DNA of 64,000 nucleotides from the IMG/VR virus record IMGVR_UViG_3300032285_001531. One strand, 5' to 3'. Shown piece by piece: positions 1 through 64,000 of the stretch. The notes below the pieces were generated by a model, which did not search any database, was not told the origin of the DNA, and saw only the letters and a list, made by a program, of their open reading frames with translations. A program made the position numbers and the translations under genes. This DNA comes from a virus (lineage: Duplodnaviria; Caudoviricetes). Positions within the stretch are counted from its first letter, which is position 1. Every line of letters begins with the position of its first letter.

Positions 1-567
1 AAAATAGAGGGTGTTAAGGGTCGTGTTGCTAGTCAACATGAAGCTGCAAAACAAAGTTCAACTGCTTGGTATTTTTTAATTAATGCTAAATTGCGTGTTG
101 ATGACAATTTTGATTTTAGTTGGCAACCTGATTATTTAGATACAAGTAAGCACTATATTTTTAGAGCAAAAAATATTGTTAATGGATTAGAATATGGTCA
201 TATGGCTATAGTAGCGAACAATAAAAAAATCACATTAGAGACATTAGGAACAGGTCTTGACTTTACATTAGATGGAAAGTTTGAGATTGTTGATATTAAT
301 TCAGGAGTAGGGGTATTCAATACCAGTGAGTGGGATACTTGGCGTACTGCATTTAGAGAAGCGATTAAACTTAGACATTCAAATGATCCGGATTCTATAA
401 AAAGATTACAAACATGGCTTACTGTAGCAGAAGGTGAGTTTGCCCAAATATCTATGCAGGGTGCCGCTGATGCTGTAAAGTATTATGAATCAGTAGAAGG
501 TGACTTTCAGAAGTTAAAACTTAGTTACGATTGGGATTGGCTAAAAGAGAGATTCCAACATAAATAA
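1..567 (+). CDS. 5'-truncated conserved phage protein, possibly a degenerate GT-A glycosyltransferase-like repeat protein
   Basis: The frame is open from base 1 (KIEGVKGRVASQHEAAKQSSTAWYFLINAKLRVDD...), so the ORF-track start at 91 is internal. The function is only a guess from resemblance to phage sugar-modification-region proteins. Confidence 0.55.
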   Translation, partial: KIEGVKGRVASQHEAAKQSSTAWYFLINAKLRVDDNFDFSWQPDYLDTSKHYIFRAKNIVNGLEYGHMAIVANNKKITLETLGTGLDFTLDGKFEIVDINSGVGVFNTSEWDTWRTAFREAIKLRHSNDPDSIKRLQTWLTVAEGEFAQISMQGAADAVKYYESVEGDFQKLKLSYDWDWLKERFQHK

Positions 568-571
568 GTGT

Positions 572-742
572 ATGACACTTATTTGGGTATTACTAGTATT
601 TGTAACTAATGACGGAGAATGGCGTGAATGGAACTCCTTTACCCGTGAGAGTGAGTGTTTGGAAGTAGCAAGAGTAATCACACATCACCGTGAAGATAGT
701 ATTCAAGCTATGTGTGTAGCAAAACCAGTTATTAGTTCTTAA
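572..742 (+). CDS. 56-aa small protein with hydrophobic N-terminus and two Cys (MTLIWVLLVFVTNDGEWREWNSFTRESECLEVARVITHHREDSIQAMCVAKPVISS); not in ORF track
   Basis: Translated by hand. TAAATA lies at 561-566, 5 nt before the ATG. It shares the F-x5-C...C pattern with ORFs at 3396, 42142 and 42324. Confidence 0.65.
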   Translation: MTLIWVLLVFVTNDGEWREWNSFTRESECLEVARVITHHREDSIQAMCVAKPVISS

Positions 743-744
743 AG

Positions 745-995
745 AATTGTTGTAATTCCTTCAAAGTGAAGGCATTCTGGACGCGGGTTCGACTCCCGCC
801 TGGTCCACCATAAGAGCATACTGTGTTTTTATGATGGGCTAGACATGGTTTCGACAGGGTGAGATAATAGAGAAGGCAACACAGTAGGCGATGACTGTAA
901 ATCAAGCAAAATTAGTATCTGCAAACGATGATACATATCTATTAGCCGCAAACGGCTAATTAGCGGGGCAACTATGCCTTGTTACCAAAAATAGT
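745..995 (+). ncRNA. ssrA: Two-piece (circularly permuted) tmRNA: acceptor piece ending at CCA 810, intervening segment 811-835, coding piece from 836
   Basis: T-arm GCGGG-TTCGACT-CCCGC (783-799) is followed by CTGGTCC-A-CCA (800-810). Downstream GGGCTAG (836-842) pairs with CTGGTCC, giving the G3.U70 alanine determinant and A73. GGTTTCGAC D-loop analogue; hairpin in the intervening segment; resume codon GCA at 921 opens tag ANDDTYLLAANG* (921-959). The 5' and 3' ends of the pieces are approximate. Confidence 0.93.
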
Positions 996-1050
996 AATAG
1001 GAGCTTCGGCTCCTATTTATTTGGATAAAAGGCTCTTCGGAGCCTTTTAT
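996..1050. terminator. Two tandem UUCG hairpins terminating the tmRNA and the convergent minus-strand operon
   Basis: AATAGGAGC-TTCG-GCTCCTATT (996-1018) and ATAAAAGGCTC-TTCG-GAGCCTTTTAT (1025-1050). Confidence 0.85.
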
Positions 1051-1970
1051 TCTATGAATTCTATTTTTTCTAGGTTATTAAAGATGTAGTTTTGTAGTGG
1101 CATAGATGTATGTGCTACAAAGCCAATTGGAAATTCTAATGGTAGTGCATCAATCACTAACTTATGACCTTCTACCCAATGATTAAATTCTGCAGATTGA
1201 TAAATCTTTTTTCTGTTTACATTAGTATCAATTAAAAATCCACCATGCGAACCTAATCTACCAGTACAATCTTTTGCTAATAAATCATCATGGTCATAGA
1301 AACTCTGCATTATTGATTTGCCTAACATTGAACTATTCAATAAAACTAAGTTTTCTTCTGTACGTTCCATAAAAGAATAATTTAGTTTCTGCTCATCATC
1401 AGCGAACTCTAACCAAATGGGCATATCTACATTGGGTAAAGCACCAATTGCATATATAGGATAGTTATCATCAACAAATTTAGAATTTAATAAATTAGAA
1501 GTAAAGTTCTCTAGAATACATATTGAGTTATTGATAGGTTGTAAGATATTGTACCATGTTTTGTAACTCATATCTTTAGGGAATATGAATTTAGGATCAA
1601 AAGGATTAAGTACTGCATCTTTCTGTAGATACCATAACATATTGTACGTGTAGAATCTATTAATTTTGTTTAGTGTTTGTTGCTTATAATCAAATTCTTC
1701 AGGTATATCAAAGGGCATAATATATCCCAATGATTCTAATTGTCTCATGCTACGTGCTACTGTTTTCCAACTATTCTTATACGTGAATGTTTCAAACACT
1801 GTTCTTCTGCGTATTGATTTATCGTAGGATGCTTCTAAATGACGTATCCCGTATGAATCATAAATGGGTTTAAAATGTTTAAACCACTTGACCACTACAG
1901 GATCGTTATACAGCTTTATAATTATATGTTTTTTAGTTAAAAAAGATTTGTACGTTAATATCAGTTGCAT
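1047..1970 (-). CDS. hypothetical protein (307 aa)
   Basis: Long ORF, 1-nt gap from the stop of the upstream gene; no recognised motif. Confidence 0.7.
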   Translation of the reverse strand: MQLILTYKSFLTKKHIIIKLYNDPVVVKWFKHFKPIYDSYGIRHLEASYDKSIRRRTVFETFTYKNSWKTVARSMRQLESLGYIMPFDIPEEFDYKQQTLNKINRFYTYNMLWYLQKDAVLNPFDPKFIFPKDMSYKTWYNILQPINNSICILENFTSNLLNSKFVDDNYPIYAIGALPNVDMPIWLEFADDEQKLNYSFMERTEENLVLLNSSMLGKSIMQSFYDHDDLLAKDCTGRLGSHGGFLIDTNVNRKKIYQSAEFNHWVEGHKLVIDALPLEFPIGFVAHTSMPLQNYIFNNLEKIEFIE

Positions 1971-1971
1971 A

Positions 1972-2613
1972 TTATTTTTTCATTAGTTCATTTACAAATT
2001 CTAGTAATAAGTCATGCTGACCACCATGCCACTTATTCTTCATCCATGAATACATAGTATACCAGTTTTCTTCTGCTTCAGGATGACAGCCCATGATTCC
2101 AATTCTGCCTTGAAATATAGCCATTGGGTCACCGTTTGCGTAAGTAGCGTAGGTTTCAAATTTAGTTCTGTCGCCTTCTAATGCGCATCCATCGTAGAAG
2201 AACATGGTCATATCTTTGCCGTTCCAATTGATAGAGATGTCTTTTGCATGTGGTCTGCGTGTATCTGTGTTGGGTTGAGTAATATATTGTACTGCATCTA
2301 CACTGTCTAGTATATCAAAATAATGTGATCCTGCCCAATATGCACCCATACAAATACCCAAATATCTACCGCCTCTTGCCACAAAGTCACGTATTCTAGG
2401 AGCATGATGTTTCATCAAATAATGCCAACTTTCACTGTCTCCGTCACCCCCAGGGAAGGCTACGATATCTACATCATCAAAGAAATCATCTTCAATTTGG
2501 TGCCAAGTGAACAATTTTAGATTAAAATGAGTAGAAAAAGCCTTAATCATTCCGTTGGCACACTGCACCGAACAACGGGGTTGATGTATGAATAAAGCTA
2601 TTGTAGGTTTCAT
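1972..2613 (-). CDS. BPL_N-like / class I glutamine-amidotransferase-fold protein
   Basis: FPGG, GICMGAY nucleophile elbow, FFYDG and HPE motifs; TAAATA at 2621-2626 (minus strand) 7 nt before the ATG. Confidence 0.75.
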   Translation of the reverse strand: MKPTIALFIHQPRCSVQCANGMIKAFSTHFNLKLFTWHQIEDDFFDDVDIVAFPGGDGDSESWHYLMKHHAPRIRDFVARGGRYLGICMGAYWAGSHYFDILDSVDAVQYITQPNTDTRRPHAKDISINWNGKDMTMFFYDGCALEGDRTKFETYATYANGDPMAIFQGRIGIMGCHPEAEENWYTMYSWMKNKWHGGQHDLLLEFVNELMKK

Positions 2614-2688
2614 ATACAGCTATTTATCGGATAAAAAGTTACTGGTTACGAGTTCCAGTGACACTCTATAAGCGTGTCCGATTTAAGT

Positions 2689-3399
2689 TTAATTCCAGTA
2701 CGTACTATTGTCTAGTTTGTTCCAGTATTCTATATTGTTACGATTTATAAAGTTTTTGATGAGGTACGCAGCCATTCCAAAATAGCCCATTTTCTTAAAT
2801 CTGCGTGAATCCTGTCCAAAGTAATGTTTGATGATTTTGAATTTTTTCGGACTATACATTCTGGATAGGAAATAATCTTCAGAGGTCGAGAACTTTTCAG
2901 GGAACCCACCAAATTCTTCAAACTTGTCTCTACGAGTGAGCATGAACGCACCCACAGCAAATGGGCTAAAATATTTTAGAACACTATTAACTAAATTAAA
3001 GATACTAAAGCCAATAGCTGTTCTCCAATCATCATCGTAACACATGATATTCAATCCAACTAAATCTAAGTTATTACTTTCAATTTCATTAACTGCATCT
3101 TGTATAACATATTTGCTGAAAAAACGGACATCAGCATCAATAAACAAAATATATGGAGTAGTAACTAATCTTGCTCCGTTGTTCTTAGCGACACTAACAG
3201 GACCACCATCTATGATTTCTATATTTAAAAAAGCACTATTGTCTTTTATAACTTGTCTGGTATTGTCTGTAGAACAATCAGCAATAATAATTCTAGTACC
3301 ACCTAGCTCCTGTAAGCGCAGGGAATCAATTAAATGATAAATGTAATTTTCTTCATTTTTGCAAGGAACTACAATTGTAATTTTTTCACTTAGTTTCAT
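2689..3399 (-). CDS. Family 2 glycosyltransferase (GT-A); likely start MKLSEK at 3399
   Basis: IVVPCKNE, IIADCSTD, LFIDAD (DxD), GAFML, EDY and DSRRF motifs; ATGA overlap with the upstream small gene. Confidence 0.88.
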   Translation of the reverse strand: MKLSEKITIVVPCKNEENYIYHLIDSLRLQELGGTRIIIADCSTDNTRQVIKDNSAFLNIEIIDGGPVSVAKNNGARLVTTPYILFIDADVRFFSKYVIQDAVNEIESNNLDLVGLNIMCYDDDWRTAIGFSIFNLVNSVLKYFSPFAVGAFMLTRRDKFEEFGGFPEKFSTSEDYFLSRMYSPKKFKIIKHYFGQDSRRFKKMGYFGMAAYLIKNFINRNNIEYWNKLDNSTYWN

Positions 3400-3569
3400 A
3401 TTTTTTTTACGCATTTACCTTCAATCTTAAATGATTCAAATTTTACCCAATAAGCCATGCTTCTTAGACTTTGTTCGCAACTTTGTTGATCTGGAAAATC
3501 CATTGTCATTTTCGCTGGAATGTCCTTTGGATCGTTTATGTGTACCGCTATCAATATCATCAACCACAT
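3396..3569 (-). CDS. 57-aa small two-Cys protein (MWLMILIAVHINDPKDIPAKMTMDFPDQQSCEQSLRSMAYWVKFESFKIEGKCVKKI); not in ORF track
   Basis: Translated by hand. SD CAGGAGA is 6 nt upstream. Its TGA overlaps the GT2 ATG (ATGA at 3399-3396). It overlaps the last 134 nt of the plcP ORF in another frame. Confidence 0.75.
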   Translation of the reverse strand: MWLMILIAVHINDPKDIPAKMTMDFPDQQSCEQSLRSMAYWVKFESFKIEGKCVKKI

Positions 3570-4320
3570 TATCTGTCTCCTGTGTCCAAGTTACAATCTC
3601 CCACTTACCATTGTGATGTTCTACAAGTGCAGTCATTGATTCAACCCAATCACCGTCGTTCATATAAACGACACCATCTACTTCTTTTATCTCTGCATGA
3701 TGTATATGACCACATATAACACCATCAAATCCTCGCTTCTTACAATACTGTGCTAAGTTCTTTTCAAACTGGAACATAAAGTCTATGGCTCGTTTGACTT
3801 TTCCTTTAAGATACTTAGAAAGGCTCCAATAACCAAAACCCATCCTATGACGGATCCAATTAAATCGAGTGTTGAGAGCAAGGACGAAATCATAGGCTTT
3901 ATCTCCTAATATTGAAAGCCAAGGTGCTAGTCTTGTGATTCCATCAAACAAGTCACCATGCACTACTAAGTAATGCTTACCATCTACACCTATATGTTCT
4001 ATTTGATTGGTAATCTCTAGCATACCAAATCCTAAACCATAATGCATAAAAGGTCTTAAGAACTCGTCATGGTTACCTGCTACGTATACAACTCGTGTAC
4101 CACGTTTGCTATGACCAAGTATTCTACGTATCACATTACTATGACTTTGTTTCCAGCGCCACTTGTTTTGTTTAATCTTCCAAGCATCAATGATGTCACC
4201 AACAAGGTATAATGTTTCGCAACTGTTATTCTTTAAGAAATTGTTTAGTGCTTCTGCTTTACAGTCTTTAGTACCTAAATGTACATCACTGATAAAAATA
4301 CTGCGATAAGTCTTATTCAT
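3436..4320 (-). CDS. plcP: PlcP-type Mn-dependent phospholipase C / LpxH-like metallophosphoesterase
   Basis: Calcineurin-like motifs SDVHLG, LVGDIID, GNHDE, HGDLFD and GHIHH. Also NDGDWVES and the WLSILGDKAY...FGYWSLS membrane insert typical of Pho-regulon PlcP proteins, which are often annotated UDP-2,3-diacylglucosamine hydrolase. Confidence 0.8.
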   Translation of the reverse strand: MNKTYRSIFISDVHLGTKDCKAEALNNFLKNNSCETLYLVGDIIDAWKIKQNKWRWKQSHSNVIRRILGHSKRGTRVVYVAGNHDEFLRPFMHYGLGFGMLEITNQIEHIGVDGKHYLVVHGDLFDGITRLAPWLSILGDKAYDFVLALNTRFNWIRHRMGFGYWSLSKYLKGKVKRAIDFMFQFEKNLAQYCKKRGFDGVICGHIHHAEIKEVDGVVYMNDGDWVESMTALVEHHNGKWEIVTWTQETDNVVDDIDSGTHKRSKGHSSENDNGFSRSTKLRTKSKKHGLLGKI

Positions 4321-4338
4321 GTTATTATCCTATATAAT

Positions 4339-4373
4339 TATTTAATAGGAATTGTGTGACAATAATATGACAA
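4339..4373 (-). promoter_or_regulatory. Pho box promoter of the plcP operon
   Basis: Minus strand TTGTCAT-ATTA-TTGTCAC (4373-4356), 11-bp periodic direct repeat matching the PhoB consensus CTGTCAT-N4-CTGTCAY; then 10 nt, then TTAAATA (4345-4339). Confidence 0.85.
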
Positions 4374-4380
4374 ACCGTAA

Positions 4381-4404
4381 AAAAAGGCACCTAAGTGCCT
4401 TTTT
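4381..4404. terminator. Rho-independent terminator after pstS-porin
   Basis: AAAAAGGCAC-CTAA-GTGCCTTTTT. Confidence 0.85.
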
Positions 4405-4422
4405 ATTTTGCTCTAAATTAGA

Positions 4423-5547
4423 TTAGAAGCGATGCTGAATGCCAACTGCAAATGCACGTTGACTTAAAGCACTGTCACCAAAGTTTGAGCCACCACCATC
4501 TGGTACCCAACGATCATAAACAGTAAATGGTGCTGCTGCGTTTGCATTGCGGTTAGCAACTACATAGTCAGCGAACACTTCTGTACGCTTGCTGAATGCA
4601 TAAACTGCACCAACTGCATACATCTTAACATCATCTTTACCTGCTGTTACTTGGTCTTGTACATTGTAGTAACCACCGTTAACACTTACACGATCGGTAA
4701 CTTTGTACTTCGCACCAGCAAACCAAGTACGTGCATCAGTCTTACCGTCAGCTTTCGATGAGCTTGCACGGAATGCTGTTAGTGTATTTGGATTGTTAGT
4801 GATAACATAACCAGCGTTAACTAGTAAAGCATCAGTAACATTATACTTTGCTGCAACTAAGTCGATCTTTTCATCAACGTTAGCATTGGTTAAACGAACT
4901 TCTTCGTGTGTATATGCTACTTCTACTGGACCTGCTGTATACTTACCACCAATGTTGTAGCTGCTCTTTGAAGTAGTATCATTTAACTGATTACCAAAAC
5001 TATAAGAACCATCAACAACTAAGCCACCAAAGCTTGGTGATGTATAGCGAACCATGTTATCAAAACGTGATACGCCTGAACCACTATAGAAACCAGCATA
5101 ACGTGCGATTGGCTTTAAGCCACCGAAGTTCCAGTTGCCACGTGAATCAAATTCATCAAGTACGTTGTACAAGAAGTTCTTGCCACGACCTAATTGAATC
5201 TGACCAAATGAACCAGCTAGGGCTACATTTGCTTCACGATCAAATACTGTGGTTGAACCTGCACCGCCACTGCCTGAATCTTTACCAATTCCGCCAGTAC
5301 GTAGACTCAAGTTACTTTCTAAGTTAAACTTAGCTGTCATACCGTCGCCTAGGTCTTCTACACCTTTGAAGCCTAACCGATTGCTGCTGTGTAACTGTTC
5401 ACCGAAACCAGTGAAGTCACTGTTAGCTGAAGTGAAACCACTACCGCTAACTACACCTGCACCCAACAAACCATAAACGGTAACGTTCTGTGCCTGTGCA
5501 ACACCAGCCATAAGCATAAGTGCTGCTACTAATTTTGTTACTTTCAT
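4423..5547 (-). CDS. Gram-negative trimeric porin (betaproteobacterial type)
   Basis: Signal peptide; NRLGFKGVEDLGDG, RFDNMVRYTSPSFGG; C-terminal GIQHRF with terminal Phe; ATGA coupling to pstS. Confidence 0.92.
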   Translation of the reverse strand: MKVTKLVAALMLMAGVAQAQNVTVYGLLGAGVVSGSGFTSANSDFTGFGEQLHSSNRLGFKGVEDLGDGMTAKFNLESNLSLRTGGIGKDSGSGGAGSTTVFDREANVALAGSFGQIQLGRGKNFLYNVLDEFDSRGNWNFGGLKPIARYAGFYSGSGVSRFDNMVRYTSPSFGGLVVDGSYSFGNQLNDTTSKSSYNIGGKYTAGPVEVAYTHEEVRLTNANVDEKIDLVAAKYNVTDALLVNAGYVITNNPNTLTAFRASSSKADGKTDARTWFAGAKYKVTDRVSVNGGYYNVQDQVTAGKDDVKMYAVGAVYAFSKRTEVFADYVVANRNANAAAPFTVYDRWVPDGGGSNFGDSALSQRAFAVGIQHRF

Positions 5548-6551
5548 TTTACTTCTCCTAAGTTAAATTTAGACCATACATTCTTAACTATGGCAACTAC
5601 CTCTTTTGGTAGAGGAACATAGTCAAGTTCTACAGCCATCTTTTCTCCATTGTTAAAAGACCAATTGAAAAATTTTAAAACAGCTAATCCGACCGCAGGA
5701 TCGGCTTGCTGCTTATGCATGATTATATACGATGCACCTGTAATGGGCCAAGCATTCTGGTTAGATTGGTCTGTTAATATAACAGCCATACCAGGTGAAT
5801 TAGCCCAATCAGCACCTATTGCTGCTGCTTTGAATGTATCGTCATCAGGTTGAATCCATTTGCCTGCTTTGTTCTTTACTTGAACATGTGCAATTTTATT
5901 CTTTTTGGCATATGCGTATTCTACATAGCCAATTGCACCTTGCAGTCTTTGTGCGTTTGCAGCAACACCTTCGTTACCTTTGCCGCCTACGCCTGTTGGC
6001 CATTTAACTGCTGTACCTGAACCAACCTTTTCTTTCCATTCAGGAACTGTTTTGCTTAACCAGTCAGTGAACAAAAATGTTGTGCCTGAACCATCAGCAC
6101 GATGTAGTACAGTGATATCCATATCAGGAAACTTAACTGTTGGGTTTAGTTCTTTGATACGAGGATCAGTCCACTTAGTGATTTTGCCTAAGTATATAGC
6201 AGCAATTACATCTGCTGTTAATTTTATTTGCCCAGGCTGAATGCCAACTAGATTTACAACTGGAACTACTCCACCGATAATAGCTGGGAATTGAACTAAA
6301 CCTTCTTTGTCTAGTTCTTCTTGTTTCAACGGCATATCACTTGCACCAAAATCTACTGTTTTAGCTTTGATTTGTTTAATACCACCACCTGAACCAATTG
6401 ATTGATAATTAAGACCTATCCCTGTTTGGGCTTTATATGCTTCTGCCCATTTAGAATAGATTGGATAGGGGAATGTTGCTCCTGCTCCTGTGATGTCTGC
6501 TGCAAATGACGTACTTGACAGAATTACAAGTACTGCGAATAATTTTTTCAC
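5544..6551 (-). CDS. pstS: Phosphate ABC transporter substrate-binding protein
   Basis: ITGAGATFPYP, YQSIGSGGG, VDFGASD, HRADGSGTT, GKGNEGV, WPITG; signal peptide; GTG start with AGGAG SD. Confidence 0.97.
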   Translation of the reverse strand: MKKLFAVLVILSSTSFAADITGAGATFPYPIYSKWAEAYKAQTGIGLNYQSIGSGGGIKQIKAKTVDFGASDMPLKQEELDKEGLVQFPAIIGGVVPVVNLVGIQPGQIKLTADVIAAIYLGKITKWTDPRIKELNPTVKFPDMDITVLHRADGSGTTFLFTDWLSKTVPEWKEKVGSGTAVKWPTGVGGKGNEGVAANAQRLQGAIGYVEYAYAKKNKIAHVQVKNKAGKWIQPDDDTFKAAAIGADWANSPGMAVILTDQSNQNAWPITGASYIIMHKQQADPAVGLAVLKFFNWSFNNGEKMAVELDYVPLPKEVVAIVKNVWSKFNLGEVK

Positions 6552-6593
6552 GTGTGTGTCTCCTTTTAAATATTCATGTATAATTGCACTAAA

Positions 6594-6628
6594 TATTTAA
6601 TGGCCGCAGTATGACAACTGTGTTACAA
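6594..6628 (-). promoter_or_regulatory. Pho box promoter of the pstS-porin operon
   Basis: Minus strand TTGTAAC-ACAG-TTGTCAT (6628-6611), then 10 nt, then TTAAATA (6600-6594). Confidence 0.82.
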
Positions 6629-6658
6629 ACCCCATAAATTTTCAAAAAATATTACAAA

Positions 6659-6913
6659 ATGGAAATAAAAGCTGCATTAGACTGGCAAAAAGTCGGAACT
6701 AACCTACGTAAGCAACTATCCTCAGTAAGCTATAACCCTGATTTAAAACAGATGTTTAAGAATATTGAAGAAATGGTTTCTGAGTTAAGTAAGTCCGAAG
6801 TTGTGGCCAGACAAACAAAAAGAACGTATCACTTAGAAAGTCAAGTACAGAAGATAAACAAAGCAATCAATCATTTGGAAAAATTGATATTGATTGCTCA
6901 GGTCATGAATTAA
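6659..6913 (+). CDS. hypothetical helical protein (84 aa)
   Basis: ORF with coiled-coil-like composition. Confidence 0.6.
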   Translation: MEIKAALDWQKVGTNLRKQLSSVSYNPDLKQMFKNIEEMVSELSKSEVVARQTKRTYHLESQVQKINKAINHLEKLILIAQVMN

Positions 6914-7416
6914 CCTAACGGGTTAGTTGGCCAAACAACGTCTTGTAAGCTAGTATAAGTTTTGGTGATGTCACGTAATTGTTGACGGTATTCTAACACC
7001 TCTTTAAGTTTGGCATCAGTTAGTGTAGTGGTCAATCCTAACGCTTTTTCTTCATTGTGTCTAGTAAATACCCAATCGGTGTTTATTAATAAGCCATCTC
7101 TATATTGTGCTAGTGTTGGTTCTGATGGCATAATAGCAATCATATCAGTTAATAATGCTTCTTTGAAATTATCCAAATGACTCATTATCCATTGAATTTC
7201 TTCACTGTGTTCATCATGCTTTTGTGTGTTGTCACTGTACACGATTGTGAAAATATTTCTTGCTGGCTCTACACTAATCGCTACTAAATTATCTTTGTAC
7301 GGAAACTTAGTTAGGTCATAAAACTCTGCTTCCGAACTAAATGCATGTTCAATGTTATCAATTCTTGCAGAATAGTTTTGGTTTAAAAAATCAAGTGTAA
7401 TATAATTCTGTTTCAT
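6910..7416 (-). CDS. Tail fibre assembly chaperone-like protein
   Basis: C-terminal YRQQLRDIT...VVWPTNP motif; directly downstream of fibre genes. Confidence 0.65.
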   Translation of the reverse strand: MKQNYITLDFLNQNYSARIDNIEHAFSSEAEFYDLTKFPYKDNLVAISVEPARNIFTIVYSDNTQKHDEHSEEIQWIMSHLDNFKEALLTDMIAIMPSEPTLAQYRDGLLINTDWVFTRHNEEKALGLTTTLTDAKLKEVLEYRQQLRDITKTYTSLQDVVWPTNPLG

Positions 7417-7419
7417 GGT

Positions 7420-8565
7420 TTATCCTTTATACTGTATAAATGCAATTTTAATTGTACCTGGATCATAGTTCACTCCGCTAAATGAAGGAGTTACTGTATG
7501 AAAATGTGATGCACTAAATGTGGCATGCGGTACACTTGCTAATGTTGCGGGTGTTGCTCCTGGAATCCCTGATCCTTTGTGACTGTGATTCCACGTATTA
7601 TTTGTAACGCTACCTGTTGCGGTAATATTGTTTGCTGAACCAGCAGTAGTGTTATATGCTAATTGACTCCCTACACCCACAAAGTAATTAACCATATTTA
7701 CGGTTCCGTTATTGCCGTCACATACATACCATCCTGCAGGTAAACTTGTTAATGATCCTGAATACATTAGAATACAATTTAGATTCAAATAAGTTTCTGC
7801 AGTACTTCCCCATGCTGATAATAGTTTGGTTAGAATTGATGCAGCCGCAATAGTCAATGACAAGTTATGTGAATGAGTAGTAGTAGTTACATACGGATAA
7901 TTAGTAGATGTTACTGTTGCAGGATTATATGCATAATTAGTATCAATATGACTATGTGTTCCGCCTGTTGCAGTCGATCTAAGATTAGTTACAGGAGTAC
8001 TAGAAGTAGCACCATTAAACAATCCACCACGTATTGGTAAATTGTTAGGGGTGATTTGAGTAAATGTTGATGCAGGTTGATTCTGTGAAAACACGATACA
8101 ATCGGTAGGTAGTCTAGTTGTTTCTGCGGTACATTGTATTATAATATATGTTTGATAATTAGCCACACCAGGTACTGTTATTGTAGATAAATCGAGTGAG
8201 GTTACTGTATGATTATGAGAACCTGAGGTACCTAAATTAAACCATCCACCAGGAAAAGCAATTCCTACTGGATTATATGCAGGACCAAATGATGTTTGTG
8301 TAGGAAAGTGAGCACCTGCACTATTAATAGAAACATTCAAACTACCTGATAATGATGCAGTTGTAGTAGTTTCAATATCAACTTGCGTAGCAGTACCTTT
8401 TATATAATGACCGTCTGCTGTACCATATCTAGTCCAACCAGGCAAACTTGTAAATGTATTATTGTAAAATACCAATGCACCAATTGGTATTACCGGAGGT
8501 GGTCCTGGTAACGGGGGATAAAAACCCATTGTTGAAAAAGGAGAAGCAGTTGATAGTCTAGGCAT
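7420..8565 (-). CDS. Tail fibre / tail-collar domain protein
   Basis: IPIGALV...LPGW and ILMYSG...LPAGWYVCDGNNGT collar motifs; repeated GxHxH metal-binding motifs. Confidence 0.75.
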   Translation of the reverse strand: MPRLSTASPFSTMGFYPPLPGPPPVIPIGALVFYNNTFTSLPGWTRYGTADGHYIKGTATQVDIETTTTASLSGSLNVSINSAGAHFPTQTSFGPAYNPVGIAFPGGWFNLGTSGSHNHTVTSLDLSTITVPGVANYQTYIIIQCTAETTRLPTDCIVFSQNQPASTFTQITPNNLPIRGGLFNGATSSTPVTNLRSTATGGTHSHIDTNYAYNPATVTSTNYPYVTTTTHSHNLSLTIAAASILTKLLSAWGSTAETYLNLNCILMYSGSLTSLPAGWYVCDGNNGTVNMVNYFVGVGSQLAYNTTAGSANNITATGSVTNNTWNHSHKGSGIPGATPATLASVPHATFSASHFHTVTPSFSGVNYDPGTIKIAFIQYKG

Positions 8566-8566
8566 T

Positions 8567-11446
8567 TTATCCGCCGTAACTTGCTAATTGACCTAAAACT
8601 TTCCAGTCTGAAGTTGTTCGTATTAATGTGAAACCAACAACGTCTATTGCATTAGCAGTACCTACAGGGATTGTATTACTTAACCAATTAACTGTTTGAA
8701 ACACACCGTCAATCTGAAATTGATTTGCGATGTATGCACTAATTCCCTGCTCAATAATGATAGGCACAACAATAGTTCTATTGCCTGTAGTAGGAACATT
8801 AGTTAAGTTAACAGTGAAGTTATCCGCTACACTCGTGTGATAGTAAATAGCACCTGTTTGGAAATTATGTGTAACAGTTCCGGTAGCACTTGTTTTCTGA
8901 TTCATTATATCAGTTGTTTGCTGGAACGTAGCTAAGTTAGATAGATTTATTCCACCTAAATTACTAGTACCGGTTATACTTAAGTTACCGCCCGATATAG
9001 CATTAGCACTTGTAAAGTTCGCTCCGCTAACAGCACCAGTAATATTTGCGTATCCCTGTATGTTTGCACCAGTAGATGTAATGGTCATTACTAATGCACT
9101 AGAACTTGTAAATCTAATATTATTATTTGCTTGAACTACTACATTACTATTACCATTAATGATTTGACTGTTTGCAGTAACACTGACATTATACAATCCT
9201 GAACCATCACCTTGGAAAAAGTTAGCAGTAGCTAAGTTACCTAAGTTAGCATTTGCTGCTCTTAAGTTACCGAATACGTTAGCATTGCCTGAAGTTTGTA
9301 TTTGTGTAAATATACCAATATTAGGTGTATTGCCACCTATTGCACCATTGATATTTCCGAATACATTTGCGTTTACGTTATTAGCGGTAATGTTACCGGT
9401 AACAGTAAGGCTTAATAAGTTACCTACGCTTGTTATATTTGGTTGACTAACTGTAGTTAAAGTACCTGCAATATAACCCGCATTAAGATTAGCTACATTG
9501 GTAACACCACTCTTTAATACAGAGAACTTAGATATACCACCAACTTGTAAATCAATTAATAATGATCCTGCACTACTATTGGTGTCTATTATATTTTCTT
9601 TGATTCCAGTAAATGCAACACTTGCATTATTCCATGTTTGTGTAATTTGTATTGGGCTAGTAGCAGTTAGTGTTCCGGAACCAACACTTAATCCAGTTAA
9701 TGTTCCTAAGGTAGTAATATTACTTTGAGTAGCATTAACTACATTTCCTACGTAGTTTGCATAGTTAGCATTAGTAGAATTAGTTACTGTGCCGGCATAT
9801 GTTGCATAGTTTGCATTTGCAACTTCACTTACATTAGCACCATTGATACTGAATAAACTGCTGCCGTTACCTTGGAAGAAATTTGCAGTTGCTATATTAC
9901 CTAAATTGGCATTAGCTGAATTAATATTTCCAGCTACATTGAATAGATTAGATACCCTATTGAATGTAAGACCACTTGTAGCACCTAATACACCGTCATT
10001 ATTAAACAATACAAATGTATTAGCACCTGGCAAATTAATATTGCCGTTTACATTACCAGTTAAACTACCAACAAAGTAGTTAGCAGTTACGGTGTTGCCT
10101 AATGTTGCATTACCAGATGTAATAGTACCACTTACACTTAGACTAGTTAATGTCCCGACTGAAGTTATATTTGGTTGTGCTGCTGTTGTTACTGTACCAG
10201 CAGTTGTTGCTGAAGTAGCAGTAGTTGCAGTAGTTGCTGCGCCTGCGGTGACTGCATATGTTGCATTGGCTACTGTGCCAGCAACATTAGGTCCTTGTAT
10301 GTTACTTAAATTATTACCACTACCGACAAAGAAATTAGCATTTGCTGTGTTACCCAGTATAGCGTTACCGGAGGTAACTGTGCCACTAATACTTAAACTA
10401 GTTAGTATACCTACTGAAGTAATGTTAGGTTGTGCTGCAGTCACTACTGTTCCAGCAGTAGTTGCATTGCCTGAAAGATTCGCAGTAATTACATTAGCAG
10501 CAAAGCTATTAGCAGCATCACGTATTACAACTGTATCCGGTGTGTTAGTAGCAGCTGGTTCATAACCTTGTAATAATTCTGCATTTAAATTACCGATTTG
10601 TGTGTTGCTACTAACAACAAATGGTGCTGTGCCTGTAGACAGTGTGCTAATGAATTGCCCAGCTGTTTTAAAATTACCGCTTGTAAGTAAATTACCACTT
10701 CCTGAGGTTACAGAAACAGTTCCGATACTGATACCATTAGAAGAAAGATATAGTTTATCAAATCGTTGTGACGGTGAACCTAAGTCATATGTATTGCTAG
10801 AGTTAGGTAATATATCACCTACAACATTTCCACTTAAACTCAGTACAGTTAATGCACCTAAACTTGTTATATTGGGCTGTGAGCTGGATGTTAACACACC
10901 AGTAAAGTAATTAGCTGTCGCTGTGTTACCTAAACTAGCATTTGCTGCAAACACGCCCATTGATGCATTTAAGTTGCCTGTGTCAATATTACCTGACACT
11001 GCTAAACCAAGCAATGTACCTACGTTAGTGATACCTGGTTGACTAGATGCTACAATAGCACCTGAGATATTAGCCGCTACTAATGTGCTATTACCTGTAA
11101 AGAATTTTAAATTAGGATTGGCAGCGAAAACACCACCTGTATTAAACTGTACTTCAGTTGAGTTACCCGCAGCAGCCTGAGCAGATTGTGCTACCCAATC
11201 TAAGTTTCCGGTTCCGTCTGTTTTAAGTACAAAGTCAGCGGATCCGCCCGTAATTCTGACATTACCCACATTGCCCAAAGAAGTGTTACCTGTAACACTA
11301 AGATTAGGGGTTTGTAAGAACGGTATATTGATGCCTGCAGGGACGAACCCAATTCTGCTCCACGCATTATCTGTAGAACTGTATTGGTATAAAATACCAT
11401 TGATTTCGACTTGTTGCCCATTTGTGGGCGTTGCTGGCCAACTCAT
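8567..11446 (-). CDS. Gly/Asn/Thr-rich tail fibre-like structural protein (959 aa)
   Basis: Repeats VTTAAQPNITSVG.LTSL and NANLGN.ATAN.F.G; STEVQFN module; late-type TAAATA at 11470-11475 (minus strand). Confidence 0.75.
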   Translation of the reverse strand: MSWPATPTNGQQVEINGILYQYSSTDNAWSRIGFVPAGINIPFLQTPNLSVTGNTSLGNVGNVRITGGSADFVLKTDGTGNLDWVAQSAQAAAGNSTEVQFNTGGVFAANPNLKFFTGNSTLVAANISGAIVASSQPGITNVGTLLGLAVSGNIDTGNLNASMGVFAANASLGNTATANYFTGVLTSSSQPNITSLGALTVLSLSGNVVGDILPNSSNTYDLGSPSQRFDKLYLSSNGISIGTVSVTSGSGNLLTSGNFKTAGQFISTLSTGTAPFVVSSNTQIGNLNAELLQGYEPAATNTPDTVVIRDAANSFAANVITANLSGNATTAGTVVTAAQPNITSVGILTSLSISGTVTSGNAILGNTANANFFVGSGNNLSNIQGPNVAGTVANATYAVTAGAATTATTATSATTAGTVTTAAQPNITSVGTLTSLSVSGTITSGNATLGNTVTANYFVGSLTGNVNGNINLPGANTFVLFNNDGVLGATSGLTFNRVSNLFNVAGNINSANANLGNIATANFFQGNGSSLFSINGANVSEVANANYATYAGTVTNSTNANYANYVGNVVNATQSNITTLGTLTGLSVGSGTLTATSPIQITQTWNNASVAFTGIKENIIDTNSSAGSLLIDLQVGGISKFSVLKSGVTNVANLNAGYIAGTLTTVSQPNITSVGNLLSLTVTGNITANNVNANVFGNINGAIGGNTPNIGIFTQIQTSGNANVFGNLRAANANLGNLATANFFQGDGSGLYNVSVTANSQIINGNSNVVVQANNNIRFTSSSALVMTITSTGANIQGYANITGAVSGANFTSANAISGGNLSITGTSNLGGINLSNLATFQQTTDIMNQKTSATGTVTHNFQTGAIYYHTSVADNFTVNLTNVPTTGNRTIVVPIIIEQGISAYIANQFQIDGVFQTVNWLSNTIPVGTANAIDVVGFTLIRTTSDWKVLGQLASYGG

Positions 11447-11502
11447 GTATAGTTTTTCCTATTATTATGTATTTAGTACTATATTTTAGTTATTAGTTTT
11501 GG

Positions 11503-11531
11503 TTGACAACGGATCATTTTGGGCATATAAT
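11503..11531 (+). promoter_or_regulatory. Early sigma70 promoter 1
   Basis: TTGACA-17-TATAAT; SD AGGAGCT before ATG 11565. Confidence 0.9.
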
Positions 11532-11564
11532 CTTTTACATCAACTAACAACACAGGAGCTAAAA

Positions 11565-11834
11565 ATGTCAAAATCAATCACTTTAATGGTTTTCGAAGAT
11601 CCGGGTCACGCATGGGTTCGCTTTTCTAAAAACCGTTTGGTAGAATTGGGCATCGCAGACAAGATTTCTTACTATTCATACCAAAATGGCAACAACGCAT
11701 TTTTGGAAGAAGATTGCGACCTCAGCGTGTTAGCTAATGCACTCCGTGAGCATGGTTACGAAATCAAGTACAAAACTAATCATACCGATCGTAGCAGCAA
11801 AATTCGCAGCTTTGACCGTTATAGCTGCAAATAA
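11565..11834 (+). CDS. Early hypothetical protein (EDPGHAWV...FLEEDCD family); true start probably 11565
   Basis: SD and promoter place the start at 11565, not 11499. Confidence 0.75.
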   Translation: MSKSITLMVFEDPGHAWVRFSKNRLVELGIADKISYYSYQNGNNAFLEEDCDLSVLANALREHGYEIKYKTNHTDRSSKIRSFDRYSCK

Positions 11835-11837
11835 GGC

Positions 11838-11866
11838 TTGACAGTCAATCATTTTGGGCATATAAT
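11838..11866 (+). promoter_or_regulatory. Early sigma70 promoter 2
   Basis: TTGACA-17-TATAAT. Confidence 0.9.
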
Positions 11867-11899
11867 TATACACATACACTGATAAACAAGGAGCTACAA

Positions 11900-12292
11900 A
11901 TGGCATACATATCACAAGAAAAGAAAGCAAAAATCGCCCCAGCAGTTAAAGCTATTCTCAAAAAGTACAATGTAAAAGGTTCATTAGCTGTTCGTAATCA
12001 GATGACATTGGTACTCAATCTTAAACAAGGCTCTATTGATTTTGTAGGCAACTTCAATGCTGTAACCGGTGGCTCATTGCATGGTAATTATGTAGAATAC
12101 GTACAAGTTAATCCTTACTGGTATCATGATCATTTTGATGGCAAAGCTAAAGCATTTCTGTCAGAAGTATTGGCTGCAATGAATGATGGTAATCATGATA
12201 ACAGCAATGCTATGATTGATTACTTTGATGTGGGCTGGTATGTTGATGTTAACATTGGTAAATGGAACAAATCTTACACATTAGTCAAATAA
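11900..12292 (+). CDS. Early hypothetical protein (MAYISQE...DYFDVGWY family)
   Basis: Own promoter and AGGAG SD. Confidence 0.8.
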   Translation: MAYISQEKKAKIAPAVKAILKKYNVKGSLAVRNQMTLVLNLKQGSIDFVGNFNAVTGGSLHGNYVEYVQVNPYWYHDHFDGKAKAFLSEVLAAMNDGNHDNSNAMIDYFDVGWYVDVNIGKWNKSYTLVK

Positions 12293-12296
12293 TTAG

Positions 12297-12325
12297 TTGA
12301 CAGTCAATCGTTTTGGGCATATAAT
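12297..12325 (+). promoter_or_regulatory. Early sigma70 promoter 3
   Basis: TTGACA-17-TATAAT. Confidence 0.9.
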
Positions 12326-12358
12326 CTTTTACATCAACTAACAACACAGGAGCTAAAA

Positions 12359-12616
12359 ATGACTGAATTCGAAACTAAATGCTACGGTATGTCAGAAGCA
12401 GAGATTCGTGAGCAATATATCAATTCATTAACTTCTAGATTTAGTAGCACTGAAATGACGGTGATGAGCATTTTGTCAGATTGCCAAGAAATGATTGCAA
12501 TGAAGAATCCAACTATCCCGGCTCCTAACACTGATGAATGGATCCGTAAGCAGTTGAATATTGCTAAGTTTATTTTGTGCGAAATGATGGATAACAAACA
12601 TAAGGAGACTGTATAA
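12359..12616 (+). CDS. Early hypothetical protein
   Basis: Promoter 3 plus SD. Confidence 0.8.
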   Translation: MTEFETKCYGMSEAEIREQYINSLTSRFSSTEMTVMSILSDCQEMIAMKNPTIPAPNTDEWIRKQLNIAKFILCEMMDNKHKETV

Positions 12617-12813
12617 TGTCTATTCAACTTATTGTAGATGGCTTCAACGGACGTGGTGAACGTGTGATACTTTGGAGAAAAAGCGAGTACGTATACGAAT
12701 TAGAAATTGGCTCAGGTATTCATAAAAAGAGTCTTAAGTTTTATGAAACCGAATACTACGAAGCATTGGAGCAATTTAATGCAGCAGTAGAAAATTATCA
12801 ACCAGAATATTAA
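12616..12813 (+). CDS. hypothetical protein (65 aa)
   Basis: TAATG coupling to the upstream gene. Confidence 0.7.
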   Translation: MSIQLIVDGFNGRGERVILWRKSEYVYELEIGSGIHKKSLKFYETEYYEALEQFNAAVENYQPEY

Positions 12814-12815
12814 TT

Positions 12816-13085
12816 ATGAAACACACTAGTTATAGTTTTAAATGTGAGAAAGGTAAGGGGAATTATTATCGTACCTACATCTTTCATTATTCATTTATTA
12901 CTATTGTATTTGTGCCATTATTGCTAGGTGCTATAATAGTTTTATGTAATCCATTTTGGTTCAGGACTGCATTAATTAAACAATATAATAATTCAATAGA
13001 AAGACTTACTAATTGGCGGCATTACAAAGAGTACAAGATTTATTTGGGAACAGATCCTGAAGTATGGCATTTATTAAAGGATTAA
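12816..13085 (+). CDS. hypothetical membrane protein
   Basis: One hydrophobic segment; operonic spacing. Confidence 0.6.
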   Translation: MKHTSYSFKCEKGKGNYYRTYIFHYSFITIVFVPLLLGAIIVLCNPFWFRTALIKQYNNSIERLTNWRHYKEYKIYLGTDPEVWHLLKD

Positions 13086-13091
13086 AAGCAG

Positions 13092-13120
13092 TTGACAGTG
13101 AATCAATCTTAGATTATAGT
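13092..13120 (+). promoter_or_regulatory. Early sigma70 promoter 4
   Basis: TTGACA-17-TATAGT. Confidence 0.8.
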
Positions 13121-13162
13121 AGTTCTTGTAGTATTTTATTTCAAATTTTTTAGGAGCTAAAA

Positions 13163-14263
13163 ATGGCATCACAAATCAGCGATAACCATACAATTACAAG
13201 TGTACAAACACGTGACGCATTACTAACCGCATTTAAAGTTAAACGCCCAATCTTTCTTTGGGGCCCTCCCGGTATCGGTAAATCTGAAGTAGTTTCAGAA
13301 GTAACTGATGAACTTGGTGGTCTTATGATTGACTTACGTATGGCTCAAATGGAACCAACTGACATTCGAGGTATCCCATACTTTAATAAAGAAAATAATA
13401 AAATGGATTGGGCACCCCCAATCGATTTACCTGATGAAGAATTAGCAGCACAATATCCAATCATTGTGTTGTTCTTAGATGAGATGAACTCAGCACCTCC
13501 TGCAGTACAAGCAGCAGGCTATCAGTTGATTTTGAATCGCCGTGTAGGTCGTTATAAACTACCAAACAATGTTGTTATCGTAGCAGCAGGTAATCGTGAC
13601 AGTGACAAAGGTGTTACTTATCGTATGCCGATGCCGCTTGCTAATCGTTTCATTCACTTAGAAATGCGTTCAGATTTTACAGCATGGCAGGCTTGGGCAG
13701 TAAATAAAGCTATTCACAAAGACGTTGTTGGTTATCTGTCATTTGCTAAAAATGACTTATATGACTTTGATAGCAAATCTTCAAGCCGTGCATTTGCTAC
13801 ACCTCGTTCATGGTGCTTTGTGAGTGACTTGTTACAAGATGAAAAAATGAGTTCTGATACTCAATTCAATCTAATTGCAGGTGCAATTGGTGAAGGTCTT
13901 GCTACTAAGTTTGCAGCACATCGCCGTATGGCAGGTAAGATGCCTGAGCCAAGCGAAATTCTTGCAGGCAAAGTAAAAGAACTAGCAGTCAAAGAAGTTT
14001 CTGCAATGTACGCACTAGCTATTGCAATGTGCTATGAATTAAAAGATGCAGTTGACAATAAGAAAGTGGATATGAAGAAGTTCCACGAAATGGCTGATAA
14101 TTTCTTTGCTTATGCGATGGCTAACTTTGAAACTGAATTGGTTGTTGTTAGTGCTAAAATTGCACTGAAAACATACAAGCTTCCAATCGAACCAAGTCAG
14201 TTGAAAAACTTTGACGAATTTCACAAGAAGTTCGGTAAGTATATCGTAGAAGCAGGTAACTAA
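13163..14263 (+). CDS. MoxR-like AAA+ ATPase
   Basis: Walker A GPPGIGKS, Walker B LFLDE, AAGN, NRF and TPRSW motifs. Confidence 0.88.
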   Translation: MASQISDNHTITSVQTRDALLTAFKVKRPIFLWGPPGIGKSEVVSEVTDELGGLMIDLRMAQMEPTDIRGIPYFNKENNKMDWAPPIDLPDEELAAQYPIIVLFLDEMNSAPPAVQAAGYQLILNRRVGRYKLPNNVVIVAAGNRDSDKGVTYRMPMPLANRFIHLEMRSDFTAWQAWAVNKAIHKDVVGYLSFAKNDLYDFDSKSSSRAFATPRSWCFVSDLLQDEKMSSDTQFNLIAGAIGEGLATKFAAHRRMAGKMPEPSEILAGKVKELAVKEVSAMYALAIAMCYELKDAVDNKKVDMKKFHEMADNFFAYAMANFETELVVVSAKIALKTYKLPIEPSQLKNFDEFHKKFGKYIVEAGN

Positions 14264-14300
14264 TTTAGAGGTAGCTCCCTGGTATAGCAATATACCATTT

Positions 14301-14332
14301 GGGTGAGAGTAGAAATATTCTCACCCGTTTTT
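14301..14332 (+). terminator. Rho-independent terminator
   Basis: GGGTGAGA-loop-TCTCACCC-GTTTTT. Confidence 0.75.
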
Positions 14333-14337
14333 AATTC

Positions 14338-14366
14338 TTGACAGTGAATCTATGCTTTGCTATAAT
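14338..14366 (+). promoter_or_regulatory. Early sigma70 promoter 5
   Basis: TTGACA-17-TATAAT. Confidence 0.9.
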
Positions 14367-14395
14367 TATTATGTTACTTTTAATAGGAGCTCAAA

Positions 14396-15682
14396 ATGAG
14401 TGATGTTGTCGGAAAGAAAAAGAAAAAACGCAGCAAAGAATTTGAAAATTTAGTAGGTCCCACTGACCCTAAAATTGATGCACAAGCACGTGAACGATTA
14501 ATTACTGCTCGTGTAGGTTTGTTATTACGTCATAGTTTTTTCGGTAATCTTGCAACACGTTTGCAAATGATTAATGCTGATGAATGGTGCAGCACTGCTG
14601 CTACCGACGGCAAACGTTTCTATTACAATTCACGTTTCATTATGATGTTAAAGACCAAAGAAGTTGAATTTTTAGTTGGTCACGAAGTATTACATGTAGT
14701 ATATGACCATATGGGTCGTAGAGGTACACGTGATCCTCAGCTATGGAACATTGCAGATGACTATGCAGTTAACGCAGATTTGAAACGTCATCGTGTAGGT
14801 GAATTCATTACTACTGTCCCTTGCTTATATGAATCAAAATATGACGGCATGAGTGCTGAGGCAATCTATGATGATTTGTATGACAAAGCAGAAAAAATCA
14901 ATATTGATGATTTGTTAGATAAGATGATTGACGATCATATGGATGGTGATGGTGAGTGTGATGGAGATAATGAGGGTGATGAAGATAGTGAAGGCAATGG
15001 CAAACGTCCTAAGATGAGTCCTGAAGAACGTGAACAAGCCCGTCAAGAAATGAAACAGGCTATTATCAGTGCTGCACAAAGTGCTGAAGCAGGTACTATT
15101 CCAAAAGGTGTTGAACGTTTAATTAAATCAGTTACTAACCCTGTTATGCCTTGGCGTGAATTGATTCAAACTAACTTAACTAGTGCTATTCGCACTGACT
15201 ATAGTTGGATACGCCCGAGTCGTAGAGGCTGGCATATGGATGCAGTAATGCCCGGCATGACACCAGGTGAAGAAATTGACGTTGATATTGCTATTGACAT
15301 GTCAGGCTCAATCAGTGACACACAAGCACAGGCATTCTTAGCTGAGATTGCAGGAATGATGGATGCATTTGATGGATACCGTGTTCATGTATTCTGCTTT
15401 GATACAAGCATTTATAATCCACGTGATTATACAAGTGAGAATCTTGACAGTATTGATGAGTATGAACCACAAGGTGGTGGCGGTACTGACTTTGATGCTG
15501 TCTTTGACTATCTAAAAGAAGCAGGTCGTGTACCAAATCGTTTAATCGTATTCACAGATGGTTATCCATGTGGTAGTTGGGGCGATTCAAATTATTGTGA
15601 TACTACTTGGATCATTCATGGTGACAAAGATCCTAATCCCCCATTTGGTACATTTGCAATATATGATGACCATAAGAAGTAA
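14396..15682 (+). CDS. DUF2201-type metallopeptidase-like plus vWA domain protein (MoxR partner)
   Basis: HEVLH (HExxH), MIDAS-type IDMSGS, GGGTDF and FTDG. Confidence 0.85.
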   Translation: MSDVVGKKKKKRSKEFENLVGPTDPKIDAQARERLITARVGLLLRHSFFGNLATRLQMINADEWCSTAATDGKRFYYNSRFIMMLKTKEVEFLVGHEVLHVVYDHMGRRGTRDPQLWNIADDYAVNADLKRHRVGEFITTVPCLYESKYDGMSAEAIYDDLYDKAEKINIDDLLDKMIDDHMDGDGECDGDNEGDEDSEGNGKRPKMSPEEREQARQEMKQAIISAAQSAEAGTIPKGVERLIKSVTNPVMPWRELIQTNLTSAIRTDYSWIRPSRRGWHMDAVMPGMTPGEEIDVDIAIDMSGSISDTQAQAFLAEIAGMMDAFDGYRVHVFCFDTSIYNPRDYTSENLDSIDEYEPQGGGGTDFDAVFDYLKEAGRVPNRLIVFTDGYPCGSWGDSNYCDTTWIIHGDKDPNPPFGTFAIYDDHKK

Positions 15683-15699
15683 CACTAACAGGAGGTAAT

Positions 15700-15819
15700 A
15701 TGGTAACAGCAGTAGAAGGTATAATAATGATTGGATTATCTGCATTTGCAATAGGTGTTGTATTGTATGTGTTAATGTGGTTAGGTAAACACACAGCCAA
15801 TGATGATGAGCAAGACTAA
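15700..15819 (+). CDS. 39-aa single-pass membrane protein (MVTAVEGIIMIGLSAFAIGVVLYVLMWLGKHTANDDEQD); not in ORF track
   Basis: SD CAGGAGGT; TAATG coupling to the next gene. Confidence 0.7.
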   Translation: MVTAVEGIIMIGLSAFAIGVVLYVLMWLGKHTANDDEQD

Positions 15820-16088
15820 TGATTGTAGATCCGTCTATTTGGTTTAGTGAACGTGAAGTAGAGTTCGTGCCCAAACACTTTATTAAGTGTAATAGTACTG
15901 TTTCACTTAATGGTAGAGAATGGATTTACAATAAGTGTCAGGGTCGATTTGCCTTCAGTGATGCTAAACTTTCAACTAGTGATACTTTAAATGGTCTTTC
16001 AGGAATATTGTCAAATGCAGTATGTGTTTACTTTGAAGACCAAAAAGATGCAATGATGTATGAATTACTTTGGGCAGATTCAAAGTAA
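15819..16088 (+). CDS. hypothetical protein
   Basis: ORF with C-terminal YFEDQKDAMMYELLW motif common in such phages. Confidence 0.7.
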   Translation: MIVDPSIWFSEREVEFVPKHFIKCNSTVSLNGREWIYNKCQGRFAFSDAKLSTSDTLNGLSGILSNAVCVYFEDQKDAMMYELLWADSK

Positions 16089-16158
16089 ATAAATTTTTTT
16101 ATTCAGGTAAACTCATAGTAAATATCTCAAGCTAGTACTAGCATACAGGAGAGATAAA

Positions 16159-16845
16159 ATGAGTTTTCTAAGACACGTCGGTAAAGTTGGAGACAGAAAA
16201 GTAGCAATAATTTTCAGAGAGGTACCAGGTGAACCTCATATGTGTTTAATCACATACACTGAAGTATTGAACGCACATTTGCATGATGCAATGATGAGAA
16301 GTATTGAAAGTGATATTGGGCAGCATAGTGAAAATCTTGCTGATGCATTGAATAGAAGCTATACCCAAGATGGTAGTATTATTTTGCAAGTATTACATTC
16401 AGAAGGATTGTTGAAAAAGATGCAAACGGATAGAGTTGTCGTAACTCCTACTCCCACTACAAAAATCAAACTTTCTGAATTGAACAAAATTCTTGATGAA
16501 ATGCAACAGGGTGAAGCCGCAGTTAAACGATTGGCTGAACTTGATGCAAGTCAAGGTTTACAAGATCCAGCAGACGTTGCACGTAGAATGCGCAACAATC
16601 AAATACCACCTGTCGCAGCAGCTAACGGGGCATTAGATGATTCATTATTGGCACAGCAGCGTATGGATCAAGCAACCAAAATGGAACGTGAAGCTACTGG
16701 TTTATTGGCTGAAGCACAACGCCTCAAAGATGAAGCTATCAGTATGAATCCTGCGTTAGCACCTAAAAAAGCAAAGACTACAAAGGCTAAGCCTGTAGTA
16801 GAAGTAGCAGCACCAAAAGCTAAAAAAGTGAAGAATGTCGCCTGA
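16159..16845 (+). CDS. conserved hypothetical protein with coiled coil
   Basis: TAAATA at 16119-16124; SD AGGAG. Confidence 0.75.
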   Translation: MSFLRHVGKVGDRKVAIIFREVPGEPHMCLITYTEVLNAHLHDAMMRSIESDIGQHSENLADALNRSYTQDGSIILQVLHSEGLLKKMQTDRVVVTPTPTTKIKLSELNKILDEMQQGEAAVKRLAELDASQGLQDPADVARRMRNNQIPPVAAANGALDDSLLAQQRMDQATKMEREATGLLAEAQRLKDEAISMNPALAPKKAKTTKAKPVVEVAAPKAKKVKNVA

Positions 16846-17131
16846 TTTTTTCAACAAATGGGAACACATACTTGAAGATGTAGAGAAAAGTAGAATCCCC
16901 ATTCAATTTCTCAAAAAGTTAATAATCAAATTAAAAGGTAAAAAGCAACATACAATTAATATTATTACTTTACTCAAACAGGGCTTAGATCCTGATCAGA
17001 TTGAGGAAGTTGTTAATAAAAAGCTTTATGAATTAGATGATGATATTACTAACATTGAATTTATATTGAATGTTGAAAGCATAGCAGATGCAGTACAACC
17101 TGAAACAGATAGATTATTAAGTGGATTATGA
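16835..17131 (+). CDS. hypothetical protein
   Basis: Operonic ORF. Confidence 0.7.
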   Translation: MSPDFFNKWEHILEDVEKSRIPIQFLKKLIIKLKGKKQHTINIITLLKQGLDPDQIEEVVNKKLYELDDDITNIEFILNVESIADAVQPETDRLLSGL

Positions 17132-17349
17132 CGGAACAGTGTAAAAATTGCCATACTTGTTTAGAAGGAAAATTAAATGAGTATGGCTTTCCCATTTTAG
17201 CAACAAGAATGATTATATGCCCTACATGCGGTAACAAACGTTGTCCTAAAGCAAGCAATCATTTATTAGAATGCACAAACAGCAACGAACCAAATCAGCG
17301 CGGCAGTGTATACAGAACCCCTTTACCCAAATTTGATGACTTATTATGA
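17128..17349 (+). CDS. small Cys-rich zinc-binding protein
   Basis: CKNCHTC...CPTCGNKRCPKASNH...C. Confidence 0.65.
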   Translation: MTEQCKNCHTCLEGKLNEYGFPILATRMIICPTCGNKRCPKASNHLLECTNSNEPNQRGSVYRTPLPKFDDLL

Positions 17350-18257
17350 AACAATATCTAGCATTATTACATGACATTTTAGAAACAGGAGAAACAAGAG
17401 ATGACAGAACTGGCATTGGCACTATTAGTGTGTTTGGACGTAGTATTCGCTTTGATTTGCGTAGGAATTTTCCTGCCGTCACAACAAAAAAGTTAGCATG
17501 GAAAGCATGTGTAGGTGAACTACTATGGTTCATTGAAGGCTCAAGTGATGAACGTGCGCTTGCTGAAATTACACATGGTACTAGTGATGGCACTGTAACT
17601 ATATGGACTCCTAATGCACAAGCAAGTTATTGGAAGCCTAAAGCAAAGTTTGACGGTGACTTAGGTCGTGTATATGGTGTGCAATGGAGACATTGGCGTT
17701 CAATTAAAGAACGTGGACCTGGTACCTTTAAGGATGATTTTGGATCATCATATAACCGCACTGGTGATATACAGATTAATGAAGTTGACCAACTAAAAAA
17801 TTTAATCAAGGGTATTAAAGAAGATCCATATAGTCGTAGACATATTTTATCAGCATGGAACGTAGGTGAATTAGACCAAATGGCATTGCCACCTTGTCAT
17901 GTGTTGAGTCAATTCTATGTGAACAAAGACAATGAACTAAGCTGCCATATGTATCAACGCAGTGTCGATGTGTTTTTAGGTTTACCATTCAATATAGCAA
18001 GTTATGCACTACTCACTCATATGATAGCACAAGTATGCAATCTTAAAGTAGGTGAACTTATAATCAGTACAGGTGATACACATATCTATACTAATCATAT
18101 TGCTCAGGTTAAAGAACAACTGTCTAGACAACCATTTCCTTTACCAACATTAAAGTTAAATCCTGAAGTAACAGAGATTGACAAGTTCACTATGTATGAT
18201 ATAGAATTAGTAGACTATCAAAGTCATGGTCCAATAAAGGCACAGATGGCAGTATGA
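17346..18257 (+). CDS. thyA: Thymidylate synthase
   Basis: DDRTGIGT, LGRVYGVQWR, catalytic LPPCH, QRSVD and GLPFNIASY. Confidence 0.97.
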   Translation: MKQYLALLHDILETGETRDDRTGIGTISVFGRSIRFDLRRNFPAVTTKKLAWKACVGELLWFIEGSSDERALAEITHGTSDGTVTIWTPNAQASYWKPKAKFDGDLGRVYGVQWRHWRSIKERGPGTFKDDFGSSYNRTGDIQINEVDQLKNLIKGIKEDPYSRRHILSAWNVGELDQMALPPCHVLSQFYVNKDNELSCHMYQRSVDVFLGLPFNIASYALLTHMIAQVCNLKVGELIISTGDTHIYTNHIAQVKEQLSRQPFPLPTLKLNPEVTEIDKFTMYDIELVDYQSHGPIKAQMAV

Positions 18258-18484
18258 TATTACATACATTCAATATGGGAGATGTAGAAGATCCGTATTT
18301 GTACGCAGCATTTCCTATTAGTGAATGGCAAGATACCGAACATGGTAAGTGGGTAATGGAAAACGTAACAGAACCGCCGGTCTTCACTATTGATGTAGAT
18401 CCACTACAATATGGTTATCGTGTGATTATTACTGGAAATCTTAAACCACAAGCAGCGACCTTCTTTAAACTCAAATATCAATGA
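18254..18484 (+). CDS. hypothetical protein
   Basis: ATGA overlaps on both sides. Confidence 0.7.
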   Translation: MILHTFNMGDVEDPYLYAAFPISEWQDTEHGKWVMENVTEPPVFTIDVDPLQYGYRVIITGNLKPQAATFFKLKYQ

Positions 18485-19449
18485 AAATAATTGTAACAGG
18501 TGGTATGGGCCTAATAGGTCATAACATCGTAGCAAAACTACAGAATGAACACGAAATTGCTATTATAGACAATCATACTAATTACGGATTCATCCCTACA
18601 AAAGAAATTGATTATCTTGTAGGTGAACGTAGAAAAAAGATAACAAAGTATATTAATTACCCTATTGATATTGTACAAGGTGAAAATATCAACGTGGTAT
18701 TTAATAGATTTAAACCTGACTTAGTGATTCATTGTGCTAGTTTCCCTAGACAAAAAGCAGTAGAAGCGAATCCTGCAACAGGGGCAAGAGTAATGTGTGA
18801 AGGGCTTACTAATCTATTAGAAGCCTCAACAAAGAATAATGTCAAACGTTTCCTATATATCAGTTCAAGTATGGTCTACGGTGACTTTGAGACTGACGTA
18901 ACAGAAGATACAGAGTGTAATCCTATAGGTCAGTATGGTATTTTTAAATATATGGGAGAGAAGCTTGTACAAGATTATAATCGCAGGACTGGTATTGAAT
19001 ATGTTATTATTCGCCCTAGTGCTGTATACGGCGAACTTGATGTGGAAGATCGTGTAGTAAGTAAGTTTGTATTAAATGCTATCAGAGGTAAGACTTTAAA
19101 AGTAAACGGGCCTGATGAAGTGTTGGACTTTACTTATGTAGATGATGCTAGTGAGGGAATAGTACAAGCAGCATTGAGTTCTAATACTGCTAACCAAATC
19201 TATAACATTACTAGAAGTGATGATAGACTTTGGACATTGCAAGATGCGGCTAAACTTGCAATTGAAATTGCAGGTACAGGTGACTTAACAGTAGGTCCTA
19301 GAGATTTAAGCTTTCCTAAACGAGGCAGACTAAGTATAGATAAAGCAATTAGAGATTTTGGCTACAGTCCTAAAGTAAACGTAGAAGACGGCTTCCGTAA
19401 ATACTATGACTGGCTTAAAAATAGTAGTTATTATATAGGGAATAAATAA
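18481..19449 (+). CDS. NAD-dependent epimerase/dehydratase (extended SDR)
   Basis: TGGMGLIG, SSSMVYG, YGIFK (YxxxK) and DFTYVDD. Confidence 0.93.
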   Translation: MKIIVTGGMGLIGHNIVAKLQNEHEIAIIDNHTNYGFIPTKEIDYLVGERRKKITKYINYPIDIVQGENINVVFNRFKPDLVIHCASFPRQKAVEANPATGARVMCEGLTNLLEASTKNNVKRFLYISSSMVYGDFETDVTEDTECNPIGQYGIFKYMGEKLVQDYNRRTGIEYVIIRPSAVYGELDVEDRVVSKFVLNAIRGKTLKVNGPDEVLDFTYVDDASEGIVQAALSSNTANQIYNITRSDDRLWTLQDAAKLAIEIAGTGDLTVGPRDLSFPKRGRLSIDKAIRDFGYSPKVNVEDGFRKYYDWLKNSSYYIGNK

Positions 19450-19453
19450 TTTT

Positions 19454-19924
19454 ATGTGGATACTTCAATTTTTACCCGACTGGGTTTTTCATGCAATATG
19501 TCTAGCAGGATTCGCTGGACTAATTATAGCATTCTTTTTAGGATTTGTACCTTTCGTAGGTAGATACAGTTTACCGATTAAAATAGTTTCATTGCTATTA
19601 TTAGTATTTGGATTGTTTATAGAAGGTGCTAACTTCAACAACAATATTTGGCTAGAAAGAGTTAAAGAACTAGAAGCCAAAGTAGCTGAATCTGAGAAAA
19701 AGATTGCTACTACTAATACCAAAATTAAGAAAGTTTATGTAACTAAAGTCAAAGTTATTAAACAGGACAGAATAGTTATACAAGAAAAGATTGTCAAAGA
19801 GGCTGCAAATATGGATAAAGATTGTAAAGTTTCACCTTCAGCAATCAGTATTTTAAATGAAGCAGCAAAGCCAATTAAAGCTACCGTTGAAGTTGGTCCA
19901 TTAAAGAAGGATGAAAAACAATGA
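19454..19924 (+). CDS. i-spanin (Rz)-like protein
   Basis: N-terminal transmembrane helices, coiled coil, overlap with a lipoprotein gene. Confidence 0.6.
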   Translation: MWILQFLPDWVFHAICLAGFAGLIIAFFLGFVPFVGRYSLPIKIVSLLLLVFGLFIEGANFNNNIWLERVKELEAKVAESEKKIATTNTKIKKVYVTKVKVIKQDRIVIQEKIVKEAANMDKDCKVSPSAISILNEAAKPIKATVEVGPLKKDEKQ

Positions 19925-20184
19925 AAAAATTATTAATCCTCACTTTATTATTAACTGGCTGTTCAACTACTGTTCCAGTTAAACGTACATTTCCTGCAGT
20001 ACCAGCAGAACTAACAGCAAAATGTCCTGATCTTAAGCAATTACCTACTGACACTGAAAAGTTAAGTGATTTAGTTAGTAATGTAGCAGAGAACTATTCT
20101 ACATATAAAGAATGTCAACTTACTGTTGAACTTTGGAATGAATGGTATACTGAACAGAAAAAGAATTTTGATTCAGTAAAATAA
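19921..20184 (+). CDS. o-spanin (Rz1)-like lipoprotein
   Basis: Lipobox LLTGC; Pro-rich segment; ATGA overlap. Confidence 0.65.
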   Translation: MKKLLILTLLLTGCSTTVPVKRTFPAVPAELTAKCPDLKQLPTDTEKLSDLVSNVAENYSTYKECQLTVELWNEWYTEQKKNFDSVK

Positions 20185-20213
20185 AAAAAGCCCCGATTAA
20201 GGGGCTTTTTTAT
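20183..20213. terminator. Bidirectional terminator
   Basis: AAAAAAAGCCCC-GATTAA-GGGGCTTTTTT between convergent genes. Confidence 0.85.
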
Positions 20214-21070
20214 TAATCGTCTGAACTAGCACCGCACTTAGCACGTTTTGCCTTAGTCAATGCACCATAGTCTACAGTCCATTCTTTACCTGGGGCTAAT
20301 TCTTTTGCTCCGGTCGGGAAGCCAAAGTTAACACCTGCTGCTTGTTGTATCTGCGCAATACTCATGCGAAATTTAGTTAAATCATTTCCTAAGTTAGGAT
20401 AAGGTTTAATATGAGGGAAGCCCCAACCAGCAACTTCTTTAGTAGCATTATTAATTACAATCTTATAGAAGCCATGAGGAACAATTACCCCACTACCGAT
20501 CTTTGGATCCTGAGCATTGTAAATCCCACCAACATAGATTGTGTAACTCTGATTGCTCTGAACAGCCCAACCACGTACTGAGGTCTCTAGTAACTTCCAT
20601 ATACCACGATTTAATGATCCTGCTTGTGGACTCATATTGGTCATCAAAAAACTTTCAAACTCTACTTGTACGTCCCAACTTAGATCACCGTCTGGACTCA
20701 TGTGTCCTTTGTCGTATCCTGTACCAGCATAATCACCCGGGGTTGCACCACCAGGTACACTTTGGTCTGCTGCAAATGCATTTGTACGTGCTACACATCC
20801 TAAAGCATTTTGTGGCTGTAATGTGTATGTTACATACTTTGGAAGCTTAGCTGCTGCGTCATATCCTACTAGATATGCTTGACGGCAGATAGGACTAACC
20901 CCTGCTGTCTGCGGAAATCCATATGGACTGTGAACTGCGCAAGTCTTTGGATCCTGCGGTGGACGTTGGTTCCAAGCAAAAGCCATGTTTACTAACGGGA
21001 AGTATAGTAAAAAAGCAAATGCTAGTGCTATAATAATATAATACTTTTGTTCCGAAATATGTTTTTTCAT
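20213..21070 (-). CDS. DNA/RNA non-specific endonuclease (NucA/EndA family) with signal peptide
   Basis: YDKGHMSP (DRGH), TNMSPQ and LNRGIWKLLE; hydrophobic N-terminus. Confidence 0.9.
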   Translation of the reverse strand: MKKHISEQKYYIIIALAFAFLLYFPLVNMAFAWNQRPPQDPKTCAVHSPYGFPQTAGVSPICRQAYLVGYDAAAKLPKYVTYTLQPQNALGCVARTNAFAADQSVPGGATPGDYAGTGYDKGHMSPDGDLSWDVQVEFESFLMTNMSPQAGSLNRGIWKLLETSVRGWAVQSNQSYTIYVGGIYNAQDPKIGSGVIVPHGFYKIVINNATKEVAGWGFPHIKPYPNLGNDLTKFRMSIAQIQQAAGVNFGFPTGAKELAPGKEWTVDYGALTKAKRAKCGASSDD

Positions 21071-21074
21071 TTTA

Positions 21075-21947
21075 TCACTTTCTAATTAATTTTTTAATTC
21101 TATCTAATTCTTTATCTTCCTCTGTTACATTATCACCTGTATCATCTCTAGTATCTACGGAAGCAGGTGCACCTGTATAAACCTTTAGTGGTGCTGCTGG
21201 TGCTGCAGGCGTCTCTGGTGCTGCTGCTTGCTGCGGACTGCCACCAATAGGTGCCGGTGTATATTCAACTGGCTTTAGTGTTCCTTGAACAGCTTGTGCC
21301 TTCATTGGATCTAACTCTGCAGTATTTGCTTTTGTAAGTCCAGAATGTTGAATATAAGGACTATCATCACCCTGCAAAGCCATCATTTTTTCTGCTTGTC
21401 CAGGATCGTCTAGTACTGCTTGTGCCCTATTACTAGCTCTATTAATAGCCCCTTTAAAACTATCTGCACTCATTTTGCCGGCTTCAACATCCGCTGCCAT
21501 TTGTTGAGTTGCAAGATCAGCATTGGGATTACCTTTTGCTGCCGTTACCCCTGCATTGAAGTCTTTATTAAATTTTGGATCGTTGACCATTTTATTCATT
21601 GGTTCAACCATATCCTTGGCGACACTTGCGCCGGCTACGGCGGTTGCTCGATTTGGATCTCTAGATTTCATATATTCTAAACCAGCTCGTCCACCGGCTT
21701 TGACTGCTGTTCCAGCAAGTCCAACTTTATCACCAAATGACATACCAGCTGCATTAGCTATATCGTTTGCGGCTTTAGCTGCATTTACTGCACCCCCAAC
21801 ATTGTCACCTGCAGCAAATTTGTCACTGGATTTATTAATGTTAGTTTCTGAACTATTATATGCATCAATCTGCTTTTGTGTTGGTTGTGCAGGGGTAGCT
21901 TCACTGATGATATCTAAGTATTTTCTAAAAAATTTGGGGTCTGACAT
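21075..21947 (-). CDS. Ala-rich hypothetical protein, probably virion-internal
   Basis: Late-type TAAATA at 21972-21977 (minus strand); C-terminal ELDRIKKL motif. Confidence 0.65.
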   Translation of the reverse strand: MSDPKFFRKYLDIISEATPAQPTQKQIDAYNSSETNINKSSDKFAAGDNVGGAVNAAKAANDIANAAGMSFGDKVGLAGTAVKAGGRAGLEYMKSRDPNRATAVAGASVAKDMVEPMNKMVNDPKFNKDFNAGVTAAKGNPNADLATQQMAADVEAGKMSADSFKGAINRASNRAQAVLDDPGQAEKMMALQGDDSPYIQHSGLTKANTAELDPMKAQAVQGTLKPVEYTPAPIGGSPQQAAAPETPAAPAAPLKVYTGAPASVDTRDDTGDNVTEEDKELDRIKKLIRK

Positions 21948-22004
21948 GGGAATTTCCTTAATATATGAATATATTTATCTAGGGTATTTTGATTGGGTAG
22001 GCGA

Positions 22005-22010
22005 TAAATA
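22005..22010 (+). promoter_or_regulatory. TAAATA late-type promoter motif (representative; T4 gp55-like TATAAATA analogue)
   Basis: The same hexamer precedes genes at 561, 16119, 19443, 24286, 24572, 29613, 31177, 33314, 44094, 47289, 48305, 48817, 49731, 51873 and 61390 (+), and 2621, 11470 and 21972 (-). Confidence 0.8.
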
Positions 22011-22032
22011 CTATATAAACAGGGTTTAAACT

Positions 22033-22788
22033 ATGAATTACGAAATTATTAATGTTGGTACGCTACCCAATGATGGATCCGGCGATCCAATGCGCACAGC
22101 ATTCATTAAGATTAACAACAATTTTGCAGTAGCGACTAACTACGAACCAGCAGGAAATACAGGTGGCATACAATATAAGAAGGTAGTCGGGAACGTAGAT
22201 TCTTTTGCATCTAGTGCTAATTTTGTATATGATGATGCACACTCAAATTTAGTATTAGGCGCAAATATCATTCCATTGACTGACAATCAAATCAGCATTG
22301 GAACTTCAGATTTAACAGTAGGTAATTTATACTTAGGCCAACAAGCGTTAAATATCGGAAACATCAATGTAACTGAATCAGGTAATCTATTATCATTCAA
22401 TGTTGCTGTTTTCCCATCACAAAAAGCAGATATTCAAGTAAGCAATATTACTTACGGAAACACTGCATTTTTAAGTACATTAACAGTACAAACAAGCACA
22501 ACTAACCCAGTATCAGTTTATGAAATTCCAGTGGGTGACTTTGACAATGGTAAGTTTGAGATTGTATCCAGAGAAAATTCTAGTAACAATAGCCAAAGCA
22601 TAACTATTGTTGCAAGCAAAACAAACGATTCAACAGATATAAGCTATACGGCATTCAATACAATTTTTACAGGTAATGTAGTTACTAATTATAGTGTAGA
22701 TGTAGCATTTAGTAATGTAAGAGTTATCGTTGTACCTTATGTTAGTTCATTAGTTACACATAAAGTCACATATCAGATTAATACATGA
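22033..22788 (+). CDS. Baseplate wedge/fibre connector protein with gp9/gp10-like N-terminus
   Basis: INVGTLPNDGSGDPMRTAFIKINNNF. Confidence 0.7.
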   Translation: MNYEIINVGTLPNDGSGDPMRTAFIKINNNFAVATNYEPAGNTGGIQYKKVVGNVDSFASSANFVYDDAHSNLVLGANIIPLTDNQISIGTSDLTVGNLYLGQQALNIGNINVTESGNLLSFNVAVFPSQKADIQVSNITYGNTAFLSTLTVQTSTTNPVSVYEIPVGDFDNGKFEIVSRENSSNNSQSITIVASKTNDSTDISYTAFNTIFTGNVVTNYSVDVAFSNVRVIVVPYVSSLVTHKVTYQINT

Positions 22789-23162
22789 GAGCAAATGAAT
22801 TTATAAATGAAGGTAGAACAGGATCACTTCAACCAGATGTTGCTGATGCACTACCTGCAACATATGCAATTCCTGAATTAAAGAATCAGGATCCATACCT
22901 ACAATATAGATTTGGTGTAGCAATTGCAGGAGCTAAAGGCGCAAAGAAACGAGCAGAAGATAATGTACCTCAGTTCGTAGCACAAAGTGCATGGGGAGAA
23001 AATGAAATTGTAGTTAGCTATGGCATAGATTTAGATAATATCATAGATGATGCATTAAAGCAAATGGGCATGAGTGGTAAAAAACGTTTAAGCACAGTTG
23101 ATAGTGAAGAAACTAGTGATGTAGGAAAGAACAGTCCAATCAAAGGATTTAAAGGGTATTAA
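22785..23162 (+). CDS. Probable internal head protein (MRANEFINE)
   Basis: N-terminus resembles the T4 IP capsid-targeting sequence; paralogue of the next gene (shared SP.K.FKGY end). Confidence 0.6.
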   Translation: MRANEFINEGRTGSLQPDVADALPATYAIPELKNQDPYLQYRFGVAIAGAKGAKKRAEDNVPQFVAQSAWGENEIVVSYGIDLDNIIDDALKQMGMSGKKRLSTVDSEETSDVGKNSPIKGFKGY

Positions 23163-23163
23163 A

Positions 23164-23535
23164 ATGAGAGCAAAAGAATTTATAACTGAAGCTGAAGGCA
23201 CTATGCATAAAGATGCAGCAGCAGTGACACCTGGTATTCATAAAGTACGTGATGTAGGTGGATATGATCGTATCTATCATATGAATCGTTTATGGATGGC
23301 TATGGCTTGTGCTGACGGTAAGAGCCAAGATGCAGTAGAAATGGATCATGCTAGTTTTGTAGAGAAATATAATACAGTTCATCCATATACTGAAGAAGAA
23401 TACAACATGATGATTCAAGCTACAAAAACAATACCGACCGATCATAAAGATGTGGTTCCATATAGCAAGAGTCAAGAGCCAGAGGGCATTAACAAATCTA
23501 GCCCAGTCAAACCGTTTAAGGGTTATGGAAAATAA
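23164..23535 (+). CDS. Probable internal head protein (MRAKEFITE)
   Basis: As above. Confidence 0.6.
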   Translation: MRAKEFITEAEGTMHKDAAAVTPGIHKVRDVGGYDRIYHMNRLWMAMACADGKSQDAVEMDHASFVEKYNTVHPYTEEEYNMMIQATKTIPTDHKDVVPYSKSQEPEGINKSSPVKPFKGYGK

Positions 23536-23586
23536 ATAAAATCGTTTGTCCTAGAATAAGTAGATTTATACTATTTTAGGACTACA

Positions 23587-24279
23587 ATGATTGATATTAA
23601 TAACACCCTCGATTTAATCAAATTAAAATTTTACAACGAATGGCTCTATGCTTCACATATCTATGCTGAAGGTGATAGTGGCTTCCACAAAGAACTAACA
23701 ACTAAAGTAGTTAAAGACTACGTTGATCCATTAAATCTACCCAAAGATGCAGTTATCTTAGACTTAGGATGTGGCCCTGGATATTTCTTAGATGAGATGA
23801 AAGCACGTGAGTATACTAATATTACTGGTGTTACTCTTAGCCCAGAAGATATTCAATTGTGTGAATCAAAAGGGCATACTGTCAAAGCATATGACTTAAG
23901 CTTTCTACCACAAAAAGACGGATACTATGATGAAAGTGTAGATTTCATATTCTTACGTCATGCATTGGAACATAGCCCCTATCCAATCTTTAGTTTAATG
24001 GAATACAACAGAGTACTAAAGCAAAACAGACAGATTTATATTGAAGTTCCTGCCCCAGATTGCGATAGAAAGCACGAAGATAATCCTAATCACTACAGTA
24101 TTTTAGGTTCTAACCAACTAGCAGCACTATTAGTCAGAACCGGATTCGATGTTAATAAATTTGAAAATATTGAATTTGATCTACAAATGGGTGCTGATGA
24201 AGAAGGTAATCCTATAACAGTGCATGAGAAGTTTTACGCAATTGTCGCCACTAAACGTAGACCGTTAGACGTTAAGTAA
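23587..24279 (+). CDS. Class I SAM-dependent methyltransferase
   Basis: ILDLGCGPG, RHALEH and RVLK motifs. Confidence 0.88.
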   Translation: MIDINNTLDLIKLKFYNEWLYASHIYAEGDSGFHKELTTKVVKDYVDPLNLPKDAVILDLGCGPGYFLDEMKAREYTNITGVTLSPEDIQLCESKGHTVKAYDLSFLPQKDGYYDESVDFIFLRHALEHSPYPIFSLMEYNRVLKQNRQIYIEVPAPDCDRKHEDNPNHYSILGSNQLAALLVRTGFDVNKFENIEFDLQMGADEEGNPITVHEKFYAIVATKRRPLDVK

Positions 24280-24295
24280 TTCTAATAAATACATC

Positions 24296-24574
24296 ATGAC
24301 CTTTGATGTATGGAAACAAGCAAATCTAATGAACGGTTTTGATAAAGTCAAAACCGCTTCCTTACCGGATAATGCTATAGAATCTATAGCTGATATGAAA
24401 AGACTTGCAGGAATCCCTAATGAATCAGTCTGCATGGGAATGAATATGAGCATTACAGGGACGGAAAAAGGGGAATTAATGAAGAAACATAACATTCAGT
24501 CCGGTACCCCTGAATGGTTCCAATTGTGGTTCAGTTTGCCATACATGACTGGTGAGAAACCTTACCAAGACTAA
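24296..24574 (+). CDS. hypothetical late protein
   Basis: TAAATA 4 nt before the ATG; DMKRLAGI motif. Confidence 0.7.
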   Translation: MTFDVWKQANLMNGFDKVKTASLPDNAIESIADMKRLAGIPNESVCMGMNMSITGTEKGELMKKHNIQSGTPEWFQLWFSLPYMTGEKPYQD

Positions 24575-24597
24575 ATACATATTAAGAGGAAAATATT

Positions 24598-24882
24598 ATG
24601 GATAAAGTAATTACAGCATATGAAGCTAATGTAGCCAGTTTTCAAACGCTGGTTACCACTTCAGCCAACACAAGTACCGCAATTAATGGAACTAGAATTC
24701 TTATTACTGCAGGGGCACAAGCACAATTTGTAGAATTTGGAGCTGCTCCGACTGCTACTACTGCTAGTTTTATAATTCCAGCAAATCAAGCATTACAATT
24801 TAATTTTGTAAGCGGACAGAAAGTTTCTGCTTTAAGTCACACTGGTACTGGCTATGTTACTATTGTAAATATGGGATCATAA
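24598..24882 (+). CDS. small beta-rich structural protein (paralogue A)
   Basis: RILITA..FVEFGAAP..TAS..IP..F.FV.G.KV pattern. Confidence 0.65.
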   Translation: MDKVITAYEANVASFQTLVTTSANTSTAINGTRILITAGAQAQFVEFGAAPTATTASFIIPANQALQFNFVSGQKVSALSHTGTGYVTIVNMGS

Positions 24883-24883
24883 G

Positions 24884-25183
24884 ATGAGTGTAGATAAACG
24901 AATTACGTTATACGATAACAACGGTGACCCTAGATGGCAGACGATTGACACTACTACTAGCAGTCAGCAAAGCACAGCAATTACTGCAAATAGAATATTA
25001 ATTACAAGTGCAGTACAAACTCATTTCGTAGCATTCGGTGCTAATCCTAGTGCAGCTACAACAGCTAACACAGTTTGCATTCCAGTAGGAGAAATGATGT
25101 TTTTTGATTTTGTTCCTGGGAATAAAGTCGCAGTAAAAACACTAACTAGTACCGGACATATTAGTATTTCGGTAATAGATTAA
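24884..25183 (+). CDS. small beta-rich structural protein (paralogue B)
   Basis: Same pattern as the previous gene. Confidence 0.65.
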   Translation: MSVDKRITLYDNNGDPRWQTIDTTTSSQQSTAITANRILITSAVQTHFVAFGANPSAATTANTVCIPVGEMMFFDFVPGNKVAVKTLTSTGHISISVID

Positions 25184-25194
25184 AAGGATAAATT

Positions 25195-25554
25195 ATGAAT
25201 ATAAGCGAATTATTAAGAGGTCTAGCAGATGCTCTTTCAAGTATTGAGGGCAAAAACGTTGCTCCTCCTATGTCAGACAATGGTATTCAAAATACTACTG
25301 ACCACATCGACTCGATTAAGACTCAAAACAATGACAATGCTGCCAAAGCTGAACAAGCTAAAGATGAACTGGGCGATTTTCTACCTCCACTACAAGCTAA
25401 ACTAGAATTATTAAAACGTGCAGTAGACGTAGACAATGTTTATAATGACAAAGATGCTGAACGCGGTGACGATTTAGTACAAATAAAAAGATTATCTGGC
25501 ATCAATCCCGTAGCAATAGCTGAACTAGGTGATGACGAGCCACTAGAAGGGTAA
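25195..25554 (+). CDS. hypothetical late protein
   Basis: PPLQAKLELLK and QIKRLSGI motifs. Confidence 0.65.
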   Translation: MNISELLRGLADALSSIEGKNVAPPMSDNGIQNTTDHIDSIKTQNNDNAAKAEQAKDELGDFLPPLQAKLELLKRAVDVDNVYNDKDAERGDDLVQIKRLSGINPVAIAELGDDEPLEG

Positions 25555-25560
25555 GTCAAC

Positions 25561-28500
25561 ATGACCGCAAACATACAAAAGATATTTACATCATATCAAC
25601 TTCTAGGTAACACAGGCAGTGAACAAACTGGCGCTACATACGTTGGTCAGCAAGGTCGTCTATGGTATGATCCTGCTACTAACACTCTACGTGCTAGTGA
25701 TGGCAATACTGCTGGTGGTACTATTGTAGGCAGTGGTGGAAATGGCGCAGTATCTGGTGCGACTACATGGGTTCAATATAATGATAACGGTAACTTCGGT
25801 AGTGTTCCTACTTTTACTTTTAATAGTTCAACTGATACGCTGACAGCAACTTATTTTTCAGGCGATGGCGGTAACTTAACTAATGTTAACTTGACTGGTG
25901 CTGCTGCAGGTAATACAACAGAAATTCAATTTAATAGCAATGGTAATTTTAGTGCCAGTGGTAATCTAAGATTTGACACGGGTAGTAATAGATTATACAC
26001 AGATTCAGTAGCGATTCCAGTTGGAACTTTATTATCTGGTAATGCGGCAGTTCCGTATGTTATTGCCACACTAACTCTTAATCAAATTTTAGCAAACAGT
26101 GATGGCACATCAACAGCATTACCAGCTGGTAGTTATGGCAATCCAAATGAAGTACCTGCTCCTTGGGCAGTATTTCAATTCACTACTAACCCTAGTCCCG
26201 TACTAGAAATAAATGATGTATTATCTGGTACAGGTGTGCCTGTACCTAGTCCTGTGAAATATGTTGGCACTGGTGGCAATAGTAACATTGTTGTGGCTGG
26301 TAGCACATTCTATGGGTTACCTACTCCAATACCAACAAATGGTACATTAATACCAGTAGCAAGACAAACACTGAATGCTGGATTACAAATTTCAACACAA
26401 GCCAGTACTGATATTGTTATGACACCTGGATCAGGCGGGGGAATTATTTGGGCTGGTAACTTAGTACCATTGACAAACGATACGTTCACACTTGGATCGC
26501 CTACACGAAGAATTAAACAGTCATACTTTGGTAGTAACACAGTTTATATCTTTGATAGTTATTTAGGCACTGACCAATCGATTGGTGCTAACAACGGTAA
26601 CTTGATTATCGGCGGCGGTGCTGGCTTGACTGTTGGTAATTTTATTATGAGTGGCAACACACTTTATCTTGATAATCCAGCAGAAGATTTCTTTTTAGGA
26701 ACAACAGGTGCGACAGGAAACTTAACAGTCAATCGTAGATTCAATGTAAATAGTAATACTGGTACATGGAAATTATTTGATATCAATCCCACTGGTACTG
26801 CTACACTTATTAGTAATATAGTTACTGGCAGTAATGTTGCTGCGCTAGAAATCATAGGTGCTACTACTAGAGATATACAAAGTCCCAACAATGCTGGTGT
26901 ATTGTTACATACATCTGGTACTAGTCAATCACCAAGTCGTATTTACAATGACAGTTATGGCAACGTTGCTAATGGCAGATACAGTGCTTACATTGGCAGA
27001 CGAGCAAGGGGTAATGCTCTAGCTCCTACTGGTACATTGAACAATGATATCATTAGTCGTATTGCTGCTAACCCTGCTGACAGTTCGAATAGTTTTGCTC
27101 CTATTTCTACAACCAGAATTGATTTTGTCAACTCGGAAAATCAAACTCCTACCAATCGTGGTGGCAGAATTGAAATATGGAACACGCCAGTTGGCAGTAA
27201 TGTAATAGCGTTATCTACTAGTTTTGACACCAACGGTGTAAGATTAATCGGCAACACTACTACCACAGGTATTACTTTTGCTGACAATACTTTTCAAAAC
27301 ACAGCCTTTACACATACCAGCGCAGTTACTAGTGTAACTGTTGGCGTAGGTCTAACACAAACCGCTACTGTAGGTGATGTTGGAATAGATGCTACAGGTG
27401 TAACTACAGTTGCTGGTACAGCTAATCAAGTATTTGTAAATGCTAATACAAGTGGTGGTAACTCTAATTCTAGTGTAACTTTAACATTGCCTCAAAATAT
27501 CGGTACTAGTAGTAGCCCTACATTTGGTAACTTAACTATTACAGGAACATTGACTGTAAGCAATCTTGTGTCTACCGGTAACAGCGTAGTAGATAGTAAA
27601 GTATTAAACTTAGCTGCTAATTCTACAGCAAATACGCAAATAGATCAAGGTGGTATTATTCTAGGTAATAATAGTTCTGCTTATAAGGTAAGCATTCTTT
27701 ACACACTAGCAAACAACGAGTGGGATACTGGTAATACTGGATTCAACACAGAAAATTTTTCTGCTGCTAATGCTAACATTGATTTCTTAAATGTTCAAAA
27801 CGGTGGACACTTTGGATTACTTAATGAACAATTAGATTATCCTAACGCTTATGTTCAAGTAGATTCTAATGTAAATAGCTATAGTCAAATAGTCAGCCAG
27901 AATCATAGCCCAGGAACAGCAGCTAGTAGTGACTTAGTATTAGTGAATGATATTGGTGATGATGGCAATCATTACATTGATATGGGTATTAATGGCAGTA
28001 ACTATACTGACCCTGCATTTAGTAGCACATTAGCAAATGATGGTTACTTGTTTGTAAATCAAGGTAACTTAGTCATAGGAACTGATACTGCTGCTAAGAC
28101 TATCAAGTTTGTTGCTGGCGGCACTACTAGCAGTAACATAATCGCTACGATTAGCAACACTGGCATTTCTACTCCAGGCAATGTCACAGCAAATTACTTT
28201 GTTGGTAATGGTAGTCAGTTAACAGGCATTGCAGCAGGAAACATTACTGGACAAGTTGCTAATGCTCTAGTGGCTGGCACTGTTTATACAGCAGCACAAC
28301 CCAACATCACAAGTCTAGGTACATTGACAAGTTTAACTGTTTCAGGTAATATTACCAGTGGCAATGCTAACTTGGGTAATGTTGCAACTGCTAATTATTT
28401 TGTTGGTAATGGTTATAATTTAACTAGTATAAATGTCTCTAATGTTGTAGGTACTATCGCAAATGCCAATTATGCAGCATACGCAGGTAATGTTACACAT

Positions 28501-29577
28501 TCATTAACAATAAACAATAGTGGAACAGGAGCAGCCAGTGGTGCTACTTTTAATGGCGGCAGTGCTATCACGATCAGCTACAATACAGTAGGCGCTCCAA
28601 AAGTAGACGGTACTGGTGCTAGTGGCACATGGGGTATAAGTATAACAGGCAATGCTAATGTAGCTAATACAGCAAATAGTGTTGCGGGTGCTAATGTAAG
28701 TGATCAAGTAAATTATGCAGCAATCGCTAATTTAGTAGCAGGCGCCAATGTAAGCGGAGCAGTCACTTTTGCTACAACAGCAAACGCAGTAGCCGGAGCT
28801 AACGTAAGTGGTACTGTAGCAAATGCCAATTACGCAGCTTATGCGGGCAATGTTACAATAGCTGCTCAATCAAATATCACTAGTCTAGGTAACTTAGCAA
28901 ATCTAACAAGTAATGGTACTGTAAACTTTGCTAATTCTGCTAATGTTAATATTGGTGCTATAGCTAATTTACATATATCTGGTGGAAGTTCTAACAATAT
29001 TCTTATTACTAATGGTTCTGGTATTTTATCATGGTCTGCTATAAGTACAGTCAATGGTGTCGGTGGTAATCAACTTGTTTTTGTACTGAATGCTCAGCAG
29101 AGCATAGGTAATGCTAAAAATACATTATTAAGTTTATTTGGATTAACAAATGGAGTTGTGTTAGCTTCAAATACTCGCTATCAATATCAAATATTATTTA
29201 ACGCTCAGTGTAGTAAAGCTGGTGTACTAAGTTATGCTTTAGCATTAGGTGGTGGTGCTGTTGTGGCACAACACAACTACAATGTGATATCCAACAAGAC
29301 TACGGCAATTGATAACTACACTGCTGGTGTTACCATGATGAGCCAGAACGCTACTGGTGCCGCAATCACTACAGCGCAAACAGTAGCGGATACTGCTACA
29401 TTTACTCATACCCTCATCAATGGAACCATTGATGTTACTACTGGTGGTAATGTTAACTTTATGGTATCGCAAGACCAAAATACTCCAGTGACTTGGACCA
29501 TCAATGCTGGTTCTTATATAAGATTATTACCACTAGGTGCTATTGGTGCTAATACTACAGCCGGAACTTGGTCATAA
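25561..29577 (+). CDS. Tail fibre-like protein (1338 aa) with Mtd_N-like N-terminus
   Basis: YVGQQGRLWYDP...LRASDG N-terminus; VQYN/IQFN modules; AAQPNITSLG repeats. Confidence 0.75.
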   Translation: MTANIQKIFTSYQLLGNTGSEQTGATYVGQQGRLWYDPATNTLRASDGNTAGGTIVGSGGNGAVSGATTWVQYNDNGNFGSVPTFTFNSSTDTLTATYFSGDGGNLTNVNLTGAAAGNTTEIQFNSNGNFSASGNLRFDTGSNRLYTDSVAIPVGTLLSGNAAVPYVIATLTLNQILANSDGTSTALPAGSYGNPNEVPAPWAVFQFTTNPSPVLEINDVLSGTGVPVPSPVKYVGTGGNSNIVVAGSTFYGLPTPIPTNGTLIPVARQTLNAGLQISTQASTDIVMTPGSGGGIIWAGNLVPLTNDTFTLGSPTRRIKQSYFGSNTVYIFDSYLGTDQSIGANNGNLIIGGGAGLTVGNFIMSGNTLYLDNPAEDFFLGTTGATGNLTVNRRFNVNSNTGTWKLFDINPTGTATLISNIVTGSNVAALEIIGATTRDIQSPNNAGVLLHTSGTSQSPSRIYNDSYGNVANGRYSAYIGRRARGNALAPTGTLNNDIISRIAANPADSSNSFAPISTTRIDFVNSENQTPTNRGGRIEIWNTPVGSNVIALSTSFDTNGVRLIGNTTTTGITFADNTFQNTAFTHTSAVTSVTVGVGLTQTATVGDVGIDATGVTTVAGTANQVFVNANTSGGNSNSSVTLTLPQNIGTSSSPTFGNLTITGTLTVSNLVSTGNSVVDSKVLNLAANSTANTQIDQGGIILGNNSSAYKVSILYTLANNEWDTGNTGFNTENFSAANANIDFLNVQNGGHFGLLNEQLDYPNAYVQVDSNVNSYSQIVSQNHSPGTAASSDLVLVNDIGDDGNHYIDMGINGSNYTDPAFSSTLANDGYLFVNQGNLVIGTDTAAKTIKFVAGGTTSSNIIATISNTGISTPGNVTANYFVGNGSQLTGIAAGNITGQVANALVAGTVYTAAQPNITSLGTLTSLTVSGNITSGNANLGNVATANYFVGNGYNLTSINVSNVVGTIANANYAAYAGNVTHSLTINNSGTGAASGATFNGGSAITISYNTVGAPKVDGTGASGTWGISITGNANVANTANSVAGANVSDQVNYAAIANLVAGANVSGAVTFATTANAVAGANVSGTVANANYAAYAGNVTIAAQSNITSLGNLANLTSNGTVNFANSANVNIGAIANLHISGGSSNNILITNGSGILSWSAISTVNGVGGNQLVFVLNAQQSIGNAKNTLLSLFGLTNGVVLASNTRYQYQILFNAQCSKAGVLSYALALGGGAVVAQHNYNVISNKTTAIDNYTAGVTMMSQNATGAAITTAQTVADTATFTHTLINGTIDVTTGGNVNFMVSQDQNTPVTWTINAGSYIRLLPLGAIGANTTAGTWS

Positions 29578-29625
29578 AGTCTAATCTATTTCTACGGTTG
29601 TACATAACCGAATAAATAAGTCACT

Positions 29626-31176
29626 ATGAGTGGCGCACCAACCTTTATTAAAAATCCATATGTAAAGACCAGCTTTGCTACGGATAAAGAATTACAAGAC
29701 TTTATAAAATGTAGCGATCCGGTTAATGGTTATCTATATTTTATGGATAACTTCTTTTATATACAACACCCTACTAGAGGAAGCATGTTGTATCATCCTT
29801 GGGAATATCAAGAACGGTTAATTCACACATATCATAACTATCGTTTCAGTATTAGCTTGATGCCTCGACAAACAGGTAAGTCAACTAGTGCTGCAGGATA
29901 TCTACTTTGGTATGCCATGTTTGTTCCAGATAGTACAATATTAATTGCAGCACACAAATATGCTGGTGCGCAAGAGATTATGCAACGTATAAGATATGCA
30001 TATGAGAACTGCCCACATCATATTAAAGCAGGTGTTGTAACATATAATAAAGGTTCATTGGACTTTGATAATGGTAGCCGTATTATTAGTGCTACAACTA
30101 CAGAAAATACGGGTCGTGGTCTTTCTATATCATTATTATATCTTGACGAGTTTGCATTCGTAAGACCAACTATAGCTAGTGAGTTTTGGACATCTATTAC
30201 ACCAACACTATCAACTGGTGGTAAAGCAATTATTACAAGTACTCCAAACAGTGACGAGGATCAATTCGCATTGATTTGGAAGGGTGCTAACAAAACAGAA
30301 GATGAGTTTGGTAATCAAACTGAATTAGGTGTAAACGGATTCAAATCATTCAGAGCAAAGTGGCAAGAACATCCAGATCGTGATCAAAAATGGGCTGATG
30401 AAATGAAATCACAGCTCGGTGATGATAGATTTCGCCGAGAGATGGAATGCGAATTCATTATTGCTGATGAAACATTAATCAATCCGAACACACTATTTGA
30501 ATTGGAGGGAATAGAACCAATTAAAAAACACGGACAAGTTCGTTGGTATCAGCAACCAGTTAAAGGTAACATTTATGTTATATCACTTGATCCTAGTTTA
30601 GGTACAGGTGGTGACCCTGCAGCTATACAAATATTTGAAGCAAACACTACAACACAGATCGGTGAGTGGAAACACAATAAAACTGCTATACCAGAACAAA
30701 TTAAATTGTTGAAACAGATTACAGATTACATAGCAGATATTACGAACGAACCCAACAACATCTATTACAGTTTAGAAAATAACAGTATTGGTGAAGCAGC
30801 ACTTATATCATTAAATGAATATGGTGAGCATAATATTAAGGGTATCTTTTTGACAGAAACAGGAATCAAAAAGCGTAAAGGGTACAACACAACTAATAAG
30901 AGCAAACTAGCTGCCTGTGCCAAACTAAAGCACTTATTAGAATCTAAGAAAATGAAAATATTCAGTAAGAGTTTGATAAGCGAGTTAAAGACATTCGTAG
31001 CACTTGGCGGCAGCTACAAAGCAAAGATCGGGGAAACAGACGATTTAGTCATGGCCGCACTGTTAACCGTCAGAATGCTTCAGGATTTAGGGAATTTTCA
31101 TAGCGATTTAGAGAATCAAATACGTGACTATGAGGATTTTGTTGCTCCGTTACCGTTCTTTGCTATCCTGGGCTGA
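29626..31176 (+). CDS. gp17: Terminase large subunit (T4 gp17-like)
   Basis: PRQTGKST, YLDEFAF, ITSTPNS, FRREMECEF, LDPSLG and DDLVMA. Confidence 0.95.
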   Translation: MSGAPTFIKNPYVKTSFATDKELQDFIKCSDPVNGYLYFMDNFFYIQHPTRGSMLYHPWEYQERLIHTYHNYRFSISLMPRQTGKSTSAAGYLLWYAMFVPDSTILIAAHKYAGAQEIMQRIRYAYENCPHHIKAGVVTYNKGSLDFDNGSRIISATTTENTGRGLSISLLYLDEFAFVRPTIASEFWTSITPTLSTGGKAIITSTPNSDEDQFALIWKGANKTEDEFGNQTELGVNGFKSFRAKWQEHPDRDQKWADEMKSQLGDDRFRREMECEFIIADETLINPNTLFELEGIEPIKKHGQVRWYQQPVKGNIYVISLDPSLGTGGDPAAIQIFEANTTTQIGEWKHNKTAIPEQIKLLKQITDYIADITNEPNNIYYSLENNSIGEAALISLNEYGEHNIKGIFLTETGIKKRKGYNTTNKSKLAACAKLKHLLESKKMKIFSKSLISELKTFVALGGSYKAKIGETDDLVMAALLTVRMLQDLGNFHSDLENQIRDYEDFVAPLPFFAILG

Positions 31177-31205
31177 TAAATACTATATTATTTGAGTACA
31201 CAATT

Positions 31206-33266
31206 ATGCCTATAAACCAAGATTCATTACAAGACGAACTATACGATTTTCTTAAAAGTCAAGGGTACAGACCTACCAGATTTGACTCCTCAGGGAAGAA
31301 AGTTCCATTATCTAAATTAGCAGACGTTTTCAAGTTTGACTTCAAAATGGATGATATTGTATACGGTGAAGTTTATGCAGCAATTATTGGTAAGAACTTA
31401 GTTCTATTCAACGGAGATGATGTACTAGACAGTCCAAACACTAGTAGTTCAGGTAATATGTCATTTAATAAAATGGCAATATATTTAAAGGGCTGGGCCC
31501 ACGATCACCAACTAGGTTTTGAAAGAGATGATATTGAGAATTTAGAGGATGAAATGGCTAAACGTGAAGATACTAAAAAGTTAGATGAAGGTTATTACCC
31601 AATGGGTAAAAAAGCAAGCTATAATGATAGCGTACCTAATGTAAAGATTAAAATTCAACATAGCAGAGCCATTGAAGAAGGTGAACAACGTTATAGAAAT
31701 ATTGCAAGAATTTATTTAGAAAATCAAAATGGTGAAAGATTCTTATTGAATACTAGGAAACCAGGTATCGCACGTGTGTATGCAAGACATATTGCAGAAG
31801 GTGGTAAAGTTAATGATGACCGTTGGATGCATGTTGACAGTTTAGTAGAAGAATATACAAAGATGGCAGGATTTGTTCGTGCTACTCGTAATGGTCAATT
31901 TAATGAAAGCACCCAAGAATTGGTTACTGAAGGATTGAATCATTATGCTAGTCTACGTGAAACATTACATAAATTATCAGGTAAAAAAGGATATAACAAA
32001 TACTTTGAAAGTTATACACCAACATTACAAGAAGATATGGGTATTGGTCAACCTGATTTAGCAGAAATGTTTGTCAGTTCAAGTATCGATCCTAGAATAG
32101 AACATGCTATGCCAATCTTAGCAAAACTAATGAAGCCAAAGAAACAAAAGATGGATGAAGTAGCAGAGTTGGAAGAATGGTCTGAAAGTATAATCACTGA
32201 GAAACTAAAGCCCCATAAGCAAGATCAACTAAACGATTTAGCAAAACTATTTGCAGAAGAAATTCCATTCGGTGATGATGCAGTAAATGTTAAATATATC
32301 CTTTCACGTTATGAGTTACAAGACCGTGACTTGTTTGATTTCTTAAAAACTATTGCAGAACAAGATAGAGATGGTGATGCGAGACCGGCAATTATACATT
32401 GGTTAAGTCAGTCAAGTGATCATGATCATCATGAATTATTACAAGCAATTGAAGATGCTATGCCTCAACCAGCACCGGCCCCACAACCAGCTGCTCCAGA
32501 ACAACAAGCACCGGTGCAGCAAGAAAGTTTACGTCCTGGCGAACGTCATCATTTTGAGACAGACCCAGAAACAGGTAAGCGTGTATATAAAGGCATACGT
32601 GGTGATCAATATGATGCTCCTAAGAAGCGTGATAGTTCAGGTGATGCTGCAGAACGTGCAGATAGAGAACGTCAAGCACATATTAAACATGATAGAGGGT
32701 TGACTGAAGAAGAACCAGGCATGAGTAAACGTGCGAGGGACTCTTTTAAAGATTTAGATGCTGCAACAACTGATTCTCAAACAGATAATCAGCAAGATTT
32801 AGAAAAATTTAGAGATCGTGTTCGTACTGGGCAAGCAGGTAAATCAACAAAACTACAAGATATGAATCCATTGGATAGAGAACAATGGGAAAGAGAAAAG
32901 CAACAACAAGGAATAAAAAACGAAACTAAAGATAATGAAGACCATTGGTCAACTGATTCAGCATTGGAACATTTATTACCAATGATTATTACAATGTCAG
33001 TAGAAGGTGCAACTGATAAAGAGATTGCTAAATCATTACATATTAATGTTGATGTTGTTGGAGAAATCATTAACCATTTTGTTAAAGAACTTAAAGCAGA
33101 TGCAGGTCATGAAGAAGTTGAAGAAGGATTAGATGCTAACCAAAAGCGTGTTGGACAATTAGGCCCAACTGAAAAGGTTAAAAATAACAATATAGGTAAA
33201 TTAGTGGGTGCAAGTGAAAGTATTGACCCTGCCTTAGCTAGAATGCGTAAACTATCTGGTTTATAA
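31206..33266 (+). CDS. Large acidic hypothetical protein (possible head core/scaffold-associated)
   Basis: Late-type promoter; many L/I-x-E sites; C-terminal LARMRKLSGL. Confidence 0.6.
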   Translation: MPINQDSLQDELYDFLKSQGYRPTRFDSSGKKVPLSKLADVFKFDFKMDDIVYGEVYAAIIGKNLVLFNGDDVLDSPNTSSSGNMSFNKMAIYLKGWAHDHQLGFERDDIENLEDEMAKREDTKKLDEGYYPMGKKASYNDSVPNVKIKIQHSRAIEEGEQRYRNIARIYLENQNGERFLLNTRKPGIARVYARHIAEGGKVNDDRWMHVDSLVEEYTKMAGFVRATRNGQFNESTQELVTEGLNHYASLRETLHKLSGKKGYNKYFESYTPTLQEDMGIGQPDLAEMFVSSSIDPRIEHAMPILAKLMKPKKQKMDEVAELEEWSESIITEKLKPHKQDQLNDLAKLFAEEIPFGDDAVNVKYILSRYELQDRDLFDFLKTIAEQDRDGDARPAIIHWLSQSSDHDHHELLQAIEDAMPQPAPAPQPAAPEQQAPVQQESLRPGERHHFETDPETGKRVYKGIRGDQYDAPKKRDSSGDAAERADRERQAHIKHDRGLTEEEPGMSKRARDSFKDLDAATTDSQTDNQQDLEKFRDRVRTGQAGKSTKLQDMNPLDREQWEREKQQQGIKNETKDNEDHWSTDSALEHLLPMIITMSVEGATDKEIAKSLHINVDVVGEIINHFVKELKADAGHEEVEEGLDANQKRVGQLGPTEKVKNNNIGKLVGASESIDPALARMRKLSGL

Positions 33267-33422
33267 AAGGGTAAAAAACCTCTATAAAAAATTGTATTTT
33301 CCCACATAAGGCATAAATACTATTGTTAAACAAATTATAACACTGTATAATCTGTTTATCAGTCACTCATAGGGAGTGGCGAATATTAAATAAAGACCAA
33401 CTTAAGACAAAAGGCAAATATC

Positions 33423-34415
33423 ATGGCATCATTAGCAGACATCCGCGCACGTATCGCTGCGCAAGAAAACAAATCAACAGGCAGTTCATCTCAGCAAGCA
33501 GATAACGCAATTTACCCACACTGGAACATGGACGAAGGCACTAACGCTGTTATTCGTTTCTTACCAGACGGTAATAGCAATAATACTTTCTTCTGGGTAG
33601 AACGTCAAATCATCAAACTCTCATTCAATGGAGTTAAAGGTGATAGTAATGTAAAACAAATCACAGTACAAGTACCATGCGTAGAAATGTATGGTGACTC
33701 TTGTCCAATCTTAGCTGAGGTACGTCCTTGGTATAAAGATGAATCATTAAAAGAAATGGCAAACAAGTATTGGAAGAAGCGTAGTTATTTGTTCCAAGGC
33801 TTTGTGCGTCAGAATCCATTAGGAGATGACAAATCACCAGCGAATCCAATTCGTAGATTTATCATTAGTCCACAAATCTTTACAATCATCAAATCTAGTT
33901 TGATGGATCCAGAGATGGAAGAATTACCAACTGACTATGTTCATGGGTTAGACTTCCGTGTCACAAAAACTAGCAAAGGTGGTTATGCTGACTATAGTAC
34001 TTCAACTTGGAGTCGTAAAGAATCTGCACTAACACAAGCAGAACAAGACGCAATTGAAGCACATGGTCTATTCAACTTGGCTGATTTCTTACCAAAGAAA
34101 CCAGGTGAGGCAGAACTACGTGTAATCAAAGAAATGTTTGAAGCAAGCGTAGATGGTCAACCATACGACAATGATCGTTGGGGCCAATATTATCGTCCAT
34201 ATGGTTTAGATGCACCTGCAGGAGCGAAAGTGGAAGAACATACAGCAGCACCTGTCAAAGCTGCAACCACAACTGCACCCGTAGCAGACTCTAATCAATT
34301 TGATGAAGATGATACTGTATCACAACCAGTAAAAGTTCCATCATCAGCTCCATCAAGTGATAAAGCACAAGACATTCTTGCAATGATTCGTGCTAGACAA
34401 AACAAAGCAGCCTAA
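33423..34415 (+). CDS. gp32: Single-stranded DNA-binding protein (gp32-like)
   Basis: VIRFLPD, CPIL, YADYSTS motifs; C-terminal DILAMIRAR. Confidence 0.88.
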   Translation: MASLADIRARIAAQENKSTGSSSQQADNAIYPHWNMDEGTNAVIRFLPDGNSNNTFFWVERQIIKLSFNGVKGDSNVKQITVQVPCVEMYGDSCPILAEVRPWYKDESLKEMANKYWKKRSYLFQGFVRQNPLGDDKSPANPIRRFIISPQIFTIIKSSLMDPEMEELPTDYVHGLDFRVTKTSKGGYADYSTSTWSRKESALTQAEQDAIEAHGLFNLADFLPKKPGEAELRVIKEMFEASVDGQPYDNDRWGQYYRPYGLDAPAGAKVEEHTAAPVKAATTTAPVADSNQFDEDDTVSQPVKVPSSAPSSDKAQDILAMIRARQNKAA

Positions 34416-34466
34416 TTAAGGGTAACGGACAGGGAACGTCACCGTTCCCTACCGTAGGAGATTAAT

Positions 34467-34691
34467 ATGACATTACCAGACGAACGATACCTTGCATTAA
34501 AGCAAAGTAAGAAATTATTAGAGGAACTATGTGATCCTGGCAAAACACCAAGAGTACCTAGTTTAGTGAGAGACCGTGCAAGAACGGCCCTTCGCCACTT
34601 TCCAAACGATTTTGATATTGATAATATCGCAGAGAAGTGTCCAGAAATAATTGACAAAAAGCCTAATGGCGTGTATCGTGTTACAAAATAA
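34467..34691 (+). CDS. hypothetical protein
   Basis: SD AGGAG; MTLPDERY...LRHFP family. Confidence 0.7.
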   Translation: MTLPDERYLALKQSKKLLEELCDPGKTPRVPSLVRDRARTALRHFPNDFDIDNIAEKCPEIIDKKPNGVYRVTK

Positions 34692-34705
34692 ATTAGGAGA
34701 ATAAT

Positions 34706-35773
34706 TTGGGAAAGCCATTTGATGTAAGTAAGTTTAGGAAAGATATCACTAAGACTATTGAAGGACTTAGTGTAGGTTTTAATGATCCGACCGATTGGAT
34801 CAGCACAGGAAATTATGCACTCAATTATCTTATTAGTGGTGATTTTAACAAAGGCGTGCCTCTTGGTAAAGTCACTGTATTCGCTGGAGAAAGTGGTTCC
34901 GGAAAGAGTTACATCTGTTCTGGCAACTTGGTTCGCCATGCTCAGCAACAAGGTATTTTCGTGGTACTCATTGATTCGGAAAATGCTTTGGACGAAGATT
35001 GGCTAAAAGCATTAGGAGTTGATACAGGCGAAGATAAGTTGTTGAAACTTAACATGGCTATGATTGATGATGTAGCCAAAACAATCAGTAAGTTTGTTGC
35101 TGATTATAAAACTATTCCAAATGAAGATAGACCTAAAGTCTTATTCATTGTAGATAGTTTAGGTATGTTGTTGACACCAACTGACGTTAATCAGTTTGAT
35201 GCAGGTGATATGAAGGGTGACATGGGTCGTAAGCCTAAAGCACTAACATCACTTGTACGTAACACAGTTAATATGTTTGGTGCATTGAACATTGGTATGG
35301 TTGCAACTAATCATACATATGCATCACAGGATATGTTTGACCCAGATGATAAAATCAGTGGTGGTCAAGGCTTTGTTTATGCAAGTTCAATTGTAGTTGC
35401 AATGAAGAAATTGAAACTAAAAGAAGATGAAGATGGTAACAAAGTAAGTGAAGTAAATGGTATACGTGCTGCGTGTAAGATTATGAAAACACGTTATGCT
35501 AAGCCGTTTGAATCACTACAGATTAAGATACCATATGAAACAGGTATGAATCCATATTCAGGATTACTTGACTTATTTGAAAAGAATAACCTCTTAACTA
35601 AAGAAGGTAATCGTTTATCATACACGACTAATGACGGTGAAGTACTTAAGATGTTCCGTAAAGGTTGGGAATCAAATGAAGATGGTTGCTTAGATAAAGT
35701 TATGACTGAGTTTACAAAAAGGAATCAAACTAAGCTAAGTACTGTTACATTGGAGGAGGAGGTAACAGAATGA
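34706..35773 (+). CDS. uvsX: RecA-like recombinase
   Basis: AGESGSGKS, IDSE, VDSLG, NHTY and SGGQG; TTG start with AGGAG SD. Confidence 0.93.
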   Translation: MGKPFDVSKFRKDITKTIEGLSVGFNDPTDWISTGNYALNYLISGDFNKGVPLGKVTVFAGESGSGKSYICSGNLVRHAQQQGIFVVLIDSENALDEDWLKALGVDTGEDKLLKLNMAMIDDVAKTISKFVADYKTIPNEDRPKVLFIVDSLGMLLTPTDVNQFDAGDMKGDMGRKPKALTSLVRNTVNMFGALNIGMVATNHTYASQDMFDPDDKISGGQGFVYASSIVVAMKKLKLKEDEDGNKVSEVNGIRAACKIMKTRYAKPFESLQIKIPYETGMNPYSGLLDLFEKNNLLTKEGNRLSYTTNDGEVLKMFRKGWESNEDGCLDKVMTEFTKRNQTKLSTVTLEEEVTE

Positions 35774-36018
35774 ACTTAGATTCAATAGCAGAAGTATGGG
35801 ATGTATTACGTAGTCATATTGACTTTAGCGAACGCAAAGATGCGGCTGAAACACTAGTTGGATTCTTAATTGAAAACAACTGTGAGGCAGATGAAATCAA
35901 ACAAGCCTTTAGGGGCGACAAAGAAGTTGCTAAAGCACTTCTAATCTATGATGATAGCAATTTGCATGAAGAAGAAGATGACTATGATGATGACTATGAT
36001 GACGAAGATAGGTATTAA
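35770..36018 (+). CDS. acidic hypothetical protein
   Basis: ATGA overlap with uvsX. Confidence 0.7.
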   Translation: MNLDSIAEVWDVLRSHIDFSERKDAAETLVGFLIENNCEADEIKQAFRGDKEVAKALLIYDDSNLHEEEDDYDDDYDDEDRY

Positions 36019-36026
36019 AGGCATCT

Positions 36027-36482
36027 ATGACCTGGTATACTAAAGTATCTACTAATCTTGCGGCAATACCTGACTTTATTGCATACTATGATGCTGAATT
36101 AATTTCAGCAAAAAATGATGTAAGAGTAGCAGGTATTTTGGAGAAGAATATCTCAGCATTACCAGGCATCACTGAGCATCGTTTCAATCAACTACAAGAG
36201 ATTGAAGCGGTGCTTAACTTGCTTAATATACAACTACGTAAAATCAGACGCAGACATTTTCAAAAGTATTTAGAAGCGTATAACCGTGTACTAACAAGCC
36301 GTGATGCAGAAAAGTATGTAGACGGTGAAGATGAAGTTATTGATTTTGAAACTATTATTAACGAAGTAGCACTATTACGCAATCGTTGGCTAGGTATTTT
36401 AAAAGGTCTTGATGCCAAACAATGGCAAATGGGCCATATAGTTAGACTACGTACTGCTGGTATGGAAGATATTACACTTTAA
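36027..36482 (+). CDS. uvsY: Recombination mediator UvsY-like
   Basis: Helical protein with AEKYVDGE...LKGLDAKQWQ, next to uvsX. Confidence 0.7.
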   Translation: MTWYTKVSTNLAAIPDFIAYYDAELISAKNDVRVAGILEKNISALPGITEHRFNQLQEIEAVLNLLNIQLRKIRRRHFQKYLEAYNRVLTSRDAEKYVDGEDEVIDFETIINEVALLRNRWLGILKGLDAKQWQMGHIVRLRTAGMEDITL

Positions 36483-36499
36483 ACAACATTTTACTAGGC

Positions 36500-36528
36500 T
36501 TGACATTGAATCGATCCAGCTATATAAT
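36500..36528 (+). promoter_or_regulatory. Early sigma70 promoter 6
   Basis: TTGACA-17-TATAAT; SD AGGAGCT. Confidence 0.9.
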
Positions 36529-36559
36529 TAGCATTCTAAATCAATAATAGGAGCTAATA

Positions 36560-37594
36560 ATGAGTACGATTCTTGTTAAATTCGGTGAGTATCGCAACAA
36601 GCCCGTAATCAATCAAAAATTCACATTAGTAAAAGACTTTCAAACAGGTAAAAAAGGTAACTTTATTACTGTAAAAAATGAAGGTCAATTTGACGTTGCA
36701 ATTGAAGATGTTAGAGTAAAAGTAAATTCCATTAATGATGTAGTATTTGTAGAAGAGGAGCCAACTATGGCAGAAAACGCAATATCATTTGTAGCAAAAG
36801 AAATTAAGCATGTAGAAACTGACGAACAAGCAATGGATCGTATTGCTGCACGTTTTCAAATTTTAGATCAAATGACTAAAGCTGCAATCAATAGTGACAT
36901 TCGTGCTATGATTGTTTCAGGTCCACCGGGTGTAGGTAAATCATTTGGTGTTGAAACACAACTTGAAAAAGCAAGTATGTTTGATAAAATTTCAGGTAAG
37001 AAATTGCGTTTTGAAGTTGTCAAAGGTGCAATGACTGCATTAGGTTTGTATGCTACATTATACAAGTATAGTGATGCTAAGAATGTGTTAGTATTCGATG
37101 ACTGCGACAGTGTGTTCCAAGATGACTTGTCACTAAACATACTAAAAGCAGCACTTGATTCAGGTAAGCGTAGACGTATCTGCTGGAACAGTGATAGTGC
37201 ATTGTTACGTAGAGAAGGTATCCCTGATCAATTTGACTTTAAGGGTAGTGCTATCTTCATTACAAACTTAAAGTTTGAAAATGTTAAGAGCAAAAAACTA
37301 CAAGATCACCTAGAAGCACTAGAATCACGTTGTCACTTTTTGGATCTAACAATTGATACTGAACGTGATAAGATGTTACGTATCAAGCAAGTACATCGTG
37401 ACACTGATGGTGGTCTGTTTAGATCATATGATTTTGATGCTAATCAAGCAGAAGAAATTATGGAATTTATGTCAACTAACAAAACTAAATTGCGTGAATT
37501 AAGTTTACGTATGTGTTTAAAAATTGCTGACTTAGTTAAGATTAGCCCAAGTAACTGGCAGAATCTTGCAGCAAGTACATGTATGAAACGATAA
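36560..37594 (+). CDS. P-loop (AAA-like) ATPase of unknown function
   Basis: GPPGVGKS, VFDDCD, FITN and ALESR. Confidence 0.75.
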   Translation: MSTILVKFGEYRNKPVINQKFTLVKDFQTGKKGNFITVKNEGQFDVAIEDVRVKVNSINDVVFVEEEPTMAENAISFVAKEIKHVETDEQAMDRIAARFQILDQMTKAAINSDIRAMIVSGPPGVGKSFGVETQLEKASMFDKISGKKLRFEVVKGAMTALGLYATLYKYSDAKNVLVFDDCDSVFQDDLSLNILKAALDSGKRRRICWNSDSALLRREGIPDQFDFKGSAIFITNLKFENVKSKKLQDHLEALESRCHFLDLTIDTERDKMLRIKQVHRDTDGGLFRSYDFDANQAEEIMEFMSTNKTKLRELSLRMCLKIADLVKISPSNWQNLAASTCMKR

Positions 37595-37607
37595 TTATTG
37601 TACAGTT

Positions 37608-37629
37608 AATGGGGGCTTCGGCTCCCATT
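37608..37629 (+). terminator. UUCG hairpin / probable terminator
   Basis: AATGGGGGC-TTCG-GCTCCCATT; no clear U-tract. Confidence 0.55.
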
Positions 37630-37675
37630 AGCCATTTATCTTTTATTAATTCTTTTATTATGTTATAATAACATT

Positions 37676-38686
37676 ATGAACAAATTGTTATATGCTGAAG
37701 AAGTTTTAGAATTATGCCTTAATCAAATCAGCCTTAGCCGATATGATAAAAAGTTTTTCTATAACTTGCAACTATTGAATGTACTTCCTAGAAAATCTAT
37801 TACATCCAATCAGGCTGAATTGTTTAAAAAGGTAGTGTTAAAGTATCACTCACAACTATTAAAGAAACAATATAACTCAATTGAATTAAGTGAGTTGCCC
37901 TGGCAGTTGACCATAACACAAAGTTCACCGGACTTCACTAATGCACAATTTCAAATAAAAGACGGTACACTTGTATTGCGCTGTCCTTATAAGCAACAAT
38001 TTATAAAAGATTTTAAAAGTTTACAATTAATGAATTGGCACGGTGCTGACAAATGTTATTATAGTAAATTTGGGTTAGACACATTTAGAAAAGTAAATGA
38101 TGTTGTAATGAAGTATTATCAGGAAATATCGTACTGTAACGATTTAAAAGATATAATACATGAAGTAAGTAAATATGAAGGTGATTGTATTTGGGATCCA
38201 ACCTTAGTAGAAAGCAATGGTAGATATTATATTGCTGCTATTAATGAACCTCTTTTCAATGCAATAGAGGGTGTTGAATTTAAAACTGATTTCTACTCAT
38301 TGAGTAAAATAACGTCATATGGAATTAAGATAGATAAGAAACTTCATAATACTTTGAATGACACACAGGCTCGATTTATTTCTAATCATGAATATAAACA
38401 TGAACATACTGAAATAGATTCACTAATAGCATTGCTTAAAGAAATAAAATGCGACCAGTTATTAGTAGGCACACGTTATGGTGCATGGAATAACAGTGAT
38501 GATATGTTAAAAGCAATAGCAAATAGTGGAATTCCAGTAATTCATGCAGGTGATCAATGTGAATATCTTTCATTTTCTATGCCAGTATTCTTAAAATTTA
38601 ATTCATTTAGTTATAAAGGATACGGTAGCATGTTCGCAGCAAAGGTAATACACGTAGTAAATTCAACTGAAATTGAGATTAAATGA
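37676..38686 (+). CDS. hypothetical protein
   Basis: Extended -10 TGTTATAAT at 37661-37669. Confidence 0.7.
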   Translation: MNKLLYAEEVLELCLNQISLSRYDKKFFYNLQLLNVLPRKSITSNQAELFKKVVLKYHSQLLKKQYNSIELSELPWQLTITQSSPDFTNAQFQIKDGTLVLRCPYKQQFIKDFKSLQLMNWHGADKCYYSKFGLDTFRKVNDVVMKYYQEISYCNDLKDIIHEVSKYEGDCIWDPTLVESNGRYYIAAINEPLFNAIEGVEFKTDFYSLSKITSYGIKIDKKLHNTLNDTQARFISNHEYKHEHTEIDSLIALLKEIKCDQLLVGTRYGAWNNSDDMLKAIANSGIPVIHAGDQCEYLSFSMPVFLKFNSFSYKGYGSMFAAKVIHVVNSTEIEIK

Positions 38687-40140
38687 CCCAATGTAAAATA
38701 ATAATAAAGGATGAAGTAAACTGTAAGATAGAAGGCTTAGAGTTACCTGAACGTAGAAAACTAATGAAGATGTTTGAGTACGAGGTTCCTGGTGCTCGTT
38801 ATCAACCTGCAGTTAGACTTGGTAGATGGAATGGTAAAGTAAGTTTCTTTAGTTTAGGTGGCAGTTGTTATATCAATTTATTAGATAGAATCATACCTGT
38901 ATTAGATCAGGCAGGCTATGAGATTGAACTAGAAGATTTACGTGAAACGGTACACAACTTCAATTTCACACAGATAACAGAAGATACTTTTGCAAACAAA
39001 GCATGGCCAAAAGGTCACGTTAAAGAAGGTGAGCCAGTTCTATTCCGTGACTATCAAGTAGAGATTGTAAACAACTTTCTTAGTAATCCACAGAGTGTCC
39101 AAGAAGTAGCAACAGGTGCAGGCAAGACATTGATGACTGCAGCATTGAGTTATAGTGTACAGGACTATGGTCGTAGTATCGTAGTAGTACCTAACAAGAG
39201 TTTAGTAGTACAGACTGAAGAAGATTATATCAACTTAGGTCTTGATGTAGGTGTGTATTTTGGTGATAGAAAAGATATTGGCAAACAACACACTATTTGT
39301 ACGTGGCAGAGTTTAAACAATATGATGAAAGCCACAAAAGCAGGTGAAGCAGATTTAACTATAGGTGAATTCTTAGAAGGTGTTATATGTGTAATGATTG
39401 ATGAAGCACATATGGCACAAGCAGACGCATTAAAAACGATGTTAACAGGTCCTATGAGTCATATTCCAATTCGTTGGGGTCTGACTGGTACTATCCCTAA
39501 AGAGAAGTTTCAACACGAAGCATTGTTTGTTAGTATTGGCAATCTAATTGGCAAACTATCAGCAAGCGAATTACAAGATAGGGGAGTATTAGCAAAGTGT
39601 CATGTTAACATTATTCAACTTCAAGACCTAGTAGAATTTAGCAACTATCAAAGTGAACTTAAACATTTACTTGAGGATGCAACTAGACTTGATACTATCG
39701 CAGAACTGATAATGAATATTAAAGGTTCAGGGAACACACTCATACTGGTCGATAGAGTTAACGCAGGTAAGGAACTGATAGATAGATTACCGGGCGCAGT
39801 GTTCGTAAGCGGTGGTACTAAATTAACAGAAAGAAAAGAAGAATATGATGAATTTGCGACAAGTGATGACAAGGTGGCTGTTGCAACTTACGGTGTGGCT
39901 GCTGTGGGTATTAATATACCCCGTATCTTTAACCTTGTTCTTATTGAGCCTGGAAAAAGTTTCGTTCGAGTTATACAATCGATTGGTCGAGGTATCAGAA
40001 AAGCTGAGGACAAAGATTTCGTCCAAATCTGGGACATGACAAGTAGTTGTAAGTTTGCTAAGCGACATCTAACAAAGCGCAAAGAATTCTATAAGGATGC
40101 TTCCTATCCTTTTAGTATTGAAAAATTAAAATACAAGTGA
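38683..40140 (+). CDS. uvsW: SF2 helicase UvsW-like
   Basis: RDYQ, ATGAGKT, DEAH, GLTGT and QSIGRGIR. Confidence 0.9.
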   Translation: MTQCKIIIKDEVNCKIEGLELPERRKLMKMFEYEVPGARYQPAVRLGRWNGKVSFFSLGGSCYINLLDRIIPVLDQAGYEIELEDLRETVHNFNFTQITEDTFANKAWPKGHVKEGEPVLFRDYQVEIVNNFLSNPQSVQEVATGAGKTLMTAALSYSVQDYGRSIVVVPNKSLVVQTEEDYINLGLDVGVYFGDRKDIGKQHTICTWQSLNNMMKATKAGEADLTIGEFLEGVICVMIDEAHMAQADALKTMLTGPMSHIPIRWGLTGTIPKEKFQHEALFVSIGNLIGKLSASELQDRGVLAKCHVNIIQLQDLVEFSNYQSELKHLLEDATRLDTIAELIMNIKGSGNTLILVDRVNAGKELIDRLPGAVFVSGGTKLTERKEEYDEFATSDDKVAVATYGVAAVGINIPRIFNLVLIEPGKSFVRVIQSIGRGIRKAEDKDFVQIWDMTSSCKFAKRHLTKRKEFYKDASYPFSIEKLKYK

Positions 40141-40152
40141 TATAATAACAAC

Positions 40153-40653
40153 ATGAAAATACTAACCTTAGATAACACAGTTTATAATTTAGAAACTCTA
40201 CCGGAGGAAATAGATGATCTTAGATTTGCCATTCTTGACAACAGTAATCCTGCTAATGTTGACTACCACTATATACCTCTAATATTCTTAGAGAGTTTTA
40301 ATAGTCCTGCATTAGTATTACGTGTTGCTGATAGAGTTATTAAGATGCCAGTAGATTGGCAAATACTTATCGGTGAACCTGAATTAGGTGATTTAGAAAC
40401 GTTACCACTGACTAGTATCAATGATAGGGGATTCAAAGCATTTGAATTCAATCCATTAAGTAGTTTCAAGCCCACATTCTGCGATATAGAAATATTAGAT
40501 ATATACCATGATGTTAGTTGGTATGCTCCTAGATTAAAAAACGGGCAGTTCTTATGTATTCCGATTGATGACACACCTAAACCAAGATGTGTTTATTTTG
40601 TAAAAGAAATTAGTAGAAACTGTGAGATTGTAGACTATAGACAGGCATTCTAA
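40153..40653 (+). CDS. conserved hypothetical protein
   Basis: TGATATAAT at 40138-40146. Confidence 0.75.
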   Translation: MKILTLDNTVYNLETLPEEIDDLRFAILDNSNPANVDYHYIPLIFLESFNSPALVLRVADRVIKMPVDWQILIGEPELGDLETLPLTSINDRGFKAFEFNPLSSFKPTFCDIEILDIYHDVSWYAPRLKNGQFLCIPIDDTPKPRCVYFVKEISRNCEIVDYRQAF

Positions 40654-41243
40654 TGGCAAAAAAAGAAAAACTTAGTGCTGATGAAAAGTTCACTGACGTG
40701 GACTTTCCATTGTTTCCTGCACTAGAAGCATTAGATAGAAAAGATTATGGTTGGTATGACAGACTAACAGTAGAACAACAGAAAGGATTTACTCCTTTCA
40801 TGCTAATGACTTGGATGAGTACAATTCAGGGTAATGCAGATTTACAACGATACTATATACAAAGCACAACTTATGCTGCAAATAAGCACATGTTTAATGA
40901 TACAATTATGGATCATAAAAAATTACAGTGGTTAATGTTATGTGCAATCAGTCCTGGCCTGGGAAAGCAATATCACAAGTATCTACCACAGATTAAACGT
41001 AAAGTTTCATTATTGCAAGAGCCAGCAAAGTTAAGTGATATTAAAGATTATTTTAAAAAAGTATATCCTAAAACTGATGATGAAACAATTGCAGCAGTAG
41101 GCGAAGAATATACTAGAGTACAGAAACGGAAGTTTTATTTAGCTCAGCAGTTCCCTGAATTGAAACACGAAGATATTGAACTATTAAATGAATTAGTTAC
41201 TGACGAAGATATTAAGAAGTATGAAGAAGATAGAGGCAACTAA
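40653..41243 (+). CDS. Clamp loader small subunit (gp62)-like
   Basis: FTPFML..WMS..AANKH..LQWLML..KQYHKYL pattern resembles gp62; replication context. Confidence 0.5.
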   Translation: MAKKEKLSADEKFTDVDFPLFPALEALDRKDYGWYDRLTVEQQKGFTPFMLMTWMSTIQGNADLQRYYIQSTTYAANKHMFNDTIMDHKKLQWLMLCAISPGLGKQYHKYLPQIKRKVSLLQEPAKLSDIKDYFKKVYPKTDDETIAAVGEEYTRVQKRKFYLAQQFPELKHEDIELLNELVTDEDIKKYEEDRGN

Positions 41244-41913
41244 GTTTGGATGTGAATTTTGTAAACGTGAGTTTGTACGTGAAAGTACCATGCTCAAGCA
41301 TATCTGTGAGTATAAGCATCGTTGGTTAGATCGTGACCGCAGAGGTAATCAGATTGGCTTTCAGAGTTTTGTACAGTTCTATCAAAAGCACAGTGCAAGT
41401 AAGAAATTAAAAACCTATGAAGAATTTATTAAAAGTGCATATTATATTGCATTTATTAAGTTTGGGTCATATTGTTTAGAAGTTAATTGTGTCAATGTTC
41501 CTAGACTAGTAGATTTTTATCTTAAAGAAAACATCAAACTAGATAATTGGACAAGTGACACTAACTATACAAAGTTTTTAATTGAATACATGAAATCTGA
41601 GAATCCAATAGATGCTGTAGAAAGGTCTATGCAATTCTGTGCTGATAAAGCAATCGAAGAAAAGATTCAACCAAATGACTATCTACGATATGGTAATCGT
41701 AATAAAATTTGCTATGCTATAACTAGTGGAAGAATTAGTCCATGGGTATTGTATCAAAGTGAAAGTGGTGTTAAACTATTGGATGAATTATCAGAAGATT
41801 TGATTAAAATGATCTATGATTATATAAATCCAGTACAATGGGCAGTAAAGTTTAGTAAAGATACTGAAAACGTTGAATTAGTTAAACAAGTTCTAACATT
41901 GGCAAGATGGTAG
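41221..41913 (+). CDS. hypothetical protein with N-terminal zinc finger
   Basis: CEFCKREF...LKHIC. Confidence 0.7.
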   Translation: MKKIEATKFGCEFCKREFVRESTMLKHICEYKHRWLDRDRRGNQIGFQSFVQFYQKHSASKKLKTYEEFIKSAYYIAFIKFGSYCLEVNCVNVPRLVDFYLKENIKLDNWTSDTNYTKFLIEYMKSENPIDAVERSMQFCADKAIEEKIQPNDYLRYGNRNKICYAITSGRISPWVLYQSESGVKLLDELSEDLIKMIYDYINPVQWAVKFSKDTENVELVKQVLTLARW

Positions 41914-42140
41914 AGAATAGACAAAGATTTATAGTAGGTCCTAAACTAGCTAAACACTCAGAAATGGGTCTATGGGTACTGTTAGCAGATTACATGTACT
42001 GGGGACAAGAAACAACATTAGATGAATTGCATGATTGGTGTGAAAAGTATCTTAGTAAAGGCAAAGATGCAATACAAGGATCAATCATACAATTTGCAAC
42101 TGAACAAGAATTATCATTTTTTATATTACGATGGAGTTAA
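41907..42140 (+). CDS. hypothetical protein
   Basis: Operonic; FFILRWS end typical of small phage proteins. Confidence 0.65.
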   Translation: MVENRQRFIVGPKLAKHSEMGLWVLLADYMYWGQETTLDELHDWCEKYLSKGKDAIQGSIIQFATEQELSFFILRWS

Positions 42141-42141
42141 T

Positions 42142-42321
42142 ATGGAATTAATGACTTGGATATTATTAGTTTATCAACTAACAGAAAATCCATATGGCAT
42201 GAAACTTGAATATAAGCAAGAGTTTGCTAATCATGCTACATGTATTGCAGAGATACCTAAATACGTGCATAAAGATAAAATGGTATTCTGTGCATTAAAA
42301 AGAGAGGATGTAAAGGAATAA
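42142..42321 (+). CDS. 59-aa small two-Cys protein (MELMTWILLVY...FANHATC...C); true start probably 42142
   Basis: ATG 1 nt after the previous stop; family pattern. Confidence 0.65.
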   Translation: MELMTWILLVYQLTENPYGMKLEYKQEFANHATCIAEIPKYVHKDKMVFCALKREDVKE

Positions 42322-42323
42322 TT

Positions 42324-42539
42324 ATGGAAGCAATTACATGGACACTAGTGGTATATCTGTTGACACCAACATTGATGCAAACAGTTAGTACAGAAAGTTA
42401 CCCGACAATGGAAACTTGTATGGCAGCAGGTGACAAAATAATTCGTAGTAATAAAGAAAAAGCAAACTCATACATGACCACATGTACAGCAGTTTATCCT
42501 AAAGAAAAATCACTAGACGAAATAGAAAATGGCAAATGA
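42324..42539 (+). CDS. 71-aa small two-Cys protein (MEAITWTLVVY...YPTMETC...C)
   Basis: Tandem paralogue of the previous gene. Confidence 0.65.
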   Translation: MEAITWTLVVYLLTPTLMQTVSTESYPTMETCMAAGDKIIRSNKEKANSYMTTCTAVYPKEKSLDEIENGK

Positions 42540-43074
42540 TATTATGCTGGATATTGAAAGTTTAGACACAAGTCCTTATTGTGTTATACTTACTATTGGT
42601 GCAGTCAGATTCGATCCTAAAGGTACAGGTGTAGTTGAGAAACTAGAACTACGTCCTACTATTGATGAACAAACAGAAATTTATAATAGAGTTATAAATG
42701 ATGATACAATTCGTTGGTGGAGTACACAAAATCCTGCAGCATTAGAAGAAGCTATGGGTGATCAGGGTCGCATATCATTTAAAGATGCAATGGAACAACT
42801 ATATAAGTTTTGTTGGAACCGTCGTGCAGTATGGAGTAATGGTGCAGCATTTGATTGTGTTGCAATGGAAACAGCGTGGCAGCAATTAGATATGCGTATA
42901 CCATGGCCCTTCTATACAGTTAGAGATACAAGAACATTGTATGAAATTGCAGGTGTTAAACTTAAAGACGGCGGGCATGTTACTAGTCATAAAGCGGTAG
43001 AAGATGCAGAGCGTCAGGCTATTGTTGTGCAAGAAGCATATAAGAAATTAATGAAAGCAGGATTTATGCGATGA
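42529..43074 (+). CDS. DEDD 3'-5' exonuclease (Rv2179c / exonuclease VIII N-terminal-like)
   Basis: MLDIESL, WSNGAAFD, RDTRT and HKAVEDA. Confidence 0.85.
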   Translation: MANDIMLDIESLDTSPYCVILTIGAVRFDPKGTGVVEKLELRPTIDEQTEIYNRVINDDTIRWWSTQNPAALEEAMGDQGRISFKDAMEQLYKFCWNRRAVWSNGAAFDCVAMETAWQQLDMRIPWPFYTVRDTRTLYEIAGVKLKDGGHVTSHKAVEDAERQAIVVQEAYKKLMKAGFMR

Positions 43075-43652
43075 ATTTTGATATTGATATTGACTTTGGT
43101 GATCGTAGTAAAGTACTTGAAGTAATCAAGTGCATACCTGCAGCCATGCGCAATGTCAAGCCTATGCGTAAACATAACACTGGTGTTTATGTAACAGAAG
43201 TTCCATATGATCCTATCAATGACATGGCTAGTATTGATTATACTGAGGCAGAACAACGTGGGTATATGAAATTAGACTTGTTGAACGTTCATGTGTATGA
43301 CAAGATTAATTCAGAAATGGAATTGATTGAAAATATGCGTGAACCTAATTGGGCAAAGTTAAAAGAAAAAGATTTTGTAGAATCATTGATTCACTTAGGT
43401 AATCAATTTGCTACAATTCAAAAGATGCCTGAACCTATAGATAGTATACCTAGACTAGCAATGTTTTTAGCAATTATTCGTCCTGGTAAAAAGCATTTAA
43501 TTGGATCAACTTGGGCAGAGATAGCTAAAACTGTGTGGGAAAAGAATGAAGATGGATATAGCTTTAAGAAAGCACATGCAATAAGTTATGCATGGTTAGT
43601 TGCTGTACATATGAATCTGTTAGAATCTAAGGCATCCGACGCACAAGAGTAA
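43071..43652 (+). CDS. Minimal DnaE (C-family DNA polymerase III alpha) catalytic-core protein, 193 aa
   Basis: FDIDIDF, KHNTGVY, KLDLL, IRPG and YSFKKAHAISY occur in the same order as DnaE PDxDxD, HAGG, KxDxLGL, RPGP and YGFNKSH. Confidence 0.8.
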   Translation: MNFDIDIDFGDRSKVLEVIKCIPAAMRNVKPMRKHNTGVYVTEVPYDPINDMASIDYTEAEQRGYMKLDLLNVHVYDKINSEMELIENMREPNWAKLKEKDFVESLIHLGNQFATIQKMPEPIDSIPRLAMFLAIIRPGKKHLIGSTWAEIAKTVWEKNEDGYSFKKAHAISYAWLVAVHMNLLESKASDAQE

Positions 43653-44007
43653 TACTACGTCTTTTGGTTTTCTTTTTACTTAATTCGCTGATGCTACATA
43701 TTGGTCCATGAATTATATCTAAGCTCTTATTATTAAAAGTCCTTAAATAGGGCTTGAAAGTAATCCATTCTTCTTTTAAGAACATATTGATTGGAATTAG
43801 TCTGTTTGATTCCCACCACCAAACTTCACCTAATTCTAGGAACTTCTCTTTTAATTGGGGCTGAATAATAGAACCATAGTCGTATATTGTAGTTACGATG
43901 TCATCACGGTTTTGGATGATTCCCACATAGTCCTGTCCCGAATAGGAGCAGACTGTTATGAATGGGTGATTCTCTGATAGTCGTTTGAAAAACTCGTTAT
44001 GTATCAT
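43627..44007 (-). CDS. conserved hypothetical protein
   Basis: EVWWWESNRLIPI motif; divergent TAAATA region. Confidence 0.7.
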   Translation of the reverse strand: MIHNEFFKRLSENHPFITVCSYSGQDYVGIIQNRDDIVTTIYDYGSIIQPQLKEKFLELGEVWWWESNRLIPINMFLKEEWITFKPYLRTFNNKSLDIIHGPICSISELSKKKTKRRSITLVRRMP

Positions 44008-44118
44008 TGTTTTTTATATCTTCGGATATATTTATTGAATAAACCTATCCAAAATATTTTATTTTTATAGGTCATAGCTTATTTAGTAGGGAATAAATAA
44101 AATAAAGGAGCCAATTCT

Positions 44119-44865
44119 GTGTATTCAACACCATTATATTTTTTCAAACCCAGACAGATTGTAGTACTTTATTCGGGCACCTCATCTAGGAGATATCAAA
44201 TCGTGTACGCCAAAAATCTTACTTTAAACCGTGGAGTTGATAATCAACTACAATTTCAATTTCTGGACCAAGAACAGAAGAAAATAGACATCACTGGTAA
44301 AACATTGAGTTTCAGACTATTGAATTATGACGGCACTCAGATATTACTTAGAAAAGCCCTAGATGCATTTCTCCCGTTAACTGGATTAGCTAATCTAACT
44401 TTAAGTAGCTCTGAACTCATCAATATCAACCCACAACTTTGTAGTTATAGTTTAGAGATAGATGACGGTTCATTAAATCTTCCGGTGTTCACTAATAGTG
44501 AAGCAAGCGCACGAGGAACAATTAGTGTAGTTGATAGTGTACTTCCAAAACACATACCATCTATGCCTGTTGAAATACCAACACATCAAACTGTAGCTAA
44601 TACAGGTACTACATATTATAGTAGCGTGATTGGAATGAACGGAACCAGTTTAATGACATTCCAACCATATTTGGATGAATACTCAGGTAACATTGTAATC
44701 CAAGGTTCAACTAGTATAGACAATGGTTGGTATGATGTTGATACTATTGGGACTTTTGCTAATGATTCTTCAACCACTTCCTTTAGTGTTGAAGGATTTC
44801 ATCCTTATGTAAGACTACAATTCAATAGCACTGCGGGAAATGTCGCTAACATTTTAGTCAGATAA
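44119..44865 (+). CDS. hypothetical late, probably virion/baseplate-associated protein
   Basis: TAAATA at 44094, SD AAGGAG, GTG start. Confidence 0.6.
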   Translation: MYSTPLYFFKPRQIVVLYSGTSSRRYQIVYAKNLTLNRGVDNQLQFQFLDQEQKKIDITGKTLSFRLLNYDGTQILLRKALDAFLPLTGLANLTLSSSELININPQLCSYSLEIDDGSLNLPVFTNSEASARGTISVVDSVLPKHIPSMPVEIPTHQTVANTGTTYYSSVIGMNGTSLMTFQPYLDEYSGNIVIQGSTSIDNGWYDVDTIGTFANDSSTTSFSVEGFHPYVRLQFNSTAGNVANILVR

Positions 44866-44913
44866 ACTACCAAACTGTTACTATTTTGACATTGTATATG
44901 TTATAATTATAAC

Positions 44914-45888
44914 ATGTTTGATATTCTGTCGGTCGTTCCTAATAAGAAAAAACTAACGTCAAGTGGATGGTATAGCTTTAATGCTATCTGCTGTCACCAT
45001 AATGGACACAACCCTGATAAACGTCAACGCGGTGGTATTCGTATAGAAGGAAACAAATGGACATATCACTGCTTCAATTGCAATTATAGTTGTGGCTTTG
45101 AATTAGGACATAATATAAGCGACCGCACAAGAGAACTATTGAGATGGTGCGGAATAGATGACCAACAAATCTTACGCTGGAATTTAGAAAGTTTACAGAA
45201 TAAAGATTTATTAGATTTCACTAAGAAGTTTAAGAAAGAAAGACCAGTTGAATTTGCAGCTAAAAAACTTCCTGAATACGCAGAGATATTAGATGACACT
45301 AATCCTAAACATAAAGTTTATGTAGATTATTTGATTAAACGATGTGTTGATTATAAATCATTTGATTTTTACGTAACTCCAGATGATACAGGAAGAAATG
45401 CTAATAGAGTAATTATACCATACACATATCACAAAGAGATTGTGGGTAACACTAGCAGATTCTTAGATACTAGAATACCTAAGTATATTAATGACCAACA
45501 GCCTGGTTATGTGTTTGGATATGACCAACAGAAAGCTGATTGGCAAATATGTATCCTAACAGAAGGTATCTTTGACGCCCTATCAATTCAGGGCTGTGCA
45601 ATTATGCATAGTGATATAAGTCCTGAACAAGCAAAGATGCTAAGACAATTGAACAGACATATTATATTTGTACCAGATCAAGATAAAGCAGGACTAGCAT
45701 TATGTGACAAAGCATTAGAATTAGGATATAGTGTAAGCATTCCTGTTTGGCACGATGACATTAAAGATTTAAATGATGCAGTAATTAAATATGGAAAATT
45801 GCCTACATTGTTAAGTATATTGCAGGCAGCTACTACGAGCAAAATAAAAATAGAAATGCAAAGGAAAAAGATTGTTAAAGGAATATAA
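44914..45888 (+). CDS. gp61: DNA primase (gp61/DnaG-like)
   Basis: Zn finger CCH...HCFNC; TOPRIM EGIFDA and PDQD; KDLND. Confidence 0.9.
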   Translation: MFDILSVVPNKKKLTSSGWYSFNAICCHHNGHNPDKRQRGGIRIEGNKWTYHCFNCNYSCGFELGHNISDRTRELLRWCGIDDQQILRWNLESLQNKDLLDFTKKFKKERPVEFAAKKLPEYAEILDDTNPKHKVYVDYLIKRCVDYKSFDFYVTPDDTGRNANRVIIPYTYHKEIVGNTSRFLDTRIPKYINDQQPGYVFGYDQQKADWQICILTEGIFDALSIQGCAIMHSDISPEQAKMLRQLNRHIIFVPDQDKAGLALCDKALELGYSVSIPVWHDDIKDLNDAVIKYGKLPTLLSILQAATTSKIKIEMQRKKIVKGI

Positions 45889-47287
45889 CCGAGACGTTCA
45901 GCAACTCTTTTTACAAATGATGCTAACAAATGCAGAATTGTACACTAGAGTTATGAACATTATGAATCCTCAAAACTTTGAGAAGTCACTACGACCAGTG
46001 GCTGAGTTTATGACGGAGTATAGTGAGAAGTATAGTTTGTTACCTGATGCTGCACAGATCAAAGCAACAACAGGAGTTGACATTGAACTTATAGATGATT
46101 TCAGTGATAAACATACTGAATGGTTCTTAGCAGAATTTGAATCATTCACTAAACGTCAGGAACTTGAGAGTGCGATTCTTAAAGCAGCCGACTTACTAGA
46201 GAAGGGTGACTTTGGCCCTGTTGAGAAACTAATTAAAGATGCAGTACAGATTAGTTTACAACGTGACATGGGTACAGATTACTTTGCTGACCCTAAACTT
46301 AGATTGAACAAATACTTTAATGCAGGTGGACAACAAAGCACAGGCTGGCCACAGATGGATAGATTACTCTATGGTGGATTCAGTCGTGGCGAATTGAATA
46401 TCTTTGCAGGTGGCTCAGGTTCAGGTAAGTCATTGGTTATGATGAACATTGCATTGAATTGGTTACAGATGGGCTTAAGCGGTGTTTATATCTCATTAGA
46501 ACTTTCAGAAGAACTAACCTCACTGAGAACTGATGCGATGTTAACTAGTATGAGTACAAAGGATATCCGTAAAGATATGGATACAACTGAACTCAAAGTT
46601 AAGATGGTAGGTAAGAAAGCAGGACAATATCGTGTTAAAGGATTACCTGCACAAAGTAACGTCAATGACATTCGTAGCTATCTAAAAGAAGTACAAATTC
46701 AGACTGGCATGAGAGTTGACTTTGTTATGATTGACTACTTGGATCTAGTTATGCCGGTATCAGTTAAAGTCAATCCAAATGACCAGTTTATCAAAGACAA
46801 ATATGTATCAGAAGAATTGCGTAATCTGTCAAAGGAACTTGGTATATTGATGGTAACAGCTAGTCAGTTGAATCGTAGCGCAGTTGAAGAAATTGAATTT
46901 GATCATAGTCATATCGCAGGTGGTATATCTAAGATTAACACAGCAGATAATGTGTTCGGTATCTTTACAAGCCGTAGTATGCGTGAGCGTGGCAAGTATC
47001 AGATTCAATGTATGAAATCTCGTAGTAGTACAGGGGTAGGACAAAAGATAGATTTAGAGTATAATATCGAAACCATGAGAATTACAGACAGCGGGGAAGA
47101 GAGTGATAGTACAAAATACAACAATCCTCAACCCAGCGTCAATGCACTTATGAACAGTCTGAAACCTAGCAGCACAGTAACCTCTGCGACTTATTCTAGC
47201 GAAGAAGAGGATTATGAGGGTCCAAAAGTAGTAGCAAATGTACAGGGTGCAAAACTCAAAGCAATGTTGAATAATCTTAAAAAGTGA
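45872..47287 (+). CDS. gp41: Replicative helicase (gp41/DnaB-like)
   Basis: AGGSGSGKS, SLEL, IDYLDL, ASQLNR and MKSR. Confidence 0.92.
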   Translation: MLKEYNRDVQQLFLQMMLTNAELYTRVMNIMNPQNFEKSLRPVAEFMTEYSEKYSLLPDAAQIKATTGVDIELIDDFSDKHTEWFLAEFESFTKRQELESAILKAADLLEKGDFGPVEKLIKDAVQISLQRDMGTDYFADPKLRLNKYFNAGGQQSTGWPQMDRLLYGGFSRGELNIFAGGSGSGKSLVMMNIALNWLQMGLSGVYISLELSEELTSLRTDAMLTSMSTKDIRKDMDTTELKVKMVGKKAGQYRVKGLPAQSNVNDIRSYLKEVQIQTGMRVDFVMIDYLDLVMPVSVKVNPNDQFIKDKYVSEELRNLSKELGILMVTASQLNRSAVEEIEFDHSHIAGGISKINTADNVFGIFTSRSMRERGKYQIQCMKSRSSTGVGQKIDLEYNIETMRITDSGEESDSTKYNNPQPSVNALMNSLKPSSTVTSATYSSEEEDYEGPKVVANVQGAKLKAMLNNLKK

Positions 47288-47313
47288 CTAAATACTATTG
47301 GGACTCAAATATT

Positions 47314-47568
47314 ATGGAACGAAAAACTCGCAGTTTATTAGAAGAATTAGAAGCTCTGGGAAATAACAGAGATACTAAGCACGTTATTGAAAGTCGTGCC
47401 CATAATATCATTACCAGCGCAATTAATCTCATAGAAATGATTAATAAGCACTATGACCCTGAAAAAGCTTTGATCTTAGAGAAGAAATTGTTAGCTTCCA
47501 TCAAGTACAAGGATCAGGCTCGATTCTCAAAAAGTATTAAAAAATCAGATGAAACTCCAGGAAGTTGA
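47314..47568 (+). CDS. hypothetical late protein; start probably 47314
   Basis: TAAATA at 47289-47294. Confidence 0.7.
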   Translation: MERKTRSLLEELEALGNNRDTKHVIESRAHNIITSAINLIEMINKHYDPEKALILEKKLLASIKYKDQARFSKSIKKSDETPGS

Positions 47569-48268
47569 TACAGAAGTAACTGAAGGTATAATGGACCTTG
47601 TTAAGGGTGTATCCAACACAATGGGTGCGGCTATGGGCAGTCGTGCTAACAGAAAAGAATTAGAAAATCAACAGGCCAAAAAAAACTTCACAAGTATGTT
47701 TGTTAAAAAGATGCTTGGAGTAATCTCAGGGCAATGGCTAGAAGTGCAGCAACGTCAAAATGAATTACAACAACAAGCAGAATTAGTCCAACAACAATAT
47801 AATGCTAAGGGTAAGAATTTACAGATTGCTGCAAATCCTGCAGCAGCAGAAGCAGAACGTAACGCAGCAGCTCCTGTTCCAGCGGTATCAGAATCATATA
47901 GTTTTTTCAATGATTTGGTTGAGGCTGCAGCGAAACAACCTCCACCGCAGGTCAAGAAAATAACAATGGCAGACTATCTAGTCAAAGTGATTATGCAGTA
48001 TATGCAGGGTGTGAATATTCAACCGCAAATGGCTTCAATTACACAAATGTGTAAAATGGTTGAATTGACGTATGCACAAAATCATGGACTTCCTGCACTA
48101 AGAAAACTAGGGGATATGCTATACGATTTAGCAGCAGACCAAAAAGCAAAGTCTGCCCCTGCTGTTCCCGAACCAGAAAGCCCAACAGAGAAAACTATTA
48201 TTTCTTTATTCAAACAACTCGATCCAAACGAGCAGAAAGCTGTTTTAGCCAAGCTAAAACCATCCTAA
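47549..48268 (+). CDS. hypothetical protein (MKLQEV N-terminus)
   Basis: Operonic ORF. Confidence 0.65.
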   Translation: MKLQEVDTEVTEGIMDLVKGVSNTMGAAMGSRANRKELENQQAKKNFTSMFVKKMLGVISGQWLEVQQRQNELQQQAELVQQQYNAKGKNLQIAANPAAAEAERNAAAPVPAVSESYSFFNDLVEAAAKQPPPQVKKITMADYLVKVIMQYMQGVNIQPQMASITQMCKMVELTYAQNHGLPALRKLGDMLYDLAADQKAKSAPAVPEPESPTEKTIISLFKQLDPNEQKAVLAKLKPS

Positions 48269-48355
48269 AACATTACCCTAAATCACATTTTTTTGTAAAA
48301 GGACTAAATAAAAGTAGAGCCTTTGAAAGCTCACATTTTATAAAGGAAAAATATC

Positions 48356-48760
48356 ATGGCATCATTCGCAAGAACACACGGTGATTTACAACCAGTAATG
48401 AACTATGACACCGGCGCATACACAGTCGGTTCAGCAAACGCATTAGTAAGCGGAGCATCAGTACAACCAGCAGGTCCAAAGCTAGACTTCTTCACAATCG
48501 AAGGCGCTTATATCGACAATGCAAGTACTGAAAGCGGCAACGTTTATTTACTAATCAACGCAATTCAGCAATTAGCAACAATTCACATGTATCAATGGAC
48601 AGACGCAGGTTCAAATGGTACATTAGCAATTGGTGTATATCCAACTCAAGCTTTCTCAACCGATGGTTCAGTTGGCGCAAACTTGACTTCAGTATGTCAA
48701 GCAGCAGTTAGCTCAGTAGTTTGCAGCAACTCAGCTACATTCACTTCTTCACAAACTTAA
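48356..48760 (+). CDS. Highly expressed structural protein (134 aa)
   Basis: Strong TTC/AAC/ATC codon bias; late promoter at 48305; terminator follows. Confidence 0.7.
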   Translation: MASFARTHGDLQPVMNYDTGAYTVGSANALVSGASVQPAGPKLDFFTIEGAYIDNASTESGNVYLLINAIQQLATIHMYQWTDAGSNGTLAIGVYPTQAFSTDGSVGANLTSVCQAAVSSVVCSNSATFTSSQT

Positions 48761-48780
48761 TTTAAAGTTTTTGAATATAA

Positions 48781-48809
48781 AAGGCCCAAGAATTTCTTGG
48801 GCTTTTTTT
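48781..48809 (+). terminator. Rho-independent terminator
   Basis: AAGGCCCAAG-AATTT-CTTGGGCTTTTTTT. Confidence 0.85.
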
Positions 48810-48826
48810 ACCTCATTAAATAGTGT

Positions 48827-49252
48827 ATGGCAATTAATATTAGATGTTACACACTGTTTGACATTACTAAAACCAATGTCACTAACCGAAGACCTCCCCC
48901 AGAGTCTAGTCCTGAGGAGATTAAAGTTTGGCAAGAAAAACGTAATACACAGTGTAATTTAGATACTATAACTCAGGTGATATCCATTAGGGCACAACCC
49001 GAAAATCTCACTGATCCTGTACGAAAAGAAATAGAAAAATCTGTTTTTGGAACAGAATTAACACCAACTCATTATTGGACATTTGATTTTACTATCAATT
49101 ATGCCCAAGTATTCACTGATGATTCAGGTGAATTGGGTGCGTTATTTTCTGATTGTACTAATGTTCCTATGATTAACACAACCCAAGCAGTCATGCTCTC
49201 TTACTTAGATACCACTGTAGAAAAAAGAAACATTTATTTTGAGGTTTTGTGA
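48827..49252 (+). CDS. hypothetical late protein
   Basis: TAAATA 4 nt before the ATG. Confidence 0.7.
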   Translation: MAINIRCYTLFDITKTNVTNRRPPPESSPEEIKVWQEKRNTQCNLDTITQVISIRAQPENLTDPVRKEIEKSVFGTELTPTHYWTFDFTINYAQVFTDDSGELGALFSDCTNVPMINTTQAVMLSYLDTTVEKRNIYFEVL

Positions 49253-49253
49253 T

Positions 49254-49718
49254 ATGAATGATAAACAATTATTTCAAGCCCTAGAAAAAATAATCAATGA
49301 AAACACAGTCAATAAGATAAAGAATACGGCTGTGATAAAAGAAGGTGATCAATATAGATTATTTGAAAAATATATCGTCAAGAAAACTAAAGTGGGTTTT
49401 CAGGTCACTAGAATATCTGACGATAATTCTAAATTATTCACTAGTATTAAATATGCAGTAACCTGGGCAACATTGGACAAGAGGAATTTAATTGTAGAAG
49501 CTAATCGTGTATTACAATTGGATGATATTTTAGCAGGGTTAGAAGTGTCTACAAAGCTACTTGAAAAGTACAATAAAAAGACTCAGAATTTTATATATCT
49601 AAACAAATTAAACGAAAACAGACTAAAAAGGGTCAGTCTTATTAAGGAATTAGACAGCTATACCGTCAAGGCCAAGCAATGGCAAATGACTCAATTTGCT
49701 CAAAGTTCCTATAAATAA
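49254..49718 (+). CDS. hypothetical protein; start probably 49254
   Basis: ATG 1 nt after the previous stop. Confidence 0.65.
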   Translation: MNDKQLFQALEKIINENTVNKIKNTAVIKEGDQYRLFEKYIVKKTKVGFQVTRISDDNSKLFTSIKYAVTWATLDKRNLIVEANRVLQLDDILAGLEVSTKLLEKYNKKTQNFIYLNKLNENRLKRVSLIKELDSYTVKAKQWQMTQFAQSSYK

Positions 49719-49761
49719 GATATAGAATGATAAATACTATTATCAGCTTTTGGGAAAAACT

Positions 49762-50469
49762 ATGAAACTTACCGAATTTAACAAAAAGCCACATTTGATG
49801 GCAAAGAAAGCTCTAAAAGAGAACTTTAACACCGACATTAACTTAGAAAAGATGAATCTTAGCGAAACTAGAAATATGCTAGGAAAAGTCAAATCATTAA
49901 TTAGTGAAGTTAGAGATACTAACAATGTTTACTCCAGTGAAACCAATCCAACTTATTTAAAGTTAGTGTTCATGGAGCAAGCACTAAGCAACTACTATAA
50001 TGAGTTGAAATATCAACCTGAACACAATGGCAGAATCGTCATTGAAAACGAAAACGTTGAGCAAGCTCAAGTTGTTTTAGCAGCTAAAGATATGATTGAC
50101 AGTGTACAGAAAATGATTGAAGATGTTTCTGACATGTTAGTTAAAGAACTGCCTGCAGTTGTTGACAGCGTATCTGCTGAAATTGGCACTAATGAAGCTG
50201 AACAGTTTAATGGTCAAGCTACTGATGCGTTATCAGGTTTACAAGCAGCATTAACACAAGCTAAGACAGGTCTACAAGGCGCATTAGGTATTGTAACTGG
50301 TCAAGGCGGTGGATTTGGTGCTGGCATGGGTGCAGGATTAGATGGTGGTTTAGATGAACCTAAACTAGATGCTATGGATGATCAAGCAGAAGAATTGCCA
50401 ATGCCACCAGAAGCAGATGAAGAACCAGAAGAACTACCTACTCCGGGTGTTGGACGCGGTAAAAGATAA
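49762..50469 (+). CDS. hypothetical late protein (MKLTEF), acidic C-terminus
   Basis: TAAATA at 49731. Confidence 0.7.
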   Translation: MKLTEFNKKPHLMAKKALKENFNTDINLEKMNLSETRNMLGKVKSLISEVRDTNNVYSSETNPTYLKLVFMEQALSNYYNELKYQPEHNGRIVIENENVEQAQVVLAAKDMIDSVQKMIEDVSDMLVKELPAVVDSVSAEIGTNEAEQFNGQATDALSGLQAALTQAKTGLQGALGIVTGQGGGFGAGMGAGLDGGLDEPKLDAMDDQAEELPMPPEADEEPEELPTPGVGRGKR

Positions 50470-50471
50470 TA

Positions 50472-50798
50472 ATGCGTTTATTTGAGTTTGCTAGTGATGA
50501 TCCTCTACGTATTAAGTTGGTTGCAATAACTGATCAACTTAAGGATAGATACCAGCATTCTAGCAAACCAATGTCTACAGATGCATTCTTAGAATTCTTG
50601 AGTGATAACGATATCACAGTTGGTATAGAAGACCTAAGAGACATGATTCAAAAACCACCCTTAGTTAATATCATTGATGACATCAAAGGTGATAATGTTA
50701 TATTTAAAGGTCAACAACAAGAACCAAGACTCCCGACAAGCCCTGATCAAGCAGAAAAAACAGTTGCTAACATGGCCAAACATGCTATAAAAAAATAA
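50472..50798 (+). CDS. hypothetical protein (MRLFEF)
   Basis: Operonic ORF. Confidence 0.7.
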   Translation: MRLFEFASDDPLRIKLVAITDQLKDRYQHSSKPMSTDAFLEFLSDNDITVGIEDLRDMIQKPPLVNIIDDIKGDNVIFKGQQQEPRLPTSPDQAEKTVANMAKHAIKK

Positions 50799-50800
50799 CC

Positions 50801-51127
50801 GTGATAACAGTTACAGAAAAAGCAGCTATCAAAATCAAAAAACATTTAGAAAAAAGAGGTAAGGGTATTGGTATCCTTGTAGGTGTTAATACTACTGGAT
50901 GCAGTGGATTAGCATATAAACTAGAATATGTTGATGACTTACCAAATAAGGGTGAGTACATGACATTCAATAGCAATGATATTATCATAGTAGTCAGTCA
51001 AAAAGACCTCCCCTACATTGATGGTATGAAAATGGAATGGAAGCGTGAAGGATTAAATGAGGGATTTGACTTTATTAATCCAAATGAAACAGCACGTTGC
51101 GGTTGCGGAGAAAGTTTCACCGTTTAA
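50801..51127 (+). CDS. iscA: A-type Fe-S cluster carrier (IscA/HesB family)
   Basis: ITVTEKAA, TTGCSGLAY, FDFINPN and RCGCGESF. Confidence 0.93.
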   Translation: MITVTEKAAIKIKKHLEKRGKGIGILVGVNTTGCSGLAYKLEYVDDLPNKGEYMTFNSNDIIIVVSQKDLPYIDGMKMEWKREGLNEGFDFINPNETARCGCGESFTV

Positions 51128-51163
51128 CTTGTAGCATGTTTGACAACATGTTATAATAATTGC

Positions 51164-51850
51164 ATGTATAATCCCACTAAATTCAATTATCAACGATTCG
51201 ATAGAGTAACAATCAATGGTTCACGTAAATATGCTACACCAGATGGTGAAAAGCTACCAAGTGTAACAACAATCCTAGAAGCAACTAAAAGTGAAGAAAG
51301 TAAACAAGCACTTAATGAGTGGCGCAAACGTGTAGGTGTTAAGAAAGCACAAGAGATTACCACAGAAGCAGCAGGACGTGGTACACGTATGCACAAATGG
51401 ATAGAAGATTACATTAAGACTGGTGTGATCGGTGATCCAGGAAGTAATCCGTATAGCATACAAAGCCATAAAATGGCTCAGGAGATTATAGGCAAAGGTC
51501 TAGTTAACTGCAATGAAGCTTGGGGTGTAGAGGTTCCATTATATCTCCCTAAAATCTATGCAGGCACCACTGATTTATGTGGTGTACATGATGGACAAGA
51601 AGCTATTATGGATCACAAGCAAAGCAACAAAGTCAAAAAGCGTGAGTGGATTGAGGATTATTTCGTACAATCTGCTGCATATGCTGAAGCACACAATGAA
51701 GTATATGGAACTAAGATACGTAAGGGTGTTATTTTCATGTGTACTGCAGATGTTCAGTACCTAGAATTCATAGTCGAAGGCACTGAGTTTGACAAATACA
51801 GAGATATTTGGTTCCGTAAAGTGGAGGAATATTACACCAAGTTTCTATAG
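51164..51850 (+). CDS. PD-(D/E)XK exonuclease (Cas4-like phage family); start probably 51164
   Basis: LPSVTTIL, RGTRMH, E...AGTTD...DHK and QSAAY. Confidence 0.85.
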   Translation: MYNPTKFNYQRFDRVTINGSRKYATPDGEKLPSVTTILEATKSEESKQALNEWRKRVGVKKAQEITTEAAGRGTRMHKWIEDYIKTGVIGDPGSNPYSIQSHKMAQEIIGKGLVNCNEAWGVEVPLYLPKIYAGTTDLCGVHDGQEAIMDHKQSNKVKKREWIEDYFVQSAAYAEAHNEVYGTKIRKGVIFMCTADVQYLEFIVEGTEFDKYRDIWFRKVEEYYTKFL

Positions 51851-51908
51851 TTTCTAATCCAAATTAGATTGATAAATAGTATAATCATCTTTTCATAAGA
51901 ATTATACT

Positions 51909-54900
51909 ATGGCAATAATACAACTTTCCAAAATTCAACACCGTACAGGGGCTAACGTAGATTTGCCCCAACTAGCTGAGGGCGAATTAGGTTTCGCCAC
52001 AGACGAGCGTAGACTTTACATAGGTAATGACGCAAATCTGTTTCCCCCTTTAGGGACTAGTACTACTACTCAGACTGAGATACTCACAGAGGTTTCTACT
52101 CTGAATTGGTCAAGACTGGGTGGTTCTGCAAATACAACATTAAACATAGAGGCCCCTGTAGAAGATGGGCAGTTAATTGTTGCTAATTCAAATACATGGA
52201 CTAATGCAGGTGGTACTTCAGCTTTGCCTATCAATTTAGGTAATATTCAAAATCTTAATATCGGTGGTGGTTTAAATGGATATGTACTTACAACTGACGG
52301 CTCAGGTAATCTAAGCTGGCAGGGTAGCGGTGTTGTGACATATGCTGTTGCTAATGTTTCACAAGCTAATCCTGCAGTCGTAACAACTACTGAAGATAAT
52401 GCAATCTTAACTGGATTGCAAGTTACAATCTTTGGTGTTGGTGGTATGACCCAGCTAAAGACAGCCGGTGCAAGTGGCACAAACAAATTCTATGTAGTAA
52501 AACAATCTAACAGTACATTCACCCTGTACTCGGACAGTACATTATTATCAGCAGTTAACAGTTCGGCATTTACTGCAGCAGTTCCTAATACAGGTAATGC
52601 AGTCACATCATTCTATGAAAACGGCACAGGTAATCCAGGTGGTGGAAATAGAAATATTCAATTCAATGATGGTTCTGGATTATTTGGTGGTATTGGTACT
52701 TTTACATTTGATAAAACTACTTCTAATTTAAGTTTAACCGGTAATGCAAACATAACATATGATATTGCTGCAAATAATTTCATAGGTAAGTTTACAGGAC
52801 CAATAGGAAACACAACAGCCAATACAGGTAACTTTACGACTATCAATGCTGCTTCTACTATTAGCACTTCAGGAAATGTTTCTGCAGGTGGTAATGTAGT
52901 AGTCACTGGAAATATAAGCACAGGTAGTAATTTAACAACAGCAGGCAATTTAAGTGTAACAGGTAATACTAAGTTAACAGGTAAATTGTCAATGGGTGGT
53001 AATATAGTAGGCAATTTAGTACCAGATGCTGACATCACTTATAATTTAGGTAGTCCAACAAGACGTTGGAAAGATTTATACATATCAAGTAACTCACTCG
53101 TTATTGGTAATGGTACATTATCTACTAGTCCTACTGGTGACTTTAATTTTTCAAACTCAAACATAACAACATTAAATGCTAATTTAGGTAATCTAGCAAC
53201 TGCTAATTTCTTAGGCGGCACACTAATTGCATCATCAAGTTCACAACCTAACATATCAACTGTTGGTAATCTAACAAGTTTGAATGTTGCTGGTATAAGT
53301 AATTTAGGTCCAGTAAACAATGTGTTTATTGGCAACTCTACTGCAAATTATGTATTAACTGCTACTGATGCAAATGGAACCATGCGTTGGTTACCAACCC
53401 AGTATATTGAAACTCCTGCTAAAGGCTCAAATCAAAGCGTACAGTTTAATGTAGGTAATGTAATTTCTGGCAGTGCTAATTTCTTATTTGATAAAGATTT
53501 TAATAAATTAACAGTTCCTAACCTTGTTGTCGGAACAACAATTAACGGCAATGCCACTATTAGTGTTACTGGTAATATAACTGGTAATGCCATTAACGCA
53601 ACTACACTTAATGTTAGTGGTGCTGTAATCGCATCAAACACAGTTAGTGCTGCAGGCAATCTTACATCAAACGGTATACTTACTGTTAATAACAATGCAG
53701 CTATCACTGGTAATTTAAGTTTAACTGGAACCATTACTGCTAATCTTACAAATGCAGGCAATGTAAGTGTATCAGGTAATACAACTACTTCACGTTTATC
53801 TGTAGTATCTAATGTAGTTGCTAACGGTAATATTACTGGTGGTAATATATTAACATTGGGTAGTATATCTGCTGGTGGTAATGTAGATGCAAATAATCTA
53901 AATGCAGCAGGCAATGTCATCATTACTGGACAAGCAAACGCAGTGCGTTTTGTAGCTAGTGCAGAAATTAAAGCTGGTCAATATATTCAAGCTGCTGGTA
54001 AAGCATATATCGGTGAAGATGTATTAGCAAATGGTAATGTTTCTGGTGCTAATATTTTAACTTTAGGTAATGTTTCAGCAGGTGGAAACTTAACTATAGC
54101 AGCAAATGCACAAATCAACGGTAATGCTACTATTACTGGCACTATTGCTGGTGGTAATATTACTACTCTTGGCTTAATCAGTGCAAGAGGTAATATCAAT
54201 GGTGCTAATATTACTGCTAATGGATTTATCACCACAACAGGTGATGTAACAGCAAATGGTGCAATATCAGCAAATGGTAATATTACTAGTTTAGGAACAA
54301 TAACAGCTAACGCATTGAACGTTGGTAATGTATCAACAACTGGTAATTTAACAGTCAACAATCTTGCTGTAGCAAACTTTGTAAGTTCATCATTACTACC
54401 AAATGCAGATATTTCTCTTGCATTGGGTGGCCCAACTAAACGTTGGTCAACATTATATGTTGGCAACACAATCAATATTGGTGATAAGACTATTGTTTCA
54501 GATGCAAATGGTATTGGATTTGGTGCTGCATTATTCAATCAAGCTAATGCAAATATTGCTAACTTAAGAACAGCATATGCAAATCTACCAGATACCGGTA
54601 ATATCAAGATACCAGGTGGTACTTTAGGTGCAATTCTTAAAACAGACGGTAATGGTAATATAAGTTGGGGAGCACCTAGTAGCTTTGTATCTGGTGCAGC
54701 CGGGTCAAACACACAAGTTCAGTTTAACGATGCTAATATAATGGCTGGTAGTGCGAACTTTGTATTCAACAAAACAAGTAACACATTAACAGTAGATAAG
54801 ATCATTGCAAATGGTAGTGGTCTAACAGGAATGAATGGTGCAAATGTAACAGGCACAGTAAGTTCTGCTAGTGTAGCAGGAACAGTATCAGTAAATGCAC

Positions 54901-57900
54901 AACCAAATATTAATAGTGTTGGTAATCTAACAGGTCTAGTGGTAGGTAATTTAGGTAATGTTGATTTCAGTAATACAACTGCAGTAACTTTAAACAGTAA
55001 TAGTCTACGAGTTCCAAATGGTTGGACTCCTGGAATGTCAATCATTGCTGTTAGTCCAACCGCTAATAGTAATGCAGACGCAGGAAAATTAAGTTGGGGT
55101 TATTCATCTCTATTACAAAATGGCAATAGTAATGTAGTTGTTGATACTGCTGCAAATATTCGTTTTACTGCCAACGGTGTAGTTAACGTAGTTACTATCG
55201 CAAACACTGGATTATTCACTTCAAATCTAACAGTTAATGCAATTGCTAATTTAGGCTCAGTTAGTAATGTAAAAATTACTGGTGGTGGACCAAATCAAAT
55301 ATTAAGAACAGATGGTAACGGTGTGTTAAGTTGGGTAGCTCCTGCAAGTACTAGTGCATTAGCAAATGCAAATAGTAACATAACAGTTGAAGCCGCAAAT
55401 ATAAATCTATCAGCAAATGGCACACCTAACGTATTACAAGTAACTGCAACCGGTGTTAATATATCTAATGAAACAATATCTGGTACTTCTAATATCGGTA
55501 CATTAAATATAAATGCTATTGCTAATCTTGGTGCAGTTGCTAATATAAGAATTGGAGGTAGTAATGTAGGATGGTTACTGCAATCAAATGGTGCTGGTGG
55601 AGTTGTTTGGACACCGCCAGCAAGTACAAGTGGCTTAACAAATGGTAACAGTAGCGTTTCTGTTGATCAAAACGGTAATATAAGAATAACTGCAAACACT
55701 GCACCTAATGTAGTTGTCATTGCAAATACAGGGCTTTTCACAAGTAATATTTCAGCGACAGGTACATTAACAACAAATGGTATCGCTGTACTAAACAACG
55801 GTAACATAACACTACCGGGTACTGCTAGTACTGCAGGTAAAATATATTGGCCAGGCACTGCTGCTTGCTCAGCACCACAACTTACTACATATTCAGGTGG
55901 TACACGATTAGTATTACAAGACTCTATTGCTACTAGTGGTTCTGCAGGATACACAATGGGTATTGAATCTGGTAATATGTGGTTTGGTACTGATGTAGTT
56001 GCAGCAGGATTTAAATGGTATGGTGGCATAACTCAAATTGCGACATTAAGTAACGCAACTGGATTTAGTACAGTTGGCAATGTTGCCGGTATTAACATTA
56101 ATACAACAGGTAATGTAAGCGCAACAGGTAATGCTAATATTGGTAATAATGTAAACACTGTTAATGTTAATGCAACCGGTAGTATAATAGCAGCTAATAT
56201 CACTGCTAATACAGTCATAAGCACAACTGGTAATATTAACTCAGGCAATGAGAATGTAACCGGTAATGTACAAGCAGGTAACTTAAGAACAACAGGTAAT
56301 GTAAGCGCAACAGGTAACATCACAACTGCAAACTTCTTTGTAGGTAATGGTTATTACTTGACAGGTGTATTAAGAGAACCAACAGCATTAATTGCTAATG
56401 GTACTTTAAGTAATGTCAGCATTCCAGCTGCTAATGGCTCCATCTCAGTAGTAGCAAATAACGTAAGTGTTATGACTATTACTAGTGTTGGTGCAAATAT
56501 CAGTGGTAATGCAAGTATTTCAGGTAATGCTAACGTAGGTAACTTAGGAACTGCGGGTAATGTTACAGCAAATTACTTTATTGGTAATGGTGCATTATTA
56601 ACAGGCATTGCAACAAGCAATCAATTGTTTAATGGAAATAGTAACGTAACTATTGATTCAAATGCTAACGTAAGAATTACTGCAAATGGATCAGCAAACA
56701 TCGTAAGTTACATTGGTAATGGTGTATATCCTGCAAATGCTAACATAGGAGCAATTCAGCCGCAAAATACTTATTATCGTGTTGGTAATGTATATGTATC
56801 ATCTGGTGGCGATTACGGACATTTCTCTACTCATGCATGGTACACTGGCGGTATGTGGATGGGTGATGGTGCAGTTGGCGGATTATTCCAAATAGCAGGA
56901 CCTACATTTAATTGGTTCAAAGGTTCTGCATGTACAAGTGTCACATACACTAGTTTGATGTCACTTGATGCTAATGGAAATTTATTCGCAAATGGTACTA
57001 TATCATCAGTAAGCAATATAACCGGTGTTAATATAATTGGTACTAATATAAGTGCCACAGCTAATGTAACTGGTGGTAATATCATAACTGCTGGTGCAGT
57101 AAGTGCTACTGGTGTAATAAGTACTGCTGGTAATATTGTAAGTAACAGCTATCACTTCTTAAATTCATATGCTGGCGCCACTGAAGGTGGTCAGATTGTT
57201 ATGTCGTTTGCTGGTGGTAACGCTTATGCTAATGCAGTAGCTTCAACATGGAACATAGATGTTGGTCCTGCAAATGACTTCCGTATATTCAATTATAACT
57301 CGGGTGGTGCGGTATCAATTCCATTCATAATTCGTCAATCAAATAATCAAGCAGATTTCACTGGAAATATTGCTACTGGTGCTAATGTTAATGCAGGCAA
57401 TGTTAATACTACCGCTGCAGTATCAGCAGGTGGTAATATTACTACAACACAGTTCTTAAATGCTGGTAGTATGAGTGTTTCTGGCACTATTAATGGTGGC
57501 GCAAATGCTAACATAGCAGGTAATTTAAATCTAACAGGTAATGCAAATGTAATAGGTAAGATAAATGTATCCAATAGCATTAGTATGGCTAATGGCTCTC
57601 TGAACATAATTAATTGGGGTACTGCTGGTTATGCACCGCCTAGTATTGTAGCAGCTTATGGAAATGGCACAAAAATTGTATTGTTTGACAGTAAAACATC
57701 AACTGCTACTGCTCTTGGCTACACAATGGGTATTGATACAAGTACATTCTACTTTACCAGTGATGTAAACTTTAAATGGTATACTAATGGCTCACTAACA
57801 CCAGTAGCAACAATGACTCCTACAGGATTCAGTGTCACTGGCACAGTTAATGCATCCAACTTTGTTGGTAACGGATCTGGTCTTACTGGTATTTCAGCAT

Positions 57901-60900
57901 CAAATGCACTTAGTTTGGTAAACGGTTCAAGTAATGTTGTAGTTGACGTAAATGGTGCAATAAGAATTGGTGCAATAGGTGTGCCTAATGTGTTGACCAT
58001 CACAAACACAGGCACAGTAGTGACAGGTACAGAAAGCGTAACTGGTGCTATTACTGCTAATGGTGCAATTACAACGGCAACAACTTTAACTGCAGCTAAT
58101 TTGAGTATTACTGGAAATGTAGCATTTACTGCTGCAAACGTAAGTTTAGGATCTAATACTGCTGTTAGAATTACTGGTGGGGGTCCTAATCAATTCTTAA
58201 AAACAGATGGAAACGGTAATTTAAGTTGGGTTTCTGCAGGTGGTACTGCAAACGTTGCAGGTGCACCAACTCAAGTACAGTTTAACACTGGCGGTGCAAT
58301 GGATGCTAGTGCTAACTTTACATTTGATAAAACAACTAATACATTAGTAGTCACTAATGCTACAAATTCAGGTAACTTAAGCGTAGGCGGTAATGCAACT
58401 GTAGCAGCTAACTTAAGTGTTACTACAGGCAATATCAGTGCTAGTGGTAACGTTAGCTTAATTGGCAATAACGTAACTGGTAAACTAGTGTTTAACAATA
58501 ATGGTGTTGCAGCTCCGATATTAAATGGTGTAAGTAATGGTACTAGAACAATTTTCTATAATTCAGCAGGAGCTCAAGCTACTAACTTTGCAATGGGTAT
58601 AGATAGTAGCACATTATGGTACAGTGTTCCGGATACAGCTAGTTTCCACAGATGGTACGGTGGAACAACTCAGCTTGCATATCTAACTGGAATTGGATTC
58701 TCTGTAACAGGTAACATATTTGCTAGTGCTAATATTAGTACTATTGGCAATATTCTTGCTGCAGGTTTACTCAGTGTTACTGGAACAATTTCAAGTACTG
58801 GTGCTATTGCTACCCCAAGTACAATCAGTGCTACAGGTAATATTAATACTACAGCTACACTAAATGCAGCAGCATTGTCTGTAACTGGAGCAGCAATTTA
58901 CGGTGGTGTAATTAACACAACAAGCACAATGAGTGCTACTGGTACAGTAACGGCAGGTGGATTTATCACTGCAGGTACAATTAGTGCTAATGGTACTATT
59001 ACATCAAATACTGCAATTAACACTACAGGTACTATAAGTGCTACTGGTAACATTACTACTGCTGGTTACATACAAGCTGCAGGTCTTGCTTCTAGCGGTA
59101 ACATGGCAATCCCAGCAGGTAATTCATTATTGATGGGAACAAATGCTGGCACATCAGCTAAGATAATATGGGATGCAGCTGGGACAGGAGCACCAACATA
59201 TAGTGCATTTAGTCCAGGTACAAAATTAGTATTGTATCCTGCAACTGCTGCGCCATACACACCAAGTGCAAGTGAGGTTGGATATGCAATGGGTATTGAA
59301 GCCTACTCAATATGGTATAGTACAAGCAATTCTACAGTTGGTTTCCATAGATGGTATGCAGGTAATACACAAATTGCAAACTTAAACTATCAATCATTTA
59401 CTGTAGCAGGAAATTTAAGTGCAGTTGGTAATGTTTATTCAAATAACGAAAACGTAACAAGTAATGTACAAGCAGGTAACTTAAGAACAACAGGTGTAGT
59501 ATCTGCAGCAAGTACAATAACCGGTGGCAATTTAGTAACAGGAGGCACAATAAGTTCATATGGTATTGCAACATTAGGTAATGTTGTTGTACCAACAGGC
59601 GGTACTATATCTGCAATCGGCAATATCATTGGTGGTAATATAGTAGCAAATGCAACTGTCACTGGTGTAACATTAAGTGCTAGTGGTAACGTAACAGGCT
59701 TTAACTTAACAACTGGCGGTGTAGTGAGTGCTGCTAGTAACGTAACCGGTGGTAATATCTTAACTGGTGGTTTAATAAGTGCTGCAGGTAGTGTTACAGG
59801 TATAAGTCTTGTTGGTAATCTATACACAGTTCGTAACGGTGGTATTTACTGGCCTAGTGATACTAGTGGTGACGTTGCAACTATCACTTATCTAAGATCA
59901 GGCGCTGATACTGGTACCCTAGAACTTTCTGTACAAAATGATACAGACGATATTATTAGATTAAATGCAAGTGGTGGTACATCAGTTGTTGGTAATTTAA
60001 CAGTTGGTGCTAACATAACAACAACTGCAAATGCTAACGTAGGTAATTTAAATGCAACAAGTAATGTACAAGCAGGTAACTTAAGAACAACTGGATTAAT
60101 AAGTGCTACTGGTAATGTAACAGCTAGTAATTTTATCACAACTGGCACGATAACTTTAGGTGGTGTCATCAGTGCTACTGGTACCCCAGCTGCTATCGCT
60201 GCTACTGGTACAATTAACACTTTAAGTACAATTAGTGCTACTGGCACAATTACTGGTGGTAATATTGTAACCGCAGGCGCAGTCAGTGCAACAGGTATAA
60301 TCAGTACTACAGCTAATATTACTACTGCAGCTAATATTAGTGCTACTGCAGGAATATTTGCTAGTACAATTAGTGCTGTTGGTAATATCAACAGTACAGG
60401 TAACATTATAACTAATGGTACAATATGTACTATAGGATTGATAGTAAGTGCAGGTGCAAGTGCTAACTTTGCCTCTCCGATATATGCAACATCATTAATT
60501 AGTACTACTGCAACAGTTACTAGTGCTGTTTTAAGTGCTACAGGAAATGTAAATGCTGCTAATGTAATATCTACTGGTAATGTAAATGCTGGTACTAACA
60601 TAAGTGCTACTGGTAATATTACTTCTGCAGCAAACATAAGTACTAGTGGTAATATTATTGCTGCTGGCACAATGAGTTCTACTGGATTAGCGACACATGG
60701 TAGTTTAAGTGTCGTTGGTAGTTCTACTCATACTGGTGCAATCAATACAACTAATGCTATTAGTGCTGTTGGTACGGTTACTGCAGGTGGATTCAGTACT
60801 ACAGGAAATACTATTACTGGTAATTTAAGCGTTACTGGTAACGTAATTGGTACATTAACTGTTCCTGGTACTGCAAATATTGGTACTGCAAATGTAACTA

Positions 60901-61355
60901 CTTTAAATGTATCTGGTGCTGCTAATGTAAGTCCAAGTTCAGTTGTAAGAGATCCTGCTAATGCAGCAATAAATATTCCAGTTGGATATCGTATAAATCC
61001 ACTAATTCCCGTAACAATGGCATCTGGAACTATTGCCAGTGTTTTATACGATAATAACGCTACACAAAAAATATTTTATGTCACTGGTGCAACCGTAGCT
61101 ACTGGTGTAATTAATTGGGAAGGCAGCGGATCTTTCGAACGTTTTGCTCTTGGTTCAGTTATAACTATTATCAATGATAGTTCAGGAACAGTACAAGCTT
61201 CTGGCTCCTATGCTGGATGTAATTTTAGACGAGCGCAAACCGGAGCTACAACAAATACTATTAATGTTGGACCTAATGGTTATGCAGTATTTACTAAGAT
61301 TGTATCTGTTGGACCAGGCGGATATCCATTATGGTTCGTGTCAGGTAATTTCTAA
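51909..61355 (+). CDS. Giant tail fibre / receptor-binding protein (3148 aa)
   Basis: N-terminal IQHRTG...LAEGELGFATDERRLYIG attachment motif; long G/N/A/T/I/S/V repeats; repeated globular inserts; late promoter at 51873. Confidence 0.8.
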   Translation: MAIIQLSKIQHRTGANVDLPQLAEGELGFATDERRLYIGNDANLFPPLGTSTTTQTEILTEVSTLNWSRLGGSANTTLNIEAPVEDGQLIVANSNTWTNAGGTSALPINLGNIQNLNIGGGLNGYVLTTDGSGNLSWQGSGVVTYAVANVSQANPAVVTTTEDNAILTGLQVTIFGVGGMTQLKTAGASGTNKFYVVKQSNSTFTLYSDSTLLSAVNSSAFTAAVPNTGNAVTSFYENGTGNPGGGNRNIQFNDGSGLFGGIGTFTFDKTTSNLSLTGNANITYDIAANNFIGKFTGPIGNTTANTGNFTTINAASTISTSGNVSAGGNVVVTGNISTGSNLTTAGNLSVTGNTKLTGKLSMGGNIVGNLVPDADITYNLGSPTRRWKDLYISSNSLVIGNGTLSTSPTGDFNFSNSNITTLNANLGNLATANFLGGTLIASSSSQPNISTVGNLTSLNVAGISNLGPVNNVFIGNSTANYVLTATDANGTMRWLPTQYIETPAKGSNQSVQFNVGNVISGSANFLFDKDFNKLTVPNLVVGTTINGNATISVTGNITGNAINATTLNVSGAVIASNTVSAAGNLTSNGILTVNNNAAITGNLSLTGTITANLTNAGNVSVSGNTTTSRLSVVSNVVANGNITGGNILTLGSISAGGNVDANNLNAAGNVIITGQANAVRFVASAEIKAGQYIQAAGKAYIGEDVLANGNVSGANILTLGNVSAGGNLTIAANAQINGNATITGTIAGGNITTLGLISARGNINGANITANGFITTTGDVTANGAISANGNITSLGTITANALNVGNVSTTGNLTVNNLAVANFVSSSLLPNADISLALGGPTKRWSTLYVGNTINIGDKTIVSDANGIGFGAALFNQANANIANLRTAYANLPDTGNIKIPGGTLGAILKTDGNGNISWGAPSSFVSGAAGSNTQVQFNDANIMAGSANFVFNKTSNTLTVDKIIANGSGLTGMNGANVTGTVSSASVAGTVSVNAQPNINSVGNLTGLVVGNLGNVDFSNTTAVTLNSNSLRVPNGWTPGMSIIAVSPTANSNADAGKLSWGYSSLLQNGNSNVVVDTAANIRFTANGVVNVVTIANTGLFTSNLTVNAIANLGSVSNVKITGGGPNQILRTDGNGVLSWVAPASTSALANANSNITVEAANINLSANGTPNVLQVTATGVNISNETISGTSNIGTLNINAIANLGAVANIRIGGSNVGWLLQSNGAGGVVWTPPASTSGLTNGNSSVSVDQNGNIRITANTAPNVVVIANTGLFTSNISATGTLTTNGIAVLNNGNITLPGTASTAGKIYWPGTAACSAPQLTTYSGGTRLVLQDSIATSGSAGYTMGIESGNMWFGTDVVAAGFKWYGGITQIATLSNATGFSTVGNVAGININTTGNVSATGNANIGNNVNTVNVNATGSIIAANITANTVISTTGNINSGNENVTGNVQAGNLRTTGNVSATGNITTANFFVGNGYYLTGVLREPTALIANGTLSNVSIPAANGSISVVANNVSVMTITSVGANISGNASISGNANVGNLGTAGNVTANYFIGNGALLTGIATSNQLFNGNSNVTIDSNANVRITANGSANIVSYIGNGVYPANANIGAIQPQNTYYRVGNVYVSSGGDYGHFSTHAWYTGGMWMGDGAVGGLFQIAGPTFNWFKGSACTSVTYTSLMSLDANGNLFANGTISSVSNITGVNIIGTNISATANVTGGNIITAGAVSATGVISTAGNIVSNSYHFLNSYAGATEGGQIVMSFAGGNAYANAVASTWNIDVGPANDFRIFNYNSGGAVSIPFIIRQSNNQADFTGNIATGANVNAGNVNTTAAVSAGGNITTTQFLNAGSMSVSGTINGGANANIAGNLNLTGNANVIGKINVSNSISMANGSLNIINWGTAGYAPPSIVAAYGNGTKIVLFDSKTSTATALGYTMGIDTSTFYFTSDVNFKWYTNGSLTPVATMTPTGFSVTGTVNASNFVGNGSGLTGISASNALSLVNGSSNVVVDVNGAIRIGAIGVPNVLTITNTGTVVTGTESVTGAITANGAITTATTLTAANLSITGNVAFTAANVSLGSNTAVRITGGGPNQFLKTDGNGNLSWVSAGGTANVAGAPTQVQFNTGGAMDASANFTFDKTTNTLVVTNATNSGNLSVGGNATVAANLSVTTGNISASGNVSLIGNNVTGKLVFNNNGVAAPILNGVSNGTRTIFYNSAGAQATNFAMGIDSSTLWYSVPDTASFHRWYGGTTQLAYLTGIGFSVTGNIFASANISTIGNILAAGLLSVTGTISSTGAIATPSTISATGNINTTATLNAAALSVTGAAIYGGVINTTSTMSATGTVTAGGFITAGTISANGTITSNTAINTTGTISATGNITTAGYIQAAGLASSGNMAIPAGNSLLMGTNAGTSAKIIWDAAGTGAPTYSAFSPGTKLVLYPATAAPYTPSASEVGYAMGIEAYSIWYSTSNSTVGFHRWYAGNTQIANLNYQSFTVAGNLSAVGNVYSNNENVTSNVQAGNLRTTGVVSAASTITGGNLVTGGTISSYGIATLGNVVVPTGGTISAIGNIIGGNIVANATVTGVTLSASGNVTGFNLTTGGVVSAASNVTGGNILTGGLISAAGSVTGISLVGNLYTVRNGGIYWPSDTSGDVATITYLRSGADTGTLELSVQNDTDDIIRLNASGGTSVVGNLTVGANITTTANANVGNLNATSNVQAGNLRTTGLISATGNVTASNFITTGTITLGGVISATGTPAAIAATGTINTLSTISATGTITGGNIVTAGAVSATGIISTTANITTAANISATAGIFASTISAVGNINSTGNIITNGTICTIGLIVSAGASANFASPIYATSLISTTATVTSAVLSATGNVNAANVISTGNVNAGTNISATGNITSAANISTSGNIIAAGTMSSTGLATHGSLSVVGSSTHTGAINTTNAISAVGTVTAGGFSTTGNTITGNLSVTGNVIGTLTVPGTANIGTANVTTLNVSGAANVSPSSVVRDPANAAINIPVGYRINPLIPVTMASGTIASVLYDNNATQKIFYVTGATVATGVINWEGSGSFERFALGSVITIINDSSGTVQASGSYAGCNFRRAQTGATTNTINVGPNGYAVFTKIVSVGPGGYPLWFVSGNF

Positions 61356-61360
61356 AATAA

Positions 61361-61386
61361 AATGGGCTATTAATTTAGCCCATTTC
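61361..61386. terminator. Hairpin after the giant fibre gene
   Basis: AAATGGGCTA-TTAATT-TAGCCCATTT. Confidence 0.7.
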
Positions 61387-61479
61387 AGCTAAATACTATA
61401 GTTCACTCTCTATATGAGAGAGTTTATGCAGCACCCACTGCGTAGACCCTAGAACGGTCACTATAGGAGATTAAAACAA

Positions 61480-62616
61480 ATGGGACGTCCTTTAAAAATT
61501 ATCAAAGAAAACGCATCAGCAAGCCCAAGTGGAAAAATTGATGCAGGTTATCCAAATAACGGAACAACCAATAATGGATTCAGTAGAAGCTATCCAGGTA
61601 TTCTCGGCGGATCAATTCCAACATTTAACGATTCAGATCAAGTTGAAGCTAGTGTAGCTATTGAGAAAAAACAATATGGTACAATAGTTGCATCAACTGC
61701 ACATACTTGTGTAAGCGGTTTCGGCACTGCATTTAGCAGTGTACTGTCAGTAGGTAGTTCAGTTTATGCTGACGGTATTTCCGCTGCAATTGGAACAGTT
61801 AATACATTAAATGCAAATGCATCAGACACAGCAACAGCAACAACTGCATCAAATGATCGTATCACTGTAACAGCTAGTGCGCAGTTCGTAGTAGGCGGTT
61901 CGGTAACTGTTGCCGCAAATATTGGTAATCTAGTTGCAGGAACAGTGTATTATGTATATGATTTACCAACTTCAACAACATTACGTGTTAGTTCTACACC
62001 TGATCTAGCATCTATATTCCAGTTAGCTGATACTACATTACAATCAGTAGCAATAACTCAAACACAAACATTGACTTTAGACGCAGTTTCAACTGCATCA
62101 GTTACACGTAGTGTTTGGACCAGCTCTACTCCTGAAAGTAATAATGGTTATATTGTTCGTCAAAAGGGTAAGAGAAAATTCTTAGTTGTTGCTAAAACAG
62201 CAATTCAGGATGAGTTCATTGCTCAAGGCGGAAGCTACATGATCGTTTCAGTTAGTAATACCAACTGGGAAGCATTAGGAGCAGGAGCAGATGCAACAGC
62301 AGGTAAAATATTCACTGCAATTAAAGATGGAACCGGTCTAACAACTAATGGAACTGTTTACGCAGTTGGTGTGTGTTTATTATCAAACGTTGCTGATGGA
62401 AGTTTAACTAGAAATCAAATGAACTTAAATCTAAACAAGGCAAGTGGTCCAGATGTATTTGCATCTTCAGTATCAGATCATTTTGCAGTTGATTTCACTG
62501 ATAACGGAACTGATGAAAATGCAGGAACTAAGTTTATTGCAACACTAAATGGTGCAAGCAATACTCCAGATCCAGCAACAGGTCTCATCTCTGTCGCAGT
62601 AGATAACTATTGCTAA
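61480..62616 (+). CDS. Structural protein (MGRPLK family), 378 aa
   Basis: Late promoter at 61390; SD AGGAGA; high-expression codon usage. Confidence 0.7.
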   Translation: MGRPLKIIKENASASPSGKIDAGYPNNGTTNNGFSRSYPGILGGSIPTFNDSDQVEASVAIEKKQYGTIVASTAHTCVSGFGTAFSSVLSVGSSVYADGISAAIGTVNTLNANASDTATATTASNDRITVTASAQFVVGGSVTVAANIGNLVAGTVYYVYDLPTSTTLRVSSTPDLASIFQLADTTLQSVAITQTQTLTLDAVSTASVTRSVWTSSTPESNNGYIVRQKGKRKFLVVAKTAIQDEFIAQGGSYMIVSVSNTNWEALGAGADATAGKIFTAIKDGTGLTTNGTVYAVGVCLLSNVADGSLTRNQMNLNLNKASGPDVFASSVSDHFAVDFTDNGTDENAGTKFIATLNGASNTPDPATGLISVAVDNYC

Positions 62617-62632
62617 TCAATTTCTAGCAAAT

Positions 62633-62660
62633 AAAAAAGCCGCACTATGCGGCTTTTTTT
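62633..62660. terminator. Bidirectional terminator
   Basis: AAAAAAGCCGCA-CTA-TGCGGCTTTTTT. Confidence 0.85.
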
Positions 62661-63067
62661 ATAAGTGTTTCTAGTTTATCTTTTACTACGTCAAAGTTAA
62701 TTGTGTTAAACAATCCAGGATGTAATGGCTTTGGATAGTTATGTACATCAACCCAGCAATAACCTATGTGTTCATCATTTAATACTGGTAAGAATTCATT
62801 TTCTACACTACAGAAGAATGTATGATATGTAAACGTATTGTTTACAAACTTTTGAATTGGTATTAACTTAGCGTCTTTAGGAAAATAGTCTATTTCTTCA
62901 ATACATTCACGTTCAAGACCTTGTATTAATGTCTCTCCGTTTTCTATTTTCCCACCAGGTATGCCCCAAAATGTAGTACTCTTGTTGTCATTGCGTAATA
63001 AGAACAAGAATCTGTTTGTAGATGCAGAATGATAAAATATTCCAGCAGATATGTTTTGCGCTTTCAT
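62645..63067 (-). CDS. NUDIX hydrolase
   Basis: WGIPGGKIENGETLIQGLERECIEE Nudix box; LNDEH and LHPGL. Confidence 0.9.
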   Translation of the reverse strand: MKAQNISAGIFYHSASTNRFLFLLRNDNKSTTFWGIPGGKIENGETLIQGLERECIEEIDYFPKDAKLIPIQKFVNNTFTYHTFFCSVENEFLPVLNDEHIGYCWVDVHNYPKPLHPGLFNTINFDVVKDKLETLIKKAA

Positions 63068-63085
63068 ATAGTAATTTATCTCAGA

Positions 63086-64000
63086 TTAAATCACTACGCT
63101 AAAATCTCCCGCTTCATACCAACCTTCCCATGATTTCATCCATGTACCAGTATAACGATACTGAACACCAGTAGTTAAATTAGTTACGTATTGAGTGCTA
63201 GTTAAGTTAGTACTATCAAAGCTAACAAACCATGCACCTGACATAGAATCATATTCAATAATATCATTTGCTTTTGCTTTTAATGTTCCCCATGCACTAG
63301 TAGGATCATATGAGTATGTACTATCAATACTTTCAACTATTAAGTATCGTTGACCATTTGCTGGCAATGGTAAATTGTTACCTGGACTCTTAGCAAGTGG
63401 ATTAACTACACTATCAACTGCTGGTAACGTGTTTTGTGGTAATGTATCCGGGTCAATGTTAAAGATTAATAATCTATCGTCATTGGGATTGAATGCAATC
63501 GTACCTACAATCTCTGTTTCCATATATGGATTTTGTAACCATATTTGACTGATGCCAGGTCTTACTTTTCCATACACGTTTAAAAATGCAGACCAATGCA
63601 CATTAGTGTCAGGATTGGTTGGTAATTCTAAACTTTCATTGTTAGGAGTAAACGCAGTTCCGTCTGGTAACACTTGTAATGAGTTACCTAATAATAATAA
63701 CTTATATCCATAAGGAGTAATCTTTTGTCTTGTTCCTAATAGCATGTCATCATCTTGCATATCTGTAAGAGCGTTCCCCTGAAATATACTTGCGATAATC
63801 TTGTAAATAACACCAAGCTTTTTGACTTTAGCACTGCTACTAATCCATATAGGCATGTAGAATGTCCATGTCATAACATCAATAGGGTTTCCTGATCCGA
63901 TTGGTATTGTACGTGAACTAAATGTAAGTTTATCTTGATACACAACACTTAATGAAGTCCAGTCAATGAAGTTATCAGTACTTTGAATTTCCATTGCAGG
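63086..64000 (-). CDS. 5'-truncated tail completion / sheath stabiliser (gp15-like) protein
   Basis: DVMTWTFYMPIWISSSAKVKKLG motif; the frame runs off the window end. Confidence 0.6.
   Translation of the reverse strand, partial: PAMEIQSTDNFIDWTSLSVVYQDKLTFSSRTIPIGSGNPIDVMTWTFYMPIWISSSAKVKKLGVIYKIIASIFQGNALTDMQDDDMLLGTRQKITPYGYKLLLLGNSLQVLPDGTAFTPNNESLELPTNPDTNVHWSAFLNVYGKVRPGISQIWLQNPYMETEIVGTIAFNPNDDRLLIFNIDPDTLPQNTLPAVDSVVNPLAKSPGNNLPLPANGQRYLIVESIDSTYSYDPTSAWGTLKAKANDIIEYDSMSGAWFVSFDSTNLTSTQYVTNLTTGVQYRYTGTWMKSWEGWYEAGDFSVVI

Follow-up and report, generated by a model that had tools for sequence, protein, structure and literature searches.

tmRNAs encoded in two pieces are known from phages and are common in aquatic ones (PMC9004378), and phage tmRNAs in general have been listed (PMC4131195). 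The closest described systems are those of the Methylophilales phage Melnitz and of the pelagimyophages (Buchholz et al. 2022, PMC9004378), which carry a permuted ssrA gene with an encoded CCA end, an intervening sequence and a tag of the ANDx type. As gains of a phage from its own tmRNA, it has been proposed that hijacked ribosomes are kept running and that host proteins are recycled (PMC9004378). In E. coli, tag function is not critical for plaque formation by a tmRNA-dependent phage, and engineered variants with non-degradable tags, of the ssrA-DD or ANDH6D type, still support the growth of such a phage (PMC2481249).

The tmRNA gene described here lies in 64,000 nucleotides of phage DNA (the whole stretch that was analysed, in the following the window) and shares the listed features with Melnitz and the pelagimyophages; its phage, too, is an aquatic, low-GC, large myophage. 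The last residue of their tags, however, is a hydrophobic A or V with the stop directly behind it, whereas the predicted tag of the window is two codons longer and ends in -NG. Also, the best Rfam model of the window gene is the beta-proteobacterial type, while Melnitz ssrA groups with alphaproteobacterial ssrA (PMC9004378). With ssrA-DD and ANDH6D the gene has in common that ribosome release is expected and that the tag lacks Ala-Ala-COO-; those are laboratory constructs of measured stability in which LAA has been replaced, whereas the predicted window tag is natural and extended beyond LAA. A further likeness is that to the weakened, adaptor-dependent ssrA derivatives of the DAS type, in which the SspB-binding AANDxxY part is intact and the ClpX-binding end is altered; from this likeness one would expect degradation that is slowed and dependent on the adaptor, but not abolished. 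Finally, the tmRNA database holds a few entries with apparent frameshifts or odd stops in their tag frames (Williams group 2025, PMC11915505), and one phage locus of the present survey (L236) is similar to these. In the window gene, by comparison, the stop has been lost cleanly and in frame, a second stop follows at once, the gene otherwise scores highly, and the anomaly is reproduced in a second assembly. A description of a natural tmRNA with its degron end masked by an in-frame extension was not found in a literature search of limited extent.

The gene and its phage

Positions 703-1052 (plus strand) hold a circularly permuted, two-piece tmRNA gene, with leader and terminator included. ARAGORN calls a permuted tmRNA (tmRNA*) at 718-1050(+) with the tag ANDDTYLLAANG*, the Rfam model RF01850 (beta-type tmRNA) matches 703-1019 with 181.3 bits (E 1e-56; gathering score 84), and RF04321 (permuted tmRNA) matches 748-953 with 134 bits (threshold 47). 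The order is permuted: T-arm and CCA end come first, then the intervening sequence, and then the 5' acceptor strand and the tag. The acceptor piece (748-810, plus strand like all parts of the gene), read from the sequence and aligned to both Rfam models, comprises the T-arm (783-799; GCGGG at 783-787, TTCGACT, CCCGC at 795-799), the 3' acceptor strand CTGGTCC (800-806) and the encoded ACCA (807-810). It is followed by the intervening sequence (811-835), delimited by alignment with contig L039 and other relatives, which would be cut out on maturation; it measures 25 nt in the window and roughly 70-110 nt in the relatives L039 and L042-47. The 5' acceptor strand GGGCTAG (836-842) pairs with 800-806 in a stem of 7 bp (GGGCUAG:CUGGUCC) that contains G3:U70 plus one U5:G68 wobble, and A807 stands as discriminator before CCA. 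G3:U70 is the identity pair of AlaRS.

Just upstream of the tag, in the region of pseudoknot 1, lies a 25-nt core (886-910) that is invariant apart from A or C at one position and was found by exact matches in at least 120 metagenome contigs and at least 120 IMG/VR contigs. Downstream of the tag, the RF01850 alignment places the 3' structural domain (963-1025), consisting of a GGGGC / CCTTGTTACC element and a hairpin at 996-1017. The gene ends with an intrinsic, terminator-type hairpin and T-run (1027-1052), which is kept in all relatives and is common to the tmRNA gene and the convergent gene at 1047-1970(-). At the other end, the leader of the tmRNA is overlapped by an ORF of 56 codons (572-742, plus strand), which gene callers report in all related contigs; it could be a genuine small gene, or else a false call that covers promoter and leader of the tmRNA.

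The window phage carries genes for a large terminase, a T4-type SSB, UvsX/RecA-like and DnaB-like proteins, tail proteins and thymidylate synthase, its GC content is about 0.36, and its relatives come from lake metagenomes. The tmRNA belongs to a T4-like freshwater phage of about 350 kb. Genes for SmpB, Clp or Lon were not found within the 64-kb window. Several other loci of the window deserve mention. At 2689-6551(-), a module that is kept in sister contigs encodes a PstS-like phosphate-binding protein, a Porin_4 porin, a metallophosphoesterase and a GT2 glycosyltransferase; the Atlas neighbours of the porin point to a host in the Pseudomonadota, at the rank of phylum. At 13163-15682(+), a gene for a MoxR-like AAA ATPase is followed by one with DUF2201 metallopeptidase-like and VWA domains, on which the PHROGs label HNH endonuclease looks like a misnomer. 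In the 3148 residues of the ORF at 51909-61355(+), Pfam recognises just one domain, Mtd_N (major tropism determinant), at the N-terminus; the product is likely to be a giant fibre or a protein for receptor binding. Between the end of this ORF and the next one (61480-62616), the Rfam freshwater-2 RNA motif occurs at 61406-61482(+) with 57.7 bits (threshold 49.9).

The tag end and its displaced stop

The codons from 921 to 959 read GCA AAC GAT GAT ACA TAT CTA TTA GCC GCA AAC GGC TAA. The tag frame (921-956, resume codon GCA at 921-923) is anchored in two ways, by codon-for-codon alignment with the relatives and by U916 and A917 (916-917), which stand at -5 and -4 of GCA and are the frame-setting equivalents of U85 and A86 at -5 and -4 of the resume codon in E. 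coli (PMC2481249). Resume codon and frame, already proposed in the first-pass annotation, are borne out by ARAGORN and by the codon alignment. The tag has no stop after Ala-Ala, as AAC GGC stand before the TAA at 957-959, and the predicted end is -LAANG. Hence, the hydrophobic Ala-Ala (or A/V) end with its immediate stop is absent from the window tag. The RF01850 alignment gives the same picture: opposite the consensus ...GCCGCcUAAaAaCgGC, the window has a gap of exactly four columns, which means that the consensus stop is missing, and AAC (Asn, 951-953) occupies the position of the relatives' stop codon.

The end of the tag lies in a perfect hairpin of 8 bp (941-960), in which ATTAGCCG (941-948) and CGGCTAAT (953-960) enclose the loop CAAA. 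Its predicted folding energy is -10.1 kcal/mol (z -2.7), compared with -11.1 kcal/mol for the hairpin of the relatives. Sequence and fold thus agree with the earlier description of such a hairpin, in which the stop has moved to a TAA on the 3' arm. This TAA (957-959, next base T) complements TTA (942-944), a Leu codon of the 5' arm, and owes its existence to this pairing. The relatives likewise carry TAA or TAG in frame two codons past their own stop; it is the same triplet, complementing the Leu codon of the 5' arm, that serves as stop in the window. The TAA at 957 is a by-product of the hairpin. The idea that back-up stops are a selected general feature was rejected, as a second in-frame stop within 5 codons is present in 21 of 129 tmRNAs compared with 77 of 258 control frames.

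An unusual tag end of this kind could also be an artefact, whether an error made in sequencing or assembly or a chimera put together from phage strains that occur side by side, and the mosaic pattern of the gene described below does resemble what strain chimeras can look like. Against this stands contig L041, a Logan contig from run ERR2848522 produced with a different assembler from a different run, which is 100% identical over 1610 bp (window 882-2491), a stretch that reaches from the tag through the 3' domain to the flanking gene; as this second assembly is independent, an assembly error is unlikely. In addition, four adjacent base differences within a perfect hairpin are not typical of Illumina errors, and AAAC is found in no other lineage, so that a chimera could not have created it. 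An ENA contig of 22,960 bp with identical flanking proteins has the same gene spacing of 304 nt, and the identical neighbour protein occurs in at least four contigs, one of 349,679 bp; the lineage is not a singleton. Hence, an artefact is regarded as highly improbable.

Tag ends in sister phages and in the wider family

Relatives were fetched through the protein of the gene adjoining the tmRNA (1047-1970, minus strand), by collecting homologous proteins and then the contigs encoding them; the same protein searched in IMG/VR gave no relatives. In the sister contigs (L039, L040, L050-54, L298 and L299) the neighbour protein is 91-94% identical and the tag is ANDELYALAA*. TGA stands at the tag-end codon in all nine sister contigs with a readable tag end, which read ...TTA GCC GCT TGA GGC TA(A/G). 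Over the same 15 positions, four adjacent bases differ between window and sisters (GCT TGA versus GCA AAC), and the length is unchanged. More distant relatives, with a neighbour protein of 59% identity, have the tag ANAANDEVYALAA*, with one contig (L042) ending in ...AQAA*. Relatives with a neighbour protein of intermediate identity (94-100%) were not found in this collection.

For a wider view, further loci were gathered by means of the 25-nt core, and ARAGORN on a total of 297 loci gave 214 tmRNA genes with 99 distinct tags. Of these tags, 83 end in A and 13 in V (96 of 99 together), and the three without such an end are those of the window, of L236 and of L180, the last of which is probably a wrong call. 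In L236 (IMG/VR 3300008117_006924), a tandem duplication of 8 nt (GATACATT twice) shifts the frame and leads to the tag ANADTLIHLTSVQ*. Tag length is variable: loci L058-L297 with the 25-nt core have tags from 9 to about 31 residues, and a large sub-family has long tags, e.g. ANANTGEVTVSGKNVKFSARTVKAESFAV, ending in -FAV or -LAV. The strong conservation of a hydrophobic tag end across hundreds of related phage tmRNAs argues, as far as gene comparison can tell, that the degron is normally kept.

The tmRNAs that share the tag-end hairpin were collected from IMG/VR with the pattern TAGCCGC-NNNN-GGCTAR...GGGG. A stop stands at the tag-end codon in all 41 members of this hairpin family (TGA in 24, TAA in 14, TAG in 3), and since all three stop codons are used, it is the stop itself that is conserved and, by the same reasoning, under selection. 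Tag end and stop are thus, judged from these alignments, under clear constraint in the whole class of phage tmRNAs. Comparison of the window with the tags of its relatives, a check suggested in the first-pass annotation, points to a private mutation, as a stop directly follows the second Ala in all sisters and in the entire hairpin family. The exact variant hairpin of the window is absent from IMG/VR, and an exact 18-mer from its tag is matched there three times, each time by chance within the gene for a protein. L337 (AAKG*), which at first looked like another tag without its stop, was rejected, since it is the end of an ordinary protein gene.

Does the altered tag represent an adaptation, that is, a tmRNA selected to release ribosomes while ClpXP ignores the tag? 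The stop aside, the tmRNA is intact, the tag remains clean, short and properly terminated, and the lineage is present in several contigs, including the one of 349,679 bp. The replacement stop UAA is followed by U, which is a strong stop context. Moreover, Ala-Ala-COO- (PMC7652416) is hidden behind a new end that is polar (-NG). If the idea were true, truncated phage proteins, or those made from damaged or truncated mRNAs, would be spared or host proteases, with the limited capacity of ClpXP, relieved, stalled host ribosomes would be recycled in infection, and the gene would be nature's equivalent of the ssrA-DD allele made in the laboratory. However, this end is confined to a single lineage among the hundreds of related phage tmRNAs, while the stop is kept, switching between TGA, TAA and TAG, in all sisters and in 41 of 41 hairpin-family members. 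A second independent origin was not found in IMG/VR, the only other disrupted tag being the evident frameshift of L236. Additionally, the tag retains AANDxxY, the part bound by SspB, and tagged proteins may thus still be delivered to ClpX. Rescue without degradation as a strategy of the phage, the earlier proposal, therefore lacks comparative support, given the conserved hydrophobic tag end of the relatives, and we consider such an adaptation unlikely, though worth keeping in mind.

As a separate observation, the pattern ANDD...GCCTTGTTACC occurs in 31 IMG/VR contigs and in no tmRNA of 185,579 species genomes (two non-tmRNA matches), the genome scan being narrow in that the pattern excludes tags of the ANDE type. 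This is a hint that the sub-type may be largely virus-borne.

Mosaic origin and the predicted consequences of the stop loss

Compared with L039 in bins of 50 nt, the window is 96-100% identical at 751-800, 851-900 and 1051-1300, whereas identity falls to 34% at 801-850 and to 52-70% at 901-1050. The tag region and the spacer are thus the most diverged parts of the tmRNA gene. Between the acceptor stems of the window and of L039 (GGGGATG/CATCTCC), three pairs are different, all of them compensated and with G3:U70 kept. Other parts of the gene resemble different phages: the 3' domain is 93% identical to that of L148 over 61 aligned bases (window 964-1024), with L148 having the tag ANDAYYEELRLAA*, and both ends of the spacer as well as the hairpin arms match L176, the tag of which is ANDELYSLAA*. 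The tag ANDDTYLL... has no close relative besides L041. On these alignments, the tmRNA gene is a recombinational mosaic whose modules have been exchanged with other phage tmRNAs, the source of both the acceptor strand plus spacer and the tag plus 3' domain, and such exchange seems to be common. The loss of the stop may have come with this reshuffling or later. Two mutational paths can be named: it may have been a four-base block substitution of TTGA by AAAC, or a deletion of 2 nt from a loop of the GCA-TAA-ACG type, a loop like which is seen in a relative reading ...GCC GCC TAA ACG GCC. Inversion of the loop as the origin of AAAC was rejected, because the relatives' loop GCTTGA would give TCAAGC and not GCAAAC.

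The RNA itself looks functional as far as its sequence goes. Its RF01850 score of 181 bits falls within the scores of four relatives (130.6-185.3 bits), the gene retains ACCA, the T-arm, G3:U70 and U-5/A-4, and none of these features suggests decay. This bears on the idea that the gene is decaying or repurposed, either as a pseudogene or as a decoy titrating SmpB, like the RNA of mycobacteriophage DS6A that consists of the tRNA-like domain only, with a tag that is free to drift. The strong divergence of tag region and spacer would fit such a course, and phage tmRNA derivatives without tagging function are known (PMC4131195; PMC11915505). Yet the covariance-model score equals that of the relatives, the changes in the acceptor stem are compensated, and the tag is not scrambled, as a clean ANDDxY..LAA frame is followed by an in-frame stop only two codons on. 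Decay or repurposing is therefore judged very unlikely.

From established tmRNA biology, the precursor would be expected to mature into two parts, an acceptor piece that ends with ACCA at 810 and a coding piece that starts at G836. The host AlaRS would charge it through G3:U70, and the charged tmRNA would enter stalled ribosomes with the SmpB of the host. Translation would resume at GCA 921 and go two codons further, with release at UAA 957 followed by U. Tagged proteins would then end in ...LLAANG-COO-, burying the Ala-Ala-COO- that is read by ClpX; direct ClpXP degradation would weaken, with ribosome release unaffected. The premise of the first reading, recognition of LAA-COO- by ClpX, is well founded, since what ClpX chiefly recognises is the terminal Ala-Ala-COO- (Fei et al. 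2020, PMC7652416). Because ClpX binds the terminal Ala-Ala together with the free carboxylate, -LLAANG is expected to be a poor direct substrate, and on the model of E. coli ClpX the extension probably weakens direct recognition. By the same analogy, slowed degradation, or degradation depending on an adaptor or on ClpA, is more likely than full stability, because the SspB-binding AANDxxY part and the internal Leu-Ala-Ala, an ALA-like part, are kept. SspB binds the former, and ClpA reads the latter. Thus, where the first-pass annotation had left open whether degradation of the tagged products is spared or slowed, slowing appears the likelier of the two.

One may go a step further and regard the change as neutral, with the extended tag still degraded well through ClpAP, Lon, FtsH or SspB-tethered ClpXP. 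The N-terminal part of the tag, ANDDxY, is canonical. ClpA is reported, in the 2001 work of Flynn and colleagues, to read tag residues 1-2 and 8-10 and not the last residue, and tethering by SspB reportedly rescues weakened tags such as DAS in the 2006 work of McGinness, Baker and Sauer. Furthermore, several proteases are known to act on ssrA-tagged proteins (PMC8012679). If the last residues were of so little consequence, however, it would be difficult to see why tags end uniformly in A or V across very different tags, and a fully neutral change is considered quite unlikely.

The reading that we favour, with slightly better than even confidence, is that the stop loss is private to this lineage, recent and tolerated rather than a selected device, and that it arose while recombination was reshuffling the gene or afterwards. 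It would be tolerated because a lytic phage needs its tmRNA for the release of ribosomes and not for proteolysis. That release is the part that matters to the phage is probable, and the growth of tmRNA-dependent phage in E. coli without a working tag indicates that a tag change of this kind is tolerable for a phage. A viable phage lineage with all features of ribosome rescue, in which just the degron end has been lost, would represent a natural experiment. On its own, the lineage would suggest that ribosome release, rather than proteolytic tagging, is the part that the phage needs. The survey of hundreds of phage tags, however, points the opposite way, which makes this lineage an exception among phage tmRNAs and not evidence of a general strategy.

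Follow-up and report, generated by a model that had tools for sequence, protein, structure and literature searches.

A probable phosphate-starvation module in an uncultured freshwater jumbo phage couples phosphate uptake genes to a PlcP-family phosphoesterase and a glycosyltransferase

Why a phage should carry phosphate uptake genes beside genes for a PlcP-family phosphoesterase and a glycosyltransferase, with candidate starvation control sites ahead of both sets, is the question raised by a 64-kb stretch of DNA (the window, meaning the whole stretch analyzed). The source is a freshwater jumbo phage, uncultured and belonging to the T4 superfamily, with a probable phosphate-starvation module in two minus-strand units, pstS-porin (unit 1) and plcP-orf57-GT2 (unit 2). 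Tail-fibre and terminase genes surround the module, and this synteny is common to related viral contigs; thus, the locus is phage DNA, as an earlier interpretation made from the letters alone (the sequence-only reading) had held. Every feature described in that reading was recovered at the same coordinates on the minus strand. The features, with positions in the window, are as follows.

1972 to 2613, minus strand: BPL_N/class I glutamine-amidotransferase-like gene, a neighbour of the module in 46 of 81 loci
2637 to 2691, minus strand: two-hairpin element, conserved and showing covariation in a stem, that follows the GT2 stop codon directly; sole copy in the window
2689 to 3414 (likely start 3399), minus strand: GT2 (GT-A) glycosyltransferase of 236 to 241 aa, with invariant DxD (D93, D95) and ED (E179, D180)
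3396 to 3569, minus strand: orf57, a small conserved 57-aa protein recognized by conservation, overlapping the 3' end of plcP and ATGA-coupled to the glycosyltransferase gene
3436 to 4320, minus strand: plcP, a PlcP-family metallophosphoesterase and predicted phospholipase C, assigned by sequence comparison, tree and motifs
4339 to 4344, minus strand: TAAATA, a -10-like element 11 nt after the plcP box; spacing conserved in relatives
4356 to 4372, minus strand: Pho-box-like repeat upstream of plcP, TGTCAT-N5-TGTCAC, an exact pattern match
4379 to 4404 (also given as 4381 to 4404), no strand assigned: intrinsic terminator, hairpin GGCAC/GTGCC plus a T-run, closing the pstS-porin unit
4423 to 5547, minus strand: outer-membrane porin of the Porin_4 type (PF13609, 156.8 bits)
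5544 to 6551, minus strand: pstS, encoding a periplasmic phosphate-binding protein that bears a signal peptide (NCBIfam NF008171 and Pfam PBP_like_2)
6594 to 6599, minus strand: TAAATA, a -10-like element 11 nt after the pstS box; spacing conserved in relatives
6611 to 6627, minus strand: direct repeat resembling a Pho box, upstream of pstS, TGTAAC-N5-TGTCAT, with an 11-bp period, found by pattern match

The presence of uptake genes, PlcP and a glycosyltransferase behind starvation control sites leads us to suggest that the phage probably mines the host membrane for phosphorus, and we place the probability of this reading, in which an uptake unit and a membrane-lipid unit act through the steps that follow, at about two in three. 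PstS and the porin would add high-affinity periplasmic phosphate binding and an outer-membrane channel to the uptake path of the host. In the infected cell PlcP, a metallophosphoesterase of the Mn type, would split glycerophospholipids of the host into diacylglycerol (DAG) and a phosphorylated head group from which host phosphatases would free phosphate, and the glycosyltransferase would probably turn the DAG into a phosphorus-free glycolipid that keeps the membrane intact until lysis. Each unit is headed by a direct repeat of the PhoB type, with a -10-like TAAATA following after 11 nt, and host PhoB would probably be the activator; the presumed beneficiary is phage DNA synthesis, which in the sequence-only reading would gain by the supply of dNTPs.

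The uptake unit is readily identified. The pstS product scores 417 bits against the NCBIfam PstS equivalog NF008171 (cut-off, 339), and the start of the porin gene overlaps the pstS stop codon as ATGA; both this coupling and the terminator at 4381 are present as previously claimed. The porin has a signal peptide and a C-terminal Phe, so that the outer-membrane channel of the sequence-only reading has its gene, but the Porin_4 type seen here is a minority variant, and most relatives have a phosphate-selective OprO/P-type porin (Porin_O_P) in the same position.

For the phosphoesterase, the source annotations give the name 'UDP-2,3-diacylglucosamine pyrophosphatase LpxH', and virome papers place 'lpxH' under LPS biosynthesis (PMC9611531, PMC10653327); if the protein were this lipid A enzyme, GT2 would modify LPS. 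We regard this as extremely improbable and reject the LpxH identity. The two enzymes share the calcineurin-like metallophosphoesterase fold and a distant sequence similarity (E about 1e-5 to solved LpxH structures), which accounts for the database name, but the window protein reaches only 50 bits against the LpxH equivalog model (cut-off, 134); bacterial PlcP paralogues score 38 to 55 bits, and the genomes that encode them also carry a true LpxH scoring 220 to 332 bits. All five LpxH sequences aligned have GNRD where the window protein has GNHD, a motif present in 107 of 108 PlcP-like sequences (the remaining one, from a phage, has GNHE) and listed with DxH, GD, HGD and GHxH among the catalytic motifs invariant in that alignment. 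True LpxH is separated from the window protein on a long branch with 100/100 support, and the most recent node shared by the window protein, Pseudomonas aeruginosa PA3219 and Sinorhizobium meliloti SMc00171 comprises 66 sequences, none of them LpxH. The window protein nests between these two characterized PlcPs, with 54% identity to PA3219 over 243 aa (E 7e-94) and 47% to the SMc00171 orthologue, which lies beside sinR/sinI; PA3219 belongs to the PA3219-PA3218-cyaB context of the characterized pathway (PMC8528852). By these comparisons the window phosphoesterase is a member of the bacterial PlcP family, in agreement with the sequence-only reading, and virus surveys misname the phage gene "lpxH". 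The gene is present on at least 597 IMG/VR contigs; related phages with the module number in the hundreds.

The conserved core of plcP stops near residue 248; the remaining tail, which overlaps orf57, is unconserved, and in relatives this part of the phosphoesterase frame contains stop codons. The orf57 frame, in turn, stays open in 85 loci and is conserved there, with variation highest at its own third codon positions. It is a real gene, confined to this phage clade, and its product has a beta-beta-alpha-beta fold with two invariant Cys, for which a fold search returned no match. At the 3' ends of module genes, related loci have the covarying two-hairpin element, for which there was no Rfam match.

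A survey of 82 related loci placed an Agt-like GT4 after the plcP-orf57 pair in 39 and this GT2 in 35, with the gene absent from 8 (mostly cut loci); the tight linkage of plcP to a glycosyltransferase in the sequence-only reading is upheld, and the GT2 partner that it had distinguished from the usual GT4 Agt is also borne out in the window. The phage GT4 is a true Agt homologue (39% identity to Agt1/PA3218, E 1e-79), linking the phage module to the established PlcP-Agt pathway, and in bacteria GT4 directly follows plcP in about 50 of the nearest 80 loci. Along the plcP tree the glycosyltransferase switches type at least 13 times, independently of promoter type; as GT4 and GT2 alternate after the same gene pair, GT2 occupies the place of Agt.

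PlcP may nevertheless be correctly identified and the acceptor of GT2 be something other than DAG, such as polyprenyl phosphate, a glycan of the cell surface or some other lipid, with the DAG either passing to Agt or DAG kinase of the host or accumulating; we hold this to be a tentative alternative of some weight. GT2 has a generic GT-A fold whose nearest structures, CrtQ (first), TarS and TarP, use carotenoid, teichoic-acid or glycan acceptors, its best NCBIfam match scores only 61 bits where the cut-off is 182, no close relative was found among 400 sampled genomes (none of the weak matches lay beside plcP), and a homologue was absent from every bacterial plcP locus examined. Against this, GT2 sits exactly where the Agt-type GT4 sits, is translationally coupled to the same plcP-orf57 pair (its likely start at 3399 is ATGA-coupled to orf57), has exchanged repeatedly with GT4 and shares a Pho-box promoter with plcP, and CrtQ itself uses a lipid.

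Action on DAG, which we favour, would make the phage GT2 a new small family among the GT-A-fold DAG glycosyltransferases. The cyanobacterial MgdA is a GT2 DAG glycosyltransferase. Pgt, with which GT2 is compared by description, carries a (Q/R)xxRW motif, whereas the phage enzyme has QDSRR, and the GT2-family Pfam match (77 bits) exceeds the Glyco_transf_21 match (33 bits). Pgt (GT21, processive, from Mesorhizobium/Agrobacterium) resembles GT2 in being a GT-A-fold enzyme encoded after plcP, as it is in some marine bacteria, and was named as a DAG glycosyltransferase previously (PMC4796936); the suggestion of a new DAG glycosyltransferase type therefore survives as a new small family but not as the first of its fold.

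Each operon had been described as led by a near-consensus Pho box, and two Pho-box-like repeats were found, with geometry conserved in relatives. In the window, TGTCAY-N5-TGTCAY with at most one mismatch matches twice, before pstS and before plcP; because about two matches are expected by chance, the count by itself proves nothing, and the evidence lies in position and conservation. The looser pattern TGT[ACT]AY-N5-TGT[ACT]AY has 65 matches in 927 kb of loci from related phages; 49 of these lie directly upstream of plcP (36 of 81 loci) or pstS (13 of 23) on the correct strand, none lies upstream of 74 glycosyltransferase, 23 porin or 46 BPL_N-like genes, and 43 of the 49 are followed by TAAATA after exactly 11 nt. 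The combination of box and TAAATA is conserved in its geometry, with specificity for plcP and pstS. TAAATA itself precedes 24 of 67 window genes, including terminase and tail-fibre genes, and is thus a promoter core in general use by the phage, probably of late type, and no Pho-specific -10 element.

A -10 element is all that T4-type late promoters require, and TAAATA stands before many structural and replication genes, so the two units might have ordinary phage promoters whose repeats bind a phage factor or nothing, with expression tracking the phage programme independently of host phosphate status. Predicted Pho boxes in phage genomes are, moreover, unreliable without PhoB binding assays and can fail (PMC10976474). 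We consider this unlikely: the published consensus CTGTCAT-N4-CTGTCAT (PMC8528852) is matched, exactly so at plcP; in related sequence totalling about 930 kb the repeats are restricted to pstS and plcP; and they retain the spacing that PhoB-activated promoters typically have, the second plcP repeat also reading as a -35-like TTGTCA. Both units are, on this evidence, probably switched on by host PhoB in the phosphate-starved infected cell.

The module could also remodel the envelope for other ends, such as shutting out competing phages, tuning membrane properties so that a very large virion can be assembled, or setting the time of lysis, with phosphate as a by-product. Lipid renovation alters bacterial susceptibility to phages (the subject of PMC9804370 and PMC9938194), tail-fibre genes adjoin the module, and about half of the relatives lack a recognizable Pho box before plcP. 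Such a role is nonetheless quite improbable, given that the module is tied physically and by its regulation to pstS, and in relatives also to a phosphate-selective porin, that the same type of box, where present, heads both pstS and plcP, and that the bacterial pathway is a phosphate-starvation response (PMC4796936, PMC8528852).

The sequence-only reading was aware of no described phage lipid-remodelling module; our search of the searchable literature likewise found no description of one and no paper on a phage PlcP. That reading therefore stands on PlcP family, phage origin, glycosyltransferase linkage and this gap, with its suggestion of a new glycosyltransferase type narrowed.

Among cultured phages, Pelagibacter phage Mosig EXVC030M encodes a PlcP-family protein (Mosig_00120, 51% identical, annotated 'putative UDP-2,3-diacylglucosamine hydrolase') that falls in the phage clade of the tree and adjoins pstS (Mosig_00119); its locus differs in having no glycosyltransferase, orf57 homologue or two-hairpin element, and its genome announcement is silent on the gene. 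The placement of pstS behind a host-type Pho box recalls cyanophage pstS/phoA under host PhoBR (Zeng and Chisholm 2012, cited in PMC10976474, where this control of cyanophage pstS is documented), in which, as far as that citing account extends, the phage exploits the starvation signal of the host to increase the phosphate supply during infection. The same account describes no lipid-remodelling genes or porins in cyanophages; the hosts differ, and the window box is a proteobacterial TGTCA-type repeat, unlike the cyanobacterial PyTTAAPyPy(T/A). The closest comparison is with the bacterial PlcP-Agt sets (PA3219/PA3218, SMc00171, Phaeobacter MED193_17359 and SAR11 HTCC7211 PB7211_983/960), which share with the phage the enzyme family, GNHD, tree nesting, an upstream Pho box and, directly after plcP in bacteria, a glycosyltransferase, represented in phage relatives by the Agt homologue. 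The phage version departs from them in being phage-encoded, in having orf57 (absent from the bacterial loci examined) between plcP and the glycosyltransferase, in the window's GT2 in place of a GT4, in its union with pstS and a porin and in a -10 element that is the phage's own promoter core. Thus, the PlcP-Agt pathway is already known from bacteria, and it is the phage-borne version that is new.

The module occupies two minus-strand units of the window, pstS-porin and plcP-orf57-GT2, the five genes and terminator being arranged as the sequence-only reading had proposed when it described two minus-strand operons.

Features of the module in the window
6551..5544, minus strand: pstS (PstS equivalog model NF008171, 417 bits against a cut-off of 339)
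5547..4423, minus strand: Porin_4 porin, its start overlapping the pstS stop as ATGA
4381-4404: terminator hairpin, followed by a T-run
4372..4356, minus strand: exact TGTCAT-N5-TGTCAC, upstream of plcP
4320..3436, minus strand: plcP, metallophosphoesterase (PF00149)
3569..3396, minus strand: orf57, 57-aa ORF with an open and conserved frame
3414..2689, minus strand: GT2 glycosyltransferase (PF00535)
2637-2691, minus strand: two-hairpin element (covariance model), the single copy in the window, directly after the GT2 stop

The GT2 gene probably starts at 3399, because an ATG there overlaps the orf57 stop as ATGA and the gene of the closest relative is called from that start. PstS was also recognized by a second model, TIGR00975 (395 bits; cut-off, 205), and its translation opens with a hydrophobic N-terminal leader of the signal peptide type. 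The window porin is of the general kind, with Pfam Porin_4 and Porin_1 matches and no Porin_O_P (phosphate-selective OprO/P) domain; Porin_O_P occurs at the porin position in 18 relatives, and the phosphate-selective OprO/P type is the majority type among relatives. The best match of the window porin in 400 sampled Burkholderiales genomes was 42% identical. The flanking genes encode a tail assembly chaperone, tail-fiber-like proteins, terminase, SSB, and helicases, the large terminase and its counterpart in the Pseudomonas jumbo phage PA5oct share 51% identity, and a 124-kb ENA contig has the gene order of the window with proteins 90 to 96% identical; the locus is therefore phage DNA and no host fragment. 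Elsewhere in the window, a two-piece (permuted) tmRNA of betaproteobacterial type (703-1019, plus strand; Rfam RF01850, 181 bits; RF04321, 134 bits) hints at a betaproteobacterial host, and the Rfam "freshwater-2" RNA motif (61406-61482, plus strand; 57.7 bits; gathering score, 49.9) lies just ahead of a 378-aa ORF.

Database annotation names the window phosphoesterase LpxH, and the protein, which matches PF00149 at 46.5 bits, also draws matches from the LpxH equivalog models; these fall far below the cut-offs, at 50 bits for NF003743 (cut-off, 134) and 39 bits for TIGR01854 (cut-off, 190), and they are one of four grounds on which we reject an LpxH identity. The second is the metal site. The motifs DxH, GD, GNHD, H, and GHxH are intact in the window protein, and residues D12, H14, G41, D42, G82-N83-H84-D85, H121, G204, H205, and H207 are invariant among 36 sequences; GNHD is present in 107 of 108 PlcP-like rows, including both references, with GNHE in one phage row, as against GNRD in all five LpxH rows and GNrD in an alignment to solved LpxH. 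Third, each of five bacterial genomes with homologues of the window protein also encodes a true LpxH scoring 220 to 332 bits, and in four of the five the PlcP-like paralogue comes second, as a weak match to the LpxH model (38 to 55 bits). The fourth ground is a maximum-likelihood phylogeny (IQ-TREE, 75 proteins) against SMc00171/PlcP and true LpxH, the comparison on which the sequence-only reading had staked its assignment: the window protein did not cluster with LpxH, which was split off with 100/100 support, the node uniting the window protein with PA3219 and SMc00171 held 66 rows and no LpxH, and the 26 phage proteins formed a single clade, likewise with 100/100 support. The references came from two PLSDB records, one of P. 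aeruginosa with the order PA3219-PA3218-cyaB and the other a 3.7-Mb S. meliloti record with a gene beside sinR/sinI, a place that we take to be that of SMc00171. The window protein is 54% identical to PA3219 over 243 aa (E value, 7e-94) and 47% identical to the SMc00171 orthologue over 245 aa (E value, 5e-86), and the two references are themselves 46% identical to each other (PMC8528852). From its sequence, the window phosphoesterase is a member of the PlcP family and a predicted phospholipase C.

Two database matters are recorded here. The PLSDB records, NZ_CP042268.1 and CP090106.1 (our loci L185 and L186), are labeled as plasmids and seem to carry chromosomal loci, the 3.7-Mb S. meliloti record being labeled pSymB. 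The closest "bacterial" PlcP, 58% identical to the window protein, sits on a 348-kb contig of a metagenome-assembled genome (JBCCBQ010000005.1; L090), groups with the protein of the Pelagibacter phage Mosig, and has no GT4 gene after plcP; this contig may be a mis-binned jumbo phage.

The gene that follows plcP differs among the phages. Among the 80 nearest bacterial plcP loci, a GT4 gene stands directly after plcP in about 50, its product being 36 to 43% identical to the phage GT4, and none of the 80 has a homologue of the window GT2. In 82 phage loci (the window and 81 relatives), the position is taken by GT4 in 39 and by GT2 in 35 and is vacant in 8, mostly cut contigs. The GT4 of the relatives shows the features of Agt, namely a GT-B fold, membership of GT4 (Glycos_transf_1), and homology to PA3218 (Agt1), to which it is 39% identical over 334 aa; in E. 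coli, PA3218 gives rise to monoglucosyl-DAG (PMC8528852). For the window glycosyltransferase an Agt identity (GT4, GT-B) was ruled out by its PF00535 score of 77 bits, its AF2 model, and fold searches, all of which place it in GT2 with a GT-A fold. The proposal that the PlcP partner is a GT2 and not the usual GT4 Agt thus stood for the window and did not extend to the 39 phage loci with an Agt homologue in that position. On the plcP tree, the type of glycosyltransferase changed at least 13 times, independently of promoter type, and GT2 is therefore an alternative cassette in the slot of Agt. We infer that GT2 also uses DAG, this exchange of slots with Agt being the best available argument.

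The GT2 model has a standard GT-A fold (pLDDT, 83), with DxD (as DAD) and ED invariant, and fold searches returned generic GT-A matches only, with CrtQ, TarS, TarP, and similar enzymes as structural neighbors. A profile search of 400 sampled genomes found no close bacterial relative (no match exceeded 74 bits or lay beside plcP), and an Atlas search retrieved viral and bacterial GT2 clusters, none with a function. The enzyme Pgt (family GT21) has the motifs D, DxD, ED, and (Q/R)xxRW; the window GT2 reads QDSRR where QxxRW is expected, in a comparison that included no Pgt reference sequence, and the GT21 model PF13506 scored 33 bits (cut-off, 21.7), below the GT2-family score of 77. Pgt, a GT-A-fold DAG glycosyltransferase, adjoins plcP in some marine bacteria (PMC4796936). 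Another DAG glycosyltransferase with a GT-A fold, of family GT2, is the cyanobacterial MgdA. Since such enzymes are already known, GT2 would be a new small family and would bring no new fold to the reaction, so that the suggestion of a new DAG glycosyltransferase type survives as a candidate small family with no close relative in the 400 sampled genomes and lapses with respect to the fold.

Between plcP and GT2 lies orf57, which is left uncalled in related contigs and might be taken for a spurious overlap, a reading overturned by codon-position analysis and conservation. The plcP frame of the window ends at residue 294; beyond about residue 265, most relatives have stop codons in this frame. 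All relatives keep the overlapping 57-aa frame open, and substitutions are most frequent at its third codon positions. A Shine-Dalgarno sequence, AGGAG, stands six bases ahead of the ATG. By tblastn, orf57 was present in 85 phage loci and was not found in the bacterial loci, Mosig, or the freshwater Synechococcus phage S-SRM01; its 67 distinct versions, 40 to 80% identical to that of the window, retain M1, D16, P18, F25, C31, K43, F44, and C53. The predicted beta-beta-alpha-beta fold (pLDDT, 91.5) makes the hydrophobic start a core strand and no signal peptide, and it had no match in Pfam or in fold searches of the PDB and AFDB. On this comparative evidence, orf57 is a clade-specific protein with two invariant cysteines, overprinted on the 3' end of plcP, and because it occurs with both types of glycosyltransferase, it belongs with plcP or with the whole pathway.

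The near-consensus Pho box ascribed to each operon was found at both places. With one mismatch allowed, TGTCAY-N5-TGTCAY matched the window twice, at 6627..6611 and 4372..4356, just upstream of the respective units; about two matches are expected by chance in 64 kb, so the count alone is no evidence, and the argument for the boxes comes from placement, which is conserved and specific in the relatives. A looser pattern gave 65 matches in 927 kb of related viral loci, of which 49 were coding-strand sites at most 160 nt ahead of plcP or pstS, and about half of the other 16 were the same sites on the opposite strand; none of the GT (0 of 74), porin (0 of 23), or BPL_N-like (0 of 46) genes in the related loci had the looser box upstream. 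The promoter feature sought was a pair of 7-bp TGTCA-type direct repeats, 11 bp from one to the next, that lie about 10 bp ahead of the -10 element and replace or overlap the -35 element. The window shows this arrangement, as do 43 of 49 relatives; exactly 11 nt separate box and TAAATA in those 43 boxes and at both window sites. As a prediction from sequence, this is the geometry of PhoB-activated promoters. The window repeats match CTGTCATNNNNCTGTCAT, the Pho box consensus applied to the plcP promoter of P. aeruginosa (PMC8528852), and work on phage S-PM2d cautions that a Pho box predicted in a phage may not be borne out by binding assays (PMC10976474). In bacterial plcP loci, the Pho-box search gave a match in 1 of 35, the anchor motif having failed in many high-GC loci. 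A further caution for the PhoB reading is TAAATA itself, which, often as ATAAATA, is found 10 to 70 nt upstream of 24 of the 67 window genes (for example, at 29613, 31177, 11475, and 51873), including the terminase gene, a tail-fiber gene, and a 3,148-aa ORF; it is therefore a general promoter core of the phage, probably of a late, T4-like type. A second upstream element, TTGTGAC-N4-CCGTTAC after an A-run, with an 11-bp period and without TAAATA at 11 nt, was seen before pstS in five loci (L018, L039, L054, L057, and L063) and before plcP in one (L023); relatives without the standard box may have in it a Pho-type site that has diverged.

A 45-nt two-hairpin element takes the place of the box ahead of plcP in 29 of the 82 loci; it reads AATCGG-stem-GATAG-stem and continues with CTGGA-ACYCGTAA-CCAG. 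Compensatory changes occur at each of the five pairs of helix 1, and 97% of its cells are paired, compared with 23 to 39% in slid controls. Of 83 related loci, 49 gave a single match to the covariance model, in every case on the strand of the genes, and the bacterial loci and Mosig gave none; an unbiased pattern scan of IMG/VR returned more than 120 stretches, with the full element in 73 of the 80 fetched. The element usually begins at, or a few bases from, a stop codon, the upstream gene being pstS (20 cases), GT4 (8), an OprO/P porin (4), GT2 (2), genes for other outer-membrane-like proteins, or an RNR-beta-like gene, and a terminator comes after 31 of the 85 distinct copies. It has no Rfam match, and its mispairs (six G-T and seven A-C) are counts that do not separate an RNA from a DNA structure. 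Candidate roles are those of an RNA element at 3' ends and of a site where cassettes join. In the window, a BPL_N/class I glutamine-amidotransferase-like gene (1972-2613, minus strand), in which a G-x-C-x-G nucleophile elbow and an HPE motif were recognized by eye, stands after the element and a TAAATA; of 81 related loci, 46 have such a gene beside the module.

The module is widespread. Close relatives of the window PlcP are encoded on at least 597 IMG/VR contigs, the best 120 of 8,000 metagenomic matches are 74 to 90% identical, and contigs reach 350 to 367 kb. A survey of related phages, as the sequence-only reading had advised, recovered plcP with a GT4 or GT2 partner among the 81 relatives; farther afield, Mosig has a 51%-identical plcP gene beside pstS, without a glycosyltransferase, and S-SRM01 has a 36%-identical plcP gene. 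Our literature searches found no description of a phage PlcP or of a phage lipid-remodeling module, in agreement with the earlier impression that none had been described. Virome papers, including one on the Lake Baikal viral metatranscriptome, list "lpxH" as a viral lipopolysaccharide gene (PMC9611531, PMC10653327). Virome pipelines now count plcP as "lpxH, lipopolysaccharide biosynthesis," and its ecological meaning is thereby misread.

We suggest that PhoB~P would switch on both units when the host is starved of phosphate. Phosphate capture would rise through PstS and the porin, PlcP would remove the phospho-head groups of membrane lipids, and the glycosyltransferase would refill the membrane with glycolipid. 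A 350-kb genome contains on the order of 7x10^5 phosphorus atoms and a small bacterium some 10^6 to 10^7 phospholipid molecules, and membrane phosphorus could therefore cover a few to some tens of genome copies; we infer this estimate, together with the enzyme activities, the dependence on PhoB, and the fitness benefit. A bolder, joint reading is that plcP-orf57-GT2 constitutes a new route to phosphorus-free glycolipid, built on a small GT-A enzyme and a 57-aa helper with no known bacterial use, and that the two-hairpin element, placed where pstS, porin, and glycosyltransferase genes end, marks cassette boundaries as a new kind of signal (a recombination site or an RNA element) by which these jumbo phages shuffle host-derived metabolic genes; we consider this unlikely as a whole, with a chance of roughly one in five.

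The locus offers three testable leads, in GT2 as a candidate for a new DAG glycosyltransferase, in the small partner protein orf57, and in the conserved structured element. The plcP gene is common, with at least 597 contigs and thousands of close metagenomic homologues. If the proposed mechanism is true, lakes poor in phosphorus would hold infected cells with glycolipids of viral making, and a share of the lipid remodeling measured as bacterial would be viral. The phosphate-uptake genes of phages are a textbook case of viral reprogramming of starving hosts; a phage-borne route to the phosphorus locked in the host membrane has no description in the searchable literature.

Follow-up and report, generated by a model that had tools for sequence, protein, structure and literature searches.

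Bacterial replicases of the C family, Pol III alpha (DnaE1; structures 2hnh, 2hpi, 3e0d and 5lew) and PolC (3f2b), share a Pol-beta-like palm with a DxD motif and a third Asp, and fingers that carry the motifs RPG and (F)xKSHA. Palms of the Pol-beta type require a helix and a GS loop ahead of the catalytic strands for nucleotide binding. Bacterial Pol III alpha is a single chain of about 1160 aa that also includes PHP, thumb, beta-clamp-binding, HhH and OB modules, and in E. coli the PHP domain of alpha is the docking site of epsilon, the DEDDh 3′-5′ exonuclease DnaQ, which is encoded by a separate gene. In cyanobacteria the catalytic subunit comes from two distant genes whose products are joined by a split intein. 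A further kind of division was described from sequence by Iyer et al. (2021, Viruses 13:63; PMC7824862), whose section 3.4.1 reports a split minimal Pol III alpha in the group 2.2 jumbo phages, consisting of an N-terminal NTP-binding protein and a C-terminal Mg2+- and template-binding protein that are encoded far apart; the authors suggest that the ancestral enzyme may have looked like it. This 2021 paper is the only one on the split enzyme that we found in the searchable literature, and no bench study was among the results.

The locus described here lies in a 64,000-nucleotide stretch of DNA from the IMG/VR virus record IMGVR_UViG_3300032285_001531 (the window), with a G+C content of about 36%. 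Besides the features collected in Table 1, the window encodes homologues of the T4-type large terminase, gp32, UvsX and UvsY, and it carries an ORF of 3148 aa. Together with UvsW, DnaG and DnaB, the gp32, UvsX and UvsY homologues make up the same T4-like replication context as in the system of Iyer et al., and the locus also shares with that system its polymerase family (phrog_11778) and the division into N- and C-terminal halves, the former being read in relatives. A family B polymerase is carried by relatives. It differs in two respects. First, this copy comes from an uncultured lineage; megablast of 12 kb of the window against the GenBank phages returned no match, and no near-identical phage was found. 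Second, unlike in the PA5oct-like phages and Atu_ph07, an exonuclease gene is inserted directly upstream of the polymerase gene, with a stop/start overlap between the two. The polymerase gene adds one member to a described family and is no new kind of enzyme.

Table 1. Positions in the window of the polymerase gene and of the features around it.
Feature	Position	Strand	Basis
Conserved upstream block: UvsW-type helicase (38683-40140) and three small ORFs	38683..41913	+	Pfam, PHROGs, synteny
Rv2179c-like / DexA-like DEDDh 3′-5′ exonuclease, 181 aa	42529..43074	+	PF16473, phrog_255, motifs
ATGA stop/start overlap of the exonuclease and C-half genes	43071..43074	+	Sequence read directly
C-terminal subunit of split minimal Pol III alpha (C-half), 193 aa	43071..43652	+	phrog_11778, invariant columns, AF2, VIA-align, PDB profile
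Convergent 126-aa ORF, function without lead	43627..44007	-	phrog_11637, E 4.2e-32
DnaG-type primase	44914..45888	+	Toprim_2, Zn_ribbon_DnaG
DnaB-type helicase	45872..47287	+	DnaB_C, E 4.5e-20

The ORF of the C-terminal subunit (the C-half) has a clean ATG start and a clean TAA stop, and its product carries the motifs DIDID (residues 4-8), HNTGVY (35-40), KLD (67-69), RPG (137-139) and YSFKKAHA (163-170) in the order in which they occur in DnaE. D4, D6 and D69 are the catalytic aspartates, accompanied by K67, and R137, K166 and H169 are the finger residues. The DnaE motifs in order, the clean start and stop and the ATGA overlap had all been claimed in a preliminary description of this DNA, and direct reading confirmed each of them. 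In PHROGs, phrog_11778 (‘DNA polymerase’) matches residues 3-186 of the 193 with an E-value of 6.6e-54, and there are weak matches to DnaE-type phage polymerase families; in Pfam, the C-half alone matches no family at E ≤ 0.1, PF07733 included. Of the GenBank phage records, 96 hold a homologue that is 35-48% identical, with coverage of at least 94%, and most of the records listed are larger than 280 kb (PA5oct-like phages, Atu_ph07, the PBECO4/121Q group, RsoM2USA and XaC1). While identity to the cultured phages is thus at most 48%, it is about 75% to IMG/VR contigs and 96% to one protein (P0001); an exact 40-mer of the gene was absent from the JGI metagenome contigs. A metagenomic collection clustered at 90% holds 5898 homologues of almost constant length, about 190-197 aa. 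In an alignment of 86 members with identities down to 28%, the residues D4, D6, K67, D69, R137 and P138 never vary, while D8, H35, G38, K166 and H169 are each kept in at least 90% of the members. Because the motif residues coincide with the invariant columns, the homologues are so many and so uniform in length, and the phrog_11778 match is so strong, the motifs of the C-half are far beyond chance.

Because the ORF is only about a sixth as large as bacterial DnaE and has no Pfam match on its own, it could be taken for what is left of a full-length dnaE that was acquired from a host and is now decaying. This has practically no probability left, and the data already contradict it: across 378 clusters at 50% identity the full-length members keep a constant length (about 185-215 aa), none of the catalytic columns varies, the structural model is very confident, the neighbourhood is fixed from Pseudomonas to Agrobacterium phages, and neither variable truncations nor loss of an Asp was seen among the homologues. 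The preliminary description had stated that the catalytic Asp residues are retained, which is borne out by D4, D6 and D69 in the 86 homologues, and had suggested that conservation of length and Asp be used to tell a functional gene from a decaying one; both are conserved across hundreds of clusters, and the gene is not a decaying fragment.

An AF2 model of the C-half (pLDDT 95, pTM 0.88) matches Pol III alpha. The first 11 Foldseek matches are all Pol III alpha, and in the VIA-align ranking ten C-family entries stand on top, with the next entry reaching a Z of only 3.6. The alignment to Taq Pol III alpha (3e0d_A, residues 460-841) has a Z of 9.4 and an rmsd of 3.9 Å over 188 residues, and the corresponding regions are 399-781 in E. 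coli alpha and 418-854 in M. tuberculosis DnaE1. When compared with all PDB sequences, a profile of the C-half family finds Pol III alpha chains only (E 2.8e-5 to 3.5e-4), and it aligns KxD with residues 553-555, RPG with 639-641 and FKKSHA with 756-761 of E. coli alpha. The finger segment (R137/P138, K166, H169) falls on FRPG (638-641) and NKSH (757-760) of the same protein, and by analogy with Pol III alpha these residues would bind dNTP and template. As modelled, the C-half is the region of Pol III alpha that runs from the catalytic DxD strand via the third Asp into the fingers, from which the thumb and other inserts are missing; the stretch between the DxD and the third Asp spans about 60 residues, versus about 150 in bacterial Pol III alpha and PolC. 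These comparisons agree with the earlier proposals that the protein is DnaE-like, with Foldseek and VIA-align matching the modelled fold to Pol III alpha only, and that it is far too small for a canonical replicase. The structural alignment has no place for a thumb, and 193 aa are too few to hold PHP, clamp-binding/HhH or OB modules as well. The preliminary description had also spoken of a palm plus partial fingers core, and of this the part from the DxD to the fingers is present, but the N-terminal half of the palm is not. The C-half begins three residues ahead of the DxD strand and therefore cannot hold the Pol-beta-type helix and the GS nucleotide-binding loop, both of which belong to the N-terminal palm half that it lacks.

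That half is encoded elsewhere in the relatives. When the full records of Atu_ph07, PAC2 and three IMG/VR contigs (223-260 kb) were searched in six frames with PF07733 (DNA_pol3_alpha), a single site passed the curated cut-off in each of the five, covering profile positions of about 18-98. Its distance from the C-half is 36-47 kb in the four closer relatives, where it is downstream and on the same strand, and about 182 kb in Atu_ph07. Two of these loci were read as ORFs, of 168 and 180 aa, with GVGRGSS inside and an end just short of the DxD strand, and in two further relatives the site lies within stop-free open frames of 168-181 aa. The proteins (the N-half) belong to phrog_11127. At least 7998 metagenomic homologues of the N-half exist, and among the 120 listed most are 168 aa long, all of those with PF07733. 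The two halves are also found in similar numbers of GenBank phage records (103 for the N-half and 96 for the C-half), with nearly identical counts by host genus.

Within the 64-kb window, tblastn found no N-half, an HMM built from 123 N-half sequences gave a best E-value of 0.49, and a six-frame regex scan for GRGS/FERF-type motifs returned the motifs of the C-half only; on the positive controls PAC2, Atu_ph07 and one IMG/VR relative the same HMM scored from 1e-44 to 1e-84. Only 20 kb of the window follow the C-half, and a partner located 36-50 kb downstream would therefore fall outside it. Synteny in the relatives suggests that the source phage genome does encode an N-half. A weak match to phrog_21652, considered as a possible fused form, was set aside in favor of PF07733. 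The preliminary description had raised the possibility of a split DnaE whose missing domains have genes of their own at other places, and this proved right for the palm half, a separate gene in all five relatives, but not for PHP and HhH: neither PHP (PF02811) nor HHH_6 (PF14579) has a match in the five records. PF17657 (DNA_pol3_finger) has only a sub-threshold match in them, which lies inside the C-half gene of Atu_ph07.

The two halves also occur as natural fusions. An exhaustive search of representatives found one of 375 aa (P0152), and a word-index search added two more (P0391 and P0392) that are 78-81% identical to it, so that the fusions measure 375-376 aa. P0152 matches phrog_11127 (residues 8-180) and phrog_11778 (190-374) back to back, with a linker of about 12 residues between the halves, and PF07733 crosses the junction (97-207, E 4.8e-16). 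The model of P0152 (pLDDT 82) aligns with DnaE1, Pol III alpha and PolC with Z of 21.0-19.6 over 285-292 residues (E. coli 271-773), and its best match outside the C family is the CCA-adding enzyme, with Z of 3.6; MenT toxins and Rel/SpoT are further neighbours after the C-family polymerases. This model shows that the N-half and the C-half, when fused, form a palm and fingers like those of Pol III alpha. In a quick maximum-likelihood tree, rooted at its midpoint, the three fusions group in a single clade at the tips, surrounded by stand-alone C-halves, and the fusion is therefore probably a secondary event, a tentative conclusion given the midpoint rooting.

A catalytic subunit divided between two distant genes recalls the cyanobacterial DnaE, and the two halves could be imagined to be joined post-translationally by a split intein. 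The positions of the ends make this close to impossible. The N-half stops directly behind the GRGSS helix region, and only three residues of the C-half precede the DxD, which leaves no space for an N-intein (about 100 aa) or a C-intein (about 35 aa). In the fused form, about a dozen residues suffice to connect the halves. Unlike the cyanobacterial protein, the phage enzyme has no intein halves and is split inside the palm, just before the DxD strand. Since intein halves would have no room, we favor a non-covalent assembly of the two proteins.

We therefore consider it highly probable that the 193-aa protein belongs to a group 2.2 jumbo phage and pairs there with a second subunit, without a covalent bond, to form a minimal C-family nucleotidyltransferase. 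The C-half supplies the beta-strands with the three metal-binding carboxylates (D4, D6 and D69) and K67, together with the helical index-finger segment (R137/P138, K166 and H169), and the N-half, of about 168 aa and encoded by a separate gene in the relatives, carries the GS loop. The halves would dock without a covalent bond to rebuild a palm with partial fingers equivalent to residues 271-773 of E. coli alpha, at about 360 aa in two chains as against about 1160 aa in one. The rebuilt enzyme would be without the PHP, thumb, clamp-binding, HhH and OB modules of bacterial Pol III alpha and PolC, and the lack of thumb and clamp-binding parts argues against processive replication. A family B polymerase (PF00136) was found in three of the five relatives (Atu_ph07, PAC2 and one IMG/VR contig), the two IMG/VR contigs without it being only 63-74% complete, and a scan of the large ORFs of the window gave no Pfam polymerase match. 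Judged from these genomes, the minimal two-piece enzyme appears beside a separate replicase in the relatives, and the heterodimer may carry out short-patch templated DNA synthesis, such as gap filling, primer extension or repair, next to the family B replicase.

Whether such an enzyme copies a template at all is the point on which a second reading departs. Many enzymes with a Pol-beta fold are terminal transferases, RNA 3′-end modifiers or nucleotide-signal synthases, and the two halves could assemble into one of these in place of a polymerase. The parts that would grip duplex DNA (thumb, clamp-binding motif, HhH and OB) are missing, the fold neighbours that follow the C-family polymerases are the CCA-adding enzyme, MenT toxins and Rel/SpoT, and relatives already have a family B replicase. 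We nonetheless regard a non-polymerase role as unlikely. First, the finger residues that have been kept (RPG and KxxH) are those conserved in DnaE and PolC. Second, the model tracks the fingers of Pol III alpha up to residue 773-781 of E. coli alpha. Third, the gene sits within a UvsW-primase-DnaB replication block that is fixed across the group.

The gene directly upstream of the C-half encodes an exonuclease that matches PF16473 (Rv2179c-like) over profile positions 1-175 of 177 (E 1.3e-33) and phrog_255 (‘exonuclease’; E 1.6e-40). Its motifs are intact, with DIES at residues 8-11, NGAAFD at 104-109 and HKAVED at 154-159 (H154-x4-D159). The TGA of the exonuclease overlaps the ATG of the C-half (gcgATGAat), an arrangement by which translation of the two may be coupled. 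Among 76 related loci with enough upstream sequence for the position of the exonuclease to be scored, 55 have it upstream of the C-half at a distance of no more than about 11 nt, 11 have it at 100-950 nt from the C-half, and 10 lack it upstream. PF16473 has no match anywhere in the complete genomes of two cultured phages, Atu_ph07 and the PA5oct-like PAC2, both of which keep the two polymerase halves. Because of these two genomes and the 10 loci, we regard the linkage as a feature of an environmental clade, and not of the split-polymerase family. No mention of the linkage was found in Iyer et al. (2021; PMC7824862).

The preliminary description had treated the exonuclease as the partner of a mini-DnaE, and that pairing turns out not to be a defining one. 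The corresponding reading, in which a 193-aa mini nucleotidyltransferase is sufficient in itself and forms a two-protein machine with the coupled exonuclease, draws on the ATGA overlap and on the 55 of 76 loci where the exonuclease is directly upstream, with its motifs intact. We think it very improbable. The C-half starts at the DxD strand without the GS half of the Pol-beta fold, the N-half was found in every one of the five relatives searched and natural fusions occur, PF16473 is missing from two complete genomes that have both halves, and the exonuclease family is generic in phages, with 453 records of many unrelated types that include the ‘exonuclease A’ genes of T4-like Acinetobacter phages.

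In the source clade the exonuclease may proofread or trim 3′ ends for the split mini-polymerase, to which it would be an optional add-on and not a core subunit. The arrangement resembles the E. coli alpha-epsilon pair (DnaE-DnaQ) in that a separate gene for a DEDDh 3′-5′ exonuclease adjoins the C-family catalytic piece. It differs in that the exonuclease is of the Rv2179c-like family (PF16473) and not DnaQ, that the linkage is not family-wide, and that the split enzyme has no PHP domain of the kind on which epsilon docks. A bolder suggestion, which we put forward tentatively and judge to be rather unlikely, is that the N-half, the C-half and the exonuclease constitute a three-piece minimal proofreading C-family polymerase in the uncultured clade, with the exonuclease binding the C-half directly in the absence of PHP. 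If true, the three-piece set would be a natural model for the assembly of alpha-epsilon type replicases from small parts.

The remaining neighbours of the C-half are also conserved. Gene order is common to Atu_ph07, PAC2 and 80 IMG/VR loci, and reads UvsW, two small ORFs, a 230-aa ORF, the C-half, the convergent ORF, the primase and DnaB. The UvsW-type helicase has the Pfam domains ResIII, Helicase_C and UvsW_N, and the three small ORFs that follow it encode 166, 196 and 230 aa; the block matches phrog_11279, phrog_11758 and phrog_11058. The 230-aa ORF matches a PAC2 gene annotated as a C2H2-type domain protein, and its own Pfam C2H2 match is sub-threshold (E 0.047). Searches with the 166-aa ORF gave nothing and its identity as a clamp loader is not established; the same applies to a 344-aa AAA+ protein (36560-37594), which has only weak AAA matches and RFC4 at E 0.86. 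The most constant neighbour is the convergent ORF, which shares 26 nt with the end of the C-half gene (its 3′ end) and is present beside the C-half in all 82 loci, PAC2 and Atu_ph07 included; Pfam, PDB sequences and the protein Atlas provided no lead to its function. The primase and helicase block begins within 1.3 kb downstream of the C-half and is syntenic in all related loci, in agreement with the earlier remark that primase and helicase genes are close by, for which the Toprim/zinc-ribbon and DnaB_C matches are found just downstream. The primase is preceded by an ORF of about 250 aa, a position occupied in Atu_ph07 by a virion structural protein; tblastn matches to the window's copy were found in IMG/VR loci only.

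Among the relatives of the bacterial replicase core, none smaller than the split minimal Pol III alpha is known. Beyond the 2021 description, the present locus contributes one more member and an exonuclease linkage that is specific to its clade, and the rare fusions of the two halves in other genomes are a further small addition. The split enzyme itself is abundant, with thousands of metagenomic copies of each half, and is under strong selection, and its occurrence in cultured phages of E. coli, Klebsiella, Pseudomonas and Agrobacterium makes genetic study feasible. Its role beside a family B replicase would bear on the evolution of C-family polymerases and on the division of labour between replication and repair in giant phages.

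The 3′ end of the C-half gene, which encodes the C-terminal subunit of the split minimal Pol III alpha (phrog_11778), overlaps by 26 nt a convergent 126-aa ORF belonging to phrog_11637. This ORF adjoins the C-half in all 82 related loci, including those of the cultured jumbo phages PAC2 and Atu_ph07, and is therefore a more constant neighbor than the exonuclease; its product might be an additional partner.

Coordinates of features in the window and of N-half genes in relatives (loci L087 and L086)
Feature	Location	Strand	Family or remark
126-aa ORF	43627-44007	-	phrog_11637, annotated 'unknown function'
344-aa AAA+ protein	36560-37594	+	phrog_1250, annotated 'unknown function'
336-aa ORF	37676-38686	+	immediately 5′ of UvsW
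Second exonuclease	51140-51850	+	phrog_298, E 3e-54
3148-aa ORF (single)	51909-61355	+	
N-half of relative	L087:1498-2004	-	
N-half of relative	L086:1189-1731	+	

Elsewhere in the window, the 344-aa AAA+ gene is flanked by a UvsY-like gene and the 336-aa ORF; its AAA matches are weak and the RFC4 match is marginal (E 0.86). The 336-aa ORF overlaps the UvsW gene by 4 nt and has no Pfam or PHROG matches. The second exonuclease, of a family distinct from that of the exonuclease beside the C-half, is encoded just 5′ of the 3148-aa ORF.

In the relatives' N-half, which supplies the other half of the palm, the first 75–90 residues have no DnaE counterpart, and these residues form a low-confidence fold in the model of the fused form. 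Two genes downstream from the relatives' N-half, a GroES/gp31-like co-chaperonin is encoded. Three metagenomic proteins of 375–376 aa (P0152, P0391 and P0392) are natural single-chain mini Pol IIIs, in which the N-half is joined to the C-half by a linker of about 12 aa. In a quick maximum-likelihood tree they form a single tip clade nested within the stand-alone C-halves, which suggests a secondary re-fusion of the halves.
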